Assembly (NCBI GenBank): GCA_013815785.1
Contig: JACDFO010000002.1
Coordinates: 1 to 47,231 of the forward strand
Origin: Candidatus Saccharimonadota bacterium
Lineage (GTDB): Bacteria; Patescibacteriota; Saccharimonadia; Saccharimonadales; JACDFO01
DNA: 47,231 nucleotides
Direction: 5' to 3'
A program made the translations under genes and the position numbers. Positions 1 through 47,231 of the stretch are shown here, piece by piece. Numbering within the stretch: position 1 is the first letter of the stretch; every line of letters begins with the position of its first letter. The notes beneath the pieces were generated by a model. That model ran no database searches. It saw only the letters and a program-made list of their open reading frames with translations, and was not told where the DNA came from.

Positions 1-1298
1 GGATTTTGACCGATAACGTCCATCATGCGTGTCAAAGCGGCCGATGCGCTTGAAGCGTGAAAAGTCGATAATACTAAATGCCCGGTAAGCGCCGCCTGCA
101 AAGCAGTTTTAGCTGTATCCATATCACGAATTTCTCCAACCATGATAATATTCGGGTCTTGGCGCAACATGGCACGTAATCCTGCTGCAAAGGTCATGCC
201 GGCTTTTGGATTAACCTGGGTTTGATTTGCGCCTGGGATTTTATACTCAACCGGATCCTCGATCGTTGAAATATTGACTGCCGGCTTGTTAAGTAGGCTA
301 AGTATACTAAACAGGCTGGTGGATTTACCAGAACCAGTCGGTCCCGTCACCAAAACCATGCCATGGGGTTGCTTGATCGCCTTATTGATTGAATTGAGCG
401 AAAGGCCCCAATACCCGAGCTCTTCTAATGTGGCCGCCTGACTACCCTCGCTGAGAATACGCATAACAACCTTTTCACCTTCAGAAATTGGCAAGGTAGA
501 AACACGAAGCGCATACAAACCACTGCCAACTTGAATCTTAAATCGGCCGTCTTGTGGGGCTCGTCGTTCGTCAATCTTAAGATTGCTTAAGATTTTGATA
601 CGGGACACCAATGCACCGTGTACTTTTTTCGGTAGTTTGTTAGCTTCACGCAAAACACCGTCGACACGGTAGCGGACGATAATGTGGTTTTCTCTTGGCT
701 CAATGTGGATATCGCTAGCGCTGGAGCGAATAGCGTATTCAATGATAAGGTTGACTGTCTGGGCGATCGGCGAATCTTCGGCGAGGTCCTGCTCGTCAAT
801 CTCTTCAACCGTAGACTCTTCCTCATCTTCGCTAGAAACGACTTTGGTAATTTCGTTGCCCATACTGCCGCGGTATTGGTCTAGGGCAGACTGAATGCTA
901 CTTCTGGTTGCAATGTGGACTTTGATTTGCTCGCCAAGTTGTTTTTGCAAGAAGCTGACCGCCTGAATATCGTCAGGGTCTTCCATGGCCAAAAGCTTGG
1001 TCTTATCTTCTTCAACACCGAATAACACCACGTTGTACTGACGAGCGATTCGTTCGGGAATGAGCTTCAATACTTCGTGCTTGATCTCTTTTGGATTCAG
1101 CTCGACATATGGGACGTCGATTTCTTCAGCATATAGCTTGGTCAGATCTTTTTCATCTATCAGATTATTCTGAACAACTAAATCCTGCAGAGGTTTTTTC
1201 TCTGCGTCGCCTTGTTCGTGCAAGGAAGCTATCTGCTCGGGCGTGATACGATCAGCGTTTTTAAGCAGCTTCTCCACCAATGAATCTGATATGCGCAT
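1..1298 (-). CDS. pilB: Type IV pilus / type II secretion ATPase (GspE/PilB family); C-terminus lies beyond the window start
   Basis: Not in the ORF track because it runs off the window. Hand translation of the minus strand from ATG (1298-1296) gives MRISDSLVEKLLKNADRITPEQ... It contains Walker A VLVTGPTGSGKSTS, the RFKIQVGSGLYALRVSTLP segment and DPNIIMVGEIRD, all typical of GspE/PilB ATPases. Confidence 0.9.
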   Translation of the reverse strand, partial: MRISDSLVEKLLKNADRITPEQIASLHEQGDAEKKPLQDLVVQNNLIDEKDLTKLYAEEIDVPYVELNPKEIKHEVLKLIPERIARQYNVVLFGVEEDKTKLLAMEDPDDIQAVSFLQKQLGEQIKVHIATRSSIQSALDQYRGSMGNEITKVVSSEDEEESTVEEIDEQDLAEDSPIAQTVNLIIEYAIRSSASDIHIEPRENHIIVRYRVDGVLREANKLPKKVHGALVSRIKILSNLKIDERRAPQDGRFKIQVGSGLYALRVSTLPISEGEKVVMRILSEGSQAATLEELGYWGLSLNSINKAIKQPHGMVLVTGPTGSGKSTSLFSILSLLNKPAVNISTIEDPVEYKIPGANQTQVNPKAGMTFAAGLRAMLRQDPNIIMVGEIRDMDTAKTALQAALTGHLVLSTFHASSASAALTRMMDVIGQN

Positions 1299-1427
1299 TT
1301 CACCACATTATATAAGAACTTGAGCATAAGCGGTAAAACAATTTTAAAAGCACGCTAAATCACGGGCGTAGATTTTGTTATACTGCATGGAGTAAATGAA
1401 ATAGGGTAGGGGAAGGAACATCTGTAC

Positions 1428-2459
1428 ATGGCAAGCACTAAAGACACTAAGACCGATTCCCAAAAAGAGAGCCAAAAAGAGGGAAAAAGCAAAGCACTGG
1501 GCTTGGCTCTAGAGACGATTGAGAAGCAATTTGGTAAGGGTTCAATCATGAAACTCGGTGATTCCTACAAAGCTGATATAGAAACGACCTCCACTGGTAG
1601 CTTGAGCCTTGATATCGCCCTAGGTGGCGGTATTCCAAAGGGACGTATAGTCGAAGTATATGGTCCGGAAAGTTCTGGTAAGACTACGCTCACCCTACAT
1701 GCGATCGCAGCTATTCAGAAGACAGGTGGCACGGCCGCGTTTATAGATGCCGAACATGCCCTAGACCCATCGTATGCCAAGCGGATTGGGGTAGATGTAG
1801 AGAACTTGCTGCTCAGCCAACCAGATAATGGTGAGCAGGCGCTCGAAATCGTAGAAACGCTAGTTCGTTCCAATGCGGTTGATTTAATTGTTGTTGACTC
1901 CGTTGCTGCACTGGTTCCTAGGGCAGAAATAGAAGGGGACATGGGTGACAGCCACATGGGCTTGCAGGCTCGTCTCATGAGCCAGGCACTTCGTAAACTC
2001 ACCGGTGTTATTAGCCGTTCACATACGACAGTTATCTTCATTAACCAGATTCGTATGAAGATTGGTGTCATGTTTGGTAATCCAGAAACGACCACCGGCG
2101 GTAACGCGTTAAAGTTCTACGCTTCAGTTCGTATGGATATTCGCCGTATTTCGCAAATCAAACAAGGTGAAGCGATTGTAGGTAACCGCACACGCGTCAA
2201 AGTTGTCAAAAACAAAGTAGCCCCACCATTCCGCCAAGCAGAGTTTGACATCATGTATAACGAAGGCATAAGCCGCTCCGGTGATGTGCTGGATTTGGGC
2301 ATCAAATATGAAATCGTTGAAAAGAGCGGAGCATGGCTGACATATGGTTCCCACAAAGTCTCTGGCCGTGAATCGATGCGTCAGTACCTGATAGAAAATC
2401 CGAAAGTCATGGAAGAAATTGCAGGCAAAGTCCGCGAAGCCGTAGAAAAGGAATCTTAG
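1428..2459 (+). CDS. recA: Recombinase RecA
   Basis: 343 aa. Walker [10 protein letters not shown] plus [23 protein letters not shown] and VVDSVAAL; a full-length RecA signature. Confidence 0.98.
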
Positions 2460-2681
2460 GGTGGAAGGTCTAGATTTCCCAAATAGACTGTCATTAGAAC
2501 GACCAAGAACTCCATTAGATTCTGAACTTAGTACTACCGAATCAAATACGTGGACTAGAGTTAAGCTAGATGACGGCATGGACTCAATGTCTTGTTTTGA
2601 AGAACAATCTCCCCAGGGTGAAGTACTAGGCCGTGTTTGGGTTAGGCGTGGTGTGTTTGCTGAAGAAACGGAGTAGTTTCT

Positions 2682-3290
2682 ATGAAAATTACTGCCATCA
2701 AGCAGCAAGTCAAACGTGCCGATAGGTACTCTATTTATGGTGATGAAAAGTATTTATTCTCCTTTTCCGAAGGCGAGTTGCTGGCTAGTGGAATAAGAAT
2801 TGGCCAGGAGCTCGACGAACAACGTCTTGAAGAGCTTAGAAACAAAGCGGTTGTCGATAAGGCGTATGACCGGGCCATAAATTTAATTTCCCGCCGTTTT
2901 AGAAGTGAGTGGGAGTTGCATGACTATTTAAAGCGCAAAGAGTACGATGGAAATGTTCGGGATAAAGTAGTTGACCAGCTGCGTGAGCGTGGTTATGTAA
3001 ACGACACAGATTTTGCAAAACGCTGGGTAGAGAATCGACGACTGCTTAAAAGTACGAGTAAGCGGCGTTTGAGCCAAGAACTCCACCAAAAACGTATCGC
3101 TGACGATATTATCAAAGAAGTGCTTGAAGCCGACGAAACCGATGAACTCGAAGTTCTAAAAGACTTAGTAGAGCGCAAACGTAAACAGACTAAATACCAA
3201 GATGATTTAAAACTAATGCAGTATCTTGCGCGTCAAGGTTTTTCATACGACTTGATAAAAGAATCTCTTACGACGCCATCGGAGCCGTAA
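2682..3290 (+). CDS. recX: Recombination regulator RecX
   Basis: 202 aa, directly downstream of recA. Shows the three-repeat helical RecX pattern (KAYDRAINLISRRFRSEWELHDYLKRK..., FAKRWVENR, LARQGFSYDLI). Confidence 0.85.
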   Translation: MKITAIKQQVKRADRYSIYGDEKYLFSFSEGELLASGIRIGQELDEQRLEELRNKAVVDKAYDRAINLISRRFRSEWELHDYLKRKEYDGNVRDKVVDQLRERGYVNDTDFAKRWVENRRLLKSTSKRRLSQELHQKRIADDIIKEVLEADETDELEVLKDLVERKRKQTKYQDDLKLMQYLARQGFSYDLIKESLTTPSEP

Positions 3291-3795
3291 CTGCTGAACC
3301 AGCTCGGGTCGGTTTGAGAATTTCATTTATAACAATTTTTTTGCTGGTAATCTCGACGATATTGGTCCGATCAACACTTAATTGACCGTTGTTAAGACTC
3401 TTTAAGATCGAACGGCTTACATAAAGTTTCTGAATGTATAGCGTGGTACCATCGGCTGCAAAATCACTAACTTTACCGATTCGTTCTTTGCTAACCGTAT
3501 GCACAGGTTTACCTATCAGCTCAAATTTTAATTCTAAGATATCCTTAAGACGAACTAGTTCGTCTGGATCGGTCAGAGCATGATGATCATTCACTACCAG
3601 TCCTTGCGGTAGGACATCGCGAATTTCTTGGGAAAGGAGAATCATCTGTTTTTTTTCAAACCTGTCTTGACAGTAGAAACCTTCAATCTTCAGATTGTTA
3701 GGATTAATAATAACCCCGAGCGTCGTACCGACCGGCGCTCCGGTTTGCAGGGAAAGTACATCTTTTCCTAGTAAAGCCTCACTGAGTTGCAACAT
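3268..3795 (-). CDS. PRC-barrel domain protein (tandem PRC-like halves)
   Basis: 175 aa. LLGKDVLSLQTGAPVGTTLGVIINPNNLKIEGFYC resembles the PRC-barrel / YlmC-YmxH fold. Its 3' end overlaps recX convergently by 23 nt. Confidence 0.6.
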   Translation of the reverse strand: MLQLSEALLGKDVLSLQTGAPVGTTLGVIINPNNLKIEGFYCQDRFEKKQMILLSQEIRDVLPQGLVVNDHHALTDPDELVRLKDILELKFELIGKPVHTVSKERIGKVSDFAADGTTLYIQKLYVSRSILKSLNNGQLSVDRTNIVEITSKKIVINEILKPTRAGSAVTAPMAS

Positions 3796-3852
3796 GGTTT
3801 AAGTATAACGTAATTGCCAGCGTTGCTAACTAGGCTGTAACATATATCAGAT

Positions 3853-4320
3853 ATGAGTGAGAGCATGAACGTACAAACTGATGACGTAACGGCAACCGAG
3901 CAGCTCGGTAATAATATTGGCAGTAAGCTTCGAGGTGGGGAAGTAATCGAACTGATAAGCGACCTAGGTGGGGGCAAAACTACGTTTGTTCGTGGGCTTG
4001 CAAAGGGTGCAGGCAGTAAAGATCACGTATCTAGCCCGACTTTTACGGTTAGCAAGGTGTATAAATCCCCAAAGTTTGAAATTCATCATTTTGATTTTTA
4101 TCGCCTAAGTGAAGCAGGGGTTTTGGTGCACGAACTGCGTGATTTGCTGGGCGATTCAAAAGTGGTCGTGGTAATCGAATGGGGAGAAATTGTGCAGCAC
4201 GTATTACCAGATACACGCTTAACCATAGAGATAAACCAGACGGAGACTGAGGCAAGGGATTTTTACATGACATTCAGCCCTGCATTCAGCTATCTTTTAG
4301 GAAGTGGTGCTTCGAAATGA
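3853..4320 (+). CDS. tsaE: tRNA t6A37 biosynthesis ATPase TsaE
   Basis: 155 aa. P-loop GDLGGGKTTFVRGL, SPTFT and HFDFYRL motifs. Its TGA stop overlaps the ATG of tsaB. Confidence 0.9.
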   Translation: MSESMNVQTDDVTATEQLGNNIGSKLRGGEVIELISDLGGGKTTFVRGLAKGAGSKDHVSSPTFTVSKVYKSPKFEIHHFDFYRLSEAGVLVHELRDLLGDSKVVVVIEWGEIVQHVLPDTRLTIEINQTETEARDFYMTFSPAFSYLLGSGASK

Positions 4321-4706
4321 TTATTCTGACCATCCGAACCGACAAACCTGAAGCTGAGCTAGGTTTGTATAAAGACGAAAAGCAGCTAGCATATGAAACC
4401 TGGGAAGCTCACCGCCGATTAGCAGAAACGCTCCACGCAAAGCTCAATAACTTACTTACGTTGCAAGGTTTGTCCTTACAACAGATACAAGGTATCGTGA
4501 TATATGAAGGACCGGGGAGTTTTACGGGCCTTCGAATCGGAATGTCGGTTGCTAATGCTCTTGCATATAGCCTGAGCATTCCCATAATTACTGCAAAAGA
4601 TAATTGGATTGAGTGGGGTATCAAGCGTTTGATGGCAGGTGAATCAGATAAGATCGCTATTCCTGAGTATGGTAAATTTGCAAATACCACTACCCCCAGA
4701 AAATGA
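4317..4706 (+). CDS. tsaB: TsaB (YeaZ)-like protein, N-terminal half only
   Basis: 129 aa. GPGSFTGLRIGMSVANALAYSLSIP matches the TsaB core and the gene is translationally coupled to tsaE. It is roughly half the usual length. Confidence 0.75.
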   Translation: MIILTIRTDKPEAELGLYKDEKQLAYETWEAHRRLAETLHAKLNNLLTLQGLSLQQIQGIVIYEGPGSFTGLRIGMSVANALAYSLSIPIITAKDNWIEWGIKRLMAGESDKIAIPEYGKFANTTTPRK

Positions 4707-4737
4707 GTATTAAACACAACGTTTAAGCATAATGGGC

Positions 4738-4765
4738 TTGACAATTTAACAGAGGAGACTATAGT
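4738..4765 (+). promoter_or_regulatory. Sigma70-like promoter (TTGACA, 16 nt, TATAGT)
   Basis: TTGACA at 4738-4743 and TATAGT at 4760-4765. An A/C-rich leader and an AAGGAAAT SD follow, before the ATG at 4826. Confidence 0.5.
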
Positions 4766-4825
4766 CAATTCTGTAGTATTTATTAACAACAAAAAACAAC
4801 CCAAAAATCAAAAAAGGAAATATAA

Positions 4826-5050
4826 ATGAAAACTAAAAGATTGGCCGAATTTGGCTTGTCCTTATCGCTCAGCATGTCATCGCTTCTGGTCGTTGCTGTA
4901 CCGAAGGTTCATGCATCACCACTTGATCTAAGTAATGGTTTTGTATCGATTATCACTAATCCAAAAATTACTATGGTTGCAACATTGTTAGCTAGTGGTG
5001 TGCTCTTAGTAATAGCTCGTCGCTATAATCATGTAAACGCTAGACGCTAA
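4826..5050 (+). CDS. Small secreted protein with a C-terminal TM and basic tail (candidate sortase substrate)
   Basis: 74 aa. Signal peptide ending VHA/S, then a short mature part, the hydrophobic stretch ITMVATLLASGVLLVIA and the tail RRYNHVNARR. It lies 24 nt upstream of a sortase gene. There is no canonical LPXTG. Confidence 0.55.
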   Translation: MKTKRLAEFGLSLSLSMSSLLVVAVPKVHASPLDLSNGFVSIITNPKITMVATLLASGVLLVIARRYNHVNARR

Positions 5051-5074
5051 AAAACTAAAATAAAGATTAAAAAT

Positions 5075-6073
5075 ATGCCAGAGGGCAAACGGATAGAGTC
5101 AGATAGTTCATCATTAGCGGCCAGATCCAGAGGTATCGACCGATCTGTTCGATTTGTGCATCGTCCTTCAGTGCAGCCACCCAAGCTTCGTTCAATGGAC
5201 GGTATCAGTTTAGTTACGTCTCCGCTTAGTCATGGTCTGAATGTTTCTAAACCTCCACCCCAACCTTTAATGATTAAAAAGGTAGTTTCTGGTACGGATG
5301 CAAAACCAAGGCTTGCTCACGTAATGAAACCAGCTTTACCAAGACAGAGTCGTTCAGTAGTACTAACCCGGCAGATGGTGCAGAAAAAGCCAAAAAAACG
5401 CATACCGCACGTATCGCATCGTAGCGGTGTATCCGCTTTGCTCGTTATGATGGCTGTCGCGGTATTTGCAAGCGGCTCCTTCGTGGCTTACATGGGCTGG
5501 AATACTCACAAAAAAGCAGCTGCCCAAGCTGAAGTATTGTCGAGAAGTACTGATAATAAAAATAGTGGCGACGTGCCAGCCGAAGACGCAGTAGATGCCG
5601 ACATTCTAAAAGCCTATCAAGTGTCGCCAGCTTCACCTCGGGTTATCAAGATTCCACGTTTGAAAATTGATGCCCGTGTTAAGCCTCTAAGTCTCAAAGA
5701 CTCTGGGGACCTGATGGCTCCAGATAATATCAATGATGTCGGGTGGTATGATGGCAGTTCAAAACCTGGCGAGAATGGTGCTGTTCTCGTAGATGGTCAC
5801 GTACAAGGACCCACAAAGCCGGGAGTATTTTATCGACTAACCAATTTGAAAGAAGGCGACACGGTTGAAATCGAGCGTGGCGACGGCAAGCTAATTACTT
5901 ACAAAGTTGTAATGACAGAATCCGTCGACCAAGATAAAGTAAACATGACAAAAGCGCTTACCAGTATTGACCCAAGCAAGCCCGGACTTAATCTTATAAC
6001 GTGCACGGGACGGTACGATGTTCGCACCAATAAGTATGAACAACGTCTGATTATCTACACCGTACAGCAGTAA
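5075..6073 (+). CDS. Sortase-family transpeptidase with a long basic N-terminal extension and TM anchor
   Basis: 332 aa. TM segment ALLVMMAVAVFASGSFVAYMGW, catalytic His context AVLVDGHV, TLxTC-like LNLITCTG and a downstream Arg (EQRLIIY). Confidence 0.85.
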   Translation: MPEGKRIESDSSSLAARSRGIDRSVRFVHRPSVQPPKLRSMDGISLVTSPLSHGLNVSKPPPQPLMIKKVVSGTDAKPRLAHVMKPALPRQSRSVVLTRQMVQKKPKKRIPHVSHRSGVSALLVMMAVAVFASGSFVAYMGWNTHKKAAAQAEVLSRSTDNKNSGDVPAEDAVDADILKAYQVSPASPRVIKIPRLKIDARVKPLSLKDSGDLMAPDNINDVGWYDGSSKPGENGAVLVDGHVQGPTKPGVFYRLTNLKEGDTVEIERGDGKLITYKVVMTESVDQDKVNMTKALTSIDPSKPGLNLITCTGRYDVRTNKYEQRLIIYTVQQ

Positions 6074-6247
6074 TTTGTTGACCGTGTTGCTAATAAAAGC
6101 GTATTATTTAAGTAGGATTTTCCGTCTTTTTGGGAGTGAAGTCCGTCTGATTGTTACAAATTTTTGAAATTCTAAAATACAACCCTGGCTAATGAAGTGA
6201 TAGTGATCGCCAAATGGGGCGTATTTTGGTACTGAAAGGAAAAATAT

Positions 6248-7762
6248 ATGGATCCAATTACCTTGGTACTCGCCGTGGCTGGTATCGCTATTGGGTTTGG
6301 TGCGAACCAAACCATTACAAAGAAAAAACTTGGCAGCGCAGAAGAAGCAGTCGAGAAAGAACTCAAAAAAGCCAAAAAAGAAGCTGACAAAGCAATTAGT
6401 GAAGCTCGCGAAGAAGCTGCTCAGCTAGCCGAAGGTGCTCGCAAAGATGAAACCAACCGGCGCAAAGAAATAAAAGAGATTGAGCAGCGTTTGCTGGACC
6501 GCCAGGTTTCGTTAGATAAAAAGTTGGACGAAATTGACAAACGAGCCGAAGGTTTACGCAAAGGCGAAGACGAGGTTGAGGCGCTGAAGAATGAGATACG
6601 TGATATTCGCGGTAAACAACAGGAAAAATTAGAAAAGATTGCCAAGCTGAGTAAATCCGATGCTGCTGACAAGCTTATGCAAATGACAGAGCGCGATATC
6701 CGTAATGATATGACAGGTTTGATTAACAAGCTCCAAAACGAAGCCAAAGATTTGGCAGAAGAAAAAGCGGGCGCGATCATCGTAGAAGCCATGGAACGTA
6801 TGGCAAGCGAAGTTACAGCCGAACGTACAGTTACGGCCGTGAAGCTGGAAGATGAGGAGATGAAGGGTCGTATTATCGGCAAAGAAGGCCGTAACATTCA
6901 GGCCTTACAACGAGCCACTGGTGTCGATATTATGGTCGACGATACACCTGGAATGATTATCTTAAGCTCGTTCGACCCGGTTCGCCGCGAAGTTGCCCGG
7001 CAATCACTAGAGCTGCTGCTTAAAGACGGGCGTGTACACCCTGGTCGCATAGAAGAAGTGGTTGAAAAGGCTCAGAAGAACGTTCAAAAAGAAGTTACTC
7101 GGGCCGGCGAAGACGCTGCGCGAGAAGTCGGCATTATTGGTATTCCACGCGAAATTATCGAACTGCTCGGCGAGCTTAAGTTCCGTACATCTTACGGCCA
7201 AAACGTGCTCAAGCACAGCACGGAAATGGCGCACATCGCCGGTATTATCGCCGAAGAAGTTGGCGCAAACGTAAAAACCGCAAAATACGCAGCCCTCGTG
7301 CACGATCTGGGTAAGGCTTTAACACACAAAGTAGAAGGCAAACATCACCACATCAGCGGGGAAATGCTACGCAAGTACGGTGCACCTGAAGAAGTTGCAT
7401 TAGCAGCAGAGCAGCATCATGATGACGTCGAGGCAACCTCAACCGAAGCTATCATCATCCGTGTCGTGGATGCCATCAGCGCGGCCCGTCCAGGAGCACG
7501 CAATGTGAGCGCAGAGAACTTTGCAGAACGAATGAAGGACCTAGAAAATGTGGCCAACGGCTTCCCGGGAATCGATAAGTCTTACGCTATCAGCGCCGGC
7601 CGTGAAATCCGGGTGTTCGTTAAGCCCGGTCAGATAGATGACCTTAGCGCCATCAAACTGGCCCGTGACATAGCAACCAAGATTGAAGCTAGCATGCAGT
7701 ACCCCGGCACGATCAAGGTGAACGTTATCCGCGAAACCCGCGCCATAGAGTTCGCCAAGTAA
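6248..7762 (+). CDS. rny: Ribonuclease Y
   Basis: 504 aa. N-terminal TM, long coiled coil, KH motif GRIIGKEGRNIQ and HD domain (ALVHDLGK, HH...DD). Confidence 0.97.
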   Translation: MDPITLVLAVAGIAIGFGANQTITKKKLGSAEEAVEKELKKAKKEADKAISEAREEAAQLAEGARKDETNRRKEIKEIEQRLLDRQVSLDKKLDEIDKRAEGLRKGEDEVEALKNEIRDIRGKQQEKLEKIAKLSKSDAADKLMQMTERDIRNDMTGLINKLQNEAKDLAEEKAGAIIVEAMERMASEVTAERTVTAVKLEDEEMKGRIIGKEGRNIQALQRATGVDIMVDDTPGMIILSSFDPVRREVARQSLELLLKDGRVHPGRIEEVVEKAQKNVQKEVTRAGEDAAREVGIIGIPREIIELLGELKFRTSYGQNVLKHSTEMAHIAGIIAEEVGANVKTAKYAALVHDLGKALTHKVEGKHHHISGEMLRKYGAPEEVALAAEQHHDDVEATSTEAIIIRVVDAISAARPGARNVSAENFAERMKDLENVANGFPGIDKSYAISAGREIRVFVKPGQIDDLSAIKLARDIATKIEASMQYPGTIKVNVIRETRAIEFAK

Positions 7763-7768
7763 CGAACT

Positions 7769-8371
7769 ATGCAGACTGAGATTGAAGCAAAATTCTTACA
7801 TGTCAATCATAATGATATTCGTGAGAGACTAAATAACCTTGGTGCAATTTGTGAGCAGCCTATGAGGCTAATGAGAAGGGTGATGTTAGATCATGCAGAT
7901 CAACGTTATCAACGGGGCAATCAAGCTGAGCGATTACGCGTGCGTGACGAAGGAGACAAGGTAACAGTTACATACAAGGCTTCGAACGAAACAAATTACC
8001 CGTATGAGGTTGAAGCGCGAGTTAATTCATTTGATGAGATGGGTAAGCTACTTAAAGCCCTCGGCTTTGTTGAATATAGTTTTCAAGAATCAAAACGAGA
8101 AACCTGGCATTACAAAAATGTTGAAATCGTTTTAGATGAATGGCCATGGCTTGATCAATATATTGAAATAGAAGGCAAAAGCGAAAAAGATATTAAGAAT
8201 GTAGCTGAAAAATTGGGTTTCGATTGGAAGGATTCTAAATATGGTAGCGTCGATACTGCTTATATGCAGCAATACCCAGGTATGAAAGTAACTGAATCAA
8301 TCGGTGATTTATCTAATGTATGTTTCAATGAACCTTTACCTCAGTATCTAATTGATCGGCAAAGAAAATGA
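7769..8371 (+). CDS. CYTH-domain protein (class IV adenylate cyclase / triphosphatase fold)
   Basis: 200 aa. N-terminal ExExK signature EIEAKF, followed by RLRVRDEGDKVTVTYK, a beta-barrel pattern typical of CYTH. Confidence 0.75.
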   Translation: MQTEIEAKFLHVNHNDIRERLNNLGAICEQPMRLMRRVMLDHADQRYQRGNQAERLRVRDEGDKVTVTYKASNETNYPYEVEARVNSFDEMGKLLKALGFVEYSFQESKRETWHYKNVEIVLDEWPWLDQYIEIEGKSEKDIKNVAEKLGFDWKDSKYGSVDTAYMQQYPGMKVTESIGDLSNVCFNEPLPQYLIDRQRK

Positions 8372-9144
8372 AAATACTGTATGTCGGGGATATCATGGGG
8401 CGGCCGGGAGTTGATGTGGTGGCTAAAGTTTTGCCAGATTTGATACAAGAATATGCGGTAGATTTTGTGATTGCTCAGGGGGAGAATGTAACAGAAGGGC
8501 GTGGTATGTCAATTGAAGACATGCAAGAGCTACAAAGTTACGGCGTGGACTTTTTTACGGGAGGTAACTGGAGTTTGTTCCGAGAAGGCGTTTTAACAGA
8601 TGAACATCCAGTAATTCGACCTGCTAATTATCCCGATGGCACACCAGGGGTGGGGTACAAACGCGTTACTTACGCTACAGGTAGCGTACTCGTCGTTACA
8701 TTATTGGGCAAAATTGTTGGAAAAGATGCTGGAAAACCCATTAAAAACCCCTTGCAAACAATAGACGAAATACTTGAAACCGCAGATAAATCAGACGCAA
8801 TAGTTGTTAATTTTCACGGAGATTACTCTAGTGAAAAACGAGTAATTGGCTACTATCTTGATGGCAGAGTGAGTGCTGTTATTGGCGACCACTGGCATGT
8901 GCCAACAGCCGACGCTATGGTTCTACCGAAAGGCACTGCTCATATCACTGATGTAGGAATGTGTGGTACCTTGCACTCCAGCCTAGGCGTTAAAACCGAT
9001 ACCATCATTACCCGCTGGCGGGATGGCTTGGTAAATAAAAATGAACTGGAAACAGAAGGCCCGATGCAATTTAATGCAGTTCTGGTGAACACGGTGGATG
9101 GTCTGGCTAGTGATATTTCGCACATTCAGACCATATTTGAATAA
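8368..9144 (+). CDS. ymdB: YmdB-family metallophosphoesterase (2',3'-cyclic nucleotide phosphodiesterase-like)
   Basis: 258 aa. MKILYVGDIMGRPG, GENVTEGRG, NFHGD and GDHWHVPT motifs. The rny-ymdB neighbourhood matches that seen in Firmicutes. Confidence 0.9.
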   Translation: MKILYVGDIMGRPGVDVVAKVLPDLIQEYAVDFVIAQGENVTEGRGMSIEDMQELQSYGVDFFTGGNWSLFREGVLTDEHPVIRPANYPDGTPGVGYKRVTYATGSVLVVTLLGKIVGKDAGKPIKNPLQTIDEILETADKSDAIVVNFHGDYSSEKRVIGYYLDGRVSAVIGDHWHVPTADAMVLPKGTAHITDVGMCGTLHSSLGVKTDTIITRWRDGLVNKNELETEGPMQFNAVLVNTVDGLASDISHIQTIFE

Positions 9145-9166
9145 TTATTGCTATTATTAATGCACT

Positions 9167-9544
9167 ATGAGCGTTAACACCGCTAATACACTTACATTGC
9201 AGCGTGGGCTGTTAGTTATATGCCTTGCCGAACAGCAGACAGGTCATGAGCTGGCAAAACTGAAAACCCTTATTATAAAAACAGGTCAGACCTACGATGA
9301 AAATCTTGATATCCTGGTGGATGCATCGGCAATTAAAACTTCCGAAGAAAACACTATTACAGTAGCTAGATCATTTTTTATCGAACTGCCTTTTAGAAGC
9401 ATGGCGTTATATGGAGGGAATCTTACCGTAAATGTCGGACTTAGGCTTGTTATCAATATATTTAGTAGTCCTGGAATGGGTGAGGTAAAGATTTTTAAAA
9501 CCGAAGAAAAGGCCCGAGCTTGGCTCAGCGAATATCAAAAATAA
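9167..9544 (+). CDS. Hypothetical protein, possibly SpoIIAA/STAS-like
   Basis: 125 aa. The only hint is a weak resemblance of the C-terminus (VKIFKTEEKARAWL) to STAS/SpoIIAA-like proteins. Confidence 0.35.
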   Translation: MSVNTANTLTLQRGLLVICLAEQQTGHELAKLKTLIIKTGQTYDENLDILVDASAIKTSEENTITVARSFFIELPFRSMALYGGNLTVNVGLRLVINIFSSPGMGEVKIFKTEEKARAWLSEYQK

Positions 9545-9567
9545 AATTTTCTAGAATAAGCAGATTA

Positions 9568-9643
9568 TGGTCGGGGTGAAAGGACTCGAACCTTCGACCT
9601 CACGGTCCCAAACCGCGCGCGCTACCAACTGCGCCACACCCCG
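9568..9643 (-). tRNA. tRNA-Pro (anticodon TGG), CCA encoded
   Basis: The reverse complement CGGGGTG TG GCGC AGTTGGTA GCGC G CGCGG TTTGGGA CCGTG AGGTC GAAGG TTCGAGT CCTTT CACCCCG A CCA folds by hand into a cloverleaf. Confidence 0.9.
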
Positions 9644-9711
9644 TTATATAAGATGCTTATTCAGTGTGCTATTTTAGCATCTTTATCATGATTTGTTATA
9701 TCTTAATTGTC

Positions 9712-9739
9712 TTGCATGACCAAAGTTATGTGTTAAAAT
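9712..9739 (+). promoter_or_regulatory. Sigma70-like promoter with extended -10 (TTGCAT, 16 nt, TGT-TAAAAT)
   Basis: TTGCAT at 9712-9717 and TAAAAT at 9734-9739, preceded by TG at 9731-9732. An A/C-rich leader follows, up to the ATG at 9794. Confidence 0.45.
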
Positions 9740-9793
9740 CATAAGCAGTTACTACAAAAACAAAAAACTCAAAAACTCAAAAAGGAAATCTGT

Positions 9794-9991
9794 ATGGTTG
9801 GATTGGATAAATTTAACGACCTCCTGCAACAAGATGTCACTCGCAAGGAATTTCTGCATTATCTAGGAATTGCATTACTGAGTCTTATTGGGGTAGCAAG
9901 CATGCTGCAAAATCTAAACAGTGCCGTGAACACAAGCACCACTAAAGATACGCAGAATTCCGGCTATAGTGCCGGTCCTTACGGTAGGTAA
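9794..9991 (+). CDS. Small single-pass membrane protein
   Basis: 65 aa. TRKEFLHYLGIALLSLIGVASML looks like a Tat-like or N-terminal anchor, and the tail is Ser/Thr/Gly-rich. SD AAAGGAAAT lies upstream. Confidence 0.45.
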   Translation: MVGLDKFNDLLQQDVTRKEFLHYLGIALLSLIGVASMLQNLNSAVNTSTTKDTQNSGYSAGPYGR

Positions 9992-10011
9992 ATTGCGCTA
10001 TAATCAGGCTA

Positions 10012-10692
10012 ATGTTTAAAAAAATACTAGCATCGGCCGATATGAGCTATGAGGAGTTTCTTATACCGCTACTATTGCCAATTATAGTTATATTTATTGT
10101 CATCATAGTTACTGAGGCACTCTGGCGGGCAAAAATATTGCGTAACGAACCTGCCCGCAAGCTAGTGCATATTCTTGTGGGCACGTTTGTGGCCTCGTGG
10201 GCATTCTTTTTAGACGATAAAAGCATCGTATTGCTAGCGGTGGCAATGTTTGCGGTCGTTTTGATTTCGCGGACATTTGGCATCTTTCGTTCCATACATA
10301 GTGTTACTCGCAAAACCTGGGGCGAATTATTCTTTCCCCTTGGAATAGTCGCTTGTGCGTTATTAACTGATTCGCCGTGGATTTTTGCAGCTGCAATGTT
10401 ACATGTCAGTATTGCAGACGGCTTGGCTGCGGTCGTAGGTGTTAAATATCATAGGAAGTACGGATATAAAGTTTTTCATCAGCAAAAAACTAGCGTCGGC
10501 ACACTTACGTTTTTCAATGCTTCTTTATTCATCACGCTGGCAACCGTCTTGCTAGCACCAGAACTACAAGGAAATCTATTAATAATTGTATTAGTGCCGT
10601 TAGCGTCAACTCTAGCGGAGAACCTCACGCCTTACGGAGCGGATGATTTACTGGTACCACTGACAGTAACTGGTTTATTGCTTAGTTTGTAG
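10012..10692 (+). CDS. Polyprenol/dolichol/diacylglycerol kinase-family (CTP-dependent) membrane protein
   Basis: 226 aa, multi-TM. RKLVHILVG, WGELFFPLG, IADGLAAVVG, KTSVGTLTFF and ENLTPYGADDLLVP match the CTP_transf_1/DolK-like family pattern. Confidence 0.65.
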   Translation: MFKKILASADMSYEEFLIPLLLPIIVIFIVIIVTEALWRAKILRNEPARKLVHILVGTFVASWAFFLDDKSIVLLAVAMFAVVLISRTFGIFRSIHSVTRKTWGELFFPLGIVACALLTDSPWIFAAAMLHVSIADGLAAVVGVKYHRKYGYKVFHQQKTSVGTLTFFNASLFITLATVLLAPELQGNLLIIVLVPLASTLAENLTPYGADDLLVPLTVTGLLLSL

Positions 10693-12201
10693 TTTTTTTG
10701 TAAAACCGGCGAGTCCAAGCGTTACGATCATCGTAACGGCTTGCAAGCCACTACTTTGCAAAGTCGTAAAGATACCGCTAGAAGCTGCCACGACAAGTAA
10801 GAGTGTTATGAAAAGGCCTAGTATACTGACCGTTTGTGCTCGTCTGAGGCTACGTCTGCTAATCAAGAAACTATCGGCCAGTTTATCGGTGGAGTAATCA
10901 GAAATTATCACATCAGCTGAACCGTTAACGGGTTGGTCATATGTTATTGATACATCCGCGGCGGTCAGACAAGCAGACTCTGCAACGGCATCACCCACAA
11001 AAACGACCGGCTTAGCGTGGGCACGCTCGATACTGCTGATTTTATCTGCTGCAGAGCAATCGCCCTTAAAGTCGCTTATACCGGTTTGTTTTGCTGTTAC
11101 TGATACTGACTTATTGGCAGCACCGCTAGCCAAGATAATCGAGCCTAAACCTAGCTTTTTTAGGCGGCTGATGAGTGTTTTAGCTCCCGGCAAGAGTGTC
11201 TCACTGAATGTAATGTGGCCGATTATTTCTTCGCCTAAGCCAACATATAATACTGTTTCGGGGGGCTCTGTAAGTTGAGGCAGCATTCTCACACCAGACT
11301 TCGCCAGAAAGCTTAATCGACCGATATATAAGCTTTGACCGCGGCGCAAGCGTCCTGCAATACCTTGGCCGGGTACCTCGCGGGCGTGCTTGGCCTTGTT
11401 AACTTTTATGCTTTCAGCTCTGATAACGATTGCCTGGGCCAGATGGTGTACGGAATCAGCGGCGAGCGCAGCCGCAACCTGAAGAACTTCTGACTGAGCA
11501 TGGCTTCCGTAAGCTTTAATTGTCTGTACTTCACTGTGTTCGGTGGTCAAAACGCCAGTCCGGCTTAGTACGACGGAGCCTGCGCCACCAAGACGCTCAA
11601 ATAAGCTTGCCGATTTGACATAAATACCATGACTAAGAGCCTGGTTGAGTCCTGCCAACAACGCTACTGATGGAGCAAGCAGTAGAGGAGTTGTAGATGC
11701 GATTGCGGTAATTTCTAAAAACCTGCCTATGTCACCAGTAACAACCCAGACTGCGCCGCCTAACAGTATTACTAAGATTGTAAATGGCACGCTATAACGG
11801 TCCAGTAGTCGTACAATCGGAGCATGTTTTAGGCTGCTAGGATTTGCTGACTTGTGCGAAAGTTCTGTTTCAGAGTCATGTTTACGCTCCAAAAACCTAA
11901 CCAGTGGCTTTTCGCCGCAAATAATCAGCGCCAGGACAAAAGCCGTCCAATAATGCTTCAGTATAAGCGCGAACAATAAACTCGTTAAAGGTAGTAGATT
12001 TATACCGTAATAGCCATTCTTTAGTGTTTGGTTCATTGTCCGGATGGCTGGTACAAGTACAGCAGCTGATACTGTAAACAGCAGCAGATGAGCTATGTTA
12101 TTCGAGTTTATTCCGGACAGTCCAAGTGCTAAGGTACCAGCAATAATTACTAAACTTAGCATCGGGTACATTTTAAGAAGATGGCGAATTTTACGCTTCA
12201 T
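10675..12201 (-). CDS. P1B-type ATPase-like membrane protein with degenerate catalytic motifs
   Basis: Start chosen at MKRKIRH (ATG at 12201, SD AGGAG upstream). Architecture and spacing follow heavy-metal P-type ATPases, but DKTGT reads SRTGV, TGDN reads SGAAN, GDGxNDAP reads GDAVAESA, and the CPC position reads STTP. Confidence 0.7.
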   Translation of the reverse strand: MKRKIRHLLKMYPMLSLVIIAGTLALGLSGINSNNIAHLLLFTVSAAVLVPAIRTMNQTLKNGYYGINLLPLTSLLFALILKHYWTAFVLALIICGEKPLVRFLERKHDSETELSHKSANPSSLKHAPIVRLLDRYSVPFTILVILLGGAVWVVTGDIGRFLEITAIASTTPLLLAPSVALLAGLNQALSHGIYVKSASLFERLGGAGSVVLSRTGVLTTEHSEVQTIKAYGSHAQSEVLQVAAALAADSVHHLAQAIVIRAESIKVNKAKHAREVPGQGIAGRLRRGQSLYIGRLSFLAKSGVRMLPQLTEPPETVLYVGLGEEIIGHITFSETLLPGAKTLISRLKKLGLGSIILASGAANKSVSVTAKQTGISDFKGDCSAADKISSIERAHAKPVVFVGDAVAESACLTAADVSITYDQPVNGSADVIISDYSTDKLADSFLISRRSLRRAQTVSILGLFITLLLVVAASSGIFTTLQSSGLQAVTMIVTLGLAGFTKKLQTKQ

Positions 12202-12267
12202 GGAAACTCCTGTTATTCTTAGTGTAGGGTTAGAGGTAGTATATATAAGAAAGCAGGGAGACGCCAA

Positions 12268-12822
12268 GTGGCTAATACAGGAAATGTCGGTAAAGTTAGG
12301 CAGCACTTAGAAGACTACTTGAGTGAGTTCGTGTATGGGGGCATCGATGGTGCAGTAACGACCTTTGCGGTAGTTGCTGGGGCTACAGGTGCCCGTTTTG
12401 ATAACAAAATTCTATTGGTACTCGGTTTTGCAAATCTTATTGCAGACGGCTTTTCTATGGGTGTGGGTTCGTACTTATCATCAAAAGCTAATCAACAACT
12501 AATGGTAAAACGTAAGGAATCAATTGCGGATGAGCCTTCCCCGATCATCAATGGGCTGTCTACTTACGCCGCTTTTATCCTGATTGGGCTTGTTCCGTTG
12601 CTTGCTTATACATTTGATTTACTCTTCGATTTAGGCCTTTCCAATCTGTTTGTAATTGCAAGCATACTTACGGCATTTGCTTTTGCAGGAATTGGTTATC
12701 TCAAGAGCAGGATAGCAAAGACACCAGTCGTGCGTTCTGTGCTGGAAACAATGGTACTTGGGGCCATTGCTGCTAGTCTTGCCTATGTTTTAGGTGATTT
12801 ACTCGAAAAGGTTATCGCCTAG
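12268..12822 (+). CDS. VIT1/CCC1-family iron/manganese transporter
   Basis: 184 aa, GTG start with SD AGGGAG. YLSEFVYGGIDGAVTTFAVVAG and ANLIADGFSMGVGSYLS are VIT-family hallmarks. Confidence 0.85.
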   Translation: MANTGNVGKVRQHLEDYLSEFVYGGIDGAVTTFAVVAGATGARFDNKILLVLGFANLIADGFSMGVGSYLSSKANQQLMVKRKESIADEPSPIINGLSTYAAFILIGLVPLLAYTFDLLFDLGLSNLFVIASILTAFAFAGIGYLKSRIAKTPVVRSVLETMVLGAIAASLAYVLGDLLEKVIA

Positions 12823-12827
12823 AGTTT

Positions 12828-13025
12828 TTATTTGGTGGGTTCTTTGGGTACGAAAATTGAAACTATTAAATAGCCAAAAATCAACAACCCGGCCGTAGCA
12901 AACTCTAGAATTATCAAAACTACCCGTACTATCGTAGGGTCTACATTAAAATACTTGGCCAATCCACTTGCTAAACCGGTTAGTACTTTATTGTCTCGAC
13001 TGCGGTAAAGTTTTTTCTCTTGCAT
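12828..13025 (-). CDS. PspC-domain membrane protein
   Basis: KLYRSRDNKVLTGLASGLAKYFNVDPTIVRVVLIIL is a PspC domain. The start is set at MQEKK (13025) because the longer ORF would run through the tRNA promoter. Confidence 0.75.
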   Translation of the reverse strand: MQEKKLYRSRDNKVLTGLASGLAKYFNVDPTIVRVVLIILEFATAGLLIFGYLIVSIFVPKEPTK

Positions 13026-13066
13026 CCATTTATTATAAGCGCAAGAGTTCCGTACAACTAGCAAGA

Positions 13067-13095
13067 TTGATAAATATTTACAAGTATGATATAAT
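13067..13095 (+). promoter_or_regulatory. Near-consensus sigma70 promoter (TTGATA, 17 nt, TATAAT) for the tRNA-Gly/tRNA-Arg unit
   Basis: TTGATA at 13067-13072, an exact 17-nt spacer and TATAAT at 13090-13095, about 55 nt upstream of tRNA-Gly. Confidence 0.6.
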
Positions 13096-13150
13096 ATAAA
13101 CATATAAGATGCTATACTCTATCTGTTAGCAAACCCCCACATGTTGACAA

Positions 13151-13225
13151 GCGGGATTCGTATATCGGTTAATATATAAGTTTTCCAAACTTAGGAGACC
13201 AGTTCGACTCTGGTATCCCGCACCA
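13151..13225 (+). tRNA. tRNA-Gly (anticodon TCC), CCA encoded
   Basis: Hand-folded cloverleaf: acceptor GCGGGAT/ATCCCGC, anticodon arm TAAGT-TTTCCAA-ACTTA, T arm ACCAG-TTCGACT-CTGGT. Confidence 0.9.
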
Positions 13226-13350
13226 CGTCGTAGTTCGTTCCAGCCTTGCCAACAGCTTGCCAAACAAGTGGCCAACCAGTTGACAAGGTCTCGCACAACT
13301 ACTCCTCAACCCCACAAAACAGGTTTTGTGGGGACCCCATTTCAAACAAC

Positions 13351-13427
13351 GCCCTGGTAGCTCAGTTGGATAGAGCAGGAGACTTCTAAGCTCAAGGCCG
13401 CTGGTTCGAATCCAGCCCGGGGCACCA
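13351..13427 (+). tRNA. tRNA-Arg (anticodon TCT), CCA encoded
   Basis: Acceptor GCCCTGG/CCGGGGC, D arm GCTC..GAGC, T arm GCTGG-TTCGAAT-CCAGC, anticodon loop CTTCTAA. The anticodon stem has only 3 Watson-Crick pairs. Confidence 0.8.
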
Positions 13428-13444
13428 GATATATAGAGAGGAAT

Positions 13445-13657
13445 ATGATGACATATGATTTAAATGATCCATTTGTTCGAGTGGTTGTAGTTGGCTTTAT
13501 AATTTCTTTGCCTTTTAAAGTTGTGGGGATTTGGCGGGCCGCCAAAAACAGTCAAAAGGGATGGTTCGCCGTATTATTACTTCTAAATACTGTTGGTATT
13601 TTGGATTTGATATATCTATTCTATTTTTCGAATATAGAGAAAAAGCAAACAGACTAG
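13445..13657 (+). CDS. Small two-TM membrane protein (resembles the DUF5652 family common in CPR genomes)
   Basis: 70 aa. VGIWRAAKNSQKGWFAVLLLLNTVGILDLIYL matches my recollection of the DUF5652 pattern. Confidence 0.55.
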   Translation: MMTYDLNDPFVRVVVVGFIISLPFKVVGIWRAAKNSQKGWFAVLLLLNTVGILDLIYLFYFSNIEKKQTD

Positions 13658-13725
13658 CTTTTACCACTGTATTCGGCTATAATCACCCCTGTTCTAGAAC
13701 CAATTTCGAGAGAGGATTCTCGAAA

Positions 13726-13800
13726 TTGAGAGGAGGAAGCGACTAGAAGGTGAAAGAAAACAAAAGCATTTGTTTTCGGAAGCTGACCGTCGATTCCGAC
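13726..13800 (+). promoter_or_regulatory. Conserved tRNA-upstream module, copy 1 (29-nt block, variable hairpin, 24-nt hairpin block)
   Basis: TTGAGAGGAGGAAGCGACTAGAAGGTGAA (13726-13754) and CGGAAGCTGACCGTCGATTCCGAC (13777-13800) recur upstream of tRNA-Lys at 31358-31437 on the other strand. The order and distance to the tRNA are the same. Confidence 0.45.
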
Positions 13801-13802
13801 GT

Positions 13803-13880
13803 GGCGGGCTTAGCTCAGTTGGTTAGAGCGCCGGGTTGTGGTTCCGGAGGTCGTGGGTTCAATCCCCATAGCTCGCCCCA
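13803..13880 (+). tRNA. tRNA-His (anticodon GTG) with encoded G-1 and CCA
   Basis: G-1 at 13803 lies opposite discriminator C. Acceptor GCGGGCT/AGCTCGC, anticodon arm CCGGG-TTGTGGT-TCCGG, T arm GTGGG-TTCAATC-CCCAT. Confidence 0.9.
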
Positions 13881-13891
13881 ATAGAAATAAT

Positions 13892-13912
13892 GGTCACATT
13901 TGTGGCCTTTTT
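13892..13912 (+). terminator. Intrinsic terminator after tRNA-His
   Basis: GGTCACA-TT-TGTGGCC hairpin followed by TTTTT. Confidence 0.55.
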
Positions 13913-13989
13913 CATTATCTCAGCGAATCAGATTAAATAAAAAGACCGCATTAAGCAATCTTTTTATTTCCAAATGAACAAACCATTTG

Positions 13990-14160
13990 AGAAGCTGTTT
14001 TAGACGTTAGCTTTAGCAGCCATGACACGCGCAACACTGATAATAGTGATTACGATGCCGGCAACCAAAGCTGTAAGTACTACAGCTTCAAGTAGCTTGT
14101 TTGAGCCTGTGTTTGGAAGTGCTAGTGCTGCGACAGTAGTCGTAGAAGCGCCTAATACGG
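13990..14160 (-). CDS. 56-aa LPXTG (LPNTG) mini-protein, candidate sortase substrate
   Basis: Below the ORF-track size cutoff. Hand translation: MYGPVLGASTTTVAALALPNTGSNKLLEAVVLTALVAGIVITIISVARVMAAKANV*. SD GGGAGA lies 5 nt before the ATG. It has LPNTG, a hydrophobic segment and a basic tail. Confidence 0.65.
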
Positions 14161-14281
14161 GTCCGTACATGGTATCTCCCTGTTTTATTAATTAACTGTT
14201 GGATTATATTACAAAATAGTAAAATAAGCAACAAAGTTATATTAGCCTTGTAAATAAAACCATAAATGCTATAATATACTT

Positions 14282-15499
14282 ATGTTTGAAAGTTTTGGTG
14301 CCGCTTTTATTGGCTATATTCCTTGGTCAATGGCGTTTATCTCAGTCATTACCATCCTATTGGTTGGGGTGGTGGCCTTTTTTACTTCTAAAAAACCAAA
14401 AAACTTAGATTCTAATGATTATCTGGTTGGGCCATATAAGCCTGCCCGACGAATCGCCATATTAATTGCTTCTAAAGATGGAGAAAAAACCATTGCCCAG
14501 ACTGTTCGTGCAGCAGCCAAAAATGGTCGAAAAGTATTTGTCGTTTCTGATGGCAGTACTGATAAAACGGCTAGTGAAGCAAAAAAAGCCGGAGCTACTG
14601 TACTGGCTCTGCGCAAAAATATTGGGAAACCAAGTGCACTGCATCGTGCTTATAAGCATTTTAAGCTTGGAAAAAGATTCGATGCTGTCGCAATTTTGGA
14701 CGATGATGTACTAATAAGTCGTGATTTTGTAATTTTAGCTAAGCACTTGATGGGTAATGATGTAGCAATAACAGTCGGCAAAAATATAACTCATTGGCCT
14801 GATGAAAAAAGATGGAATATATGGCTGGCCGCCCGTACATATAGTTATTGGTGCTATCAGCTCACTCTTCGTCGCTTGCAGAGCGCTGCTAATGTTATGA
14901 ACTGTATTTCGGGCTCAAATTCTCTATATCGTACAGAAGTATTGGACCAAGTGTTGTCTGGACACACCCCATACATTGTCGATGATACTTATTGGACACT
15001 CGAAACACATCGCCTAGGCCTTGGGAAAATAGTATATGCACCAAGAGCACACGCTTGGATCCAGGACCCAACTAATTTCCGTGATTGGTACAAACAGAAT
15101 TTACGCTGGATGTGGGGAACTTACCAGGGAATTATTGGTCACCAAATTGGAAGCCAATTTAATCGTTTCCATATGTCCTATGTATTTCTAATGGCTGAGT
15201 GGATACTGTATATAATCAGCGGACCGATTTGTATTTGGTTAATACTACAAGGTGGTCCTGAGCATATACCCCGCCAGCTACTCATTTTAGCGAGTGGTTA
15301 TGCACTGTGGGTAGTCGGCGCTGCCTTGTCGTTGAAGCTGCCCAGGCTTTTGTTTTTTATCCCAGCAATTGCCATAGCGGATTTTATATTTCGTTTTCTA
15401 ATGGTACACGCTTTTTTCAAAGCACTGCGACAAAAAACAGTCCTGGCTTGTGTTTGGGATTCGCCCAAGCGCTTTGATACTCGTAGCGTCACCGCTTAG
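14282..15499 (+). CDS. Family 2 glycosyltransferase, processive synthase type (PgaC/IcaA/cellulose-synthase-like)
   Basis: 405 aa. N-terminal TM, DGSTDKT, AILDDDV, SGSNSLYR, the Q(x)xRW motif KQNLRWMWG and C-terminal TMs. Confidence 0.85.
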   Translation: MFESFGAAFIGYIPWSMAFISVITILLVGVVAFFTSKKPKNLDSNDYLVGPYKPARRIAILIASKDGEKTIAQTVRAAAKNGRKVFVVSDGSTDKTASEAKKAGATVLALRKNIGKPSALHRAYKHFKLGKRFDAVAILDDDVLISRDFVILAKHLMGNDVAITVGKNITHWPDEKRWNIWLAARTYSYWCYQLTLRRLQSAANVMNCISGSNSLYRTEVLDQVLSGHTPYIVDDTYWTLETHRLGLGKIVYAPRAHAWIQDPTNFRDWYKQNLRWMWGTYQGIIGHQIGSQFNRFHMSYVFLMAEWILYIISGPICIWLILQGGPEHIPRQLLILASGYALWVVGAALSLKLPRLLFFIPAIAIADFIFRFLMVHAFFKALRQKTVLACVWDSPKRFDTRSVTA

Positions 15500-16176
15500 T
15501 AATCCGTAATTGGCATAGGGATTGTGTCGAGCGAAGCTCGCACAACTAGGCGGTTTTGGTTTGTGCCAACAGGTGTACAGGTAACAAGCGAAAGGACTGA
15601 TTCAGTCGTCGGAGCAAGCACCTTAGCGTCAGACGGGCTAACTATAATACTGTCTTTTACGGTATATGTATAAGCTATGCCTTGGTAGCTGACATGAATC
15701 TTATCGCCGGGCTTTAGCTTTTCAAGAAGAGTGAATACCCACTTGTAATCACCTGGACTCCATAGTTGCCCGCTGCTATGACCAACAATAATAGTGTGAC
15801 CTTTTTTTCCAGGTCGAGTTGAGTTGCCATATAGCAGCACACCACGTCGCAAGGCCAGTTGAACGTTTGCATCCTGAGAACTCGGTTCATCAAGTATGAT
15901 TGGTGCGTTCACGTTTATAACAGGAATGTTAATGATTGCAGGTGCAGATGGGTCAAACTTTGATACAGTCCCAATATCACTGGCTGTTGCTTGGACCGAA
16001 GGAGTACTCCGATAACGCAGTTGAGCAACTAGCCATTGGCCGTTCAGTACAGCAAATACGATAGCGCTAAGAAGAAGAGTAGCATAGGCCACCTTGGGTT
16101 TACTATAAATCCACGATGTTTTACCTAGTTTCTTAGAAGATTTAGCAGAGTTATTCATAATCCATTGATAATACAA
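15496..16176 (-). CDS. Sortase-family transpeptidase
   Basis: 226 aa, with an alternative start at 16158. TM anchor, HTIIVGHSSG, LSLVTCTP (TLxTC) and NRLVVRA. Confidence 0.85.
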   Translation of the reverse strand: MYYQWIMNNSAKSSKKLGKTSWIYSKPKVAYATLLLSAIVFAVLNGQWLVAQLRYRSTPSVQATASDIGTVSKFDPSAPAIINIPVINVNAPIILDEPSSQDANVQLALRRGVLLYGNSTRPGKKGHTIIVGHSSGQLWSPGDYKWVFTLLEKLKPGDKIHVSYQGIAYTYTVKDSIIVSPSDAKVLAPTTESVLSLVTCTPVGTNQNRLVVRASLDTIPMPITDY

Positions 16177-16246
16177 TAAATTATGAATAAAAGCAAGTAA
16201 TCATTATGATAATGTTTAAAATAAAATATGTTTTGTCGTGTGCAAA

Positions 16247-17767
16247 CTATAACTCGTTTACGACTTCGATTTGAGCGCCGAGGCTATTTAGGCGTTCTGC
16301 GAAATCTTCATAGCCACGATTGATTGAGTAGACGTTGCGGAGCATAGACGTTCCATTAGCCGCCAGCATACCTATCAGTAATAACATAGCTGGGCGAAGT
16401 GCAGGCGGGCAGACTACGTCGGCCGCACTGAATTTGGTAGGACCGTCTACGTATGCACGGTGGGGGTCAGCTAAAGTTACGTTAACATTCAGCTTACGCA
16501 TTTCGGTATAGTACAAAGCTCGCTCTTCGTACACCCAGTCGTGTATGAGCGTGCGGCCCCGCGCAACGGCTGCGATAGGCACAAACATCGGCAAATTATC
16601 GATATTAAGGCCAGGGAAAGGGCGGGCATATATCTTTTCTTCTAAAGCGATTAGTTTGCCGTTATGTTTCTGAACCGTGATATCAACTAGTTCTGTTTGG
16701 CCATTATCTGCTAGATAACGTTCTGAAATATCGAATTTTAAACCCATTTTTTTTAATTTTAGTAACTCAAGCTCTAAAAATTCTATAGGTGCTCGCTGCA
16801 CGGTGATTTTTGAATTTGTAGTAATGGCTGCAGTAATAAATGTCATCGACTCGATTGGATCTTCGCTTGGCGCATAGGTTATGTTCTTTTTGATGTCAGC
16901 AACTCCGCGAACACGGAGTGTACTGGTTCCGATACCTTCAATCCGCACACCTAGTTTTTTTAAAAAGAAGCACAGGTCTTGAACCATGTAATTGGCGCTG
17001 GCCATTTTAATCACCGTTTCATTTTCGAATTTGGCCGCGGCCATCAAAACATTCTCCGTAGTAGTGTCGCCTGATTCATATAAAACAATAGTAGGAGCTG
17101 GCTTCTTTTTGACTTCAACATAATAATGGCCGGTTTTGGCGGTAATGTTAACTCCTAATTCTTCCAGTGCGTATAAATGGGGCTGAACAGTCCGCGTACC
17201 AAGCTTGCAGCCTCCAGCGTAAGGTATTTTAAACTCTTTAAACAAGTGCATGACCGGACCGAGCATCATTAAGACAGAGCGAGTTTTGCGAGCTGCATTC
17301 TTATCCATTTTATCTAGGTTCAGCTTAGCCGGGGGCTTGATTTCTAAGTCGTTACCAGTAGTCCATTTAACATGGACACCCATACTAACTAATACCTCGA
17401 TAATACGATTAACTTCTTCTATTCTAGGCATACGTTTGAGCCTAGTCGTGCCTTTGTTAAGCAGTGAAGCGAATAATAAGCATACGGCTGCATTCTTAGA
17501 AACCTTAGTCGCGACGGTGCCTTTTAATTCGTGGCCGCCTTCAATCCTGAGATTAACAGCACCGCCACTAATTGATATAAGTGGTTTCTTAAGAACATCA
17601 CTGATTCGTGCCAAAGTTTCTAAACTGAGGTTTTGTTTTCCATGCTCAATGCGGTTTACGGCTGACTGAGATGTACTAAGACGTCGGGCAAATGCTGCCT
17701 GAGTCATGCCTCGCTCTTGTCGTAGTTGGTAAATTAATTGACCAATTTTCTCATTAGTTGTAAGCAT
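16247..17767 (-). CDS. murA: XRE-type HTH domain fused to UDP-N-acetylglucosamine 1-carboxyvinyltransferase (MurA)
   Basis: 506 aa. The first ~65 aa (IGQLIYQLRQERGMTQAAFARRLSTSQSAVNRIEHGKQNLSLETLARISDVL) form an XRE HTH. The rest is MurA, with SKNAAVCLL and the catalytic-loop Cys in PYAGGCKLGTRTV. Confidence 0.85.
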   Translation of the reverse strand: MLTTNEKIGQLIYQLRQERGMTQAAFARRLSTSQSAVNRIEHGKQNLSLETLARISDVLKKPLISISGGAVNLRIEGGHELKGTVATKVSKNAAVCLLFASLLNKGTTRLKRMPRIEEVNRIIEVLVSMGVHVKWTTGNDLEIKPPAKLNLDKMDKNAARKTRSVLMMLGPVMHLFKEFKIPYAGGCKLGTRTVQPHLYALEELGVNITAKTGHYYVEVKKKPAPTIVLYESGDTTTENVLMAAAKFENETVIKMASANYMVQDLCFFLKKLGVRIEGIGTSTLRVRGVADIKKNITYAPSEDPIESMTFITAAITTNSKITVQRAPIEFLELELLKLKKMGLKFDISERYLADNGQTELVDITVQKHNGKLIALEEKIYARPFPGLNIDNLPMFVPIAAVARGRTLIHDWVYEERALYYTEMRKLNVNVTLADPHRAYVDGPTKFSAADVVCPPALRPAMLLLIGMLAANGTSMLRNVYSINRGYEDFAERLNSLGAQIEVVNEL

Positions 17768-17843
17768 AACTAGATAATTATATCAAATAAGATATAGCTT
17801 ACAATTACTTTCTGGAATTACGTATCACCTGTAGAATAGAAAC

Positions 17844-19124
17844 ATGAATGATAGGGAAGTTTGGGATCTTATTAAGGCTGAAGAGCAGCGTCAACGTGAT
17901 GGCTTAGAGCTGATTCCGTCTGAAAATTATGTGAGCCGTGATGTTCTGACCGCACTCGGCAGTGTATTCACAAATAAATATTCCGAGGGTTATCCGGGCA
18001 AACGTTATTACGGTGGACAGGATAATACCGATCCGCTCGAACAACTGGCCATTGACCGTGCTAAGCAACTGTTTGGAAGTGATCATGCGAACGTACAGCC
18101 TCATTCGGGTGCACCGGCAAATATTGCCGTGTATCAAGCTTGGCTAAATCCTGGTGATACGGTCATGGCTATGAGGTTGGATCACGGCGGACACCTGACA
18201 CATGGACACCCAGTAACATCAAGCGCTAAATTGTATAACTTCGTTCGTTACGGTATCAAGGATATTGAAACAGGCGAAATTGATTATGACGAAATGTATA
18301 AGGTAGCCAAAAAGGAAAAACCCAAAATTATCCTTGCCGGTTTTTCTGGTTTCCCGCGTGGATTAGACTATGCTAAATTTGCAGAAATTGGAAACGAAGT
18401 AGGGGCGGTATTGATGGCAGACATGGCTCATATCGCAGGACTTATTGCTGGCAAGGCACTTCCAAATCCTTTTGATTTTGGTTTTCATATCATGACAAGC
18501 ACGACACATAAGACGTTGCGAGGCCCACGTGGCGGCCTAATTATGAGCAACGGCACAGTAAGCAATCCGCTAAAAATGCCTGAAAAAACCGTTGAAAATT
18601 TACCAACTTTAATTGACCGCGAGATTTTCCCAGGTTTTCAGGGCGGACCACACATGCATGTCATTGCCGCAAAAGCAGTGGCGTTTCGGGAAGCGTTGGC
18701 ACCGGAATTTCAAGATTACTCCACGCAGATTCTAAAAAACGCAAAGCAGTTAGCGGACGAGTTAATGAAGCGTAACTTTAAGTTAGTAACGAATGGTACA
18801 GACAATCATTTAATTCAAATTGATATGATGACAAGCTTTGGTATTGATGGTCGGATTGCTCAAGATTTATATGACTCTATCGGATTAACAGCTAACTGCA
18901 ACGCTATACCAGATGACCCCTTGCCACCGTTTAGACCAAGTGGCTTGCGTATCGGTACGCCAGCACTCACAACTAGGGGGTTGAAAGAAAAAGATATGGC
19001 TATCATTGCTGAGTGGTTGGCTAAAGGCGCCAAAGCGATAAATGATAAAAAATCTCTTGTACAGCTGAAAGCCGAAGTCAAAGAGTTTGCACTCAAGTTT
19101 CCTCTACCTAACGAGATTAATTGA
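17844..19124 (+). CDS. glyA: Serine hydroxymethyltransferase
   Basis: 426 aa. ELIPSENY, YSEGYPGKRYYGG and the PLP-lysine context TSTTHKTLRGPRGG. Confidence 0.97.
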   Translation: MNDREVWDLIKAEEQRQRDGLELIPSENYVSRDVLTALGSVFTNKYSEGYPGKRYYGGQDNTDPLEQLAIDRAKQLFGSDHANVQPHSGAPANIAVYQAWLNPGDTVMAMRLDHGGHLTHGHPVTSSAKLYNFVRYGIKDIETGEIDYDEMYKVAKKEKPKIILAGFSGFPRGLDYAKFAEIGNEVGAVLMADMAHIAGLIAGKALPNPFDFGFHIMTSTTHKTLRGPRGGLIMSNGTVSNPLKMPEKTVENLPTLIDREIFPGFQGGPHMHVIAAKAVAFREALAPEFQDYSTQILKNAKQLADELMKRNFKLVTNGTDNHLIQIDMMTSFGIDGRIAQDLYDSIGLTANCNAIPDDPLPPFRPSGLRIGTPALTTRGLKEKDMAIIAEWLAKGAKAINDKKSLVQLKAEVKEFALKFPLPNEIN

Positions 19125-19132
19125 TACTAAAA

Positions 19133-19762
19133 CTAACGGGCTTCTGCAGCAATGTCTTGGCTATCAGCATCGTTGTGTAAGCCACTTACGAGCAATTCTT
19201 TTTCAAGAGGTAATCTGCTTAGGATATGAGTAAATAAAACTTTAGCCGTCAACTGGCCCATAACATTAGTAGAATAACGGTACTCAGGAAGTAGTAAATT
19301 CCAATCACCAACCACATGAGAATGTATTCGCTTTTTATCCAAATCAGATAACTCAGTTAAAGAAACTACTGAATCTGGCAATACAGCTTCGTACGCATCG
19401 GCTCGTAAGTCTCGCTCACTGTTAATTAAACCAAGCGCTAAACTACCTAGCTTCTCGGGCACATTACTGCTCGGATGTGCAAGCCTATCGTCACCGCCAA
19501 GTTCTACCATCGTAGTATTACGGCCTAAAGATGCGGTTTCTTGTGCGTAATGTCTCCAAATATCACACTGTGTGTTTGGAGTGGGTAATGTTCCAACAAA
19601 GTACGGTATTTCAGGAAACGTGTCCGTGACACTATTCATAATTGTGGAAACGGCACGATCGCGTGATAATTCAAGCTGGTCAGCTTGATCGTGTGTTTGT
19701 GAACTCAAAATTTCTGAAAAAACCATAATGAACCCTTTGTTTTTAGTGCATGGGAACTGCAC
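19133..19762 (-). CDS. Hypothetical protein
   Basis: 209 aa ORF (alternative start MVFSEIL at 19726). I recognise no motif. Confidence 0.4.
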   Translation of the reverse strand: MQFPCTKNKGFIMVFSEILSSQTHDQADQLELSRDRAVSTIMNSVTDTFPEIPYFVGTLPTPNTQCDIWRHYAQETASLGRNTTMVELGGDDRLAHPSSNVPEKLGSLALGLINSERDLRADAYEAVLPDSVVSLTELSDLDKKRIHSHVVGDWNLLLPEYRYSTNVMGQLTAKVLFTHILSRLPLEKELLVSGLHNDADSQDIAAEAR

Positions 19763-19792
19763 GTTTTAAAATGTATTGTGTTCAGTATAGCG

Positions 19793-20851
19793 CTACAGGG
19801 ATGCTATAGGAAGAAGTTCGGGTTCTTGTTCGAGTGTCATATCAAAAATTTGCTTAACTTTGTCTACGATTATTTTTTTAAAAGCTAGCAAGTCGGCGGT
19901 AGAGTTTGCGTGTTCATTGACAAGTACCAGTGCTTGGTTCTGCCAGGTTGCCATTCCGGTAGTTTCGTCGTGAAAATCTTTAAATCCTATATATTCTAAT
20001 AATGCCCCAGCGGCAACTTTATAAGAGCCGTCTGGCAAGTCCCAAAAGCATCGTGAGGGCCAAGATGCCAAGCGCGGATGTTGCTCTACGAGCTCCTGAT
20101 ATTTGTCCGAACTAACAATCGGGTTTGCAAAGAACGATCCGACGTTGGCAACCAGTGTGGGATCGGGCAAACGAGAACGCCGTATCTCGATCACAGCACG
20201 TCTGATATCGGTTGGTGATGGGTGGGTGATCTGATGTGTTTTCAGATAATCTTCTAGCCAGTGATAATATACTGGTTCTTGTATTTGTTTGATTAAATGC
20301 AGCGTGAGACTGGTTATCAGGAATCTACCGCGGTCCGTCGTTTTGAATCGACTGGTGCGGTAACCAAATTCACATTCTATAGCTGGAATGTTAACCAGAC
20401 CGCCAGTTTGCATATCGTAGGCCTCTAATGACACAAAAGTTTCCGCTAGCTCGTGGCCATACGCGCCAATGTTTTGCACTGGAGCCCCACCGACTGTCCC
20501 GGGTATGAGCGACAAGTACTCCAGACCACTTTTACCAGTAGCTACCGCTCGCTCCACAACGCTATCCCAGTTCTCACCTGCGCCAGCTGTAATATATATA
20601 TTTTCTTCGTCCTCAGAAAATACCTCAAAACCCATAATTTTGTTAACCAGAATGAGCCCGGGAAATCCTTCGTCTTTCCAAACGATGTTACTACCTACGC
20701 CGATCATGATTATAGGAAGGTTGCGCTCTTTAGCCCACGCAACGGCTTCAGTAACCTCTATTTTCTGGTTTATCTCACTCAGATATGCAGCATTGCCGCC
20801 AAGGCGCATGGTAGAGTAGCCGCTTAAAGGCACATTTTCTAATATATTCAT
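19793..20851 (-). CDS. murB: UDP-N-acetylenolpyruvoylglucosamine reductase (MurB)
   Basis: LSGYSTMRLGGNAAYL, VGSNIVW, GGAPVQNIGAYG and SFFANP motifs. The start is set at MNILENVPL (20851). The longer ORF to 20974 would overlap the divergent XRE gene. Confidence 0.9.
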   Translation of the reverse strand: MNILENVPLSGYSTMRLGGNAAYLSEINQKIEVTEAVAWAKERNLPIIMIGVGSNIVWKDEGFPGLILVNKIMGFEVFSEDEENIYITAGAGENWDSVVERAVATGKSGLEYLSLIPGTVGGAPVQNIGAYGHELAETFVSLEAYDMQTGGLVNIPAIECEFGYRTSRFKTTDRGRFLITSLTLHLIKQIQEPVYYHWLEDYLKTHQITHPSPTDIRRAVIEIRRSRLPDPTLVANVGSFFANPIVSSDKYQELVEQHPRLASWPSRCFWDLPDGSYKVAAGALLEYIGFKDFHDETTGMATWQNQALVLVNEHANSTADLLAFKKIIVDKVKQIFDMTLEQEPELLPIASL

Positions 20852-20915
20852 ATTATTAGTAGTATACCCGCTTCTGCTTGCATGCATAACACCCCTCGCT
20901 GTAACATAGTTAAGA

Positions 20916-21461
20916 ATGAATAAGTCTAAGGTCCCATTTGAACCACTCGGCAAGCAGCTGAAGAAAATGCGCATCAGTCGTCAAGAAAGCTTGGCGGAGG
21001 TATCTGGCGCGGTTGAAATAGACATTGATGTTTTGCAAACCATAGAACAAGGTAAGACGCGACCCAATGAAGATATCTTGCTACTACTGATAAGTCATTT
21101 TGCTATCAAGGAAGATGAAGCTGAGACGCTGTGGGATCTTGCGGGGTACGACAAAGCGATTTTACCAGTAGTTTCATCGATAAATGATGACTTATCAGCA
21201 AAACCTGTCGTTATCGTAACGCCTCAAGATTTGAAAATCGTGTATACCGATATGGTCCATGTAGCTGTCAATAACTACGGCGTTATAATGAATTTTATGC
21301 AAGGCGCCGGGCAGAATAGTCAGCCACTTGCGATTGCCCGGGTCGGCATGAGCCGTGAACATGCGTTAAGTGTTCTCGAAGTACTACAACAAACTCTGAG
21401 TGCTAAGCCACTAAAAGAACTTCCCGCCCCAAAAAAAGACAACACATCAAACAACGGATAA
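20916..21461 (+). CDS. XRE-family HTH transcriptional regulator
   Basis: 181 aa. LGKQLKKMRISRQESLAEVSGAVEIDIDVLQTIEQGKTRPNEDIL is an HTH_3 pattern. It is divergent from murB. Confidence 0.75.
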   Translation: MNKSKVPFEPLGKQLKKMRISRQESLAEVSGAVEIDIDVLQTIEQGKTRPNEDILLLLISHFAIKEDEAETLWDLAGYDKAILPVVSSINDDLSAKPVVIVTPQDLKIVYTDMVHVAVNNYGVIMNFMQGAGQNSQPLAIARVGMSREHALSVLEVLQQTLSAKPLKELPAPKKDNTSNNG

Positions 21462-21486
21462 GGTTCATAGCTTTAGTCACCAACGT

Positions 21487-22245
21487 TTATTTGCCAAAGA
21501 AATCGAGTAAGTTCTTACCTAGTAATTCCTTACCGGTCTCGTTAGCATGACAGCCGCTACCGGTAAGTGCGGGAGTAAGAGTACCGACTTCAGGCCCACG
21601 TCTGGCCTTACTGGCCTGGACGACCCTATCTAAGACTCTTTGCATTTGCAATGGCGCATCTGCCTGAAGATCCTTACAAGTAGTTGTCGGATTGTAATCA
21701 TTCATTGCCGACACATACATCGCCGCTTCAGGTATTCGCCGCTTTACTTCATCTATAACGGCAAGGGCGTCGTCATAGTATTCATCATCTGTTTGTTCAC
21801 CTCTTCCCAAAAGCTGTACCCATACTACCTTTGTAGCGCCACGGCTCTTCGATGTTTGATATAAGCCATCGAATGATTGCCAATACTTATTAGTTTCACT
21901 TTGCGTATTTATACCGTCCGCCCACTTATCGATAGTGCCACCGCCATACCCACCAAAATCGGCTCTTTTAGCGTCCCATAACTTGCTGCCGTTCAATAGT
22001 TTATAGCCATCTGTGGCATTTGATGTTAGCGAACCACCCACGTAACCTATTATACCGCTGGGCACCTCTTCATCACTCTCATTGTTTTCATTACTGATTT
22101 GCTGTGTGCCGGTGCTGTTATCGTGACTTGAGGATCTTGACTGTGAAACGTACCATGCAACTCCTGCAATAATGACTACTATTAATATTCCCAAAAGAAA
22201 AATTAGAGGTATACTGCCAGATGCATTATTGCGCAGCTTATTCAT
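21487..22245 (-). CDS. Membrane-anchored hypothetical protein (possible SGNH-like hydrolase fold)
   Basis: 252 aa with an N-terminal TM. The C-terminal GSGCHANETGKELLGKNLL weakly recalls SGNH block V (DxxH). Confidence 0.4.
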   Translation of the reverse strand: MNKLRNNASGSIPLIFLLGILIVVIIAGVAWYVSQSRSSSHDNSTGTQQISNENNESDEEVPSGIIGYVGGSLTSNATDGYKLLNGSKLWDAKRADFGGYGGGTIDKWADGINTQSETNKYWQSFDGLYQTSKSRGATKVVWVQLLGRGEQTDDEYYDDALAVIDEVKRRIPEAAMYVSAMNDYNPTTTCKDLQADAPLQMQRVLDRVVQASKARRGPEVGTLTPALTGSGCHANETGKELLGKNLLDFFGK

Positions 22246-22406
22246 AGAAGCTTTTATTCTACCCTGACTATGGACAGGGCACTACTAATTGTGTCAAATT
22301 TGGTGTACATGCTTAGTAACTAATATATACGATTCCTAGAAATAAGCACGGAATCTATTTTCTTGGTGTAGCTTAGTTATGAAGTTATAGCCATGCTTAA
22401 TATGGT

Positions 22407-22784
22407 TCAGTTATAGAGCGTCTGATCAACGAGAGCTACCAAATCTTGTGGCGCTAAACTGGATTTCAAAACGAAGCTATGAGCACCGAGACCAAGCATT
22501 TCCGCCTCTATTTTGCTGTCTAGTAGGTTGCTATAGACGACTATTTTTGTATTCGGATAATCGTCTAAGTCGACCTTTCTCATGAATTCTTTACCATCCA
22601 TGACTGGCATGAATATGTCGAGCAATACCATGTCTGGCCGTAAGGCCTTTAACCGTTTCAATCCTTCGAGACCGTTATTGGCGGTATGGACTTCATAGCC
22701 CTTAGAAGAAAGGATAATCTGATAAACGTCTTGAAGTACTTTTTCATCTTCAACTATAAGTATGGAAAGTATGGACTTACTCAC
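22407..22784 (-). CDS. Single-domain response regulator (receiver only)
   Basis: 125 aa. ILIVEDE, phospho-acceptor context VLLDIFMPVMDG, and VVYSN..K. No output domain. Confidence 0.9.
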   Translation of the reverse strand: MSKSILSILIVEDEKVLQDVYQIILSSKGYEVHTANNGLEGLKRLKALRPDMVLLDIFMPVMDGKEFMRKVDLDDYPNTKIVVYSNLLDSKIEAEMLGLGAHSFVLKSSLAPQDLVALVDQTLYN

Positions 22785-25213
22785 AACGGCAACCTTACCG
22801 TAAATCGTGAACCTTTTCCAAGATGTGAAGTTAGCTCTACAGTACCATTGTGAAGTTCAACGAGTTGTTTTACCCAGTAAAGACCCAGGCCAGTGCCCGT
22901 TACGGTGTCAGAAAGTTCGTTATCTACACGTGTAAACTTTTCGAATATGCGCTGCTGATTATCTTTACTAACCCCTACTCCCTTATCAACTACCACAATT
23001 TTCACATATTTAGTCTTCTTTTCGATGATAATCTCTACGGTGGACCCCGGGGAGCTGTATTTGCTGGCATTCTCTAATAAGTTAACGATAACTAACTTAA
23101 TCTCGATTTCATCAATGAATACCTTGATGGGTTTCTGGGGTTTGCTGAACACTATATCTTGATTGCGAAACTCAAATACTGAATGTAGGTCTTTAATAGC
23201 ATCTGTCACTATTTCCACGATATTGTAAAGTTTTTGCTTGAGCGTATATTCCGTGGAGTCCATCTGTGCCGTTTTTAAGAGATCGTTAATGATGCGTAAC
23301 TCGCGCTCGTTGCTATCATAAGCTGTGCGCAGATATTGTGTCTGACCAGGGGTAAGGGGATCGGAAAATCCATCTATCAGCAGGCCGATGTACTGCTTGA
23401 CTGCAGTTGCGGGGGTACGTAGTTGATGCGATGCCATGCCTATAAATTCGTCTTTAGTTTTATTAAGCGATATCAGCTCTTTGCGCTGTATGGCTAATTG
23501 CTGAGTTATTTTTTCTAATTCTTCATTGCGAGCTTCAGTTTGTTTGATCTTAAACTGTTCTGAGATATCAGTATTAGATCCTATCCATTGCTTGATCGTG
23601 CCGTCATCATCTTTAAGTGGTACGACGCGTGTCAAAAAAGGCTTATAGGTGCCGTCTGTTCCCTTTAATGGAAAGACCATTTCGAAAGGCTGCCCACTTT
23701 TGATTGAGTACTTCCATTTTTTTAGCACGCCAGACAGATACTTAGGATCATGTACAGACTGCCAACCCCATCCTTCCATCTGTTTAGGCTTAGTTCCCGT
23801 GTATTCGTACCAACGGTTGTTATACCAGTATATAGAACCGGTCGCATCTGCCATCCAGGCAAGGTTAGGTATATTCTCAGCCAAGGCACGGAAGCGCTCC
23901 TCGCTGCTTCGCATTTTATCTTCCGCTTCTTTTTGTTTTGTAATATTTCTGAAGTTGCCTACAAGTGCGTGTATATTAGGGGTATTAAGGTGGTTGACGC
24001 CTACTGTCTCAAGCCATGCCCAGCTGCCATCCTTATGTTTTACCCGGTACTGCATGGTCAACTGCTTTTCGGGATGTTTGATAAGGTCGTTGAAGTTGGA
24101 AAAAAAGTATTCTATATCTTCTGGGTGTAAGTAGGGGGTTACTCCACTGCTCGCAAGCTCTTCGGGTGTATATCCCAGGACGTTCTTGATTGAGTTGCTC
24201 GAGAAGATGATGTCTCCCTCAGGAGACACTAGCTGAACAGCATCGGCACTCTTCTCTATTAGTGTACGGAAACGCTCTTCACGTTGCTGCAGTGCAAGCT
24301 GTGCCTGCTTTAAGTCATCAAAATCCGTATATGTACCGAAGTAACCGATAAAATGTCCATCTGGTGTGAAGCGGGGCGCTCCCGCTGCAAGCATCCAGCG
24401 GAACTCGCCGTCAGCCCGTTTAAAGCGGTACTCTTCTCTTATGGGTATTTGCTCTGAAAACGCATGCTTGAAGTCCTTTTCGAATTTCGGAGCATCCTCA
24501 GGGTGAAGGGTAGACAGCCACCCAAGACCTTTCATTTCTTTCATCTTCTTGCCCGTAAACTTTAGCCATGGTTTATTGAAGTAGACGGCATTTCCAGATT
24601 CGTCGGCCATTGCGATGAACATCGGTGCTGTATCCGCCAGGTTAAGGAAACGGTCCTCGCTTTCCTGCAGTAGCTGTCGCGAAAGAACTTCATCCGTGCT
24701 TTCAATAACTGCACCGAAGAGACCGACCACACTACCTTTACTATTTCGCAAAGGGCTGCAAGAAAATGTAAAATATGTTTCCTCGTCAAATCCGTGACGG
24801 TTTATTACCACACGAAGATTTTTCATATAGACAGACTCGCCAGCCTTAAACACTTTAGCAATAAGCGGTTCTGAAATGTCCCATATCTCATCCCAGGTTT
24901 CATTTGCAGGATATCCTAAGGCTGCAGGATGTTTATTGCCGAGAATTACCTTGTAGGCGTCATTGTAAAAATTCGTGAGTTCATGTTTACCCCAACAAAT
25001 GAACATTGGGGAAGACGAATTCAGTATTATACTGACCGCAGTCCGCAATTCATCCGACCATGTGTCAATTTTTCCCACGGCGGTTTTTGACCAGTCAAAT
25101 GAGCGCATCATCGCGCCCATCTCTCCGCCCCCAACCAGGAAATTATGTTCAGTAGCTCCTGAATGGTTCAGGGTCGAGTTTCTTGCAGGGTTGCTCGGAT
25201 TCTTAGCAGTCAT
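22781..25213 (-). CDS. Multi-PAS sensor histidine kinase
   Basis: Several PAS repeats (e.g. FRWMLAAGAPRF, WAWLETVGVN), H-box ASHQLRTPATAV and HATPase N/G boxes (NLLENASKYS, DKGVGV, GTGLGLY). The ORF could extend to a TTG at 25276. Confidence 0.9.
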   Translation of the reverse strand: MTAKNPSNPARNSTLNHSGATEHNFLVGGGEMGAMMRSFDWSKTAVGKIDTWSDELRTAVSIILNSSSPMFICWGKHELTNFYNDAYKVILGNKHPAALGYPANETWDEIWDISEPLIAKVFKAGESVYMKNLRVVINRHGFDEETYFTFSCSPLRNSKGSVVGLFGAVIESTDEVLSRQLLQESEDRFLNLADTAPMFIAMADESGNAVYFNKPWLKFTGKKMKEMKGLGWLSTLHPEDAPKFEKDFKHAFSEQIPIREEYRFKRADGEFRWMLAAGAPRFTPDGHFIGYFGTYTDFDDLKQAQLALQQREERFRTLIEKSADAVQLVSPEGDIIFSSNSIKNVLGYTPEELASSGVTPYLHPEDIEYFFSNFNDLIKHPEKQLTMQYRVKHKDGSWAWLETVGVNHLNTPNIHALVGNFRNITKQKEAEDKMRSSEERFRALAENIPNLAWMADATGSIYWYNNRWYEYTGTKPKQMEGWGWQSVHDPKYLSGVLKKWKYSIKSGQPFEMVFPLKGTDGTYKPFLTRVVPLKDDDGTIKQWIGSNTDISEQFKIKQTEARNEELEKITQQLAIQRKELISLNKTKDEFIGMASHQLRTPATAVKQYIGLLIDGFSDPLTPGQTQYLRTAYDSNERELRIINDLLKTAQMDSTEYTLKQKLYNIVEIVTDAIKDLHSVFEFRNQDIVFSKPQKPIKVFIDEIEIKLVIVNLLENASKYSSPGSTVEIIIEKKTKYVKIVVVDKGVGVSKDNQQRIFEKFTRVDNELSDTVTGTGLGLYWVKQLVELHNGTVELTSHLGKGSRFTVRLPL

Positions 25214-25407
25214 TATCCTATTGTACCCTGTCTGAAAAGTGTCAAGATACATTAAAGTTGTCAAAAGTGCTACCAACCAAATAGTACATAAATGTCTAAC
25301 GCAATTGGTACAGCTTAGTGCACGAAGTTAGAACCAACTTCATTAAAATAATTGATGATACTGCCGAATAGATTTTTGTTCGTCTTACTTGTGAAATGTA
25401 CCTCTAC

Positions 25408-26508
25408 TCAAGTTAAAGGCACTAACACTTTAAATTCCGTACCAACATTTAATTCACTCCGGTAATTAATGGTGCCCCCAATCTTATCAAGAAGGATTTT
25501 TACCATATAAAGACCCAAGCCTGTTCCTTCAGTGAATTCCTGCATAGCGTTTTCCGCTCTTGAAAACTGTTCAAACAGGTAAGGTTGATACTCTTTCGGT
25601 ATGCCGATTCCTGTATCGCTGATGGAAATCAAAGCTTTTTTATTCATCAGCTTAACAGTTACATTTATAGAACCTTTTATTGGGGTATATTGAACCGCAT
25701 TAACTATGAGATTAGAAAAAATTTCATGAAATATCGATGTATCGGTGTTTATAACAGGTAGATTTCCATCCAAACTTAATGAATATCCTAGTTTTTTCTC
25801 AACCAATCTTGGTTCAAGTTCTTTATGTATTTGTTTAAATATTTCACTTATCCTAATATCACTTTTTTGAATAAGCCTGGTGGCACTTTGCACTCGAGCT
25901 ATATTTAAAAGCCCTTCAACTAATGCAATCATTCGCTCGGATGAACTGACAAGGGTATCTGCTAATTGTTGCTGCTCTTTATTTAGTCCACCTGCATATT
26001 CATTGCTTAACATATGTGCGTAAGTCATGATCACTGTCATGGGAGTCCTAAGCTGGTGTGAAGCGAGATTAATAAAATTATTTTTCATAAGAGATAATTT
26101 ATATTCACTCGTAATATTCTGTATTAGATATACGATTTGCTCGCTGTTTGGAAGTATTTGTTTAGAAACCCTAAAGAATAAATGGTTGTTTTCTTTATTG
26201 GTCCACTCATAAACTGCCTCTTCGCCTTTTAGCGTTTCTGTCACATTATTCGCAATATTAATGTATTCGGGTAAAGGACTCTCTGTTTGTTTGATGGGAA
26301 ATGCTTCATTAAATGACTGCCCGAGTAAGAATATACGTTGAGTTGCCAATAAATTAGCAAAGTAATTATTGCTGAAAATAATATTACCTAACTTGTCAAC
26401 AACACATACGGCATCATTAATACTGCCTATCACAAGGTCCATCCATCCTAAGATTCTATGTACTTCTAATAATTCTTCAGAGAAGAATTTATCTTTACTT
26501 ACGCTCAT
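25408..26508 (-). CDS. PAS-domain sensor histidine kinase
   Basis: 366 aa. H-box ASHQLRTPMTVI plus NAVQYTP, DTGIGI and GTGLGLY. The start overlaps the upstream PAS gene by 14 nt. Confidence 0.9.
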   Translation of the reverse strand: MSVSKDKFFSEELLEVHRILGWMDLVIGSINDAVCVVDKLGNIIFSNNYFANLLATQRIFLLGQSFNEAFPIKQTESPLPEYINIANNVTETLKGEEAVYEWTNKENNHLFFRVSKQILPNSEQIVYLIQNITSEYKLSLMKNNFINLASHQLRTPMTVIMTYAHMLSNEYAGGLNKEQQQLADTLVSSSERMIALVEGLLNIARVQSATRLIQKSDIRISEIFKQIHKELEPRLVEKKLGYSLSLDGNLPVINTDTSIFHEIFSNLIVNAVQYTPIKGSINVTVKLMNKKALISISDTGIGIPKEYQPYLFEQFSRAENAMQEFTEGTGLGLYMVKILLDKIGGTINYRSELNVGTEFKVLVPLT

Positions 26509-26869
26509 CTAGTGGGTAATCAATTATTGCAGCAAATCTCCAGGATGAATCCTTTTTATCACCTAATATGTAATGATTTGAGCTTTTTACTGTGCCATCT
26601 TTATATAAAACACTGAGAGACAAGGGTTTTCCTAGCAATTCTGTTGTTTCGGTTGCTAAGTATCTTGCAAAGCCTACTGTATGGGCGTTTCTCATATGTG
26701 TTGGCATAATTTCCGTTACTGATTTTCCTATTAGGTCTTCCGCAGTCCATCCATATTCTTCAGTAAAAGCGTCGTTAATATATGTGAATATACTTTGTTG
26801 GTCGATTGCCACTACGGGTAAATCTTCTAATGCAATTAATTCATCATATGTAGCAGGGTATTGAGACAT
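26495..26869 (-). CDS. Stand-alone PAS-domain protein
   Basis: 124 aa. FTYINDAFTEEYGWTAEDLIGKSVTEIMP is a typical PAS core. It is translationally coupled to the downstream kinase. Confidence 0.8.
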   Translation of the reverse strand: MSQYPATYDELIALEDLPVVAIDQQSIFTYINDAFTEEYGWTAEDLIGKSVTEIMPTHMRNAHTVGFARYLATETTELLGKPLSLSVLYKDGTVKSSNHYILGDKKDSSWRFAAIIDYPLDERK

Positions 26870-26980
26870 GCAACCTCCATATTTGTCATCTTACTTTATC
26901 ATAATTTACTCCTAAAATTTACCCCAAAATATACCATGTATCTGGTCCAGTTTTTGATCAACTGATGTTAGATTGTTACA

Positions 26981-27116
26981 CCCGGACGGATTCGACTCAC
27001 TTTCAGCGAGCCCGTCGCAATATCTTTGCAAACCAGTTTGCAAGAGTTGACTTCCTTGCGAATTGCCACCGGCAATTCTCACACCGACCCTTGGCGTCGA
27101 CAGTTCGAATCCGTCC
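26981..27116. ncRNA. Multi-hairpin structured element closed by a 12-bp helix made of tRNA T-arm sequence (strand unknown)
   Basis: GGACGGATTCGA (26984-26995) is the exact reverse complement of TCGAATCCGTCC (27105-27116). Inside lie perfect or near-perfect hairpins at 27025-27044 and 27060-27078, plus shorter ones. CCCGGACGGATTCGA (26981-26995) duplicates tRNA-Arg 27163-27177. Confidence 0.35.
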
Positions 27117-27124
27117 AGACCACG

Positions 27125-27147
27125 AAAAAACCGAGCACTAGGCTCGG
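27125..27147 (-). terminator. Intrinsic terminator downstream of tRNA-Arg(TCG)
   Basis: CCGAGC-ACTAG-GCTCGG hairpin (27131-27147), followed on the minus strand by TTTTTT. Confidence 0.7.
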
Positions 27148-27155
27148 CTCTTTCG

Positions 27156-27232
27156 TGGTACGCCCGGACGGATTCGAACCGCCGACCCTCTGTTCCGAAG
27201 ACAGATGCTCTATCCAGCTGAGCTACGGGCGC
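27156..27232 (-). tRNA. tRNA-Arg (anticodon TCG), CCA encoded
   Basis: The reverse complement GCGCCCG TA GCTC AGCTGGATA GAGC A TCTGT CTTCGGA ACAGA GGGTC GGCGG TTCGAAT CCGTC CGGGCGT A CCA forms a cloverleaf. Confidence 0.9.
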
Positions 27233-27396
27233 GTATTTGCGGTATTAGTGTATCATCTTATCAGATGAGCCATGGTATCAAAATCCAGAGTCTTATTGCT
27301 CGTTTTCATCTGTTGAACCAATAGTATAGAACAAAATTTTCTCTCTATCAGTTTACTTACTTAATCACATTCGCCCGAAGTTGCTACAATGGTGTT

Positions 27397-30246
27397 ATGG
27401 CAAACGAATTCGACACGTCTACAAATAAGTCTATACCGAAGAACGTAACAACTACGTCTACTCAAGACATAATCGATTACAAGCATCTGAGCGAACAAAG
27501 GTTTAAGCTCATTATTGAACATGTCCCGGTACTTATTTCGTACGTCGATGCCGGACATCGGTATCGTTTTGTAAACAAACAATACGAAGCTTGGTTTGGG
27601 CATAGTACAGAGGATATCCAAGGTAAGCACTTACGAGAAGTACTGGGTGCGAAGGCCTATAAAGCTTTAAAGCCTCATATTGATAGTGTACTTGCTGGTA
27701 ACACAATAAGTTTTGAGACAAACGTTCCATACAAAGGGGCCGGCAACCGATATGTCAGCGCCAATTACATACCCCACATAGAAGACAACAAAGTAGTCGG
27801 CTTTTTCGTGATGGTTATGGATTTATCTGATCGCAAAAAAATCGAAGAAAATCTTAGATATCGGACGGCCTTACTCGAGGCACAGAGCGAAGCAACACCT
27901 GACGGCATATTGATTGTCGACGCAAGAGGAAAAATGCTGTCATTCAATAAGCGTTTTATACAAATGTGGAAAATTCCAAAGCACATTAGTGGTGCCAACG
28001 ATGACTCGGCGGCGCTTAAATACGCTATGACACAGCTAGTGGACCCAAAGGGCTTTATAGACAGAGTGAACTATTTATACGCTCACCAGGATGAGTCGAG
28101 TCACGAGGAAGTTTACTTTAAGGATGGCCGAGTGTTTGACAGGTATGGTTTGCCGGTTGAAGGCGATGATGGGCAGTACTATGGATGGGCATGGCATTTT
28201 CGTGACATTACTACACAGAAACGAGCAGAGGAAAAAATTATCCTTAGAGAAGAGCAGCTGAGGGTTGCCCTTAAGGCGTCACGGATGGGCGTTTGGGAAT
28301 GGGATAGCCAGAACCGAAAGTTGACGTGGTCAAACGAAGTAAAGCGATTGTACGGTTTAAAGATAAGCGAATCAATTACGTACGAAAAATATATCAGCTT
28401 GCTTCATCCTGATGATCAGCCAAGGATGCAAAAAACAATTGCAAATGCCCAAAAGACGGGAAGTAAATATACTATTGAGCATCGTGTTGTTTGGCCGGAT
28501 GGTAGTATCCACTGGCTTCTTGGGAAGGGTCAGGCATTTTTGGAAAATGGCAAGATAGTGCGGATGGCAGGTATATCGCTAGACATCGATGATCGAAAAA
28601 AGGCCGAAGAATTATACCAGAGCCAAAACGAGTATCTTATAGCTTTGAATGAGACGGCTCTTGAAATTGCTAGAGGTTTGGGAGGTCAATTATCAATACT
28701 AAAAATCATTCTAAGCCGAGCTACTAAGCTGACTCAAACACCAAACGGTTATATCTACCTTATGGATGATGATAAATCTCAATTAAGTGTTCGTGTTGCC
28801 ACAGGAGTTTTTAAGCCTTACATAGGTCATGTGATTAAAAAAGGTGAGGGTTTGGCTGGTAAAGTTTGGAAAACCGGCAAACATCTTACAGTTGGGAATT
28901 ACGATATATGGACCGGGCGGCAGGCTACGTTTCCGAAAGGTATCGTTAGCGCTGCTGTCGGTTTGCCTCTGTACTCCGGTCGAAGGATAATCGGTGTCAT
29001 CGCATTAGGTTACGATACGCCGATTAAGAAATTTCCTGCTGAAAAGATAACCGCATTAAAGCGTTTGGCAGACCTTGCTTCGATTGCGTTGGACAATAGT
29101 AGGTTGTATTTAGAATCTCAAGAACGTGAGGAGCGGTTCAGGACTCTGGCAGACACCGCACCTGTATTCATATGGCTAGCAGATTCAGACAAGAACGTTT
29201 CGTACTTCAATAAAGGTTGGCTAGATTATGCAGGACGTACTTTGGAGCAAGAAATGAATTCTGGCTGGGAAGAGACTATATATCCAGCCGATCTCTTAGA
29301 GTGTAGACGTATATACGAAACATCTTTCGACGCCCGTGTACCCTTTACCCAGGAATACCGCTTAAGACGTCATGATGGGCAATTCAGGTGGATGCTAGAC
29401 ACCGGCATACCGCGGTTCTCTTCAGCTGGTGAATTTCTGGGCTATATCGGCTCGACTGTTGATATTCATGATTTAAAAAATACGACTCAGCGTACCCTGG
29501 AGCTCGAAGCCATTACAGCTAGTTTGACCGAACAGCGTGCTGAGCTAGTGACACTGAACAACGCAAAGGATGAGTTTATTTCATTGGCTTCACACCAGTT
29601 ACGCACCCCTGCAACTGGCGTAAAACAATTTATTGGCATGTTGCTGGAAAATTATTTCGGTGAGCTTACAGAAGATCAGCGCACCATGCTCGATTACGCC
29701 TACGAGAGCAACGAACGGCAGCTAGAAGTCATAAATGACCTCCTAAAAGTAGCTCAGGTGGATGCTGGCAAAGTCGTGCTTGCAAAAGAAAAGCACGATA
29801 TAAGCGATATGCTAGAAGACATCATGCAGGAACAGCGTGCTCAGTTTGCAAAACGCAAACAAAGGGTTGTGCTAGATAGACCTACAGAAGCAATCTTTGC
29901 CCCTGTCGATGTTCGACGCATGCGGATGGTTGTTGAAAACCTTATTGATAATGCTAGTAAATACACGCCAGAAGGCAAACGTATCACCGTAAGTATCAAC
30001 CAAACAAAATCAGGCGAGTTCGTAACAATTAAAGTCAAAGACGAAGGAGTAGGCATTGCAGAAGAAGATATATCCAAACTATTTCAAAAGTTTTCTCGCC
30101 TAGACAATCCGCTTTCTATCCAGGTTGGTGGTACGGGTATTGGGTTGTACTGGGCAAAAAAGATCGTTGATTTGCACGGCGGAAACATTACTATAAAGTC
30201 GATATCGGGCGAAGGTTCGACCTTTATTGTAAAGATTCCTGCTTAA
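27397..30246 (+). CDS. Multi-PAS/GAF sensor histidine kinase
   Basis: 949 aa. At least three PAS repeats, a GAF-like segment (GEGLAGKVWKTGKHL...IGVIALGY), H-box ASHQLRTPATGV, and NLIDNASKYTP, DEGVGI, GTGIGLY. Confidence 0.92.
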   Translation: MANEFDTSTNKSIPKNVTTTSTQDIIDYKHLSEQRFKLIIEHVPVLISYVDAGHRYRFVNKQYEAWFGHSTEDIQGKHLREVLGAKAYKALKPHIDSVLAGNTISFETNVPYKGAGNRYVSANYIPHIEDNKVVGFFVMVMDLSDRKKIEENLRYRTALLEAQSEATPDGILIVDARGKMLSFNKRFIQMWKIPKHISGANDDSAALKYAMTQLVDPKGFIDRVNYLYAHQDESSHEEVYFKDGRVFDRYGLPVEGDDGQYYGWAWHFRDITTQKRAEEKIILREEQLRVALKASRMGVWEWDSQNRKLTWSNEVKRLYGLKISESITYEKYISLLHPDDQPRMQKTIANAQKTGSKYTIEHRVVWPDGSIHWLLGKGQAFLENGKIVRMAGISLDIDDRKKAEELYQSQNEYLIALNETALEIARGLGGQLSILKIILSRATKLTQTPNGYIYLMDDDKSQLSVRVATGVFKPYIGHVIKKGEGLAGKVWKTGKHLTVGNYDIWTGRQATFPKGIVSAAVGLPLYSGRRIIGVIALGYDTPIKKFPAEKITALKRLADLASIALDNSRLYLESQEREERFRTLADTAPVFIWLADSDKNVSYFNKGWLDYAGRTLEQEMNSGWEETIYPADLLECRRIYETSFDARVPFTQEYRLRRHDGQFRWMLDTGIPRFSSAGEFLGYIGSTVDIHDLKNTTQRTLELEAITASLTEQRAELVTLNNAKDEFISLASHQLRTPATGVKQFIGMLLENYFGELTEDQRTMLDYAYESNERQLEVINDLLKVAQVDAGKVVLAKEKHDISDMLEDIMQEQRAQFAKRKQRVVLDRPTEAIFAPVDVRRMRMVVENLIDNASKYTPEGKRITVSINQTKSGEFVTIKVKDEGVGIAEEDISKLFQKFSRLDNPLSIQVGGTGIGLYWAKKIVDLHGGNITIKSISGEGSTFIVKIPA

Positions 30247-30313
30247 CATTTTGTAGAACTGTGTTATAAAAAAGGGAGCAACTGGAGCAAAACTAACCGA
30301 GCTGGAGGCGAGT

Positions 30314-30697
30314 GTGGCAGACATTTTGATAGTAGAAGACAATGATATGTTGAATAAAGCCTACCGGATAATTCTGGAAAAGAATGGGCACAAAGTTGAA
30401 GCAACCACGAATGGGCAAGAAGCCTTGGACGCAGTAAAGCGCTTTAAACCGAAAGTCATTCTACTCGATCTTTTAATGCCCAAAATGGGAGGCATTGAAT
30501 TTTTGCGTAAGTACGATGCCATAAAGTTAAATAAAAACGTCAAGGTCGTGGTACTAACCAATCTAGGCAAAGAAGAAAGTATTCAAGAAGCTATGGATTT
30601 AGGAGCTTACAAATACATCATCAAGGCACATTCTAGTCCTGGAGACCTTGCAAACCTTGTCAATCACCTAATTAAAAAGAACATTGTTAAAGATTAA
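30314..30697 (+). CDS. Single-domain response regulator (receiver only)
   Basis: 127 aa, GTG start with SD GGAGG. ILIVEDN, ILLDLLMPKMGG, VVVLTN..K. Confidence 0.9.
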   Translation: MADILIVEDNDMLNKAYRIILEKNGHKVEATTNGQEALDAVKRFKPKVILLDLLMPKMGGIEFLRKYDAIKLNKNVKVVVLTNLGKEESIQEAMDLGAYKYIIKAHSSPGDLANLVNHLIKKNIVKD

Positions 30698-30946
30698 AAT
30701 AAGTACCAGTAAGCCTAGAATTTTACGGAAATAAGTAGCACCTTTTGTAATCTCTAAATATGCCCACGTAAACAGAAATGCCGTACTTAACTGTTCCAAT
30801 CCATTTTGTATATTAAAATCAGGTATTGCCCAGGCCAGTAGTTTGAAAATAATCCAACCATATAATGGTATGTTTGGCCATTGCCACACTACGGTATTAC
30901 CTTGCCTGTCTTTAAAAAAACTTTTTAAGTGATTCTCGGTAATCAT
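30668..30946 (-). CDS. Hypothetical small membrane protein
   Basis: 92 aa with two or three hydrophobic segments. It overlaps the receiver gene convergently by 30 nt. Confidence 0.4.
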   Translation of the reverse strand: MITENHLKSFFKDRQGNTVVWQWPNIPLYGWIIFKLLAWAIPDFNIQNGLEQLSTAFLFTWAYLEITKGATYFRKILGLLVLILIFNNVLFN

Positions 30947-31061
30947 TGTTTTAGCGTAACAAAATTAAATGAATCACGTGATGAATAATTTGATATTTGC
31001 GAAATATATTGCTGTTAAGTATGTGAAACAACAATATTATGTACACATAATTAAAGGGGGA

Positions 31062-31211
31062 ATGTTTATGTTAGTAATTATCGGGATACTGATAGTTTTA
31101 TGGTTCTTAGGTCTACTAGGAAATATTGGCGGGGGTCTGATTCATATATTGCTGGTGATTGCACTGATTGTGTTTATCTATAATATGATTACTGGTCGTC
31201 GCGGCATATAG
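31062..31211 (+). CDS. Small membrane protein resembling the lmo0937 family
   Basis: MFMLVIIGILIVLWFLGLLGNIGGGLIHILLVIALIVFIYNMITGRRGI. The start is set after SD AAGGGGG; the longer ORF from 30969 has no support. Confidence 0.6.
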   Translation: MFMLVIIGILIVLWFLGLLGNIGGGLIHILLVIALIVFIYNMITGRRGI

Positions 31212-31239
31212 CTTAGATTTTAAAGTCAGGCGTACTGTA

Positions 31240-31279
31240 AATTAATAAATCCCACTGTTGATAATGGGATTTATTAATT
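31240..31279. terminator. Perfect 15-bp inverted repeat (bidirectional terminator-like hairpin)
   Basis: AATTAATAAATCCCA (31240-31254) pairs with TGGGATTTATTAATT (31265-31279), between the small membrane gene and the tRNA-Lys 3' end. Confidence 0.55.
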
Positions 31280-31355
31280 GGAGGGCCAGCGGGGACTTGA
31301 ACCCCGGACACCCTGCTTAAGAGGCAGGTGCTCTAACCAGCTGAGCTACTGGCCC
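31279..31355 (-). tRNA. tRNA-Lys (anticodon CTT), CCA encoded
   Basis: The reverse complement is GGGCCAG TA GCTC AGCTGGTTA GAGC A CCTGC CTCTTAA GCAGG GTGTC CGGGG TTCAAGT CCCCG CTGGCCC T CCA. Confidence 0.9.
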
Positions 31356-31357
31356 TC

Positions 31358-31437
31358 GTCAGAACCGACGGTCAGATTCCGTAAAGTCAATATGTAAATT
31401 GTCATTACTTCACCTTCTAGTCGCTTCTTCCTCTCAA
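31358..31437 (-). promoter_or_regulatory. Conserved tRNA-upstream module, copy 2
   Basis: In minus-strand orientation it reads TTGAGAGGAAGAAGCGACTAGAAGGTGAA ... CGGAATCTGACCGTCGGTTCTGAC and sits immediately 5' of tRNA-Lys. Block 1 differs from copy 1 at 1 of 29 positions. Confidence 0.45.
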
Positions 31438-31567
31438 AATTCTAAACAGAAATTAAAATTTCTTGGTTTAAAATTTTTGGATAGCTGCAAAAAAGCAACA
31501 GGGGAAACTTTAACAGATTACATCTGTTATTTCAAGAAGGGCTGAGTTTAAAGCCTAACGAACACAT

Positions 31568-32446
31568 ATGTTTAAACTTTGGTATAATCAAATGATGAAA
31601 AAGAATATTTTTGTATCTATATTTATCAGTCTCGTAACATTGTTATTGCTGGCCCCAAGTGTAATGGCGGCTAGACCAGTTGCCGGTGACACGACTACTA
31701 AACCACTCGGAATCGATGTGTCTTGGCCGCAATGTGGTAAACAGCTCCCCACCAATCATGCGTTTGGTATTGTCGGTGTAAACGGTGGGCTAGCAACAAC
31801 TACAAACCCTTGTCTAAAGGATCAGCTGGTTTGGGCAAAAAAGTCTATCGGTGGCACAGTTCAGGATAAAATACAGCTGTATGTAAACACTGCTAATCCT
31901 GGTGGACTGAACACAGCCTCATGGCCTAAAAACAATATAGATCCAGCAGACACTTCGGTTTCTAATCCCTACGGCGTTTGCGACGGTAAGGATACACTGC
32001 CATGTGCGTGGCAATATGGTTGGAACAGAGCATTAGAAGATGTCCGCGACCGCTTTCAACCGGCAGCCACTCAAGCTATTGTCAGCACTTCCCCTGCATC
32101 GTATATATGGTGGCTAGACGTGGAGACAGAAAACACTTGGAAGCTATCTGGTACATCTTTTGATTATGAGAGCAACACAGCTGTATTAGAAGGAATGACA
32201 GCATATTTTAAAACAGTAAATGGAAGAGTCGGTATTTATGCTACTGGCTCACAGTGGGCACAAATAGTCGGCAATGCTGTCGGCCCGAATAGTAATTTGA
32301 TTGGATTAAATAATTGGCGACCAGGTGGTGCAAGTTTGAGCACTGCCAAACAAGCTTGTTCTGCAACACCGCTAACGACCGGTGGTAATGTCGTGTTGAC
32401 ACAGTTTATTTCAAAAGGACTAGACTACAATTATTCCTGCGTTTAG
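31568..32446 (+). CDS. Secreted GH25-like / lysozyme-like TIM-barrel protein (putative cell-wall hydrolase)
   Basis: 292 aa; the likely start is MMKKNIF at 31592/31595. Signal peptide ending VMA, then LGIDVSWPQCG...FGIVGVNGG, which resembles muramidase-like glycoside hydrolase domains. Confidence 0.5.
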   Translation: MFKLWYNQMMKKNIFVSIFISLVTLLLLAPSVMAARPVAGDTTTKPLGIDVSWPQCGKQLPTNHAFGIVGVNGGLATTTNPCLKDQLVWAKKSIGGTVQDKIQLYVNTANPGGLNTASWPKNNIDPADTSVSNPYGVCDGKDTLPCAWQYGWNRALEDVRDRFQPAATQAIVSTSPASYIWWLDVETENTWKLSGTSFDYESNTAVLEGMTAYFKTVNGRVGIYATGSQWAQIVGNAVGPNSNLIGLNNWRPGGASLSTAKQACSATPLTTGGNVVLTQFISKGLDYNYSCV

Positions 32447-32504
32447 AACTCGTTAACTCACTAATAATTGAGACTATTACCAGAGGTGATACAATGAGCG
32501 ATGT

Positions 32505-33320
32505 ATGAAAATATTGAATGGTAAAGAGTTGGCCGAATATATCAAGCAGCGACAAGCCGGGGAAGTGCGTGCTCTAAGACAAGCCCATCACATATTTCCG
32601 AAGCTGGCTATCGTATTATGTAACGACGACCCAGTCATAAATACATATATTCGACTGAAAAAGAAATATGGCGCAGAAATCCAAATTGATGTCGATGTAT
32701 ATGATATTTCTCAGCAAGAAATTGCGAAAAATTTGCAATCTCTAAATGCAGATGAATCCGTTCATGGCATTATAGTTCAGCTACCATTAATTGATACAAG
32801 CGAGACTGACGAAATTGTAAATATGGTAAGCCCAGATAAGGACGTAGATGCACTAGGAGCAAAAGCTCAGTTTGAGCCAGCAACACCCATGGCTATCCAG
32901 TGGCTTTTAGCTGGTTATAATGTCGACTTACAAGGCAAGAAAGTATTATTGGTTGGTCGGGGTAAATTAGTTGGAGCACCCTTAGAGAAAATCCTAACCC
33001 AATCTGGCGTTGATGTGATTGTAGCAGATCGTGACACAGAAACCCTGTCGCAGTTAAGTAAAAATTCGGACGTGATTATTACTGCTACCGGCAGTCCAGC
33101 AATTATATATTCAGATATGGTCAAGCAAGGTGCAGTGGTAGTAGATGCCGGAGTAGCCAGCGAAGATGGTAAAACTGTAGGTGATGTGGCGCCAGATGTT
33201 TATGACCGTGACGACATAACTATTACACCCACAAAAGGCGGCGTGGGTCCTTTGACTGTTTCCGCCTTGTTTGAGAATGTCATTCGGGCAGCTAAGCGCA
33301 AGGTTGACCAAAACAAGTGA
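32505..33320 (+). CDS. folD: Bifunctional methylenetetrahydrofolate dehydrogenase/cyclohydrolase
   Basis: 271 aa. HGIIVQLPL, VGRGKLVGAPL, TPTKGGVGPLTV. Confidence 0.92.
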   Translation: MKILNGKELAEYIKQRQAGEVRALRQAHHIFPKLAIVLCNDDPVINTYIRLKKKYGAEIQIDVDVYDISQQEIAKNLQSLNADESVHGIIVQLPLIDTSETDEIVNMVSPDKDVDALGAKAQFEPATPMAIQWLLAGYNVDLQGKKVLLVGRGKLVGAPLEKILTQSGVDVIVADRDTETLSQLSKNSDVIITATGSPAIIYSDMVKQGAVVVDAGVASEDGKTVGDVAPDVYDRDDITITPTKGGVGPLTVSALFENVIRAAKRKVDQNK

Positions 33321-33883
33321 GTACTTTGCGTGAACGTGTTTTGAAAACTTCTTTTCAGCGTTATGACGGTTCATTTGCGAGTGGAAAGATGGCAAATAAC
33401 AAGCTCGAGCTGGAACTGATACCAAAACGTAATAAAGCACTAGGCTATGTAATCGTTACCAGCATTGGAAATATAGCCATGTCTTATAAGCCCCAGTTCG
33501 TCGTAGCGGTGCCTGACGGTGCAAACTGGATAGCGAAGGGAATCGCAAAGCAGCAGGAAATACCTTTGATCAAATTAAAGAAAGATCCAGAAACTAAAGC
33601 AATCAGTTTTCGATATAAGACTGACCAGCGACGCTGTTCAAAAGCAGAAAGAGGTGTGTTGGTAGAGGATGCTTTCAATGAGTTTACCAATACCCGCCGA
33701 GTGCTGGAAATACCGGAACTTGATGAGCGTATCGTAGCAGTATTAGGCATTTGGGATCGTGGAATACACGAAAGTGCTGGCGGAGACCGCCAAGAACTCT
33801 CGCTGCCGACTCGCGCGCTGCTTACCGAGCATATTCCTGCAGTGCTTCCAGAGGATTCAGAACTATGGAAGTTTGCCAAATGA
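33317..33883 (+). CDS. Phosphoribosyltransferase-fold protein with a divergent PRPP loop
   Basis: 188 aa. The pattern VVAVPDGANWIA ... GVLVEDAFNEFTNTRR sits where type I PRTases have VLLVDDVxTTGxT. Confidence 0.4.
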   Translation: MSTLRERVLKTSFQRYDGSFASGKMANNKLELELIPKRNKALGYVIVTSIGNIAMSYKPQFVVAVPDGANWIAKGIAKQQEIPLIKLKKDPETKAISFRYKTDQRRCSKAERGVLVEDAFNEFTNTRRVLEIPELDERIVAVLGIWDRGIHESAGGDRQELSLPTRALLTEHIPAVLPEDSELWKFAK

Positions 33884-34533
33884 TCACAGTTGGCGTATTT
33901 GATTCAGGAGTAGGAGGTAAATCAGTCGTGAATGCGATTGAGGCCGCCCTGCCGGATATAAAAATCGTGTATGCGGAAGATAAAGAAAATGTACCGTATG
34001 GTACAAAAAATCCAGATGAATTATATAGGTTAGTATTACCAATACTTAACATGTTAAGTAAGCAGGGATGCGATGTAATTATCATCGCCTGTAACACAGT
34101 TACGACAACCATCATTGAGCGTTTGCGTTTAGAACTCCCCTTGCCTCTCATCGGCATAGAGCCGATGGTTAAGCCAGCCGCCGAAATGTCAAAAACTGGA
34201 ATCATCGCAATGTGTGCGACACCAACTACGCTACAAAGTGCGCGTTATGCTTGGCTTAAGGAAAACTATGCAAAAAACATCCAAGTATTAGAACCTGATT
34301 GCAGTGATTGGGCATCGCTCATCGAAACTGATCAACTTGATCACGAAATAATCAAAAGTCGCATAGAAGAGGTGTGTAAAAAAGGCGCAGATGCGATTGT
34401 CTTAGGCTGTACGCACTACCACTGGATAGAACATGACATTCAAATGATTGCCGATGAATACGGTGCTATTGTGATACAACCGGAGAAACCGATCATCGAA
34501 CAGCTTAAGAAAGTTCTGTCACAGCTTTCTTAA
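33880..34533 (+). CDS. murI: Glutamate racemase
   Basis: The start MITVGVFDSGVGG overlaps the upstream stop (ATGA). It has both catalytic Cys motifs, IIACNT and LGCTHY. Confidence 0.9.
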   Translation: MITVGVFDSGVGGKSVVNAIEAALPDIKIVYAEDKENVPYGTKNPDELYRLVLPILNMLSKQGCDVIIIACNTVTTTIIERLRLELPLPLIGIEPMVKPAAEMSKTGIIAMCATPTTLQSARYAWLKENYAKNIQVLEPDCSDWASLIETDQLDHEIIKSRIEEVCKKGADAIVLGCTHYHWIEHDIQMIADEYGAIVIQPEKPIIEQLKKVLSQLS

Positions 34534-35980
34534 ATTCTTCACCCCTGTGTTTATAATTTTTGAATAAACCGAAGCTTGCACATGCGGTAGATAGTAGTAC
34601 AACATCACCGTTTTGTGCTTTCGTATGTGCTGCATTTACGATTTCGGCCATTGTGGAGCCACCGTCGGTAATACTATCATAACCTTGAGTTCGCAAGGCC
34701 TCTGCTATAGCTGGGCCTGTGGCACCGATACTTATGACATGACGAACGTGCTGGGTAGCTACTGCAACAGCTAGCTTTTCGTACTTAGCTGCTTTGTCTG
34801 AACCGCCGAGAATGACTACTTTTGGTTCTATGAACGCTTCAATCGCCACGATAGCCGTCTCGGGAGTGGTGCCGAAGGAGTCATCGTAGTATTTGATACC
34901 GTCAAGTTCTCGTACAAGCTCTAGACGATGTTCTAGGCCCGTAAAGCTGGTCAGAACATCGCGTATTGCGTCTACATCCTTGGTAACCTGCCAAACCGCC
35001 GTAACGGCTGCGCAGACATTTTGCCAATTGTGCTTTCCAAGCAGCTTAAGTTCGTCAGTTTTACAAATTATTTGATTGCCGATAACTATTTCACTGTTTA
35101 CTACCTTTGCACCTGGAGCTTCCATGTATGGTATTTTGATACCGACAGACGTGCTTGCAACGCTAACAGAGTTATCGTTGGCAGCATAGTAAATAGCAAT
35201 GTCATTTTCTTTTTGATTAATAAAAAGCTGCTGTTTAGCGGCTACATACTCTTCAAAAGCCAGTGCTTGTGCTTGCTCATTTTCATAGCTAGATGAGGAG
35301 CTAGCAGTTGTAGCAGGTGCTTCAAGCACCTGCTGAGGCGTACCCGTAGGTACGTCGAGGGAGTGAATGGAGTTGCCTGATGCAGCTGATTGCTGATCAG
35401 ACCTATGATAATGGGCGGGTTCAAGTGCTTGATGCCAATCCATATGCTCGGGCTCAACCATTAAGCAAACGGCGATATGCGGCGAAAATCTTAGATCGAT
35501 GAGCTGAAAGTTAGCTAACTCCAATATTACCCAATCTCCGGGCAAAATATTGTTTTTAAGCAGTTCTAAAGGGGGGATGCCGATATTACCTCCAAGGTGT
35601 ACGCGTTTGCCAGCGGTTTCTAACATCTTTGCAATCAGCGTACTGGTTGTGCCTTTGCCTTTAGTGCCAGTGACTCCAATAATATTTTTGCTGGGACAAA
35701 CTTTAAAAAATTCATTAGTATTAGACCAAACTTTATCAAGAATTTGCGAATTATTCGCGTTAGCATTCATAATATTTTTGGGATGCAGAGCAGGTGTCCT
35801 AATAATCAATTCAAATCGATCTAAGTTCTTTAAATAGTCTACTCCCAGCTGTGAACTAGCATTGCCGGGAATAGTAATATTTTCATCAGAATCACAAACG
35901 GTGAGCTCGTTTTCAGGAGAATCCCAATACCTATACGAGCTTTGTCCTTGGCCAGCATATCCTAATATAGCAATCTTCAT
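34505..35980 (-). CDS. murD: UDP-N-acetylmuramoylalanine--D-glutamate ligase (MurD) with a low-complexity insertion
   Basis: 491 aa. GVTGTKGKGTTSTLIAKML P-loop, GNIGIP and the C-terminal Mur ligase domain. The ~58-aa insert QALEPAHYHRSDQQSAASGNS...SSSSSYENEQAQA follows HMDWH. Confidence 0.9.
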   Translation of the reverse strand: MKIAILGYAGQGQSSYRYWDSPENELTVCDSDENITIPGNASSQLGVDYLKNLDRFELIIRTPALHPKNIMNANANNSQILDKVWSNTNEFFKVCPSKNIIGVTGTKGKGTTSTLIAKMLETAGKRVHLGGNIGIPPLELLKNNILPGDWVILELANFQLIDLRFSPHIAVCLMVEPEHMDWHQALEPAHYHRSDQQSAASGNSIHSLDVPTGTPQQVLEAPATTASSSSSYENEQAQALAFEEYVAAKQQLFINQKENDIAIYYAANDNSVSVASTSVGIKIPYMEAPGAKVVNSEIVIGNQIICKTDELKLLGKHNWQNVCAAVTAVWQVTKDVDAIRDVLTSFTGLEHRLELVRELDGIKYYDDSFGTTPETAIVAIEAFIEPKVVILGGSDKAAKYEKLAVAVATQHVRHVISIGATGPAIAEALRTQGYDSITDGGSTMAEIVNAAHTKAQNGDVVLLSTACASFGLFKNYKHRGEEFKKAVTELS

Positions 35981-35998
35981 TGCTTGTATTGTATCAGT

Positions 35999-36370
35999 CT
36001 AGGTAGTAAGTTCGGTTTTAACCATTTCAGCAACCTGCCGTGGAGTCATTTCTGCCTTGACTATAAAACGTCGTACACCGTTCTCGCGCAGGGTTGTAGG
36101 TGCTTCTTGTTCGCCCATATTGGTCAAGATAATAACCTTAGTATCCTTACCCCAATCTGTTTTACGCAGTTCTATCAGCATTTCATCGCCAGACATTTCG
36201 GGCATCATAAGATCTAACAAAATAATATCTGGCTGCATTTTTTCGACCAGCTCTAGGCCTAGCTTACCATTTTCTGCTGTCTCTACTTCGAAGCCTTCCG
36301 CCTCAAACTTAATGCGGTACATCTGGGAAATTGCTTGGTCGTCTTCGATAATCGCAACTTTAGTGGCCAT
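35999..36370 (-). CDS. Single-domain response regulator (receiver only)
   Basis: 123 aa. VAIIEDD, ILLDLMMPEMSG, VIILTN..K. Confidence 0.9.
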   Translation of the reverse strand: MATKVAIIEDDQAISQMYRIKFEAEGFEVETAENGKLGLELVEKMQPDIILLDLMMPEMSGDEMLIELRKTDWGKDTKVIILTNMGEQEAPTTLRENGVRRFIVKAEMTPRQVAEMVKTELTT

Positions 36371-36394
36371 ATATGTATCCTACCCTAGTATTTG

Positions 36395-36763
36395 TTACGC
36401 CGCTAGGGCTTCTTGCACTACTACTACAACCTGGGACGGTGTGTAATTAGCTTTGACCATATATCGTAAAATACCCAATTCGTATAAACCATCAGGCGCT
36501 TCGTATTCACTGATATTTGTCAGAATTATCACTTTCGTATCTTTGCCGTTCTCAGTTTTACGGTAGTTGGCTAATACTTCACTTCCGGTCATCTGGGGAA
36601 GCATAAGATCCAGAAGCACAAGGTCAAACTTGGTGGTATAGATCATATCCAGCCCTGCTTGACCATCATAAGCCACAATGCATTCATACCCAGCAGACTC
36701 AAGTTTAATCTTGTACATGTCAGCAAGTGAAATGTCATCTTCTATAATAGCTATCTTAGGCAT
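36395..36763 (-). CDS. Single-domain response regulator (receiver only)
   Basis: Start at MPKIAIIEDD (36763). VLLDLMLPQMTG, VIILTN..K. It sits in tandem with the previous receiver. Confidence 0.88.
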   Translation of the reverse strand: MPKIAIIEDDISLADMYKIKLESAGYECIVAYDGQAGLDMIYTTKFDLVLLDLMLPQMTGSEVLANYRKTENGKDTKVIILTNISEYEAPDGLYELGILRYMVKANYTPSQVVVVVQEALAA

Positions 36764-36830
36764 TATTAATCTGATTATATACTTAAAACGTAAGAGAAGA
36801 AACTCCACCACAACCATGGGTGTATAAATA

Positions 36831-36860
36831 TTGACAATTAGTCATACTTATTGTTTTAAT
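36831..36860 (+). promoter_or_regulatory. Sigma70-like promoter (TTGACA, 18 nt, TTTAAT) predicting a leaderless mRNA
   Basis: TTGACA at 36831-36836 and TTTAAT at 36855-36860. The ATG at 36867 lies 7 nt after the -10 box and has no SD upstream. Confidence 0.45.
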
Positions 36861-36866
36861 ATCTAT

Positions 36867-39044
36867 ATGGAAAAAGACGAAGAATTTCCGAGGTATCAAA
36901 TACCAGGGGCGCCGGGAGAGATTGCGGCAAGCTTTCATACCCCAGAGGGAATCTTAGAAGTCGATTCATACCAAGATGAAATATTTGCAATTCTAAGACT
37001 AGCTGATGGAACTAAGAGTAGGTCCAATATTATCAAGAGCGCGGTGGAATCAGGGCTTGATGAAGAATTTACTTCTATGGTTATGGATGACTTAGAAAGG
37101 CTAGGTGTCATAGGTGACAGCAGGCAAATATCTAAACTTTTCCATATTTATACTAAAAATCCCGCTAGGTATAGCCATGATTTAAGCAACGAAGAAGTTT
37201 ATGAAATAACGTCACGACCTTATGAGGTTGAAAAAGAAGGCCAGCGCCATCAATTTTCACGTACTAGTACAGACCTTACTTCGTTATTAAGTAAACGCGA
37301 ATCAGTCAGAGGTTTTGAAAGTAGAGCTGTAGAATTAGATAAAATAAGTGAAATACTTGATGCTGCGTACTCTTTTAACATAACACCAGTACCGTCGGCG
37401 GGAGGTCTATACCCATTAAAATTATATTTACTGATCAAAGACGGGAATGAGCTACCGGCGGGATATTATCAATATGACCCCACTGATTCAGCCTTAATTT
37501 GTTTCAACGACAATTTTTCCGAAAAAAGGCTACAGTACATTTTTAACTCGGATTCACTCGTACATAACGCACAGTTACTATTTGTGATAGGCGCAGATAT
37601 GGATAGGCATTCAGAAAAATATGCTGATAGAGGCTACAGATATACTTTACTAGAAGCAGGTCATGTCGCTCAAAACATTCATTTAGCATGCACAACTCTA
37701 GATCTCGGTTCACTAGAATATGGCGGCTTCAATGATGATTTACTTCACTCCGAGTTAAACCTTGATGAGCGCATACAACCACTAATTACCATCGGTGCTG
37801 GATATAAAAATACTTTTGAAATTCAGGATTCTATATCTACTCTAGCATTGTTGGAGAAAGAACTAGTGGGTAAAAATAAACCGATAGACGAAGTATCAAT
37901 AAATTTTCCTCCAAACTCAACTAGTCCATCTTATTATCAAGCCAGCGCACACTATGTTATTCCAAATGTTAGTTATCCCGATACACATGACGATAGATAT
38001 GCTTCGGGAGCAGCGACCTCTATAGAACTTGCTAAAATTAAAGCGATAGCAGAAGCATATGAGAGATATGTAAGCGGTAAGATAAGGTTTGATATTAAAG
38101 ATAGTGCGACCAATTTACGGGGCAAATGGCTTAATCCAAATTTAATACGACCGTTAAGTTCAAGTCAGATTAATTTTATGTCCGGAATCGAACAATTCCA
38201 GGAAGATTTGTTACTGGAATGGGTAAAGGGAAGTGAACTTCATAGTAACGAAGATATTTTTGTTCCAATTGACTTAGTTTATTATCCGTTAAACGAAAAA
38301 GTTCTTCGCAGGAATCCCATCGCTCTTGCTGACTCATCCGGTGTTGCGGCGCATGTTGATAGAAATATTGCCATAGAAAAAGGATTGCTGGAACTCATAG
38401 AAAGGGATGCAATTATGAGAAATTGGTTTAAGAAAGCGCCACTCCCAAAACTTTCACAAGAATTACTAGATGAAGATATAAGCAGCCGTGTTCTAAATTT
38501 GGAAAAAAATGGCTACATTGTCGATGTACTAGATATGACCGAGCCTAACGCAAAAGCAGCCGTAATAAATGTAGTTATCAGAAACAAGGAAATGAATTAT
38601 CCGTACTTTGTTAATGGTGCTTCAGCAGCACTTAATTATCAGGATGCAATAGATAAAGCTCTTGAAGAGGCAGAACTTGGTTTGAAGTACGCACTAATCG
38701 GTGAAAAAAATGACGCAAAATCGAAAAATCACATACATTCACCTGCTGATCATGGGAATTACTACTTGCATCCAGAAAACGCAGTAAATATTTCTTGGCT
38801 ATGGAGCGGAGAAATAAAGTATCATCTACAGAATATTGACGATAGTAAAAAACTAATTGATAACTATAATCCTATAGTGATAAACTTGGAGTTACAGAGT
38901 GCTCCTTTAAATGTTGTCCGGATTATAGAGATATCACTGGTACCAATTAGCTTTGGTCTCGGTGCCGAGTATTACACGCATCCATTCAGCGGTATTTCAA
39001 ATCCGCAACAATACCAGCCCTATATTCCGCACTATTTCGCTTAA
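36867..39044 (+). CDS. Fusion protein: N-terminal winged-helix (RRE-like) region, SagB-type FMN dehydrogenase, YcaO cyclodehydratase (TOMM/azole RiPP maturase)
   Basis: The SagB/nitroreductase part includes SVRGF, PSAGGLYPLKLYLL and YRYTLLEAGHVAQN. The YcaO part includes ASGAATSIELAKIKAIAEAYERY, SSGVAAHVDRNIAIEKGLLELIERDA and a Pro-containing C-terminus YQPYIPHYFA. The ORF track begins at a TTG (36831) that is really the -35 box. Confidence 0.85.
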   Translation: MEKDEEFPRYQIPGAPGEIAASFHTPEGILEVDSYQDEIFAILRLADGTKSRSNIIKSAVESGLDEEFTSMVMDDLERLGVIGDSRQISKLFHIYTKNPARYSHDLSNEEVYEITSRPYEVEKEGQRHQFSRTSTDLTSLLSKRESVRGFESRAVELDKISEILDAAYSFNITPVPSAGGLYPLKLYLLIKDGNELPAGYYQYDPTDSALICFNDNFSEKRLQYIFNSDSLVHNAQLLFVIGADMDRHSEKYADRGYRYTLLEAGHVAQNIHLACTTLDLGSLEYGGFNDDLLHSELNLDERIQPLITIGAGYKNTFEIQDSISTLALLEKELVGKNKPIDEVSINFPPNSTSPSYYQASAHYVIPNVSYPDTHDDRYASGAATSIELAKIKAIAEAYERYVSGKIRFDIKDSATNLRGKWLNPNLIRPLSSSQINFMSGIEQFQEDLLLEWVKGSELHSNEDIFVPIDLVYYPLNEKVLRRNPIALADSSGVAAHVDRNIAIEKGLLELIERDAIMRNWFKKAPLPKLSQELLDEDISSRVLNLEKNGYIVDVLDMTEPNAKAAVINVVIRNKEMNYPYFVNGASAALNYQDAIDKALEEAELGLKYALIGEKNDAKSKNHIHSPADHGNYYLHPENAVNISWLWSGEIKYHLQNIDDSKKLIDNYNPIVINLELQSAPLNVVRIIEISLVPISFGLGAEYYTHPFSGISNPQQYQPYIPHYFA

Positions 39045-39110
39045 ACTGCCAGGCGGTTTAAGCTTGAGATAAATTTTAATCATCAACTACTTCAGGAGGA
39101 GGTGATAAAA

Positions 39111-39245
39111 ATGAAGGTACTCTCTGCAGTGTTGAAGCCATACGAAGCTACCCCCAAGGGTAGCTTCGAAAACTGCAACAACGGTTGTAGTGGCAGTGGA
39201 TCCTGCTCTCGTTGCTCAGGCAACTACGGCAACCAGTCCCACTAG
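39111..39245 (+). CDS. 44-aa RiPP precursor peptide candidate (Cys/Ser/Gly/Asn-rich core)
   Basis: Absent from the ORF track (under 60 aa). SD AGGAGGAGGTGA lies 6 nt before the ATG. Translation: MKVLSAVLKPYEATPKGSFENCNNGCSGSGSCSRCSGNYGNQSH*. It sits 66 nt downstream of the YcaO fusion gene. Confidence 0.75.
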   Translation: MKVLSAVLKPYEATPKGSFENCNNGCSGSGSCSRCSGNYGNQSH

Positions 39246-39258
39246 CACAACCCACACC

Positions 39259-39327
39259 AGCCCTGGCATATCAATTGTGTGATGATGTACGCGCGTCATC
39301 ATCAATACAATCGATTATGCCAGGGCT
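39259..39327. terminator. Long hairpin between the convergent precursor and protease genes
   Basis: AGCCCTGGCATA (39259-39270) pairs with TATGCCAGGGCT (39316-39327). An inner GATGATG/CATCATC stem is present. Confidence 0.6.
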
Positions 39328-39329
39328 CT

Positions 39330-39941
39330 TTACTTGAGAAGTTTTTTAGCTGATGTAGAAACTAATTTTGAGGCTGGTTTTTTTAGTGTATTACTAGCAG
39401 ACTTTGCAAGCTGATAACCATAAGAATAGCCAAACCATCTAGGTACGTCGTTATTACCTGTTATAAACCACTCTATATGGTTATATTTTTTACTATTTAA
39501 TTCTTTATTAGCCATTCCAATTTGATCTTTGGTTATTCTAACGGTTGCATATATCGGAGTTTCACCACTACACTCTTCTTCAAACAAAGTTGCAAGCCCT
39601 TCGGTTAATAACGCCTCCTTTAAGGTTTCGCCATAACCTGGGTTGCGCCATCTTACTGCATGGTGTATTTCGTGTAACATACCCATGTAAAGATTTTTTT
39701 CTAGAATTTTCTTAGATGGATCGATGTTTATGTAAACAACATTACTGGAAGGAGTATAACCTCCCACTCCAATTTCTGGGATTGTGCTAGACGGAGCATC
39801 GATTATAAGAATGTCTATTTTGTCAGCTCCTAAAACGCCAAAAGCAGTATCGGATGCTTTCTTAAAAGCATTTTCAATTACGTTTATATGCTTGTCCATT
39901 GACCCGGAAGCATTTGCTATGTGCAACTTTATACTGTTCAT
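39330..39941 (-). CDS. DUF2268-like putative Zn-dependent protease (HExxH)
   Basis: 203 aa. MLHEIHHAVRW contains HExxH, and LLTEGLATLFEE follows downstream, as in predicted DUF2268 metalloproteases. Confidence 0.65.
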   Translation of the reverse strand: MNSIKLHIANASGSMDKHINVIENAFKKASDTAFGVLGADKIDILIIDAPSSTIPEIGVGGYTPSSNVVYINIDPSKKILEKNLYMGMLHEIHHAVRWRNPGYGETLKEALLTEGLATLFEEECSGETPIYATVRITKDQIGMANKELNSKKYNHIEWFITGNNDVPRWFGYSYGYQLAKSASNTLKKPASKLVSTSAKKLLK

Positions 39942-39959
39942 ATTGTTACTATATTAAAA

Positions 39960-40007
39960 TCAAGACTGTAAGGATATGTCATCTTCGATAATTGCGATTT
40001 TAGGCAT
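39960..40007 (-). pseudogene. Relic 5' end of a receiver (response regulator) gene
   Basis: Encodes MPKIAIIEDDISLQS*. The first 13 aa are identical to the receiver starting at 36763 (MPKIAIIEDDISLADMY), and the DNA differences fall mostly at third codon positions. Confidence 0.5.
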
Positions 40008-40080
40008 AATAATAGAAATATTGTAGTAATTCTAAGTATTAGTATATATTGAAGAAAATTAATAGGGAAATAAATTAATT

Positions 40081-40977
40081 ATGACAGACGCAATAGTGGT
40101 GGCTATCTTATCTGGGCTAGCAGGTATGCTGGGCTGGGGTTTGGCAGACTTTTTTGCTAAGAAAACTATTGATATTGTCGGTGATCTTGCAACACTTGCG
40201 TGGGCACATATTTATGGAGTTATATTCCTACTGTCAATCGTCCTAATATATAACCGATCAGAACATCAAACGTTGACATTACCGAATGGTTTTAAAGAGT
40301 TTGCGTTACTTGGATTTTTTGGCATTTTGCAGGCTTTTGTCTACTTTTTTGCATATCGTGCGTTCGGTAAGGGTAAACTGGCACTCCTTAACCCAGTTTT
40401 TTCATCATATTCAGGCATTGTAGTTTTATTATCTACCATCTTTTTTGCCGAAGTTATCGGTGTTAATCAGCTCCTTTGTCTGTTGGTGATATTTGCTGGG
40501 ATAATGTCAATCAGCCTTGATAGAGAGTCATTAGCGCTTAAAAAAATACGGCTGGCAAAAATCTCTGGCATGAAAGAAATTTTGATAGCAGCTATTCTTG
40601 GGGCAGTTTGGACAGTGTTGTGGGGAAACTTCGTAATAGACAAGGATTGGCTTGTATACGCAGCGATCATGTATATTTTTATGACGATAACGATACTGCT
40701 AATATGTTTGATTCAAAGACTTAAGTTAAATGTACTCAATGCGCACACATGGAAATTCTTTATGCTTATTGGAGTTTCGGAGGTGATTGCCTACGTCGGG
40801 GTAAGTCTTGGTTATAGTGTTACTTCACGTACCAGTATTATTGCTGTTTTGAGCGCTGCATTTTCTGTACCAACAGTAATATTAGCCCACATCTTTCTTA
40901 AGGAGCGTATAACAAAATTTCAAATATCAGGGGTAGCTCTTGTTATAACTGGTGTTGTTGCTATCACCCTGGTATAA
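40081..40977 (+). CDS. DMT/EamA-family transporter
   Basis: 298 aa with about 10 TM segments in two halves; an EamA-like pattern. Confidence 0.7.
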   Translation: MTDAIVVAILSGLAGMLGWGLADFFAKKTIDIVGDLATLAWAHIYGVIFLLSIVLIYNRSEHQTLTLPNGFKEFALLGFFGILQAFVYFFAYRAFGKGKLALLNPVFSSYSGIVVLLSTIFFAEVIGVNQLLCLLVIFAGIMSISLDRESLALKKIRLAKISGMKEILIAAILGAVWTVLWGNFVIDKDWLVYAAIMYIFMTITILLICLIQRLKLNVLNAHTWKFFMLIGVSEVIAYVGVSLGYSVTSRTSIIAVLSAAFSVPTVILAHIFLKERITKFQISGVALVITGVVAITLV

Positions 40978-41003
40978 TTCGTCTTGATTTAAGATAAATA
41001 AAA

Positions 41004-42140
41004 ATGATTCCAAACGATATCGAAATTCTCAACGAAGTGCGCCTCCACACGTATCAGACCCCCTATTTTTTTACAAGTCGGAATATTCTTGAAATTAATT
41101 ATCAAAAGTTTTTGAATATGTTCGAGGGTAGTGAAGTCTATTACGCGCTTAAGGCGAACTCAGACCCAAAAATCCTGACATTATTGAATGGGTTTGGTTG
41201 CGGATTTGAGGCAGCATCTTTTTATGAGATTGAGCAGCTTTTAGCTGTCGGTATTCAGCCTGATAGGATAATTTACGGTACTTCAGTAAAGCCCTCAACT
41301 CACATTATGCGAGCTTTTGATGTTGGAGTTAATCGTTTTGCTGCAGATTCACATGAGGAATTAGAAAAGATTGCACAATTTGCACCCGGTTCCAGAGTGA
41401 TAATCCGAGCCAAAGTAAATGATAGCGGTAGTGTGTTTGCATTTTCTGAACGTTTCGGCGCTCCTAAAGAGGCTGTGAAGGCTCTCGTTGTCTACGCACG
41501 ACACTTAAAGCTCAAAACCTATGGATTAAGTTTTCATGTGGGTTCTCAAGCTACCCATGTAGACCACTGGGCAAACGCCATATCATCCCTAAAGCCAATC
41601 ATGGATCAACTCGATGAAGAGGGTATACGAATTGAAATACTTGATATCGGAGGGGGATTTCCCGTCATCTATAATAATCACAAAGATTTGCCACATCTAG
41701 ATGATATTGCTAAAGATGTTCATAAGGCGCTCAAGAAGCTACCCTATCAACCAAAAATAATTATGGAACCAGGACGAGGTATTGTGGCCAGTTCCACTGT
41801 TATGGTCAGCGAGGTCATTTCAAGAACTATTAGAAATGGGAAAGTGTGGCTTGTTATGGATGGGGGTATATATAACTGTCTTTATGAAGCAATGATACAT
41901 CAGGGCACAACACAGTATGATGTAAGGACTATGGCAATGGTCGAGGGTGACGTGGACATGCTTAATTACGGCATTACCGGTCCCACGGGTGATAGTCTGG
42001 ATGTCATTACTCGTAGCATTAGCCTTCCAAGTTTTATTTCAGAGGGCGATCGACTAATTTTTGAAAATTCAGGGGCCTATACAATAACAATGGCTAGTCC
42101 CTTTAATGGTTTTCCAAAACCTGAGCTGTATCTCAGTTGA
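41004..42140 (+). CDS. Fold-type III PLP-dependent decarboxylase, eukaryote-like ornithine decarboxylase family
   Basis: 378 aa. YYALKANSDP (PLP Lys), HVGSQ, DIGGGFP, EPGRGIVA and FENSGAYT..ASPFNGF. The motif usually read GPTCD reads GPTGD here. Confidence 0.8.
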   Translation: MIPNDIEILNEVRLHTYQTPYFFTSRNILEINYQKFLNMFEGSEVYYALKANSDPKILTLLNGFGCGFEAASFYEIEQLLAVGIQPDRIIYGTSVKPSTHIMRAFDVGVNRFAADSHEELEKIAQFAPGSRVIIRAKVNDSGSVFAFSERFGAPKEAVKALVVYARHLKLKTYGLSFHVGSQATHVDHWANAISSLKPIMDQLDEEGIRIEILDIGGGFPVIYNNHKDLPHLDDIAKDVHKALKKLPYQPKIIMEPGRGIVASSTVMVSEVISRTIRNGKVWLVMDGGIYNCLYEAMIHQGTTQYDVRTMAMVEGDVDMLNYGITGPTGDSLDVITRSISLPSFISEGDRLIFENSGAYTITMASPFNGFPKPELYLS

Positions 42141-42194
42141 CAGTAACGATAAAAAGGCTTACGTTAATAACAAGTATAAAAAGGTTATCCTAAT

Positions 42195-43034
42195 ATGATG
42201 AAAAATTTAAACAACTTACAAAAAACCTTCGGGTTGTTTTTCTTGTTCGTACTTGGTCTTTGGGTTTATATCCAGCTTTCAGCATCGCGTGACAGTACGG
42301 TTAACTATACATACTCGTTCTTGTTTGGTCTTATACCGTTTTTCGGTGGCATTATAGGGATGTTTACCTCAAAGCAGTGGGGTGGTCTTAAATCCGTTCT
42401 TGGTAAAGCTATATTCTTTTTTTCCCTCGGTCTGTTCCTATGGGGGTCTGGTGAAAATATTTGGTCATATTACAACTTCTTTAAAGGTGAGCCGGCACCC
42501 TATCCTTCACTTGCGGATATCGGCTTTGCCCCAAGTATCTTTTTTTGGATACTCGGTACCTACTTTTTAGCGAAAGCCAGCGGTGCATTCCTTATGTTTA
42601 AGAAAAGCACATGGGCTAAAGTGTTCGTAATAATTGTCCCACCCTTGTTGTTACTTGCTTCGTATTACATGCTTATCAAAATTGCCCGGGGGGGTGTGTT
42701 AGTTCCCGAAGGAGAGACGCCATTGAAGGTAGTACTTGATATCGCCTATCCACTAGGAGACTTCTTGGCTCTTACATTTGCATTTGTAGTCTTTACACTT
42801 ACGGGCAAGTATCTCGGTGGTTATTACCGTATGGCAATCGCCAGTATATTGCTGGGTCTTGGAATCATGTATTTTGGCGACTTCAGCTTTTCGTACACAA
42901 CTACTACCGGAACATTCTACAATGGTAACTGGGGCGATTTACTCTTGGCTAGTGGTAACTTCTTTATGACAATCGGTATTCTCGGATTTGCATCACGGCC
43001 TCAAGCTAGCCCTAATGTAGCTAAGGAGGCGTAA
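42195..43034 (+). CDS. Polytopic membrane protein, unknown function
   Basis: 279 aa with about 7-8 TM segments. It is the first gene of an apparent three-gene unit that ends in a histidine kinase. Confidence 0.55.
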   Translation: MMKNLNNLQKTFGLFFLFVLGLWVYIQLSASRDSTVNYTYSFLFGLIPFFGGIIGMFTSKQWGGLKSVLGKAIFFFSLGLFLWGSGENIWSYYNFFKGEPAPYPSLADIGFAPSIFFWILGTYFLAKASGAFLMFKKSTWAKVFVIIVPPLLLLASYYMLIKIARGGVLVPEGETPLKVVLDIAYPLGDFLALTFAFVVFTLTGKYLGGYYRMAIASILLGLGIMYFGDFSFSYTTTTGTFYNGNWGDLLLASGNFFMTIGILGFASRPQASPNVAKEA

Positions 43035-43036
43035 TC

Positions 43037-43315
43037 ATGGATACTTACGCCAAGATAGCAGTTGAAATCATCTCATATCAAGAAGCTATAATCGGGCCGG
43101 TTGCAGTTGAGCAAGCTCAATTTGTGGATGGTCTTCAGCTTGACTGGGATAAGCACGAGGCAACGATTTCTGGTGATAAGATGAATGTAATTGATAAACT
43201 TGTTGAACAATATAAAAATCTTTTTGGCCAAATTTCTGTTGAAGTTTGTAAAGATGCGGCCTCTAAATTTTTAGGTGAACTTTCTGCTACTGAGCGACCA
43301 AAATTATTGCAGTAG
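43037..43315 (+). CDS. Small cytoplasmic hypothetical protein
   Basis: 92 aa. It starts 2 nt after the upstream stop. I recognise no motif. Confidence 0.45.
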   Translation: MDTYAKIAVEIISYQEAIIGPVAVEQAQFVDGLQLDWDKHEATISGDKMNVIDKLVEQYKNLFGQISVEVCKDAASKFLGELSATERPKLLQ

Positions 43316-43340
43316 CGCGCAGATGAGGGCGGGATAAAAT

Positions 43341-44777
43341 ATGGATAACATCCCCACAACTGAAACAAAGCGTCTTTTTACTGGGCGCAAACAGCTTAAG
43401 CAAGATATTGAGCATGTAACTCAAGAGATGTATAAGCGTAACTTTGAACTGGCAGAAGCCAACAAAACACTTTCGCTTCTACGTGCAATAGATAGTATCG
43501 TACTTGAATCACACGATGAATTAGGGATACTTTGTCAAAACATAGCATCCGCGATTGCCAAGTATACTAGTTATCCGCTTGTGGCAATTCTTGTCAACCC
43601 TCCGCACAAAGACTATCTAGAGATGCTGGGGCTAGCTGGCGCAAGTGGGATTGAGGACATGTTTAAGTCATGCAAGGTTAAGGAAGACGACCATGAAACA
43701 TGGTTGGTTAGCCCTGAGCAAAAGGCGATTCTTGATATTTCTTCTGTCGATAGTCGGCTTATTGCTGAGGTGCTCTGTCTGTCGGAAGATCAGGTTAACG
43801 ATCTGAAAAATGAAAGTGGTATTAAAACAATCTTGTTATTAAAGTTGCTATCAAGACACCGTCTGGTTGGGGTGTTGGCAATCGGGTTAAATCAGGAAAA
43901 AATTGAGGTCCATGATAAACAAGAACAACTAATTGAGCGTCTATCTGAGACCGTAGGGATTGCACTCGATAGCAAATTGCTTTTTGAAGAAAATCAGCAA
44001 GTCCTGCGTCAGTTACAAAAAACGAACGAAAAATTAAAGACACTGGACGAAACGAAGGATGAGTTCATTAGCATGGCTTCTCATCAACTTCGCACGCCGT
44101 TAACTTCCGTTAAGGGCTACCTGAGCATGGTTTTAGAGGGTGATGCGGGCGAGATAGGTGAAATGCAGCGTAAACTGCTGGATCAAGCGTTTGTAAGTAG
44201 TCAGCGGATGGTTTATTTGATAGCGGATTTGTTGAACGTATCGCGTTTGCGTACGGGTAAGTTTGTTCTAGAGGCCGTGCCATCTAATTTGGCAGAAGTG
44301 GTAGAGGGGGAGATTGGCCAACTCAAGGAAACCGCCGCTGGGCGTGGACTGAAACTTACTTATGATAAACCAGCTGACTTCCCAGAACTGTACTTGGATG
44401 AAACAAAAATCCGGCAGGTAATTATGAATTTTACTGATAACGCCATTTACTACACACCTAGCGGCGGGCATATCGTGGTCAAGCTAGAAGACAAGGGTGA
44501 ATCGATTGAGTTTACCGTAACCGACGACGGCATGGGAGTCCCGAAAGTACAACAACCGAACTTATTCACCAAGTTTTATCGGGCAGATAATGCCCGCAAG
44601 GCTCGACCTGACGGTACTGGTCTTGGGCTATTCATGGCTAAGAAGGTGATTGTAGTCCAAGGAGGCAACCTATTATTTACTAGTCAAGAAGGTAAGGGCA
44701 GTACATTTGGCTTTGCATTCCCTAAATCTAAATTACAGCCACCACCCACACCAGAGCCGACTGCAACTAGTAGCTAA
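43341..44777 (+). CDS. GAF-like sensor histidine kinase with no TM segment
   Basis: 478 aa. H-box ASHQLRTPLTSV plus NFTDNAIYYTP, DDGMGV and GTGLGLF. Confidence 0.9.
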   Translation: MDNIPTTETKRLFTGRKQLKQDIEHVTQEMYKRNFELAEANKTLSLLRAIDSIVLESHDELGILCQNIASAIAKYTSYPLVAILVNPPHKDYLEMLGLAGASGIEDMFKSCKVKEDDHETWLVSPEQKAILDISSVDSRLIAEVLCLSEDQVNDLKNESGIKTILLLKLLSRHRLVGVLAIGLNQEKIEVHDKQEQLIERLSETVGIALDSKLLFEENQQVLRQLQKTNEKLKTLDETKDEFISMASHQLRTPLTSVKGYLSMVLEGDAGEIGEMQRKLLDQAFVSSQRMVYLIADLLNVSRLRTGKFVLEAVPSNLAEVVEGEIGQLKETAAGRGLKLTYDKPADFPELYLDETKIRQVIMNFTDNAIYYTPSGGHIVVKLEDKGESIEFTVTDDGMGVPKVQQPNLFTKFYRADNARKARPDGTGLGLFMAKKVIVVQGGNLLFTSQEGKGSTFGFAFPKSKLQPPPTPEPTATSS

Positions 44778-44923
44778 CAGATAGTCATGGATTAGCTCTA
44801 ACAAAGCGAGAAACTTCATTGTTTGAACAAAGCGTGCGCGATATATTCAGATTATGAATCACCGACGTTAATCTCTATCGGTGTATTGTGCTTGTGCTTT
44901 ATACATATATGTTGTGTTATGTA

Positions 44924-44952
44924 TTGACAATATTGGTATTTTGTAGTAGAAT
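44924..44952 (+). promoter_or_regulatory. Near-consensus sigma70 promoter (TTGACA, 17 nt, TAGAAT)
   Basis: TTGACA at 44924-44929, a 17-nt spacer and TAGAAT at 44947-44952. Confidence 0.6.
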
Positions 44953-44958
44953 GTATAC

Positions 44959-45060
44959 ATCCTAACCCTTGGGTGGTTGGAAGTAATCCATAGCGGATTG
45001 ATTAACAGAGGTGTAACAGATGGCAGGATAACCGGCAACGGTATTATTACTGCTTTTTTT
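44959..45060 (+). ncRNA. Candidate ~100-nt small RNA or orphan cis-regulatory leader
   Basis: Bounded by the promoter above and an intrinsic terminator: a GCAG...ACCG-GCAA-CGGT...CTGC hairpin (45023-45053) plus T7 (45054-60). It has an internal AATCC-ATAGC-GGATT hairpin. No credible ORF lies inside or immediately downstream. Confidence 0.4.
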
Positions 45061-45158
45061 ACTTCTGAAAACAATCGGTGAACCCAGGTGGTGACGGGTA
45101 CATTAACAAGTCGAATCATTTTGAAACATATTTTTTTGTAACAGGGAATCTACCCCTT

Positions 45159-45224
45159 GTGCAGACCAGCTAGTATTAGACAGCTAGTAACCCCTAGCGA
45201 CTCCTAGTATTAGACGGTCTGCAC
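45159..45224. repeat. 9-bp inverted repeat enclosing two 12-nt direct repeats (CTAGTATTAGAC)
   Basis: GTGCAGACC (45159-45167) pairs with GGTCTGCAC (45216-45224). CTAGTATTAGAC occurs at 45170-45181 and 45204-45215, 34 nt apart, with a central GCTAG/CTAGC palindrome. Confidence 0.6.
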
Positions 45225-45360
45225 ATGGTTGTAGCGTTGTGAGTAATAGATTGAGCTTTATCGCTCTCTGTTGGCTCCAGAAGCTCCCTGGTGCGGAAAG
45301 ACGCAATTCAAACTACAACTACAAAACTTTTGTGAAACCGCAAAGGTCATTTTGTTCCTT

Positions 45361-45412
45361 TTCAGAACAGCGTCTAACACACGCAAATTCGTGTGCAGAG
45401 CGCTGTTCTGAA
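45361..45412. repeat. Long two-tier hairpin
   Basis: TTCAGAACAGCG pairs with CGCTGTTCTGAA (12 bp), with an inner CACACG/CGTGTG stem (6 bp). There is no flanking T-run. Confidence 0.55.
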
Positions 45413-45539
45413 CCCCTACCTAGGCAAAGATATAAGAGTAACCCATTAACCTGGGTGTACTCGAAAAGAGCGATTCCGCTCTACAGCCAGGCCCACCATA
45501 GTCTGCGAATCTTCTGCCAAAAGCAGGGGAGGAGAAAAA

Positions 45540-46409
45540 ATGACCACCGAACACCTGGATATCCCCGAAGAGGAGCTCGACAAGATCCTCGGAGGAGCAG
45601 GCAAGGCTGCGCGCAGCGACAACGACGACGCCCTCATCAAGGACGTGGCCGGCATCGATGCGCAGATCGGGAACATCCTCTACGGCGCGTCCGTCCTCAC
45701 CCAGCGCAAGCTGGACCGGAAGGCGAAGGTCGAAGAGGAGATCCGTGATCGGCAGCACCAGCGCGAGCAGATCCGCAACCGGTTCCAGCACATGCTGAGC
45801 ACCGTCACGGACGAGCCCGCCCTGGCTCCCGCACCCGTCGCCCCCGTGGCGCTCGTGTCGGATCCGGTCAACCCGCCGTCGGCCCCCCAGCCGTCGGTTT
45901 CGTCCAGTGGTCCCGTGGTGGACGAGCCCGACGAGGATGAACTCCTCGAAGGCCTGTACACCCGTGACGAGCTCATGGAGCTGTCCGATTCGGACCTCCA
46001 GCGGCTCGCCAGCGAGTACGGGATCGCCACCGTGGTCACCGACGCAACTCGCGTCATCGTGATCGCCACGATCATCGTCCAGCAGTCGGCGTACTGTCAG
46101 TGTGAAGGCATCGAGGATCCCAACGGGACTTCGACGACTCGTGTCACGGTCATCGACCGCGTTCGCGACTCCCGGCACAACCCCCGGAGCTGGAACATCT
46201 GGCAGTGGGTCGGAGCGATCATCGGCGCCCTCATCGGCATCGTGATCTACCGGGTCACCAACGATTGGGAGCAGGACATCGAGGGCACCTGGAACAGGGT
46301 GTTCGACATGTTGCTGTTCATCGCCCTCGTGGGCCTCGGCTTCTTCGGCGGCGCCATCATCGGTGCGGCTGTGGAGGACAGGCAGGAGAACTTGCGCTCG
46401 CGCTCGTGA
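45540..46409 (+). CDS. High-GC hypothetical protein: double-glycine-type leader, Pro/Ala-rich linker, Rho_N/SAP-like helix pair, two C-terminal TMs
   Basis: 289 aa, SD GGGGAGGAG. N-terminus MTTEHLDIPEEELDKILGG, then LYTRDELMELSDSDLQRLASEYGI, and the TMs WVGAIIGALIGIVIY and LLFIALVGLGFFGGAIIGAAV. Third codon positions are strongly G/C. Confidence 0.7.
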   Translation: MTTEHLDIPEEELDKILGGAGKAARSDNDDALIKDVAGIDAQIGNILYGASVLTQRKLDRKAKVEEEIRDRQHQREQIRNRFQHMLSTVTDEPALAPAPVAPVALVSDPVNPPSAPQPSVSSSGPVVDEPDEDELLEGLYTRDELMELSDSDLQRLASEYGIATVVTDATRVIVIATIIVQQSAYCQCEGIEDPNGTSTTRVTVIDRVRDSRHNPRSWNIWQWVGAIIGALIGIVIYRVTNDWEQDIEGTWNRVFDMLLFIALVGLGFFGGAIIGAAVEDRQENLRSRS

Positions 46410-46546
46410 TCCGTTCCACGTCGAAAGGTTTGGCTATTACCCTGTGCTCACGCACAAATCGGCCCAAGTTGTCCGTTATCTTGACTGAGGCTTGCCTTAG
46501 TGAAAACGGAAGTCCCATTCCGCTTGCCCACCTTTGGAGGTGAACA

Positions 46547-47231
46547 TGAGCAAGCACACCCGCAGTTCCGGCATCAAGGCTTCGGCCGTGTTGCTAGCAG
46601 TACTCATCGCCGTCGGCCTCCTGGTCGGCAGCGGAGAGGTGTCCAACGCCAGTGATCGCACGGATGAGTCGGCAACGACACCCACCATGCCCACGGCGGA
46701 AGAAGATGCGCGTGAGTGCCCCGCAACCTGGATCATCGTTCAGGTCGATCACGAGGACAGCAACCGTTGGTTCGCCGACGGTGTCCAAGAGATCGAGGAA
46801 GCATCCACGCCTGAGGAAGCAAGGGAAGCAGCTCGTACCTGGCTCAGCCTAGTGCGTCGTGACCCCCAGCTCCTCAAGGGTGCAGCATCGTACTTCCTTG
46901 CCGGCCGTCAGGTCGACGCATCCACCTTGGTGGATGGGGAGTGCGCCAGTGAGGATGCCGAATCGCTGACAGCCGAAATCGAGCTGGCCATCGCGCAAGC
47001 GAAGGTTACGCCCGAAGAAGCTCCGGTAGATGGCACCAACTCTGGTACCGATGCTGAGGGAGACGTGACGTCTGCCAACCAGGCAGGAATCACAGGTGAT
47101 CGTGCAGCGATCAAGGTCGTGTTGAAGGACGGAACAACCGTCTGGATCATGAGCCGCTGCGGTAACCCCGTCGTTCAGGGACCGGCCCCCGTGCCCCCCG
47201 GACCGACGGATAACCCGCCGCCGCCGCCCCC
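46547..47231 (+). CDS. High-GC secreted or membrane-anchored hypothetical protein (partial; runs off the window end)
   Basis: Not in the ORF track because it has no stop. SD GGAGGTG lies 4 nt before the ATG. Translation begins MSKHTRSSGIKASAVLLAVLIAVGLLVGSGEVSNA... and ends in the Pro-rich GPAPVPPGPTDNPPPPP. Confidence 0.65.

What the first reader, a model, noticed from the sequence alone, without database searches (positions are those of the whole stretch)
36831..39941. Compact, apparently undescribed TOMM-type RiPP cassette in a CPR-like genome
Four adjacent elements form a minimal azole-peptide biosynthetic unit. (1) A strong promoter. (2) One 725-aa ORF carrying both a SagB-type dehydrogenase and a YcaO cyclodehydratase. 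(3) 66 nt downstream, a short ORF with a very strong SD whose C-terminal 24 residues are 4 Cys, 6 Ser, 5 Gly and 5 Asn, which is the composition expected of a heterocyclisable core. (4) A convergent HExxH protease that could remove the leader. The precursor is missing from the ORF track, so the enzyme would look like an orphan in automated annotation. RiPP antibiotic-type chemistry in an ultra-small, host-dependent bacterium would be biologically notable, for example in competition on the host surface or manipulation of the host.
Basis: partly seen in the sequence, partly recalled or inferred. Interest (0 to 1): 0.9.

Follow-up and report, generated by a model that had tools for sequence, protein, structure and literature searches.

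The report
Compact azole-peptide gene cassette in Saccharibacteria
A tiny host-dependent bacterium carries a three-gene kit (one three-domain enzyme, an unannotated 44-residue peptide and a zinc protease) that most likely makes a microcin-B17-like modified peptide; the kind is already predicted in such bacteria, but this fused enzyme layout and its peptides do not appear to have been described.

Summary
ORF 36867-39044 (725 aa) carries a SagB-type FMN dehydrogenase and a YcaO domain. Sixty-six nt downstream, behind a strong Shine-Dalgarno site, lies a 44-aa ORF with a Cys/Ser/Gly/Asn-rich tail. A convergent DUF2268 HExxH protein follows. Only the "strong promoter" is weak.

New findings:
- The enzyme's first ~85 residues fold as a RiPP recognition element, so it is an RRE-dehydrogenase-YcaO tri-domain protein with no E1-like partner.
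- The family has about 327 representatives, mostly from Saccharibacteria/Patescibacteria, including cultivated human oral TM7.
- About 28 of 35 related loci keep a short adjacent ORF with a basic leader and a Gly/Cys/Ser-rich core, and SD sites precede most of them.
- DUF2268 is the only other conserved neighbour (29/35 loci, variable orientation, HExxH...E kept).
- The precursors are absent from public protein sets.

Interpretation: a linear azole peptide (TOMM-type) cassette. "Undescribed" holds only in part, because Sharrar et al. 2020 already predicted YcaO + nitroreductase + peptidase clusters in CPR genomes. The fused layout without a C protein and the DUF2268 partnership form a new variant. 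The chemistry and biological role are untested.

The parts
36831..36860 (+). Possible promoter: -35 TTGACA (36831-36836), 18-nt spacer, TGn plus TTTAAT (36852-36860). It would place the transcript start at or next to the ATG, giving a leaderless or SD-less enzyme mRNA.
   Evidence: Read from the sequence. The consensus scan did not call it because the -10 lacks A at position 2. There is no SD before ATG 36867. Weak evidence.
36867..39044 (+). Tri-domain azole synthetase gene (725 aa): RRE, SagB-type FMN dehydrogenase and YcaO cyclodehydratase.
   Evidence: The start at ATG 36867 is supported by N-terminal alignment with homologues. AF2 model: pLDDT 88.9, pTM 0.85.
36891..37121 (+). N-terminal RiPP recognition element (about residues 9-85; three strands then three helices).
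   Evidence: AF2 secondary structure. In the Foldseek PDB search the top hit is the PbtF RRE (8t19), followed by TruD, McbB, PqqD, ThcOx, TbiB1, LynD, MccB, TigE and CteB. Sequence hits to PqqD and wHTH families are weak.
37269..37811 (+). SagB-type FMN dehydrogenase domain (about residues 135-315). R144-x-S146-x-R148 and K251-Y252 are invariant or nearly so.
   Evidence: PF00881 and TIGR03605 above cut-off. Invariant columns. PDB profile hits to 3eo7, BmdC, McbC and ThcOx. Fold hits to McbC at TMt 0.72.
37884..39041 (+). YcaO cyclodehydratase domain (about residues 340-725). E396/E399 and E509/E512/R513 are invariant. The C-terminus is ...PHYFA.
   Evidence: PF02624. Invariant columns. LELIERDA aligns with LEIIERDA of the ATP-bound M. 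jannaschii YcaO. Fold hits to LynD, TruD, MusD, McbD and M. kandleri YcaO.
39097..39105 (+). Shine-Dalgarno site AGGAGGTGA, 5 nt before the precursor ATG.
   Evidence: Sequence. SD-like motifs precede 22 of 25 precursor candidates in related loci.
39111..39245 (+). Unannotated precursor peptide gene (44 aa): leader MKVLSAVLKPYEATPKGSFE plus core NCNNGCSGSGSCSRCSGNYGNQSH. The leader/core boundary is approximate.
   Evidence: unique composition. Clear homologues lie next to the closest enzymes in L081 and L082. Peptides of the same kind occur in about 28 of 35 loci. Not present in protein databases.
39260..39326 (.). Long hairpin between the convergent precursor and DUF2268 genes; a likely bidirectional terminator.
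   Evidence: RNA fold: -41.3 kcal/mol, z = -7.74, and none of 200 shuffles folds as well. The simple terminator scan did not call it because the stem-loop is longer than its pattern allows and the U-tract is weak.
39330..39941 (-). DUF2268 (YjaZ-like) zinc metallopeptidase, the proposed leader peptidase. HEIHH at residues 90-94 and E114. NCBI calls a 189-aa version.
   Evidence: PF10026, E 4e-22. It is the only neighbour conserved with the enzyme (29/35 loci; 38/83 by HMM) and its orientation varies. H90, E91, H94 and E114 are conserved in 28-29 of 30 sequences.

Best explanation
This is a three-gene cassette for a linear azole-containing peptide (LAP/TOMM type). It moves as a unit among Saccharibacteria and other Patescibacteria.

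Proposed mechanism:
1. The enzyme gene and the precursor gene are probably co-transcribed. The precursor has a strong SD and the enzyme has none, which would favour an excess of substrate. A strong hairpin ends the unit.
2. The 44-aa precursor binds through its roughly 20-residue leader (conserved h-x-V/L-x-h-x-x-P-Y-E/D/K motif) to the N-terminal RRE of the enzyme, probably as an added beta-strand.
3. The YcaO domain uses ATP to cyclodehydrate Cys and Ser of the Gly/Asn-rich core to thiazolines and oxazolines.
4. The FMN dehydrogenase domain in the same polypeptide oxidises these to thiazoles and oxazoles. The nitroreductase fold is normally dimeric, so the enzyme is likely a homodimer.
5. 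The DUF2268 zinc metallopeptidase removes the leader.

Export and target are unknown. The Gly-rich Cys/Ser cores resemble microcin B17, so an antibacterial role is plausible.

Shown here: domain identities, the RRE fold (from a model), conservation of catalytic motifs, and conservation and co-location of the precursor and DUF2268. Inferred: every chemical step, the dimer, the leader-RRE contact, the role of DUF2268, and the biological function.
For: - Domains: PF00881 and PF02624 are significant, and TIGR03605 is above its cut-off.
- Motifs invariant across 36 homologues: K251-Y252, R144/S146/R148, E396/E399 and E509/E512/R513. ELIERD aligns with an ATP-bound YcaO.
- Structure: a confident model (pLDDT 88.9) matches LynD, TruD, McbD and MusD for the YcaO part and McbC, BmdC and ThcOx for the dehydrogenase part.
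- RRE: the structural neighbours of the N-terminal domain are almost all RREs of RiPP enzymes.
- Precursor: its composition is unique in the window. Homologous peptides lie next to the closest enzymes at 53-54 % identity in otherwise unrelated flanks. Peptides of the same kind are present in about 28 of 35 loci with two leader types, and SD sites precede 22 of 25.
- DUF2268: it is the only conserved neighbour, found in 29 of 35 loci in convergent, co-directional and divergent arrangements, and the zinc site is conserved.
- Precedent: CPR LAP clusters with YcaO, nitroreductase and peptidase were predicted before (PMC7298704). The MccB17 core is Gly-rich with 4 Ser and 4 Cys turned into azoles, and its leader extends a beta-sheet of the RRE-like McbB domain 1 (PMC6722960; PMC6395948).
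Against: - No E1-like C protein or Ocin-ThiF F protein is present in the window or conserved in 35 loci. In characterised TOMM systems that partner potentiates the YcaO (PMC4603692), so activity of this layout is unproven.
- TIGR03604 (the SagD-type model) scores below NCBI's cut-off (144.5 vs 219.25).
- The C-terminus is PHYFA rather than the Pro-rich tail I recall for TOMM YcaOs (from memory).
- Individual RRE structure matches are marginal (E 3.5e-3 to 0.5, TM about 0.5-0.6), and sequence hits to PqqD are weak.
- No transporter or immunity gene is conserved.
- About 7 of 35 loci show no recognisable precursor, and 6 of 35 show no DUF2268; some of these contigs are truncated.
- No expression or mass-spectrometry data exist.
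Confidence: 0.8

Rival explanations
1. The cassette makes a modified peptide, but DUF2268 is not the leader peptidase. It could instead be a self-protection or degradation enzyme, a non-catalytic partner that replaces the missing C protein in potentiating the YcaO, or a processing enzyme for something else. In that case leader removal would fall to a housekeeping protease, as TldD/E does for MccB17.
For: MccB17 uses a general, unlinked metalloprotease (PMC6722960). No solved or characterised relative of DUF2268 was found, and only two unrelated papers mention it. Six of 35 loci, and all the distant non-CPR fusions, lack it. The enzyme lacks the usual partner protein, so a new partner is conceivable.
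Against: The HExxH...E zinc-site residues are conserved in 28-29 of 30 sequences, which argues for catalysis rather than scaffolding. Tight adjacency in 29 of 35 loci despite changing orientation fits a pathway step. Sharrar et al. also found a peptidase in CPR LAP clusters.
Confidence: 0.15
2. The YcaO domain carries out different chemistry on the peptide, such as backbone thioamidation or amidine/macroamidine formation, or produces azolines only. The product would then not be an azole peptide.
For: YcaOs without an E1-like partner are known mainly from non-azole or atypical chemistry, for example bottromycin, which Cox et al. [quoted passage not shown] TIGR03266 (McrA thioamidation) gives a weak hit. 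Methanogen YcaOs are among the best structural matches (TMt 0.70). TIGR03604 is below its cut-off.
Against: A SagB-type dehydrogenase with invariant Lys-Tyr is fused in the same chain in about 327 family representatives, which makes sense only if azolines are produced and oxidised. The cores are rich in Cys and Ser next to Gly, as in MccB17. No TfuA or sulfur-donor gene is nearby.
Confidence: 0.05
3. The small ORF is a chance reading frame, and the enzyme is an orphan whose substrate lies elsewhere or is a protein.
For: The ORF is short, was not called by any gene finder, and matches no HMM family.
Against: It is the only one of 349 short ORFs in the window with this composition. It has a near-perfect SD. 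Clear sequence homologues sit next to the two closest enzymes in different genomic flanks. The same kind of peptide is found in about 28 of 35 loci.
Confidence: 0.02

Closest known systems
Microcin B17 system of E. coli (McbA precursor; McbBCD synthetase; TldD/E leader removal)
   Same: It pairs a YcaO cyclodehydratase with a SagB-type FMN dehydrogenase (McbD TMt 0.70, McbC TMt 0.72). The core is glycine-rich with Cys/Ser sites (PMC6722960). The leader is recognised by an RRE-like domain through beta-sheet extension (PMC6395948), and McbB is among the RRE structural hits. The leader is removed by a zinc metalloprotease.
   Different: McbBCD is three separate proteins in a B4C2D2 octamer, with an E1-like, zinc-binding McbB. 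Here there is one polypeptide and no E1-like domain. The MccB17 operon has an exporter (McbEF) and an immunity gene (McbG), and neither is found here. Its protease is TldD/E (HExxxH, unlinked), whereas here it is a linked DUF2268 (HExxH). The leader is 26 aa there and about 20 aa here.
Predicted LAP clusters of CPR bacteria (Sharrar et al. 2020, mBio, PMC7298704)
   Same: They come from CPR/Patescibacteria genomes and contain YcaO, nitroreductase, peptidase and an adjacent Cys/Ser-containing precursor. They are bioinformatic predictions with no product known.
   Different: They are described there as separate YcaO and nitroreductase genes with an 84-aa precursor. The phyla listed are Microgenomates, Parcubacteria, Peregrinibacteria and Katanobacteria, not Saccharibacteria. 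That paper does not mention a fusion, an RRE, the absence of a C protein or DUF2268 in the passages read. Some fused loci found here (L026 Parcubacteria, L029 Taylorbacteria) come from the same kind of data sets, so the two sets may overlap.
Cyanobactin enzymes: heterocyclases LynD/TruD/PatD and oxidase ThcOx
   Same: The RRE is fused in cis to the catalytic domain. ThcOx carries its RRE N-terminal to a SagB-type FMN oxidase, the same order as here. LynD and TruD are the top whole-model matches.
   Different: LynD and TruD contain an E1-like domain between the RRE and the YcaO. The oxidase and the YcaO are on different proteins. The products are macrocyclised by PatG-type proteases.
F-protein-dependent cyclodehydratases (thiopeptides, heterocycloanthracin) and stand-alone YcaOs (bottromycin)
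   Same: The RRE of the Ocin-ThiF-like protein PbtF is the best structural match to the N-terminal domain. Bottromycin YcaOs also work without an identifiable C protein (PMC4603692).
   Different: In F-dependent systems the RRE sits on a separate protein and the YcaO still carries a truncated E1-like domain. Bottromycin YcaOs have no RRE and no fused dehydrogenase.

Membership tests
TOMM / LAP biosynthetic cluster (as defined in Cox et al. 2015, PMC4603692) | YcaO-superfamily D protein (cyclodehydratase) | tested here: met
   PF02624: E 4.5e-39, 135 bits against a cut-off of 25.7. Fold matches to LynD, TruD, McbD and MusD. Acidic ATP/Mg motifs are invariant and align with an ATP-bound YcaO.
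TOMM / LAP biosynthetic cluster | Membership of the SagD-type YcaO subfamily (NCBIfam TIGR03604 above its curated cut-off) | tested here: not met
   TIGR03604 is the best YcaO-type model (E 3.8e-42) but scores 144.5 bits against a cut-off of 219.25. This is consistent with NCBI's generic name 'YcaO-like family protein'.
TOMM / LAP biosynthetic cluster | E1-like C protein (or CD fusion, or Ocin-ThiF F protein) partnering the YcaO | tested here: not met
   The 725-aa model has no E1-like domain; residues are accounted for by the RRE, the nitroreductase fold and YcaO. No ThiF, TIGR03603 or TIGR03882 hit occurs in any window protein scanned. Apart from DUF2268, no neighbour is conserved in 35 loci.
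TOMM / LAP biosynthetic cluster | Leader-binding RRE (normally the N-terminal domain of the C or F protein) | tested here: met
   It is present, but fused to the dehydrogenase-YcaO protein. The topology is beta3-alpha3, and the structural neighbours are almost only RREs. This rests on a predicted model, and binding was not tested.
TOMM / LAP biosynthetic cluster | SagB-type FMN dehydrogenase (B protein) with the Lys-Tyr motif | tested here: met
   TIGR03605 scores 120.1 bits against a cut-off of 78.4. K251-Y252 is invariant in 36 sequences. That the Lys-Tyr motif is diagnostic is from my memory of the TOMM dehydrogenase literature. McbC and ThcOx match by profile and fold.
TOMM / LAP biosynthetic cluster | Adjacent precursor with an N-terminal leader and a Cys/Ser/Thr-rich core | tested here: met
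   Window 39111-39245. The composition is unique in the window and conserved in kind in about 28 of 35 loci.
TOMM / LAP biosynthetic cluster | Product contains thiazol(in)e/oxazol(in)e rings and is linear | not testable with these tools
   This needs co-expression and mass spectrometry/NMR.
Pfam DUF2268 / gluzincin-type metallopeptidase (proposed leader peptidase) | DUF2268 profile match with an HExxH motif and a downstream Glu ligand | tested here: met
   PF10026: 79.1 bits against a cut-off of 23.6. H90, E91, H94 and E114 are conserved in 28-29 of 30 sequences. Protease activity and substrate were not tested. No solved relative was found by sequence.

The most novel reading that the evidence does not exclude
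The RRE-dehydrogenase-YcaO protein is a self-sufficient, single-polypeptide azole synthetase. It needs no E1-like or Ocin-ThiF partner because its own N-terminal RRE does the substrate tethering. Together with a dedicated DUF2268 leader peptidase, it makes microcin-B17-like polyazole peptides in Saccharibacteria, including human oral TM7. These episymbionts would use the peptides against their host bacteria or against competitors.
Probability: 0.4. Interest if true: 0.7.

Novelty: new variant of a known kind. Interest (0 to 1): 0.55.

Why it matters
For RiPP enzymology, this would be the smallest complete azole-forming machinery: one enzyme, one protease and one peptide, about 3.1 kb in all. 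It would also be a natural test of whether the E1-like C protein is dispensable when an RRE is fused in cis, which is useful for engineering azole peptides.

For CPR biology, the cassette is widespread in Saccharibacteria and is present in a cultivated human oral TM7 strain (Ca. Nanosyncoccus nanoralicus, L015). The earlier, purely metagenomic prediction of LAPs in CPR therefore becomes experimentally testable in a co-culture system.

For annotation, a whole family of Gly/Cys-rich precursors is missing from public protein databases, and DUF2268 gains a testable function.

Tried and rejected
- I looked for an E1-like, ThiF or docking partner, an ABC exporter and a pentapeptide-repeat immunity gene among all window ORFs of about 155 aa or more (Pfam; NCBIfam) and among conserved neighbours in 35 loci. 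None was found.
- The sequence-level RRE test gave only weak wHTH, PqqD, Lant_dehydr_N, PaaA and PqqCD hits, so I relied on the structure model instead.
- A direct sequence comparison of a TM7 precursor with McbA in the PDB returned nothing, because the sequence is low-complexity. I could not retrieve the McbA sequence from the two MccB17 papers searched for it. The MccB17 resemblance therefore rests on the published description of its core (Gly-rich, 4 Ser + 4 Cys, ending GSHI).
- The consensus promoter/terminator scan called neither the proposed promoter nor the hairpin. The hairpin was confirmed by folding, and the promoter remains weak.
- DUF2268 against solved structures gave no relative.
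- The main YcaO review (PMC5406272) is not held.
- Literature searches for Saccharibacteria/TM7 with YcaO, RiPP or LAP, and for YcaO with SagB and 'fused', found no description of this architecture. [quoted passage not shown]
- The two upstream response regulators and the downstream EamA transporter were considered as cassette parts and rejected, because they are not conserved with the enzyme.


Full report

Yes. The + strand holds a 725-aa ORF from ATG 36867 to 39044 (an in-frame TTG lies at 36831). A 44-aa ORF runs from ATG 39111 to 39245, exactly 66 nt after the first stop codon. A 203-aa ORF lies on the - strand at 39330-39941.

Pfam places a Nitroreductase domain at residues 142-310 (E 1.5e-24) and a YcaO domain at 381-643 (E 4.5e-39). 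The - strand protein is DUF2268, 'predicted Zn-dependent protease' (E 4e-22). NCBIfam TIGR03605 (SagB family peptide dehydrogenase) scores 120.1 bits, above its cut-off of 78.4. TIGR03604 (SagD-type YcaO) is the best YcaO model but scores 144.5 bits, below its cut-off of 219.25.

AGGAGGTGA at 39097-39105 lies 5 nt before the small ORF's ATG. Of 349 short ORFs (30-120 aa) in all six frames of the window, it is the only one with at least 4 Cys and at least 15 C/S/T/G in its last 24 residues.

The 'strong promoter' is the weak part. There is a perfect TTGACA at 36831-36836. The best -10 element, after an 18-nt spacer, is TGtTTTAAT, and the consensus scan did not call it. If it is used, transcription would start at or next to the ATG, and the enzyme gene has no SD.

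A 67-nt hairpin (39260-39326) separates the convergent genes. It folds at -41.3 kcal/mol with z = -7.7, and none of 200 shuffles folds as well.

**2. Where the window comes from**

The enzyme is identical to NCBI MBA3758124.1, 'YcaO-like family protein [Candidatus Saccharibacteria bacterium]', on a 47,231-bp contig, which is this window.

The rest of the window is ordinary chromosome. It encodes RecA, RecX, RNase Y, YmdB, TsaE, sortases, MurA-, MurB- and MurD-type enzymes, SHMT, FolD, Glu racemase, an ornithine-type decarboxylase, several PAS histidine kinases and six tRNAs.

**3. A third domain**

The first ~135 residues match no Pfam family. A 36-sequence alignment shows a conserved pattern, GIxF...IxI...IWxIL...NG....I........II.DL..LG.L.DSR.

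AlphaFold2 on that alignment gives a confident model (pLDDT 88.9, pTM 0.85). Residues 14-79 form three strands followed by three helices. The isolated domain folds the same way (pLDDT 88.4).

A Foldseek search of the PDB with the isolated domain returns the RRE of the Ocin-ThiF-like protein PbtF as top hit (8t19, E 3.5e-3, TMq 0.57, rmsd 3.1 Å over 87 columns). After that come almost only RRE-bearing RiPP enzymes: TruD, McbB, PqqD, ThcOx, TbiB1, LynD, MccB, TigE, CteB and a lasso B1 protein. Each hit is marginal on its own, but the list points consistently to one fold. Sequence searches gave only weak wHTH, PqqD, Lant_dehydr_N, PaaA and PqqCD hits.

The whole model matches LynD, TruD, MusD, McbD and methanogen YcaOs for the C-terminal part. 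It matches McbC, BmdC and ThcOx for the middle part (profile-versus-PDB).

The protein is therefore RRE - SagB-type dehydrogenase - YcaO. Nothing in it resembles the E1-like 'C protein'.

**4. Catalytic competence**

These residues are invariant or nearly so across 36 homologues that share only 32-54 % identity with the window protein:
- R144, S146 and R148, an RxSxR motif typical of FMN-binding nitroreductases (from my own knowledge).
- K251-Y252, the Lys-Tyr pair that I recall as essential in TOMM dehydrogenases.
- E396 and E399 (AEAYER), and E509, E512 and R513 (ELIERD).
- The C-terminal PHYFA.

The ELIERD segment aligns with LEIIERDA of the ATP-bound M. jannaschii YcaO.

**5. The family**

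An exhaustive HMMER scan of 1.84 billion cluster representatives finds 327 with E ≤ 1e-30. Nearly all of the best 150 are 700-740 aa and align in one stretch from the RRE region to the C-terminus.

The names given by sources are mostly Saccharimonadales, Saccharibacteria or Patescibacteria, with a few others such as Nitrospira and Streptomyces caniscabiei.

A scan of one genome per species returned 80 loci. About half are Saccharibacteria or other Patescibacteria. They include human oral MAGs and the cultivated strain Ca. Nanosyncoccus nanoralicus TM7_KMM_G3_1_HOT_351 (L015). More distant fused homologues occur in Kribbella, Achromobacter, Reyranella, Bacteroidaceae and others.

**6. Is the short ORF conserved?**

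Yes.

*Closest relatives.* The two closest enzymes (53-54 % identity) sit in unrelated flanking genes but have the same cassette. Compare the three precursor sequences:
- L081: MLKLLSATKRPYEAKQKSSASNCNNGCGNGGGSCGRCSGNCSR
- L082: MSLLSVTLQPYEGLQKGATNAGGNSNNGCGNGGGSCGRSSGNCSG, plus a second copy, MKILSATQQPYKGLQAATSTSTTCASGGSCNCCSSGNG
- Window: MKVLSAVLKPYEATPKGSFENCNNGCSGSGSCSRCSGNYGNQSH

*Wider set.* Across 35 loci (34 fetched loci plus the window) with near-full-length enzymes, about 28 have a short ORF beside the cassette genes with a basic leader and a Gly/Cys/Ser-rich tail.

*Position varies.* In many loci the ORF is downstream of the enzyme. In the oral TM7 group it is upstream (MKKLLDVKRTPYDVNVAAAGNCGGAGCGSGCGGGCGGGGGSCGGGSGCNGGGGGGCGGGGK). 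In a distant sub-clade it lies beyond DUF2268 on the opposite strand.

*Two leader types.* The first is h-x-V-x-V-x-P-Y-(E/D/K). The second is KKFSWxVTSK, which goes with QCxxGGGGNGKCG-type cores.

*Translation signals and annotation.* SD-like sequences precede 22 of 25 candidates. The window peptide and the two oral TM7 peptides tested are all absent from a 15-billion-protein collection. These genes are therefore commonly missed by gene callers, although JGI did call the 45-aa gene in L082.

**7. What else is conserved?**

I clustered all ORFs of at least 90 aa within ±6 kb in the 35 loci. Exactly one family other than the enzyme is shared: DUF2268, in 29 of 35 loci.

It is always adjacent to the enzyme, but it is convergent, co-directional or divergent in different genomes. 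That pattern is the mark of a functional link rather than inherited synteny.

An HMM of these proteins finds it in 38 of all 83 fetched loci. All of these belong to the CPR-dominated clade, and none lies next to the Kribbella, Achromobacter or Bacteroidaceae fusions.

H90, E91, H94 and E114 (HExxH plus a Glu 20 residues later, a gluzincin-like arrangement) are conserved in 28-29 of 30 sequences.

No E1-like or ThiF protein, Ocin-ThiF protein, ABC exporter or immunity-type gene is conserved, and none is present in the window. The two receiver-domain proteins upstream and the EamA transporter downstream of the window cassette are not conserved with it.

**8. Most likely mechanism**

The leader docks on the cis-RRE. 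The YcaO domain cyclodehydrates Cys and Ser with ATP. The fused FMN dehydrogenase oxidises the azolines to azoles. DUF2268 then removes the leader.

Shown here: the domain identities, motif conservation and gene linkage. Inferred: the chemistry, the probable dimer, the leader-RRE contact and the protease role, by analogy with McbBCD, LynD and ThcOx (PMC6395948; PMC6722960).

The cores resemble the MccB17 core as described in the literature: glycine-rich, with four Ser and four Cys converted to azoles. A gyrase-poison-like activity is therefore a reasonable guess, but only a guess.

**9. Comparison with what is known**

The cassette works like a TOMM/LAP system.

By the definition of Cox et al. 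2015, a TOMM cluster has a cyclodehydratase made of an E1-like C protein plus a YcaO D protein. This cassette fails that criterion, and it also falls below the TIGR03604 cut-off. It is therefore not a canonical member.

Its RRE is attached to the dehydrogenase, as in ThcOx, and both are fused to the YcaO.

I found no paper describing this layout or linking DUF2268 to RiPPs. [quoted passage not shown]

'RiPPs in CPR' is not new, however. Sharrar et al. 2020 predicted a LAP cluster (YcaO, nitroreductase, peptidase, 84-aa precursor) in a Microgenomates MAG. [quoted passage not shown] Saccharibacteria were not among the phyla they listed. Some of the fused loci found here come from the same kind of data set (L026, L029), so the two sets may overlap.

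**10. Verdict**

The finding is best classed as a new variant of a known kind: a three-gene LAP cassette built on a tri-domain enzyme with no E1-like partner, a dedicated DUF2268 peptidase, and a large unannotated family of Gly/Cys-rich precursors. The cassette occurs in cultivable human oral TM7.

Interest is moderate (0.55). A RiPP enzymologist would want to know whether the C protein is dispensable, and a CPR biologist gains a testable system. The class itself was anticipated, and no experimental evidence exists.

Noticed in passing
window 45000-47231: GC content jumps to 0.54-0.61 against about 0.42 for the rest of the contig. ORFs overlap on both strands, none has a Pfam or NCBIfam hit, and there are no tandem repeats. 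This may be foreign DNA or a mis-join at the contig end.
   Followed up: partly
window 45540-46409 (+): A 289-aa ORF lies in the high-GC segment. Its N-terminus, MTTEHLDIPEEELDKILGGAGK..., resembles a double-glycine (ELxxIxGG) secretion leader (from memory), and its C-terminal ~80 residues contain two hydrophobic stretches. It matches no known family.
   Followed up: no
window 22781-30246 and 43341-44777; 35999-36817: The density of signalling genes is unusual for a reduced genome. There are four histidine kinases, two of them with multiple PAS/GAF domains (831 and 949 aa). Two receiver-only response regulators lie in tandem directly upstream of, and divergent from, the cassette. One receiver homologue also lies near the cassette in L009 and L025.
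   Followed up: partly
window 16247-17767 (-): A MurA-like EPSP_synthase-fold enzyme is fused to an N-terminal Cro/C1-type HTH domain, which is an odd domain combination.
   Followed up: no
L082 6250-6387 and 6636-6752; L027 45-179 and 2586-2783: Some cassettes carry two different precursor genes. L027's core is an extreme Cys-Asp repeat (DSDNCGCDCECDSDCQCDCGCGCNCDCAGDCGQD), unlike the Gly-rich cores found elsewhere.
   Followed up: partly
L014, L048 (labelled Gammaproteobacteria), L038 (Bdellovibrionales), P0023 (Nitrospira sp.): Cassettes typical of the CPR clade (with the DUF2268 gene in L014 and L038, and a PY-leader precursor in L014) occur in MAGs labelled as non-CPR phyla. This could be horizontal transfer or mis-binned CPR contigs.
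   Followed up: no
window 39330-39941 (-): NCBI's protein for this gene is 189 aa (P0121, 93 % of the ORF), which suggests a start at the internal Met15 rather than at the first ATG of the ORF.
   Followed up: no

Follow-up and report, generated by a model that had tools for sequence, protein, structure and literature searches.

Can a single polypeptide install azoles in a peptide without the E1-like partner on which azoline-forming YcaO enzymes are generally taught to depend? The question is raised by a gene in a contig of Candidatus Saccharimonadota bacterium (GCA_013815785.1, JACDFO010000002.1), of which a stretch of 47,231 nucleotides, positions 1 to 47,231, was analysed and is called here the window. 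The first-pass annotation, made from the sequence alone, described a protein with a PqqD-like winged helix in its first ~110 residues, then a SagB-type dehydrogenase and a YcaO, with intact ATP-site residues, a Pro-containing C-terminus and no C-protein or ThiF-like gene in the window. It considered this architecture unusual, because the commonly described fusion joins the partner with YcaO, the dehydrogenase being encoded separately. We confirmed that the gene and its fused architecture are real. The interpretation was also supported, with two qualifications: the architecture is unusual only relative to characterised systems, and the C-terminus is not the canonical Pro-rich one. The precursor gene and the conserved protease gene next to the fusion gene had been overlooked, and these turn a domain curiosity into a complete three-gene RiPP cluster (Table 1).

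Table 1 Features of the fusion gene and its surroundings, in window coordinates.
Position	Strand	Feature	Size and details
36867..39044	+	Gene for the tri-domain enzyme: RRE, SagB-type dehydrogenase, YcaO cyclodehydratase	725 aa
36867..37151	+	Predicted N-terminal RRE-fold winged helix	Residues ~1-95; short beta-strands at 8-10, 14-16, 21-25 and 28-32, then helices 36-45, 52-61 and 66-79
37266..37811	+	SagB/McbC-type FMN dehydrogenase domain	Residues ~134-315; invariant K251-Y252; R144/R148 and PSAGGLYP motifs
37824..39044	+	YcaO domain	Residues ~320-725; conserved C-terminal PHYFA
39094..39101	+	Shine-Dalgarno-like GGAGGAGG	9 nt upstream of the precursor ATG
39111..39245	+	Precursor peptide gene, MKVLSAVLKPYEATPKGSFENCNNGCSGSGSCSRCSGNYGNQSH	44 aa; short leader with a VLxxVLKPY motif; 4 Cys and 7 Ser from S18 to the C-terminus
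39260..39326		Long hairpin between the convergent precursor and protease genes, probably a bidirectional terminator	MFE -41.3 kcal/mol
39330..39941	-	DUF2268-family HExxH zinc metalloprotease, candidate leader peptidase	203 aa
40081..40977	+	EamA/DMT-family transporter, only tentatively part of the system as a possible exporter

A TTG at position 36831 would add 12 residues to the enzyme, but its homologues start at the ATG. Pfam detected a nitroreductase domain (PF00881, residues 142-310, E 1.5e-24) and a YcaO domain (PF02624, residues 381-643, E 4.5e-39). In NCBIfam, the SagB model TIGR03605 scored 120 bits, above its cutoff of 78. The SagD model TIGR03604 scored 144.5 bits, below its cutoff of 219.25, while the D proteins of four classical loci (L051, L057, L062 and L077 of our genome scan) scored 264-306 bits. 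The fusion is not an assembly artefact, as at least 215 homologues from independent assemblies have a length of about 700-745 aa and carry both domains. The architecture is not rare. At least 215 clusters at 90% identity carry it, mostly from Saccharibacteria and other Patescibacteria, including oral Nanosyncoccus. A homologue labeled “Streptomyces caniscabiei” (P0108) lies on a contig with 53% GC and housekeeping genes of a small genome, and does not show the family in Streptomyces.

The catalytic residues were examined in an alignment of 45 sequences. In the dehydrogenase, profile alignment placed the Lys-Tyr pair of McbC, K201-Y202, whose role is given in PMC6395948, on the invariant K251-Y252. 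In the YcaO domain, both Mg/ATP motifs, AEAYER (E396/E399/R400) and LELIERD (E509/E512/R513), were invariant. They aligned with the equivalent motifs of LynD, TruD and MusD, and with those of E. coli YcaO (E199/E202/R203). Loss of these residues in a proper alignment had been named in advance as a result that would refute the reading. The position equivalent to E. coli YcaO S71 is a Lys (K392) in this family. The family ends in a conserved P721-H722-[YF]-F-A725, Pro-containing but different from the canonical Pro-rich PxPxP that azoline-forming YcaOs insert into the active site.

Pfam and NCBIfam searches with the whole protein found no RRE or PqqD domain, and the RRE assignment therefore rests on predicted structure. 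An AF2 model of residues 1-120 had a pLDDT of 87, rising to 91-98 over residues 11-80. It showed the beta-sheet plus three-helix winged-helix fold of RREs. Its Foldseek hits in the PDB were almost all RRE domains: PbtF (8t19), TruD (4bs9), TbiB1 (5v1v), PqqD (5sxy), ThcOx (5lq4), McbB (6gri), MccB and CteB. The hits were consistent, with probabilities of 0.9-1.0, but the E-values were modest (8e-3 to 0.1, and 8e-3 to 0.6 for the set of top hits). At the sequence level, the window protein gave only a HTH_47 hit at E 0.13. Among 39 family members, the hits were weak, six matching Lant_dehydr_N (best 3.9e-7) and six PqqD (best 0.055), with others to HTH_47 and PaaA-like_N. A PDB profile search with the N-terminal alignment was topped by designed helical repeat proteins and RecX, which we judged to be spurious low-complexity helix matches, and PqqD appeared only with E-values of 0.19-1.7.

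A possibility to consider is that this domain is vestigial or purely structural, substrate selection coming from the core peptide or the catalytic domains themselves. RREs fused to dehydrogenases in cyanobactin, LAP and thiopeptide clusters “may also be vestigial” (PMC7470986), ThcOx carries two RRE copies fused to its oxidase, and the window protein has no significant PqqD Pfam hit. However, the domain is the only RRE-like element in the conserved gene triad, it is retained in essentially all full-length homologues and it is modeled with high confidence. Further, the precursors carry short, conserved, beta-strand-like leader motifs, which suit RRE binding. We consider a vestigial domain unlikely.

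An AF2 model of the full-length protein (pLDDT 88.9, pTM 0.87) was compact and left no room for a further domain. Its top Foldseek hits were LynD (1e-21), TruD, MusD, McbD, McbC and ThcOx. By sequence, one of the best PDB matches of the YcaO domain was MJ1094, an archaeal YcaO that thioamidates McrA. Together with the SagD score below the cutoff, this leaves room for other backbone chemistry, thioamidation or amidine formation, or for modification of a protein rather than of the adjacent small peptide. We regard this as very unlikely. TfuA was not among the families recurring in 150 neighboring proteins, and no other conserved partner of this kind was nearby. The YcaO is covalently fused to a SagB domain of the azoline-oxidising type with an intact Lys-Tyr pair, the adjacent peptides are Cys/Ser-rich, TIGR03604 scored twice as high as the thioamidation model TIGR03266, and the best structural match is the azoline-forming LynD.

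Is there a partner nearby? The protein had no hit to TIGR03603, TIGR03882 or TIGR03693, and no E1-like or Ocin-ThiF-like ORF was found in the window or within about 10 kb of 45 related loci. A profile HMM of the E1-like C domain, built from classical loci, hit five independent control loci and none of the 3852 ORFs in the 46 fused-family loci, a set that includes the whole window. NCBIfam detected TIGR03882 and TIGR03603 in the classical loci, which served as a positive control. The loci L049-L080 of the genome scan looked at first like further fusions lacking the RRE, but most of them are classical clusters with separate or CD-fused genes containing such C domains, and were used as positive controls instead. 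L041 (Reyranella) is a true SagB-YcaO fusion. Besides the protease there was no second conserved neighbor, and no family occurred in more than 4 of the 150 neighboring proteins.

These results cover only 47 kb of this genome and about 10 kb flanks of the other loci, and a scaffold encoded elsewhere could still act in trans, the N-terminal RRE being then redundant or auxiliary. In characterised azoline-forming systems an E1-like or Ocin-ThiF-like protein is present and potentiates YcaO (PMC4603692; PMC10634744). On the other hand, Saccharibacteria genomes are very small, and RiPP genes are normally clustered. A partner acting in trans thus appears unlikely on present evidence.

The precursor gene lies 66 nt downstream of the fusion gene, and its product has a short leader (LxVxxxPY) and a Cys/Ser/Gly-rich core. 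Homologous small ORFs, with Cys/Ser/Gly-rich products, were found next to the fusion gene in about 38 of 46 loci. They have two conserved leader types, and the group-A cores are 43% Gly, 16% Ser and 13% Cys. Many group-A precursors (for example GNCGGAGCGSGCGGGCGG...) look McbA-like. The DUF2268 protease (PF10026, E 4e-22) was present in 37 of 46 loci, at a median of 168 nt from the fusion gene. Its H90/E91/H94 and E114/G115 were 97-100% conserved. The closest relatives, with 53-54% identical enzymes, keep the leader and core motifs and the order fusion, precursor, convergent DUF2268, the synteny with the protease being seen in loci L084 and L085. The EamA transporter (PF00892, E 6.7e-22) was not conserved next to the fusion gene in other loci, and no conserved transporter family was found among the neighbors. 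For the hairpin, the z-score was -6.75 and none of 200 shuffled sequences folded as well. A promoter and terminator consensus scan around the cluster gave nothing above the shuffled expectation, and Rfam found only tRNAs.

Together, these results suggest a minimal biosynthetic cluster for a linear azol(in)e-containing peptide (LAP/TOMM), probably microcin B17-like, in which one RRE in cis serves both catalytic domains. We give this reading a probability of about two in three. In this view, the precursor is bound through its leader (motif h-x-L-x-V-x-x-x-P-Y), which probably adds a beta-strand to the sheet of the RRE. The tethered core then reaches the YcaO domain, which would use ATP and Mg2+ to cyclodehydrate Cys and Ser to thiazolines and oxazolines. 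The SagB-type FMN domain of the same polypeptide would oxidise these rings to azoles through its Lys-Tyr pair, and the DUF2268 metalloprotease would remove the leader. The enzyme probably dimerises through its nitroreductase-fold domain, which would reproduce the C2D2 core of microcin B17 synthetase, with a cis RRE replacing the E1-like McbB scaffold. Our analysis establishes the domain identities, the conserved catalytic residues, the RRE fold as a predicted structure, the conserved gene triad, the precursor family and the absence of an E1-like domain nearby. Without experimental support for any step, leader binding by the RRE, activity without a partner, dimerisation, azole formation in the product, the role of the protease and the target of the product are inferred.

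Microcin B17 synthetase McbBCD of E. coli (6gos/6gri) likewise has a YcaO cyclodehydratase (McbD), a SagB-type FMN dehydrogenase (McbC) with a catalytic Lys-Tyr pair, an RRE and a Gly-rich core with Cys and Ser. Its RRE binds the leader as an added beta-strand, as is inferred for the window protein. However, Mcb is made of three separate proteins in a B4C2D2 octamer, with the RRE on the E1-like McbB. In the window protein everything is in one chain, with the RRE N-terminal to the dehydrogenase and no E1-like adenylation-fold domain. The leader is much shorter (about 12-20 aa vs 26), and the protease is DUF2268 rather than TldD/E. The cyanobactin heterocyclases LynD/TruD and MusD, which are RRE-E1-like-YcaO fusions, gave the best full-length structural and profile matches for the YcaO domain and the RRE, and are also single-chain enzymes carrying their own RRE. 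They contain the E1-like domain 2, which forms the peptide clamp and the dimer interface, and have no dehydrogenase. Here, a nitroreductase-fold domain occupies the position between the RRE and YcaO.

In the cyanobactin oxidase ThcOx/CyaGox (RRE-RRE-SagB) and the RRE-dehydrogenase fusions noted by RRE-Finder, an RRE fold is fused directly N-terminal to a SagB-type FMN oxidase. Those enzymes have no YcaO domain and work alongside a separate RRE-E1-YcaO heterocyclase. The standalone YcaOs of bottromycin biosynthesis form azolines or amidines without an E1-like or Ocin-ThiF-like partner (PMC7136475), but use a follower peptide, have no fused RRE or dehydrogenase, and act on unrelated precursors. 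LAP clusters with YcaO, nitroreductase, peptidase and precursor were reported in CPR genomes, 89 of them with the nitroreductase next to YcaO (Sharrar et al. 2020, PMC7298704). The example described there has separate YcaO and nitroreductase genes and an 84-aa precursor, and the fusion, the RRE, the missing E1-like partner and the DUF2268 protease were not described. An unfused relative found here, locus L083, may represent that state, with an RRE-SagB protein of 332 aa, a YcaO of 540 aa ending in LPHPFT and a C39-like peptidase. The N-terminal ~110 aa of this YcaO resembled an RRE only weakly (3 bits against the family RRE profile, weak HTH_Crp_2 and TrmB hits), and we do not claim one. Literature searches found no description of the fused architecture, of DUF2268 in RiPPs or of YcaO systems in Saccharibacteria, although an earlier mention of SagB-YcaO fusions cannot be excluded.

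A bolder reading, which we consider about as likely as not, is that of a self-sufficient single-polypeptide azole synthetase, in which a bare RRE, with no E1-like or Ocin-ThiF-like scaffold, recruits the precursor for both active sites and DUF2268, a previously uncharacterised protease family, is the dedicated leader peptidase. Ultra-small episymbiotic Saccharibacteria, including human oral Nanosyncoccus, would then widely produce microcin B17-like polyazole peptides from a three-gene cluster of about 3 kb. This would define a new LAP subclass and the smallest known complete azole-installing machinery.

Azoline-forming YcaOs are generally taught to depend on a partner that both binds the leader and strongly potentiates catalysis. 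A large natural family that keeps only the RRE and fuses it with both catalytic domains would show that the E1-like scaffold is dispensable. It would also give a compact, one-gene azole-installing biocatalyst with a very short leader tag, attractive for peptide engineering. The finding gives the DUF2268 family a testable function. On this reading, it also assigns a conserved and probably antibacterial RiPP pathway, with Gly/Cys-rich cores resembling the gyrase poison microcin B17, to Saccharibacteria and other CPR bacteria, which have tiny genomes and few known natural products, and include members of the human oral microbiome.

The fusion gene was an uninterrupted ORF encoding 725 aa. A TTG located 36 nt upstream could extend it, but the homologues begin at the ATG. 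Pfam recognized a nitroreductase domain (PF00881) at residues 142-310 (E 1.5e-24) and a YcaO domain (PF02624) at residues 381-643 (E 4.5e-39). From the NCBIfam models, the SagB peptide dehydrogenase (TIGR03605) scored above its cutoff (120 vs 78 bits), while the SagD cyclodehydratase (TIGR03604) was the best YcaO match, but below its cutoff (144.5 vs 219 bits). No C-protein or Ocin-ThiF model matched. The identical protein is annotated in NCBI as a YcaO-like family protein. The fusion is not an artefact: at least 215 homologues from independent assemblies were about 700-745 aa long, and the listed ones carried both Pfam domains. The observation made in the first-pass annotation, that of a dehydrogenase fused N-terminal to a YcaO without a visible E1-like partner gene, is confirmed.

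The other genes in the window were housekeeping genes: recA, recX, tsaE, RNase Y, glyA, a murA-like gene, sortases, PAS histidine kinases and six tRNAs. A MurD-like Mur ligase carried a low-complexity insertion of ~50 residues (…SDQQSAASGNSIHSLDVPTGTPQQVLEAPATTASSSSSYENEQAQA…) after the middle-domain match. At the end of the window, the base composition jumped to about 58% GC, against about 38-46% in the rest, and the ORFs there had no Pfam hit. One of them starts with MTTEHLDIPEEELDKILGGAG, which resembles a double-glycine bacteriocin-type leader. This region could be foreign DNA or a chimeric contig end.

An alignment of 45 sequences, with 32-54% identity to the query, was collinear from the first residue to the last. 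Invariant or near-invariant were R144, R148 and the PSAGGLYP motif; K251-Y252; E396, E399 and R400 (AEAYER); S490 and G492 (SSGVAA); E509, E512 and R513 (LELIERD); and the C-terminal P721-H722-x-x-A725. In a profile-versus-PDB alignment, K201-Y202 of McbC fell exactly on K251-Y252. This pair is described as the catalytic base system for azoline oxidation in the microcin B17 synthetase (PMC6395948). The two ExxER motifs of the YcaO domain aligned with the corresponding motifs of LynD, TruD and MusD. The Mg/ATP residues of E. coli YcaO are reportedly S71, E75, E78, R79, N187, E199, E202 and R203 (Dunbar et al. 2014), and the K-12 gene encodes these residue types at these positions. The family profile aligned E509/E512/R513 to E199/E202/R203, whereas the position equivalent to S71 is a Lys (K392) in this family. 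Loss of the ATP-site residues on proper alignment, which had been named beforehand as a ground for refuting the reading, was therefore not found, in agreement with the first-pass remark that these residues appear intact.

At the sequence level, the first ~120 residues gave only weak signals. The window protein hit HTH_47 with an E-value of 0.13. From 39 family members, six hit the LanB N-terminal model, which contains the NisB-type RRE (best 3.9e-7), six hit PqqD (best 0.055) and one hit PaaA-like_N. An AlphaFold2 model built on the 39-sequence alignment was confident (mean pLDDT 87, and 91-98 over residues 11-80) and showed beta-strands followed by three helices. Foldseek searches of this model against the PDB returned almost purely RiPP recognition elements: the PbtF RRE bound to its leader (8t19), TruD domain 1, TbiB1 with leader, PqqD, ThcOx, McbB, the MccB peptide clamp and CteB. 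The probabilities were 0.9-1.0, although the E-values were modest, between 8e-3 and 0.6. We consider the predicted RRE fold, proposed in the first-pass annotation as a PqqD-type winged helix, well supported, whereas leader binding is inferred. The full-length model was confident and compact (pLDDT 88.9, pTM 0.87). The RRE (~1-95), a short helical linker, the nitroreductase fold (~134-315) and the YcaO (~320-725) accounted for the whole chain, leaving no room for a cryptic E1-like domain. Its best structural matches were LynD (1e-21), TruD and MusD, followed by the archaeal YcaOs, BmdC, McbD, McbC and ThcOx.

The genomic surroundings revealed a potential precursor and a potential protease, which were not seen in the first-pass annotation. 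Sixty-six nucleotides after the stop codon of the fusion gene, and 9 nt after GGAGGAGG, an ATG opens a 44-codon ORF encoding MKVLSAVLKPYEATPKGSFENCNNGCSGSGSCSRCSGNYGNQSH. It is followed by a long hairpin (-41 kcal/mol, z = -6.75), located between the precursor gene and a convergent gene. The latter encodes a DUF2268 “predicted Zn-dependent protease” of 203 aa (PF10026, E 4e-22), with an HEIHH motif. Immediately upstream of the fusion gene, and divergent from it, there were two receiver-only response regulator genes. Histidine kinase and response regulator genes were also found near the fusion in three related loci (L013, L034 and L035), which, together with the PAS histidine kinases elsewhere in the window, may point to regulation of the cluster.

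Positions of the features described in the window and in related loci
Sequence	Position	Strand	Feature
Window	34505-35980	-	MurD-like Mur ligase with low-complexity insertion
Window	35999-36370	-	Receiver-only response regulator
Window	36395-36817	-	Receiver-only response regulator
Window	36867-39044	+	Fusion gene
Window	39111-39245		Precursor ORF
Window	39260-39326		Hairpin
Window	39330-39941	-	DUF2268 predicted protease
Window	45000-47231		Region of about 58% GC
Window	45540-46409		ORF with a start resembling a double-glycine leader
L006	14150-15298		Radical SAM/SPASM peptide-maturase-like gene
L017	5574-5756	+	Gly/Cys-rich precursor gene
L017	8797-9039	-	Gly/Cys-rich precursor gene
L018	2409-3515		Radical SAM/SPASM peptide-maturase-like gene
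L048	20233-21228		Radical SAM/SPASM peptide-maturase-like gene
L083	3190-7248		Unfused relative of the system

We retrieved 80 related loci from species-representative genomes, and about 45 of them contained full-length fusions. Most were from Saccharibacteria, including the oral Nanosyncoccus and TM7 HOT-351. Others were from Patescibacteria, and a few from bins labelled Gammaproteobacteria, Bdellovibrionales or Rhodocyclales. The Reyranella locus (L041) also carried a fusion. A homologue attributed to Streptomyces (P0108, on the 957,675 bp contig JARAUW010000001.1 of assembly GCA_033792395.1, labelled Streptomyces caniscabiei) was found in DNA of 53% GC, flanked by housekeeping genes (ligA, eno, bipA). 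This is not Streptomyces-like and looks like a co-assembled small-genome organism, possibly an epibiont or a contaminant.

Clustering of all neighbouring ORFs from the 45 loci plus the window revealed exactly one conserved neighbour, the DUF2268 protease. It was present in 37 of the 46 loci, at a median distance of 168 nt from the fusion gene, and its H90/E91/H94 and E114/G115 were 97-100% conserved. About 38 of the 46 loci also had, next to the fusion gene, a small ORF with a Gly/Cys/Ser-rich C-terminal half. Group A comprised 22 curated examples, and further near-identical copies brought it to 26 loci. Its leader motif is (K)-x-L-x-V-x-x-x-P-Y, as in MKKLLDVKRTPY... or MSVLKVTVSEY..., and its cores are 43% Gly, 16% Ser and 13% Cys. 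One example, GNCGGAGCGSGCGGGCGGGGGSCGGGSGCNGGGGGGCGGGGK, strongly recalls McbA. Group B comprised 12 loci, with enzymes 26-28% identical to that of the window and a KKFSWxV leader motif. In many of the group-B loci (L028-L054) the precursor lies beyond the protease gene, on the opposite strand. The two closest relatives, with enzymes 53-54% identical to that of the window, kept the gene order fusion, precursor, convergent DUF2268, and their precursors were clearly homologous (MLKLLSATKRPYEAKQKSSASNCNNGCGNGGGSCGRCSGNCSR and MSLLSVTLQPYEGLQKGATNAGGNSNNGCGNGGGSCGRSSGNCSG). One Saccharimonadales genome (contig JBOHNX010000001.1, 556 kb) carried two paralogous fusion loci (L002 and L004), each with its own, different precursor. 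L004 had two tandem DUF2268 genes, the second of which has lost the HExxH motif (KELFS). In L017, two distinct Gly/Cys-rich precursor genes flanked a single fusion gene. In three loci (L006, L018 and L048), radical SAM/SPASM peptide-maturase-like genes, with hits to GrrM/OscB, DynA-type and anSME-type models, were found a few kb from the fusion gene. They may be extra tailoring enzymes or belong to separate RiPP clusters.

To assess if a partner protein is really missing, we scanned against Pfam and NCBIfam 150 neighbouring proteins, found within 3 kb of the fusion gene in the 46 loci. No family recurred in more than 4 of them, and none of the recurring families was ThiF, E1-like, Ocin-ThiF or TfuA. 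The same NCBIfam library readily found TIGR03882 and TIGR03603 in classical TOMM loci returned by the genome scan, namely L051, L057 and L077 (CD fusions) and L062 (separate C, D and B). Further, an HMM built from the E1-like C domains of seven classical loci hit five further classical loci not used to build it (E 1e-33 to 5e-62). At E <= 1, it hit none of the 3852 stop-to-stop ORFs of at least 60 aa from the 46 fused-family loci, including the entire 47-kb window. This shows that no conserved E1-like association exists locally. Because these searches covered the loci and not the rest of each genome, a partner encoded elsewhere and acting in trans remains possible.

A profile of the N-terminal domain, searched against 1.84 billion representative proteins, found 368 proteins at E <= 1e-3 and 214 at E <= 1e-10. 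Most were 700-745 aa long, which is the fused form, and a subset was about 310-340 aa, which fits unfused RRE-SagB proteins. One such locus (L083) had an RRE-SagB protein of 332 aa, a C39-like peptidase in place of DUF2268, and a separate YcaO of 540 aa, without an E1-like domain and ending in LPHPFT. The N-terminal ~110-aa extension of this YcaO, which is uncharacterised, showed only weak winged-helix signals. This suggests that the fusion derives from a system that already lacked a C protein. The 36-aa ORF after the RRE-SagB gene duplicates the C-terminus of an 83-aa ORF upstream and is not Cys/Ser-rich.

In the literature we could read, all the characterised architectures summarised there contain an E1-like or Ocin-ThiF-like domain (TruD/LynD, HcaDF, McbBCD, SulB-G and TclIJN), the recognised exceptions being the “standalone” bottromycin YcaOs. 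RREs fused to dehydrogenases are known, for example in ThcOx and in 14 cases from RRE-Finder, but they are regarded as possibly vestigial. LAP clusters with adjacent YcaO and nitroreductase genes have been noted in CPR genomes (PMC7298704). We found no description of the RRE-SagB-YcaO fusion, of its precursor family, or of DUF2268 as a RiPP protease, in a literature search that did not reach key reviews.

The analysis establishes the conserved catalytic residues, the predicted fold and the gene triad, while the steps of the pathway are inferred by analogy with McbBCD, LynD and TclI, in which the leader adds a strand to the RRE sheet (PMC6395948, PMC10634744). In this view, the short leader would bind the RRE in cis, the YcaO would use ATP to cyclodehydrate Cys and Ser of the Gly-rich core, the fused FMN domain would oxidise the azolines to azoles, and DUF2268 would remove the leader. 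Nitroreductase-fold enzymes are generally known to be obligate dimers, and the enzyme would therefore probably form a dimer resembling the C2D2 core of the microcin B17 synthetase. A single RRE serving both a cyclodehydratase and a dehydrogenase has a precedent in TclI, which presents TclE alternately to TclJ and TclN (PMC10634744). There, however, the RRE sits on an Ocin-ThiF-like protein, and TclJ carries an E1-like domain.

The interpretation given in the first-pass annotation is supported, and is extended here to a conserved three-gene cluster. We estimate the probability of the overall mechanism at about 0.66. That the RRE is functional and that no partner in trans is needed is only somewhat more likely than not. 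The system is inferred to work like a LAP/TOMM synthetase and has most of the features expected of one, differing in the absence of a fused or nearby partner domain and in a YcaO score below the curated SagD cutoff, and hence we regard it as a variant of these synthetases and not as categorically new. With higher confidence, we consider it likely that the cluster is an azole-forming RiPP pathway acting on the adjacent peptide.

What the first reader, a model, noticed from the sequence alone, without database searches (positions are those of the whole stretch)
39111..39245. Unannotated 44-aa precursor peptide with a microcin B17-like Gly/Ser/Cys/Asn core
The translation is MKVLSAVLKPYEATPKGSFE-NCNNGCSGSGSCSRCSGNYGNQSH. 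The SD AGGAGGAGG is the strongest I saw in the window. As far as I recall, the core contains NGCSG, which also occurs in the E. coli McbA (microcin B17) core, and both peptides end in Ser-His-type tails. Gly-Cys and Gly-Ser dipeptides are the classic sites of thiazole and oxazole formation. A long hairpin terminator follows at once, which fits a highly expressed short transcript end.
Basis: partly seen in the sequence, partly recalled or inferred. Interest (0 to 1): 0.85.

Follow-up and report, generated by a model that had tools for sequence, protein, structure and literature searches.

The report
Unannotated azole-peptide precursor gene in Saccharibacteria
A real but unannotated 44-residue gene in a Saccharibacteria genome most likely encodes the precursor of a thiazole/oxazole peptide, made by an unusual all-in-one enzyme next door that recurs across the ultra-small Patescibacteria.

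Summary
ORF 39111-39245 (+) encodes the stated 44-aa peptide. It follows the only AGGAGGAGG in the window and precedes a strong 67-nt hairpin.

It is a real gene. Loci whose neighbouring enzyme is 45-54% identical carry homologous peptides in the same position. These share the leader M-x-x-L-S-x-x-x-x-P-Y, a Cys/Gly/Ser/Asn core, the same ribosome-binding site and a hairpin. A leader model built without the window peptide recovers it (E 6e-4). The exact peptide is absent from a 15-billion-protein collection.

The upstream 725-aa protein is a three-domain fusion:
- an N-terminal leader-binding (RRE-like) winged helix
- a SagB-type FMN dehydrogenase with the catalytic Lys-Tyr pair
- a YcaO cyclodehydratase

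No E1-like or Ocin-ThiF partner was found. A DUF2268 HExxH protein is the third conserved component, seen in 29 loci and always within 1.5 kb of a fusion.

Best reading: a minimal three-gene linear azole peptide (LAP/TOMM) module, widespread in Patescibacteria. The likeness to microcin B17 is compositional only (shared NGCSG, plus GSC and GCS sites). There is no McbA homology, no McbB and no McbEFG. Chemistry, export and target are inferred. I rate it a new variant of a known kind.

The parts
36867..39044 (+). Three-domain maturase, 725 aa from ATG 36867 (a TTG at 36831 would give 737 aa). Architecture: RRE-like domain, SagB dehydrogenase, YcaO cyclodehydratase.
   Evidence: Pfam hits for Nitroreductase (1.6e-24) and YcaO (4.7e-39). 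NCBIfam SagB domain is above its cutoff and TOMM SagD is the best YcaO model. Identical to the NCBI protein 'YcaO-like family protein [Candidatus Saccharibacteria bacterium]'. AF2 model has pLDDT 88 and pTM 0.84. PDB fold matches are LynD, TruD, MusD, McbD, McbC, BmdC and ThcOx.
36867..37166 (+). N-terminal RRE-like winged-helix domain (aa 1-100), the presumed leader-peptide binding site.
   Evidence: AF2 model of the domain alone has pLDDT 89.9, with beta strands followed by three helices. The best PDB fold matches are almost all RiPP recognition elements: PbtF RRE 8T19, TruD domain 1, McbB domain 1, TigE, TbiB1, ThcOx, MccB and CteB, with TM 0.5-0.6 and a best E of 6.6e-3. Pfam gives only insignificant wHTH and PqqD hints.
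37290..37796 (+). SagB-type FMN-dependent dehydrogenase (nitroreductase fold) domain.
   Evidence: PF00881 and TIGR03605 hits. Invariant K251-Y252 aligns with the catalytic K201-Y202 of McbC.
38007..39041 (+). YcaO cyclodehydratase domain, including the conserved C-terminal tail PHYFA.
   Evidence: PF02624 and TIGR03604 hits. Invariant residues are E396, E399, E509, E512, R513, E601 and E603. The C-terminal P721-H722-x-F-A725 is nearly invariant.
39094..39102 (+). Shine-Dalgarno sequence AGGAGGAGG (continuing as GGAGGTGA), 8 nt upstream of the ATG.
   Evidence: Unique in the window. GGAGGTGA-type sites precede the homologous peptide genes in L082 (both copies) and L084, and more weakly in L081.
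39111..39245 (+). Precursor peptide gene, 44 aa plus stop. The presumed leader is aa 1-20 (39111-39170, MKVLSAVLKPYEATPKGSFE). The presumed core is aa 21-44 (39171-39242, NCNNGCSGSGSCSRCSGNYGNQSH). The leader/core boundary is inferred.
   Evidence: Translation. Homologues occupy the same position in L081, L082 (two copies), L083 and L084. 25 of 41 residues are identical to L081, 8 of them through synonymous codons. Leave-one-out leader HMM gives E 6e-4.
39260..39326 (.). Long hairpin between the convergent stop codons, a presumed bidirectional terminator.
   Evidence: -41.3 kcal/mol, z = -6.75. A hairpin is kept after the peptide gene in L081, L082 (after each copy) and L084, with both-sided base changes in the stem. 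No real Rfam family matches.
39330..39941 (-). DUF2268 protein, 203 aa, with HEIHH at residue 90. It is a putative cytoplasmic Zn-metallopeptidase and the candidate leader peptidase.
   Evidence: PF10026 at 79 bits against a cutoff of 23.6. Homologues lie within 1.5 kb of the fusion gene in 29 loci and in none of about 100 loci without a fusion. HExxH and a downstream EG(L/I)A motif are kept in 24 of 25.

Best explanation
The 44-aa ORF is the precursor peptide (A gene) of a minimal three-gene linear azol(in)e-containing peptide (LAP/TOMM) module.

Proposed mechanism:
1. The peptide is translated from a strong ribosome-binding site on a transcript that ends at the hairpin.
2. Its short leader (about 20 aa, conserved L-S-x4-P-Y motif) docks on the N-terminal RRE-like domain of the neighbouring 725-aa enzyme.
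3. The YcaO domain uses ATP to cyclodehydrate core Cys residues, and probably some Ser, to thiazolines and oxazolines. Candidate sites are G-C26-S27, G-S31-C32, C22 and C35-S36.
4. The fused SagB-type FMN dehydrogenase oxidises these to thiazoles and oxazoles.
5. The convergently encoded DUF2268 HExxH protein then removes the leader.

The enzyme carries recognition, cyclodehydration and oxidation in one chain and has no E1-like or Ocin-ThiF partner.

Shown here: the gene is real and conserved, the domain architecture and catalytic residues are present, and the three genes are linked. Inferred: every chemical step, the leader/core boundary, the protease role, and the export and biological target of the product.
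For: Gene reality:
- The same-position homologues MLKLLSATKRPYEAKQKSSASNCNNGCGNGGGSCGRCSGNCSR (L081), MSLLSVTLQPYEGLQ...NNGCGNGGGSCGRSSGNCSG and MKILSATQQPYKGLQ...CASGGSCNCCSSGNG (L082), and a 94-aa Cys-rich version (L084) lie beside enzymes 45-54% identical.
- The peptide is 61% identical to L081, with 8 synonymous codon changes.
- The leave-one-out leader HMM gives E 6e-4.
- The ribosome-binding site and hairpin are conserved.

Family level:
- More than 30 fusion loci carry an SD-preceded Cys/Gly/Ser-rich small ORF, a 36-fold enrichment with Poisson P 2e-24.
- Type-A peptides from Saccharibacteria, Taylorbacteria and Woesebacteria share a (K/R)-P-Y leader motif and a GGG(S/T)CG(K/R) core motif.

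Enzyme:
- Nitroreductase/SagB and YcaO domains.
- The K251-Y252 pair is invariant and aligns with catalytic McbC K201-Y202.
- The YcaO Glu and Arg motifs are invariant.
- The AF2 model is confident and matches LynD, TruD, McbD and McbC.
- The N-terminal domain folds like RiPP recognition elements.
- This N-domain is found almost only at the start of proteins of about 720 aa.

Module:
- DUF2268 is linked to the fusion in 29 loci and absent from about 100 control loci, with HExxH conserved.
- Outer flanks differ between loci.
Against: - Nothing here is biochemical.
- Characterised azoline-forming YcaOs normally need an E1-like or Ocin-ThiF partner. None is present in the fusion, in 38 scanned ORFs of the window or in the related loci.
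- RREs fused to dehydrogenases have been called possibly vestigial (PMC7470986).
- The RRE assignment rests on fold matches with weak E-values (best 6.6e-3), and Pfam PqqD is not significant.
- The C-terminus is PHxFA, not a Pro-terminated tail as in McbD and LynD.
- No transporter or immunity gene is conserved with the module. EamA is found only in the window.
- The precursor lies downstream of the enzyme gene.
- Distant leader types are not demonstrably homologous to the window's leader.
- The enrichment criteria were chosen after seeing examples, and some loci are redundant.
Confidence: 0.78

Rival explanations
1. The peptide is real and is a substrate of the fusion enzyme, but the chemistry or the helpers differ from the model. 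Possible forms:
- Only thiazolines form, or only Cys is modified.
- A partner protein encoded elsewhere in the genome is required.
- DUF2268 is not the leader peptidase but acts as scaffold, immunity factor or something unrelated.
For: No E1-like or Ocin-ThiF partner lies nearby. The C-terminal tail is atypical, PHxFA. Some relatives have Ser/Gly-rich cores with a single Cys (L001, L002). One DUF2268 homologue lacks the catalytic Glu (L004 has HAVSH). Only 47 kb of the genome is visible.
Against: The dehydrogenase Lys-Tyr pair is invariant across the family, which argues for oxidation to azoles. The three-gene set is the only part conserved across otherwise different contexts. HExxH plus EGLA is kept in 24 of 25 homologues.
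Confidence: 0.12
2. The peptide is a true microcin B17 family member: an McbA homologue whose product is a gyrase poison made by an McbBCD-type synthetase.
For: It shares the NGCSG pentapeptide, and both GSC and GCS tripeptides (the bis-heterocycle sites of MccB17) are present. The core is rich in Gly, Ser, Cys and Asn. McbC and McbD are among the structural and sequence matches of the enzyme.
Against: There is no detectable similarity to McbA (phmmer against PDB at E<=10; blastp at E<=1000). The leaders are unrelated. NGCSG and the Ser-His tail are not conserved in the nearest homologues. There is no McbB-like E1 protein, no McbEF ABC exporter and no McbG pentapeptide protein among the scanned ORFs. 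McbD is a weak sequence match (E 0.005), while LynD, TruD and archaeal YcaOs match better.
Confidence: 0.04
3. The ORF is a small Cys-rich protein, for example a metal-binding, metallothionein-like protein. It is not modified by the neighbouring enzyme, which acts on another substrate.
For: Cys/Gly-rich composition. No conserved exporter. YcaO enzymes can act on proteins, for example McrA or ribosomal uL16 thioamidation (title of PMC13063428).
Against: The peptides co-occur tightly and specifically with the fusion enzyme across phyla-level distances. They show the leader/core design typical of RiPPs, with a conserved N-terminal motif and a variable Cys/Ser core. An RRE-like domain sits on the enzyme. 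No TfuA gene was seen. Some relatives have only one Cys.
Confidence: 0.04
4. The ORF is a chance ORF in a non-coding spacer whose only function is the terminator hairpin.
For: The ORF is short and was not called by annotation pipelines. Other frames of this G/C-rich spacer are also partly open.
Against: There is amino-acid-level conservation with synonymous changes. The ribosome-binding site is conserved at the right spacing. The frame is preserved despite core-length changes from 38 to 94 aa. The leave-one-out HMM gives E 6e-4.
Confidence: 0.02

Closest known systems
[quoted passage not shown]
   Same: A ribosomal precursor with an N-terminal leader and a Cys/Ser-rich core. A YcaO cyclodehydratase plus a SagB-type FMN dehydrogenase with the Lys-Tyr pair. 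A short precursor gene that annotation usually misses.
   Different: There is no E1-like (C) or Ocin-ThiF-like (F) partner. A stand-alone RRE-like domain is fused in front of dehydrogenase-YcaO in one 725-aa chain. The leader is very short (about 20 aa). The linked protease candidate is DUF2268, not a CAAX/SagE-type or TldD/E protease. The host range is centred on Patescibacteria.
Microcin B17 system (McbA + McbBCD + McbEFG) of E. coli
   Same: A Gly/Ser/Cys/Asn-rich core. The shared NGCSG pentapeptide. GSC and GCS tripeptides that become fused bis-heterocycles in MccB17. McbC-like dehydrogenase chemistry, with K201-Y202 equivalents.
   Different: There is no sequence homology of the peptide or leader to McbA. 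There is no McbB, and the octameric B4C2D2 architecture is replaced by a single fusion. There is no McbEF exporter or McbG immunity protein. The poly-Gly linker is absent. The target is unknown.
ThcOx/CyaGox cyanobactin oxidase and BmdC NRPS oxidase (RRE-like domains fused to a SagB-type dehydrogenase)
   Same: An N-terminal winged-helix/RRE-like domain directly precedes the nitroreductase-fold azoline oxidase. BmdC aligns from residue 64 of the query, covering part of the N-terminal region. ThcOx is among the fold matches of the N-domain.
   Different: Those enzymes lack a YcaO domain and work with separate heterocyclases (PatD/TruD type) or an NRPS. Their RREs are thought to be vestigial. 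Here the RRE-like domain is the only recognisable peptide-binding element in the system.
Fused CD heterocyclases LynD/TruD/PatD (cyanobactins)
   Same: A single chain combines leader recognition (RRE domain 1) with the YcaO domain. These are the best whole-chain fold matches.
   Different: In LynD and TruD the RRE belongs to an E1-like domain pair and there is no dehydrogenase. Here the E1-like domain is absent and a dehydrogenase occupies the middle of the chain.

Membership tests
LAP / TOMM (thiazole/oxazole-modified peptide) biosynthetic system | YcaO-superfamily cyclodehydratase with intact ATP/Mg-binding residues | tested here: met
   PF02624 at 4.7e-39. TIGR03604 SagD family is the best YcaO model, although at 144 bits it is below its 219-bit cutoff. 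E396, E399, E509, E512, R513, E601 and E603 are invariant in 24 relatives. Fold matches are LynD, TruD, MusD and McbD.
LAP / TOMM (thiazole/oxazole-modified peptide) biosynthetic system | E1-like (C protein) or Ocin-ThiF-like (F protein) partner, separate or fused to YcaO | tested here: not met
   No such domain is present in the fusion, in 38 scanned ORFs of the 47 kb window or in the called genes of L081, L082 and L084. Only an isolated RRE-like domain is present. The rest of the genome is not visible.
LAP / TOMM (thiazole/oxazole-modified peptide) biosynthetic system | SagB-type FMN dehydrogenase with the catalytic Lys-Tyr motif | tested here: met
   TIGR03605 at 120 bits against a cutoff of 78.4. 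Invariant K251-Y252 aligns with McbC K201-Y202, which the literature describes as catalytic (PMC6395948).
LAP / TOMM (thiazole/oxazole-modified peptide) biosynthetic system | Adjacent precursor peptide with a leader and a Cys/Ser/Thr-rich core | tested here: met
LAP / TOMM (thiazole/oxazole-modified peptide) biosynthetic system | Azol(in)e heterocycles actually present in the mature product | not testable with these tools
   Needs mass spectrometry or NMR of the expressed product.
LAP / TOMM (thiazole/oxazole-modified peptide) biosynthetic system | Pro-rich C-terminal tail of the D protein (PxPxP-type, C-terminal Pro in the active site) | tested here: not met
   The family consensus is P721-H722-x-F-A725 and ends in Ala. 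McbD and LynD insert a C-terminal Pro (PMC6395948). A conserved tail at the very C-terminus is present, but it is a variant.
Microcin B17 family | Precursor homologous to McbA | tested here: not met
   phmmer against PDB, which includes McbA 6GOS_A, finds nothing at E<=10. blastp against McbA gives no alignment at E<=1000. Only the NGCSG pentapeptide is shared.
Microcin B17 family | McbB/McbC/McbD as separate subunits, with the McbEF exporter and McbG immunity protein | tested here: not met
   A single fusion enzyme is present. No E1-like, ABC-transporter or pentapeptide-repeat protein was found among the scanned ORFs.
Microcin B17 family | DNA gyrase poisoning by the mature peptide | not testable with these tools
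   Needs the purified product and gyrase cleavage or supercoiling assays.
RiPP recognition element (PqqD-like RRE) | Winged helix-turn-helix fold (three-stranded sheet plus three helices) similar to known RREs | tested here: met
   AF2 domain model with pLDDT 89.9. Top PDB matches are PbtF RRE, TruD domain 1, McbB domain 1, TigE, TbiB1, ThcOx, MccB and CteB, with TM 0.5-0.6 and rmsd about 3 A. E-values are weak, the best being 6.6e-3.
RiPP recognition element (PqqD-like RRE) | Sequence-profile membership (Pfam PqqD PF05402) and demonstrated leader binding | tested here: inconclusive
   PqqD scores only E 0.17 in one relative and HTH_47 scores 0.07-0.17. Binding cannot be tested here.
DUF2268 (PF10026) predicted Zn-dependent protease | Profile match above the gathering score and an HExxH motif | tested here: met
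   79.1 bits against a cutoff of 23.6. HE(I/L/F/M/Y)xH and a downstream EG(L/I)A motif are kept in 24 of 25 fusion-linked homologues. Protease activity is itself only predicted for this family, and there is no solved relative.

The most novel reading that the evidence does not exclude
Patescibacteria (CPR), including Saccharibacteria, widely carry a self-sufficient single-polypeptide azole synthetase (RRE, dehydrogenase and YcaO in one chain) that needs no E1-like or Ocin-ThiF partner. It works with a dedicated DUF2268 leader peptidase on leaders of about 20 aa, giving a previously undescribed LAP subclass. Its retention in genomes of about 1 Mb would imply a role in the episymbiotic lifestyle, such as host killing or manipulation or competitor exclusion, possibly through MccB17-like bis-heterocycles.
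Probability: 0.45. Interest if true: 0.75.

Novelty: new variant of a known kind. Interest (0 to 1): 0.62.

Why it matters
CPR/Patescibacteria genomes are tiny and are usually reported to have few or no biosynthetic gene clusters. One survey read here found none in its Patescibacteria MAGs (PMC11613949). A three-gene azole-peptide module that recurs across Saccharibacteria, Taylorbacteria, Woesebacteria and other lineages points to a conserved chemical tool in these episymbionts, and its precursors are invisible to standard annotation.

For RiPP enzymology, an enzyme that joins recognition, cyclodehydration and oxidation in one 725-aa chain would be the most compact azole synthetase known. It has no E1-like partner and acts on a leader of about 20 aa. 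It would make directly testable whether an RRE fused to a dehydrogenase can be functional rather than vestigial. It would also give DUF2268 its first functional context.

Tried and rejected
- Protein-database search with the 44-aa peptide found no candidates. This search is limited by its word index.
- Pfam and NCBIfam scans of the peptide found nothing, and PADLOC found nothing for any of the three genes.
- Pfam scans of six N-terminal domains gave only insignificant wHTH and PqqD hints, so I predicted the structure instead.
- A PDB sequence search with the C-terminal 65 aa, meant to compare the tail with LynD and McbD, gave only spurious hits.
- A PDB sequence search with DUF2268 found no relative.
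- A leader HMM built from the close clade does not retrieve the more distant leader types B (KKFSWK) and C (KKLQIKVTE). I therefore claim homology only within the close clade and a looser motif-level family for type A.
- EamA transporter, PLP decarboxylase, the 279-aa membrane protein and the response regulators were tested as module members. They were rejected because they are not conserved with the fusion.
- Seven literature searches (YcaO+Patescibacteria, Saccharibacteria+azole peptide, YcaO fusion+CPR, YcaO/SagB/RRE, DUF2268, Patescibacteria BGC/LAP, YcaO+FMN dehydrogenase+E1-like) found no description of this architecture.
- The Chem Rev 2017 YcaO review is not held, so prior mention there cannot be excluded.
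- An Rfam scan of the spacer gave only a sub-threshold miRNA-hairpin artefact.
- The simple terminator scan did not list the long hairpin.
Full report
**1. The observation**

The window is a 47,231-nt contig of a Candidatus Saccharibacteria bacterium. The enzyme next to the finding is identical to an NCBI protein of that name, on a contig of exactly this length.

AGGAGGAGG lies at 39094-39102, 8 nt upstream, and is the only copy in the window. An in-frame GTG at 39102 overlaps this site, so ATG 39111 is the likely start.

Fifteen nt after the stop codon, a 67-nt near-perfect hairpin (39260-39326) folds at -41.3 kcal/mol. Its z-score is -6.75 and none of 200 shuffles fold as well. It fills the space up to the stop codon (39330) of a convergent gene. 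It has no clean U-run, and the simple terminator scan missed it, so 'terminator' is an inference from position. Rfam has nothing real there.

The recalled McbA sequence is exactly PDB 6GOS chain A. It does contain NGCSG and does end GSHI.

**2. Is it a gene?**

The exact peptide, in either the 44-aa or the 47-aa version, is not in a collection of about 15 billion predicted proteins that does contain its annotated neighbour. It is therefore unannotated.

I fetched loci that encode relatives of the neighbouring enzyme. The closest have enzymes 45-54% identical, and each carries a small ORF in the same position directly downstream:
- L081: MLKLLSATKRPYEAKQKSSASNCNNGCGNGGGSCGRCSGNCSR
- L082 and L083: MSLLSVTLQPYEGLQKGATNAGGNSNNGCGNGGGSCGRSSGNCSG
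- L082, second copy: MKILSATQQPYKGLQAATSTSTTCASGGSCNCCSSGNG
- L084: a 94-aa version beginning MKALSVKTRPYGAS..., with about two dozen Cys

The frame stays open although the length varies from 38 to 94 aa. A GGAGGTGA-type ribosome-binding site precedes each gene and a hairpin follows each, with compensatory changes in the stem.

The window peptide shares 25 of 41 aligned residues with L081. Eight of these are encoded by different synonymous codons. That makes the peptide more conserved than the enzyme, which is 54% identical.

A leader-only HMM built from the four other peptides, without the window's, ranks the window's frame first among non-seed hits. This is out of 27,390 stop-to-stop frames in 1.36 Mb, at E 6e-4.

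**3. Surroundings**

The upstream gene (36867-39044, 725 aa) carries a SagB-type nitroreductase domain and a YcaO domain in one chain.

An AlphaFold2 model built on 24 relatives is confident, with pLDDT 88 and pTM 0.84. It matches LynD, TruD, MusD, archaeal YcaOs, McbD, McbC, BmdC and ThcOx.

Conserved residues:
- K251-Y252 are invariant in the family. In a profile alignment they fall on McbC K201-Y202, the catalytic pair for azoline oxidation (PMC6395948).
- The YcaO glutamate and arginine motifs (E396, E399, E509, E512, R513, E601, E603) are invariant.
- The C-terminus is a conserved PHxFA rather than a Pro-terminated tail.

The first 100 residues, modelled alone, reach pLDDT 89.9 and show strands followed by three helices. 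Their best PDB matches are almost all RiPP recognition elements: PbtF, TruD domain 1, McbB domain 1, TigE, TbiB1, ThcOx, MccB and CteB. TM is 0.5-0.6 and rmsd about 3 A, but E-values are weak, the best being 6.6e-3. Pfam does not recognise the domain.

A profile of this N-domain finds 340 cluster representatives among 1.84 billion proteins. Most of the best 150 are 700-750 aa, the domain is at the N-terminus in nearly every listed protein, and the shorter hits are probably cut at contig ends. The three-domain fusion is therefore a coherent family.

No E1-like or Ocin-ThiF protein, ABC transporter or pentapeptide-repeat protein was found among 38 ORFs scanned in the window. The window otherwise holds housekeeping and two-component genes. 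None was found in the called genes of the related loci either.

**4. The module**

The convergent gene 39330-39941 is a DUF2268 protein with an HEIHH motif.

It hits none of about 100 loci that lack a full fusion. Orientation varies between loci. HExxH and a downstream EG(L/I)A motif are kept in 24 of 25 homologues.

The EamA transporter, the PLP decarboxylase and the membrane protein downstream are not conserved with the fusion. Outer flanks differ between loci: ribosomal protein genes in L082, Peptidase_S11 in L081, MurD and response regulators in the window and L084.

The conserved unit is therefore the fusion enzyme, the small peptide gene or genes, and DUF2268.

**5. The wider peptide family**

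More than 30 fusion loci carry an SD-preceded small ORF with a Cys/Gly/Ser-rich tail.

Under one fixed filter there are 20 such ORFs in the 168 kb flanking fusions and 4 in the remaining 1,196 kb. That is about 36-fold enrichment, Poisson P 2e-24. The filter was designed after seeing examples, and a few loci are redundant.

The leaders fall into three types:
- Type A has ...V-x-(V/I)-(K/R)-P-Y-(E/K/G). It occurs in the window clade, other Saccharibacteria, Taylorbacteria and Woesebacteria. It often comes with a core motif (G/A)C-x-GGG(S/T)CG(K/R).
- Type B has KKFSWK(I/V)T.
- Type C has KKLQIKVTE(R/K)KL.

The close-clade leader HMM does not reach the distant types. I therefore claim homology only within the close clade, a motif-level family for type A, and analogy for types B and C. 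Leader type tracks enzyme similarity, as expected if leader and recognition domain co-evolve.

A different precursor class, with CCCCCC runs and long helical leaders, accompanies non-CPR fusions in L077, L124 and L160.

**6. Mechanism (inferred)**

1. The leader binds the N-terminal RRE-like domain.
2. The YcaO domain cyclodehydrates Cys, and probably some Ser, using ATP.
3. The fused dehydrogenase oxidises azolines to azoles.
4. DUF2268 removes the leader.

Conserved heterocyclisable sites in the close clade are G-C26, G-S31-C32 and (C/S)35-S36. GSC and GCS are the tripeptides that give fused bis-heterocycles in microcin B17 (established knowledge).

Export, immunity and target are unknown. 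The absence of a conserved transporter is a gap in the model, and it weakens the case for a secreted antibiotic.

**7. Comparison with what is known**

The system works like a LAP/TOMM pathway and meets three of that class's defining features: YcaO, a SagB dehydrogenase with Lys-Tyr, and a Cys/Ser-rich precursor. It fails the C/F-partner criterion that Cox et al. used to define TOMM clusters (PMC4603692).

RREs fused to dehydrogenases are known but were considered possibly vestigial (PMC7470986). Here such a domain is the only recognisable peptide-binding element.

It is not a member of the microcin B17 family:
- There is no McbA homology.
- There is no McbB and no McbEFG.
- The NGCSG pentapeptide and the Ser-His tail are not conserved even in the nearest relatives.

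I found no paper describing this fusion, its link to DUF2268, or azole peptides in Patescibacteria. The library is incomplete and the main YcaO review was not available. A genome-mining specialist would recognise the enzyme as TOMM-like at once, so this is a new variant of a known kind, not a new category.

**8. Verdict**

- The interpretation as an unannotated azole-RiPP precursor is supported.
- The 'microcin B17-like' label holds for composition only.
- Confidence is about 0.78 that the peptide is a genuine precursor processed by the adjacent fusion into an azol(in)e peptide.
- Confidence is about 0.5 for the DUF2268 leader-peptidase role.
- Confidence is about 0.45 that the enzyme is fully partner-independent and defines a CPR-wide LAP subclass.
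- Interest is 0.62.

Noticed in passing
window 45000-47231: GC content jumps to 0.54-0.61 against about 0.42 in the rest of the contig, after an AT-rich gap at 44780-45540. The 289-aa ORF at 45540-46409 has no Pfam hit, and there is no tRNA at the junction. This could be foreign (host-like, high-GC) DNA or a chimeric contig end.
   Followed up: partly
window 16247-17767 (-): This 506-aa protein has an XRE-type HTH domain (aa 9-63) fused to a MurA/EPSP-synthase-fold enzyme, an unusual fusion for a cell-wall enzyme.
   Followed up: no
window 22781-30697, 35999-36817 and 43341-44777: Two-component genes are dense around the module. There are four PAS-rich histidine kinases and three receiver-only response regulators. 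Two of the regulators lie directly upstream of the fusion gene, and one of them (RR1) plus MurD keep that position in L084. A regulatory link to the peptide module is possible.
   Followed up: partly
L082 8250-8387 and 8636-8752: Two tandem precursor genes have different cores. Each is followed by its own copy of the same hairpin, which indicates duplication of a peptide-plus-terminator unit.
   Followed up: partly
L084 8195-8479: The orthologous precursor is 94 aa and carries about two dozen Cys in CxxC-like repeats. This is a much larger core on the same leader.
   Followed up: no
L004 8316-9029: The DUF2268 homologue here has HAVSH instead of HExxH, so the catalytic Glu is lost, yet it still sits between the fusion gene and a precursor gene.
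   Followed up: no
L077 4251-4589, L124 2413-2682, L160 2549-2818: Non-CPR SagB-YcaO fusion loci (Chloroflexi and soil metagenomes) carry a different precursor class. These have long helical leaders and cores with runs of 5-7 consecutive Cys.
   Followed up: no
window 5075-6073 (+) and 15496-16176 (-): Two sortase genes lie in one 47 kb stretch of a reduced genome.
   Followed up: no
L002 (contig JBOHNX010000001.1, 556 kb): One Saccharimonadales genome encodes two different fusion enzymes on the same contig, P0036 and P0058, 37% and 36% identical to the window's enzyme. Only the P0036 locus was inspected.
   Followed up: no
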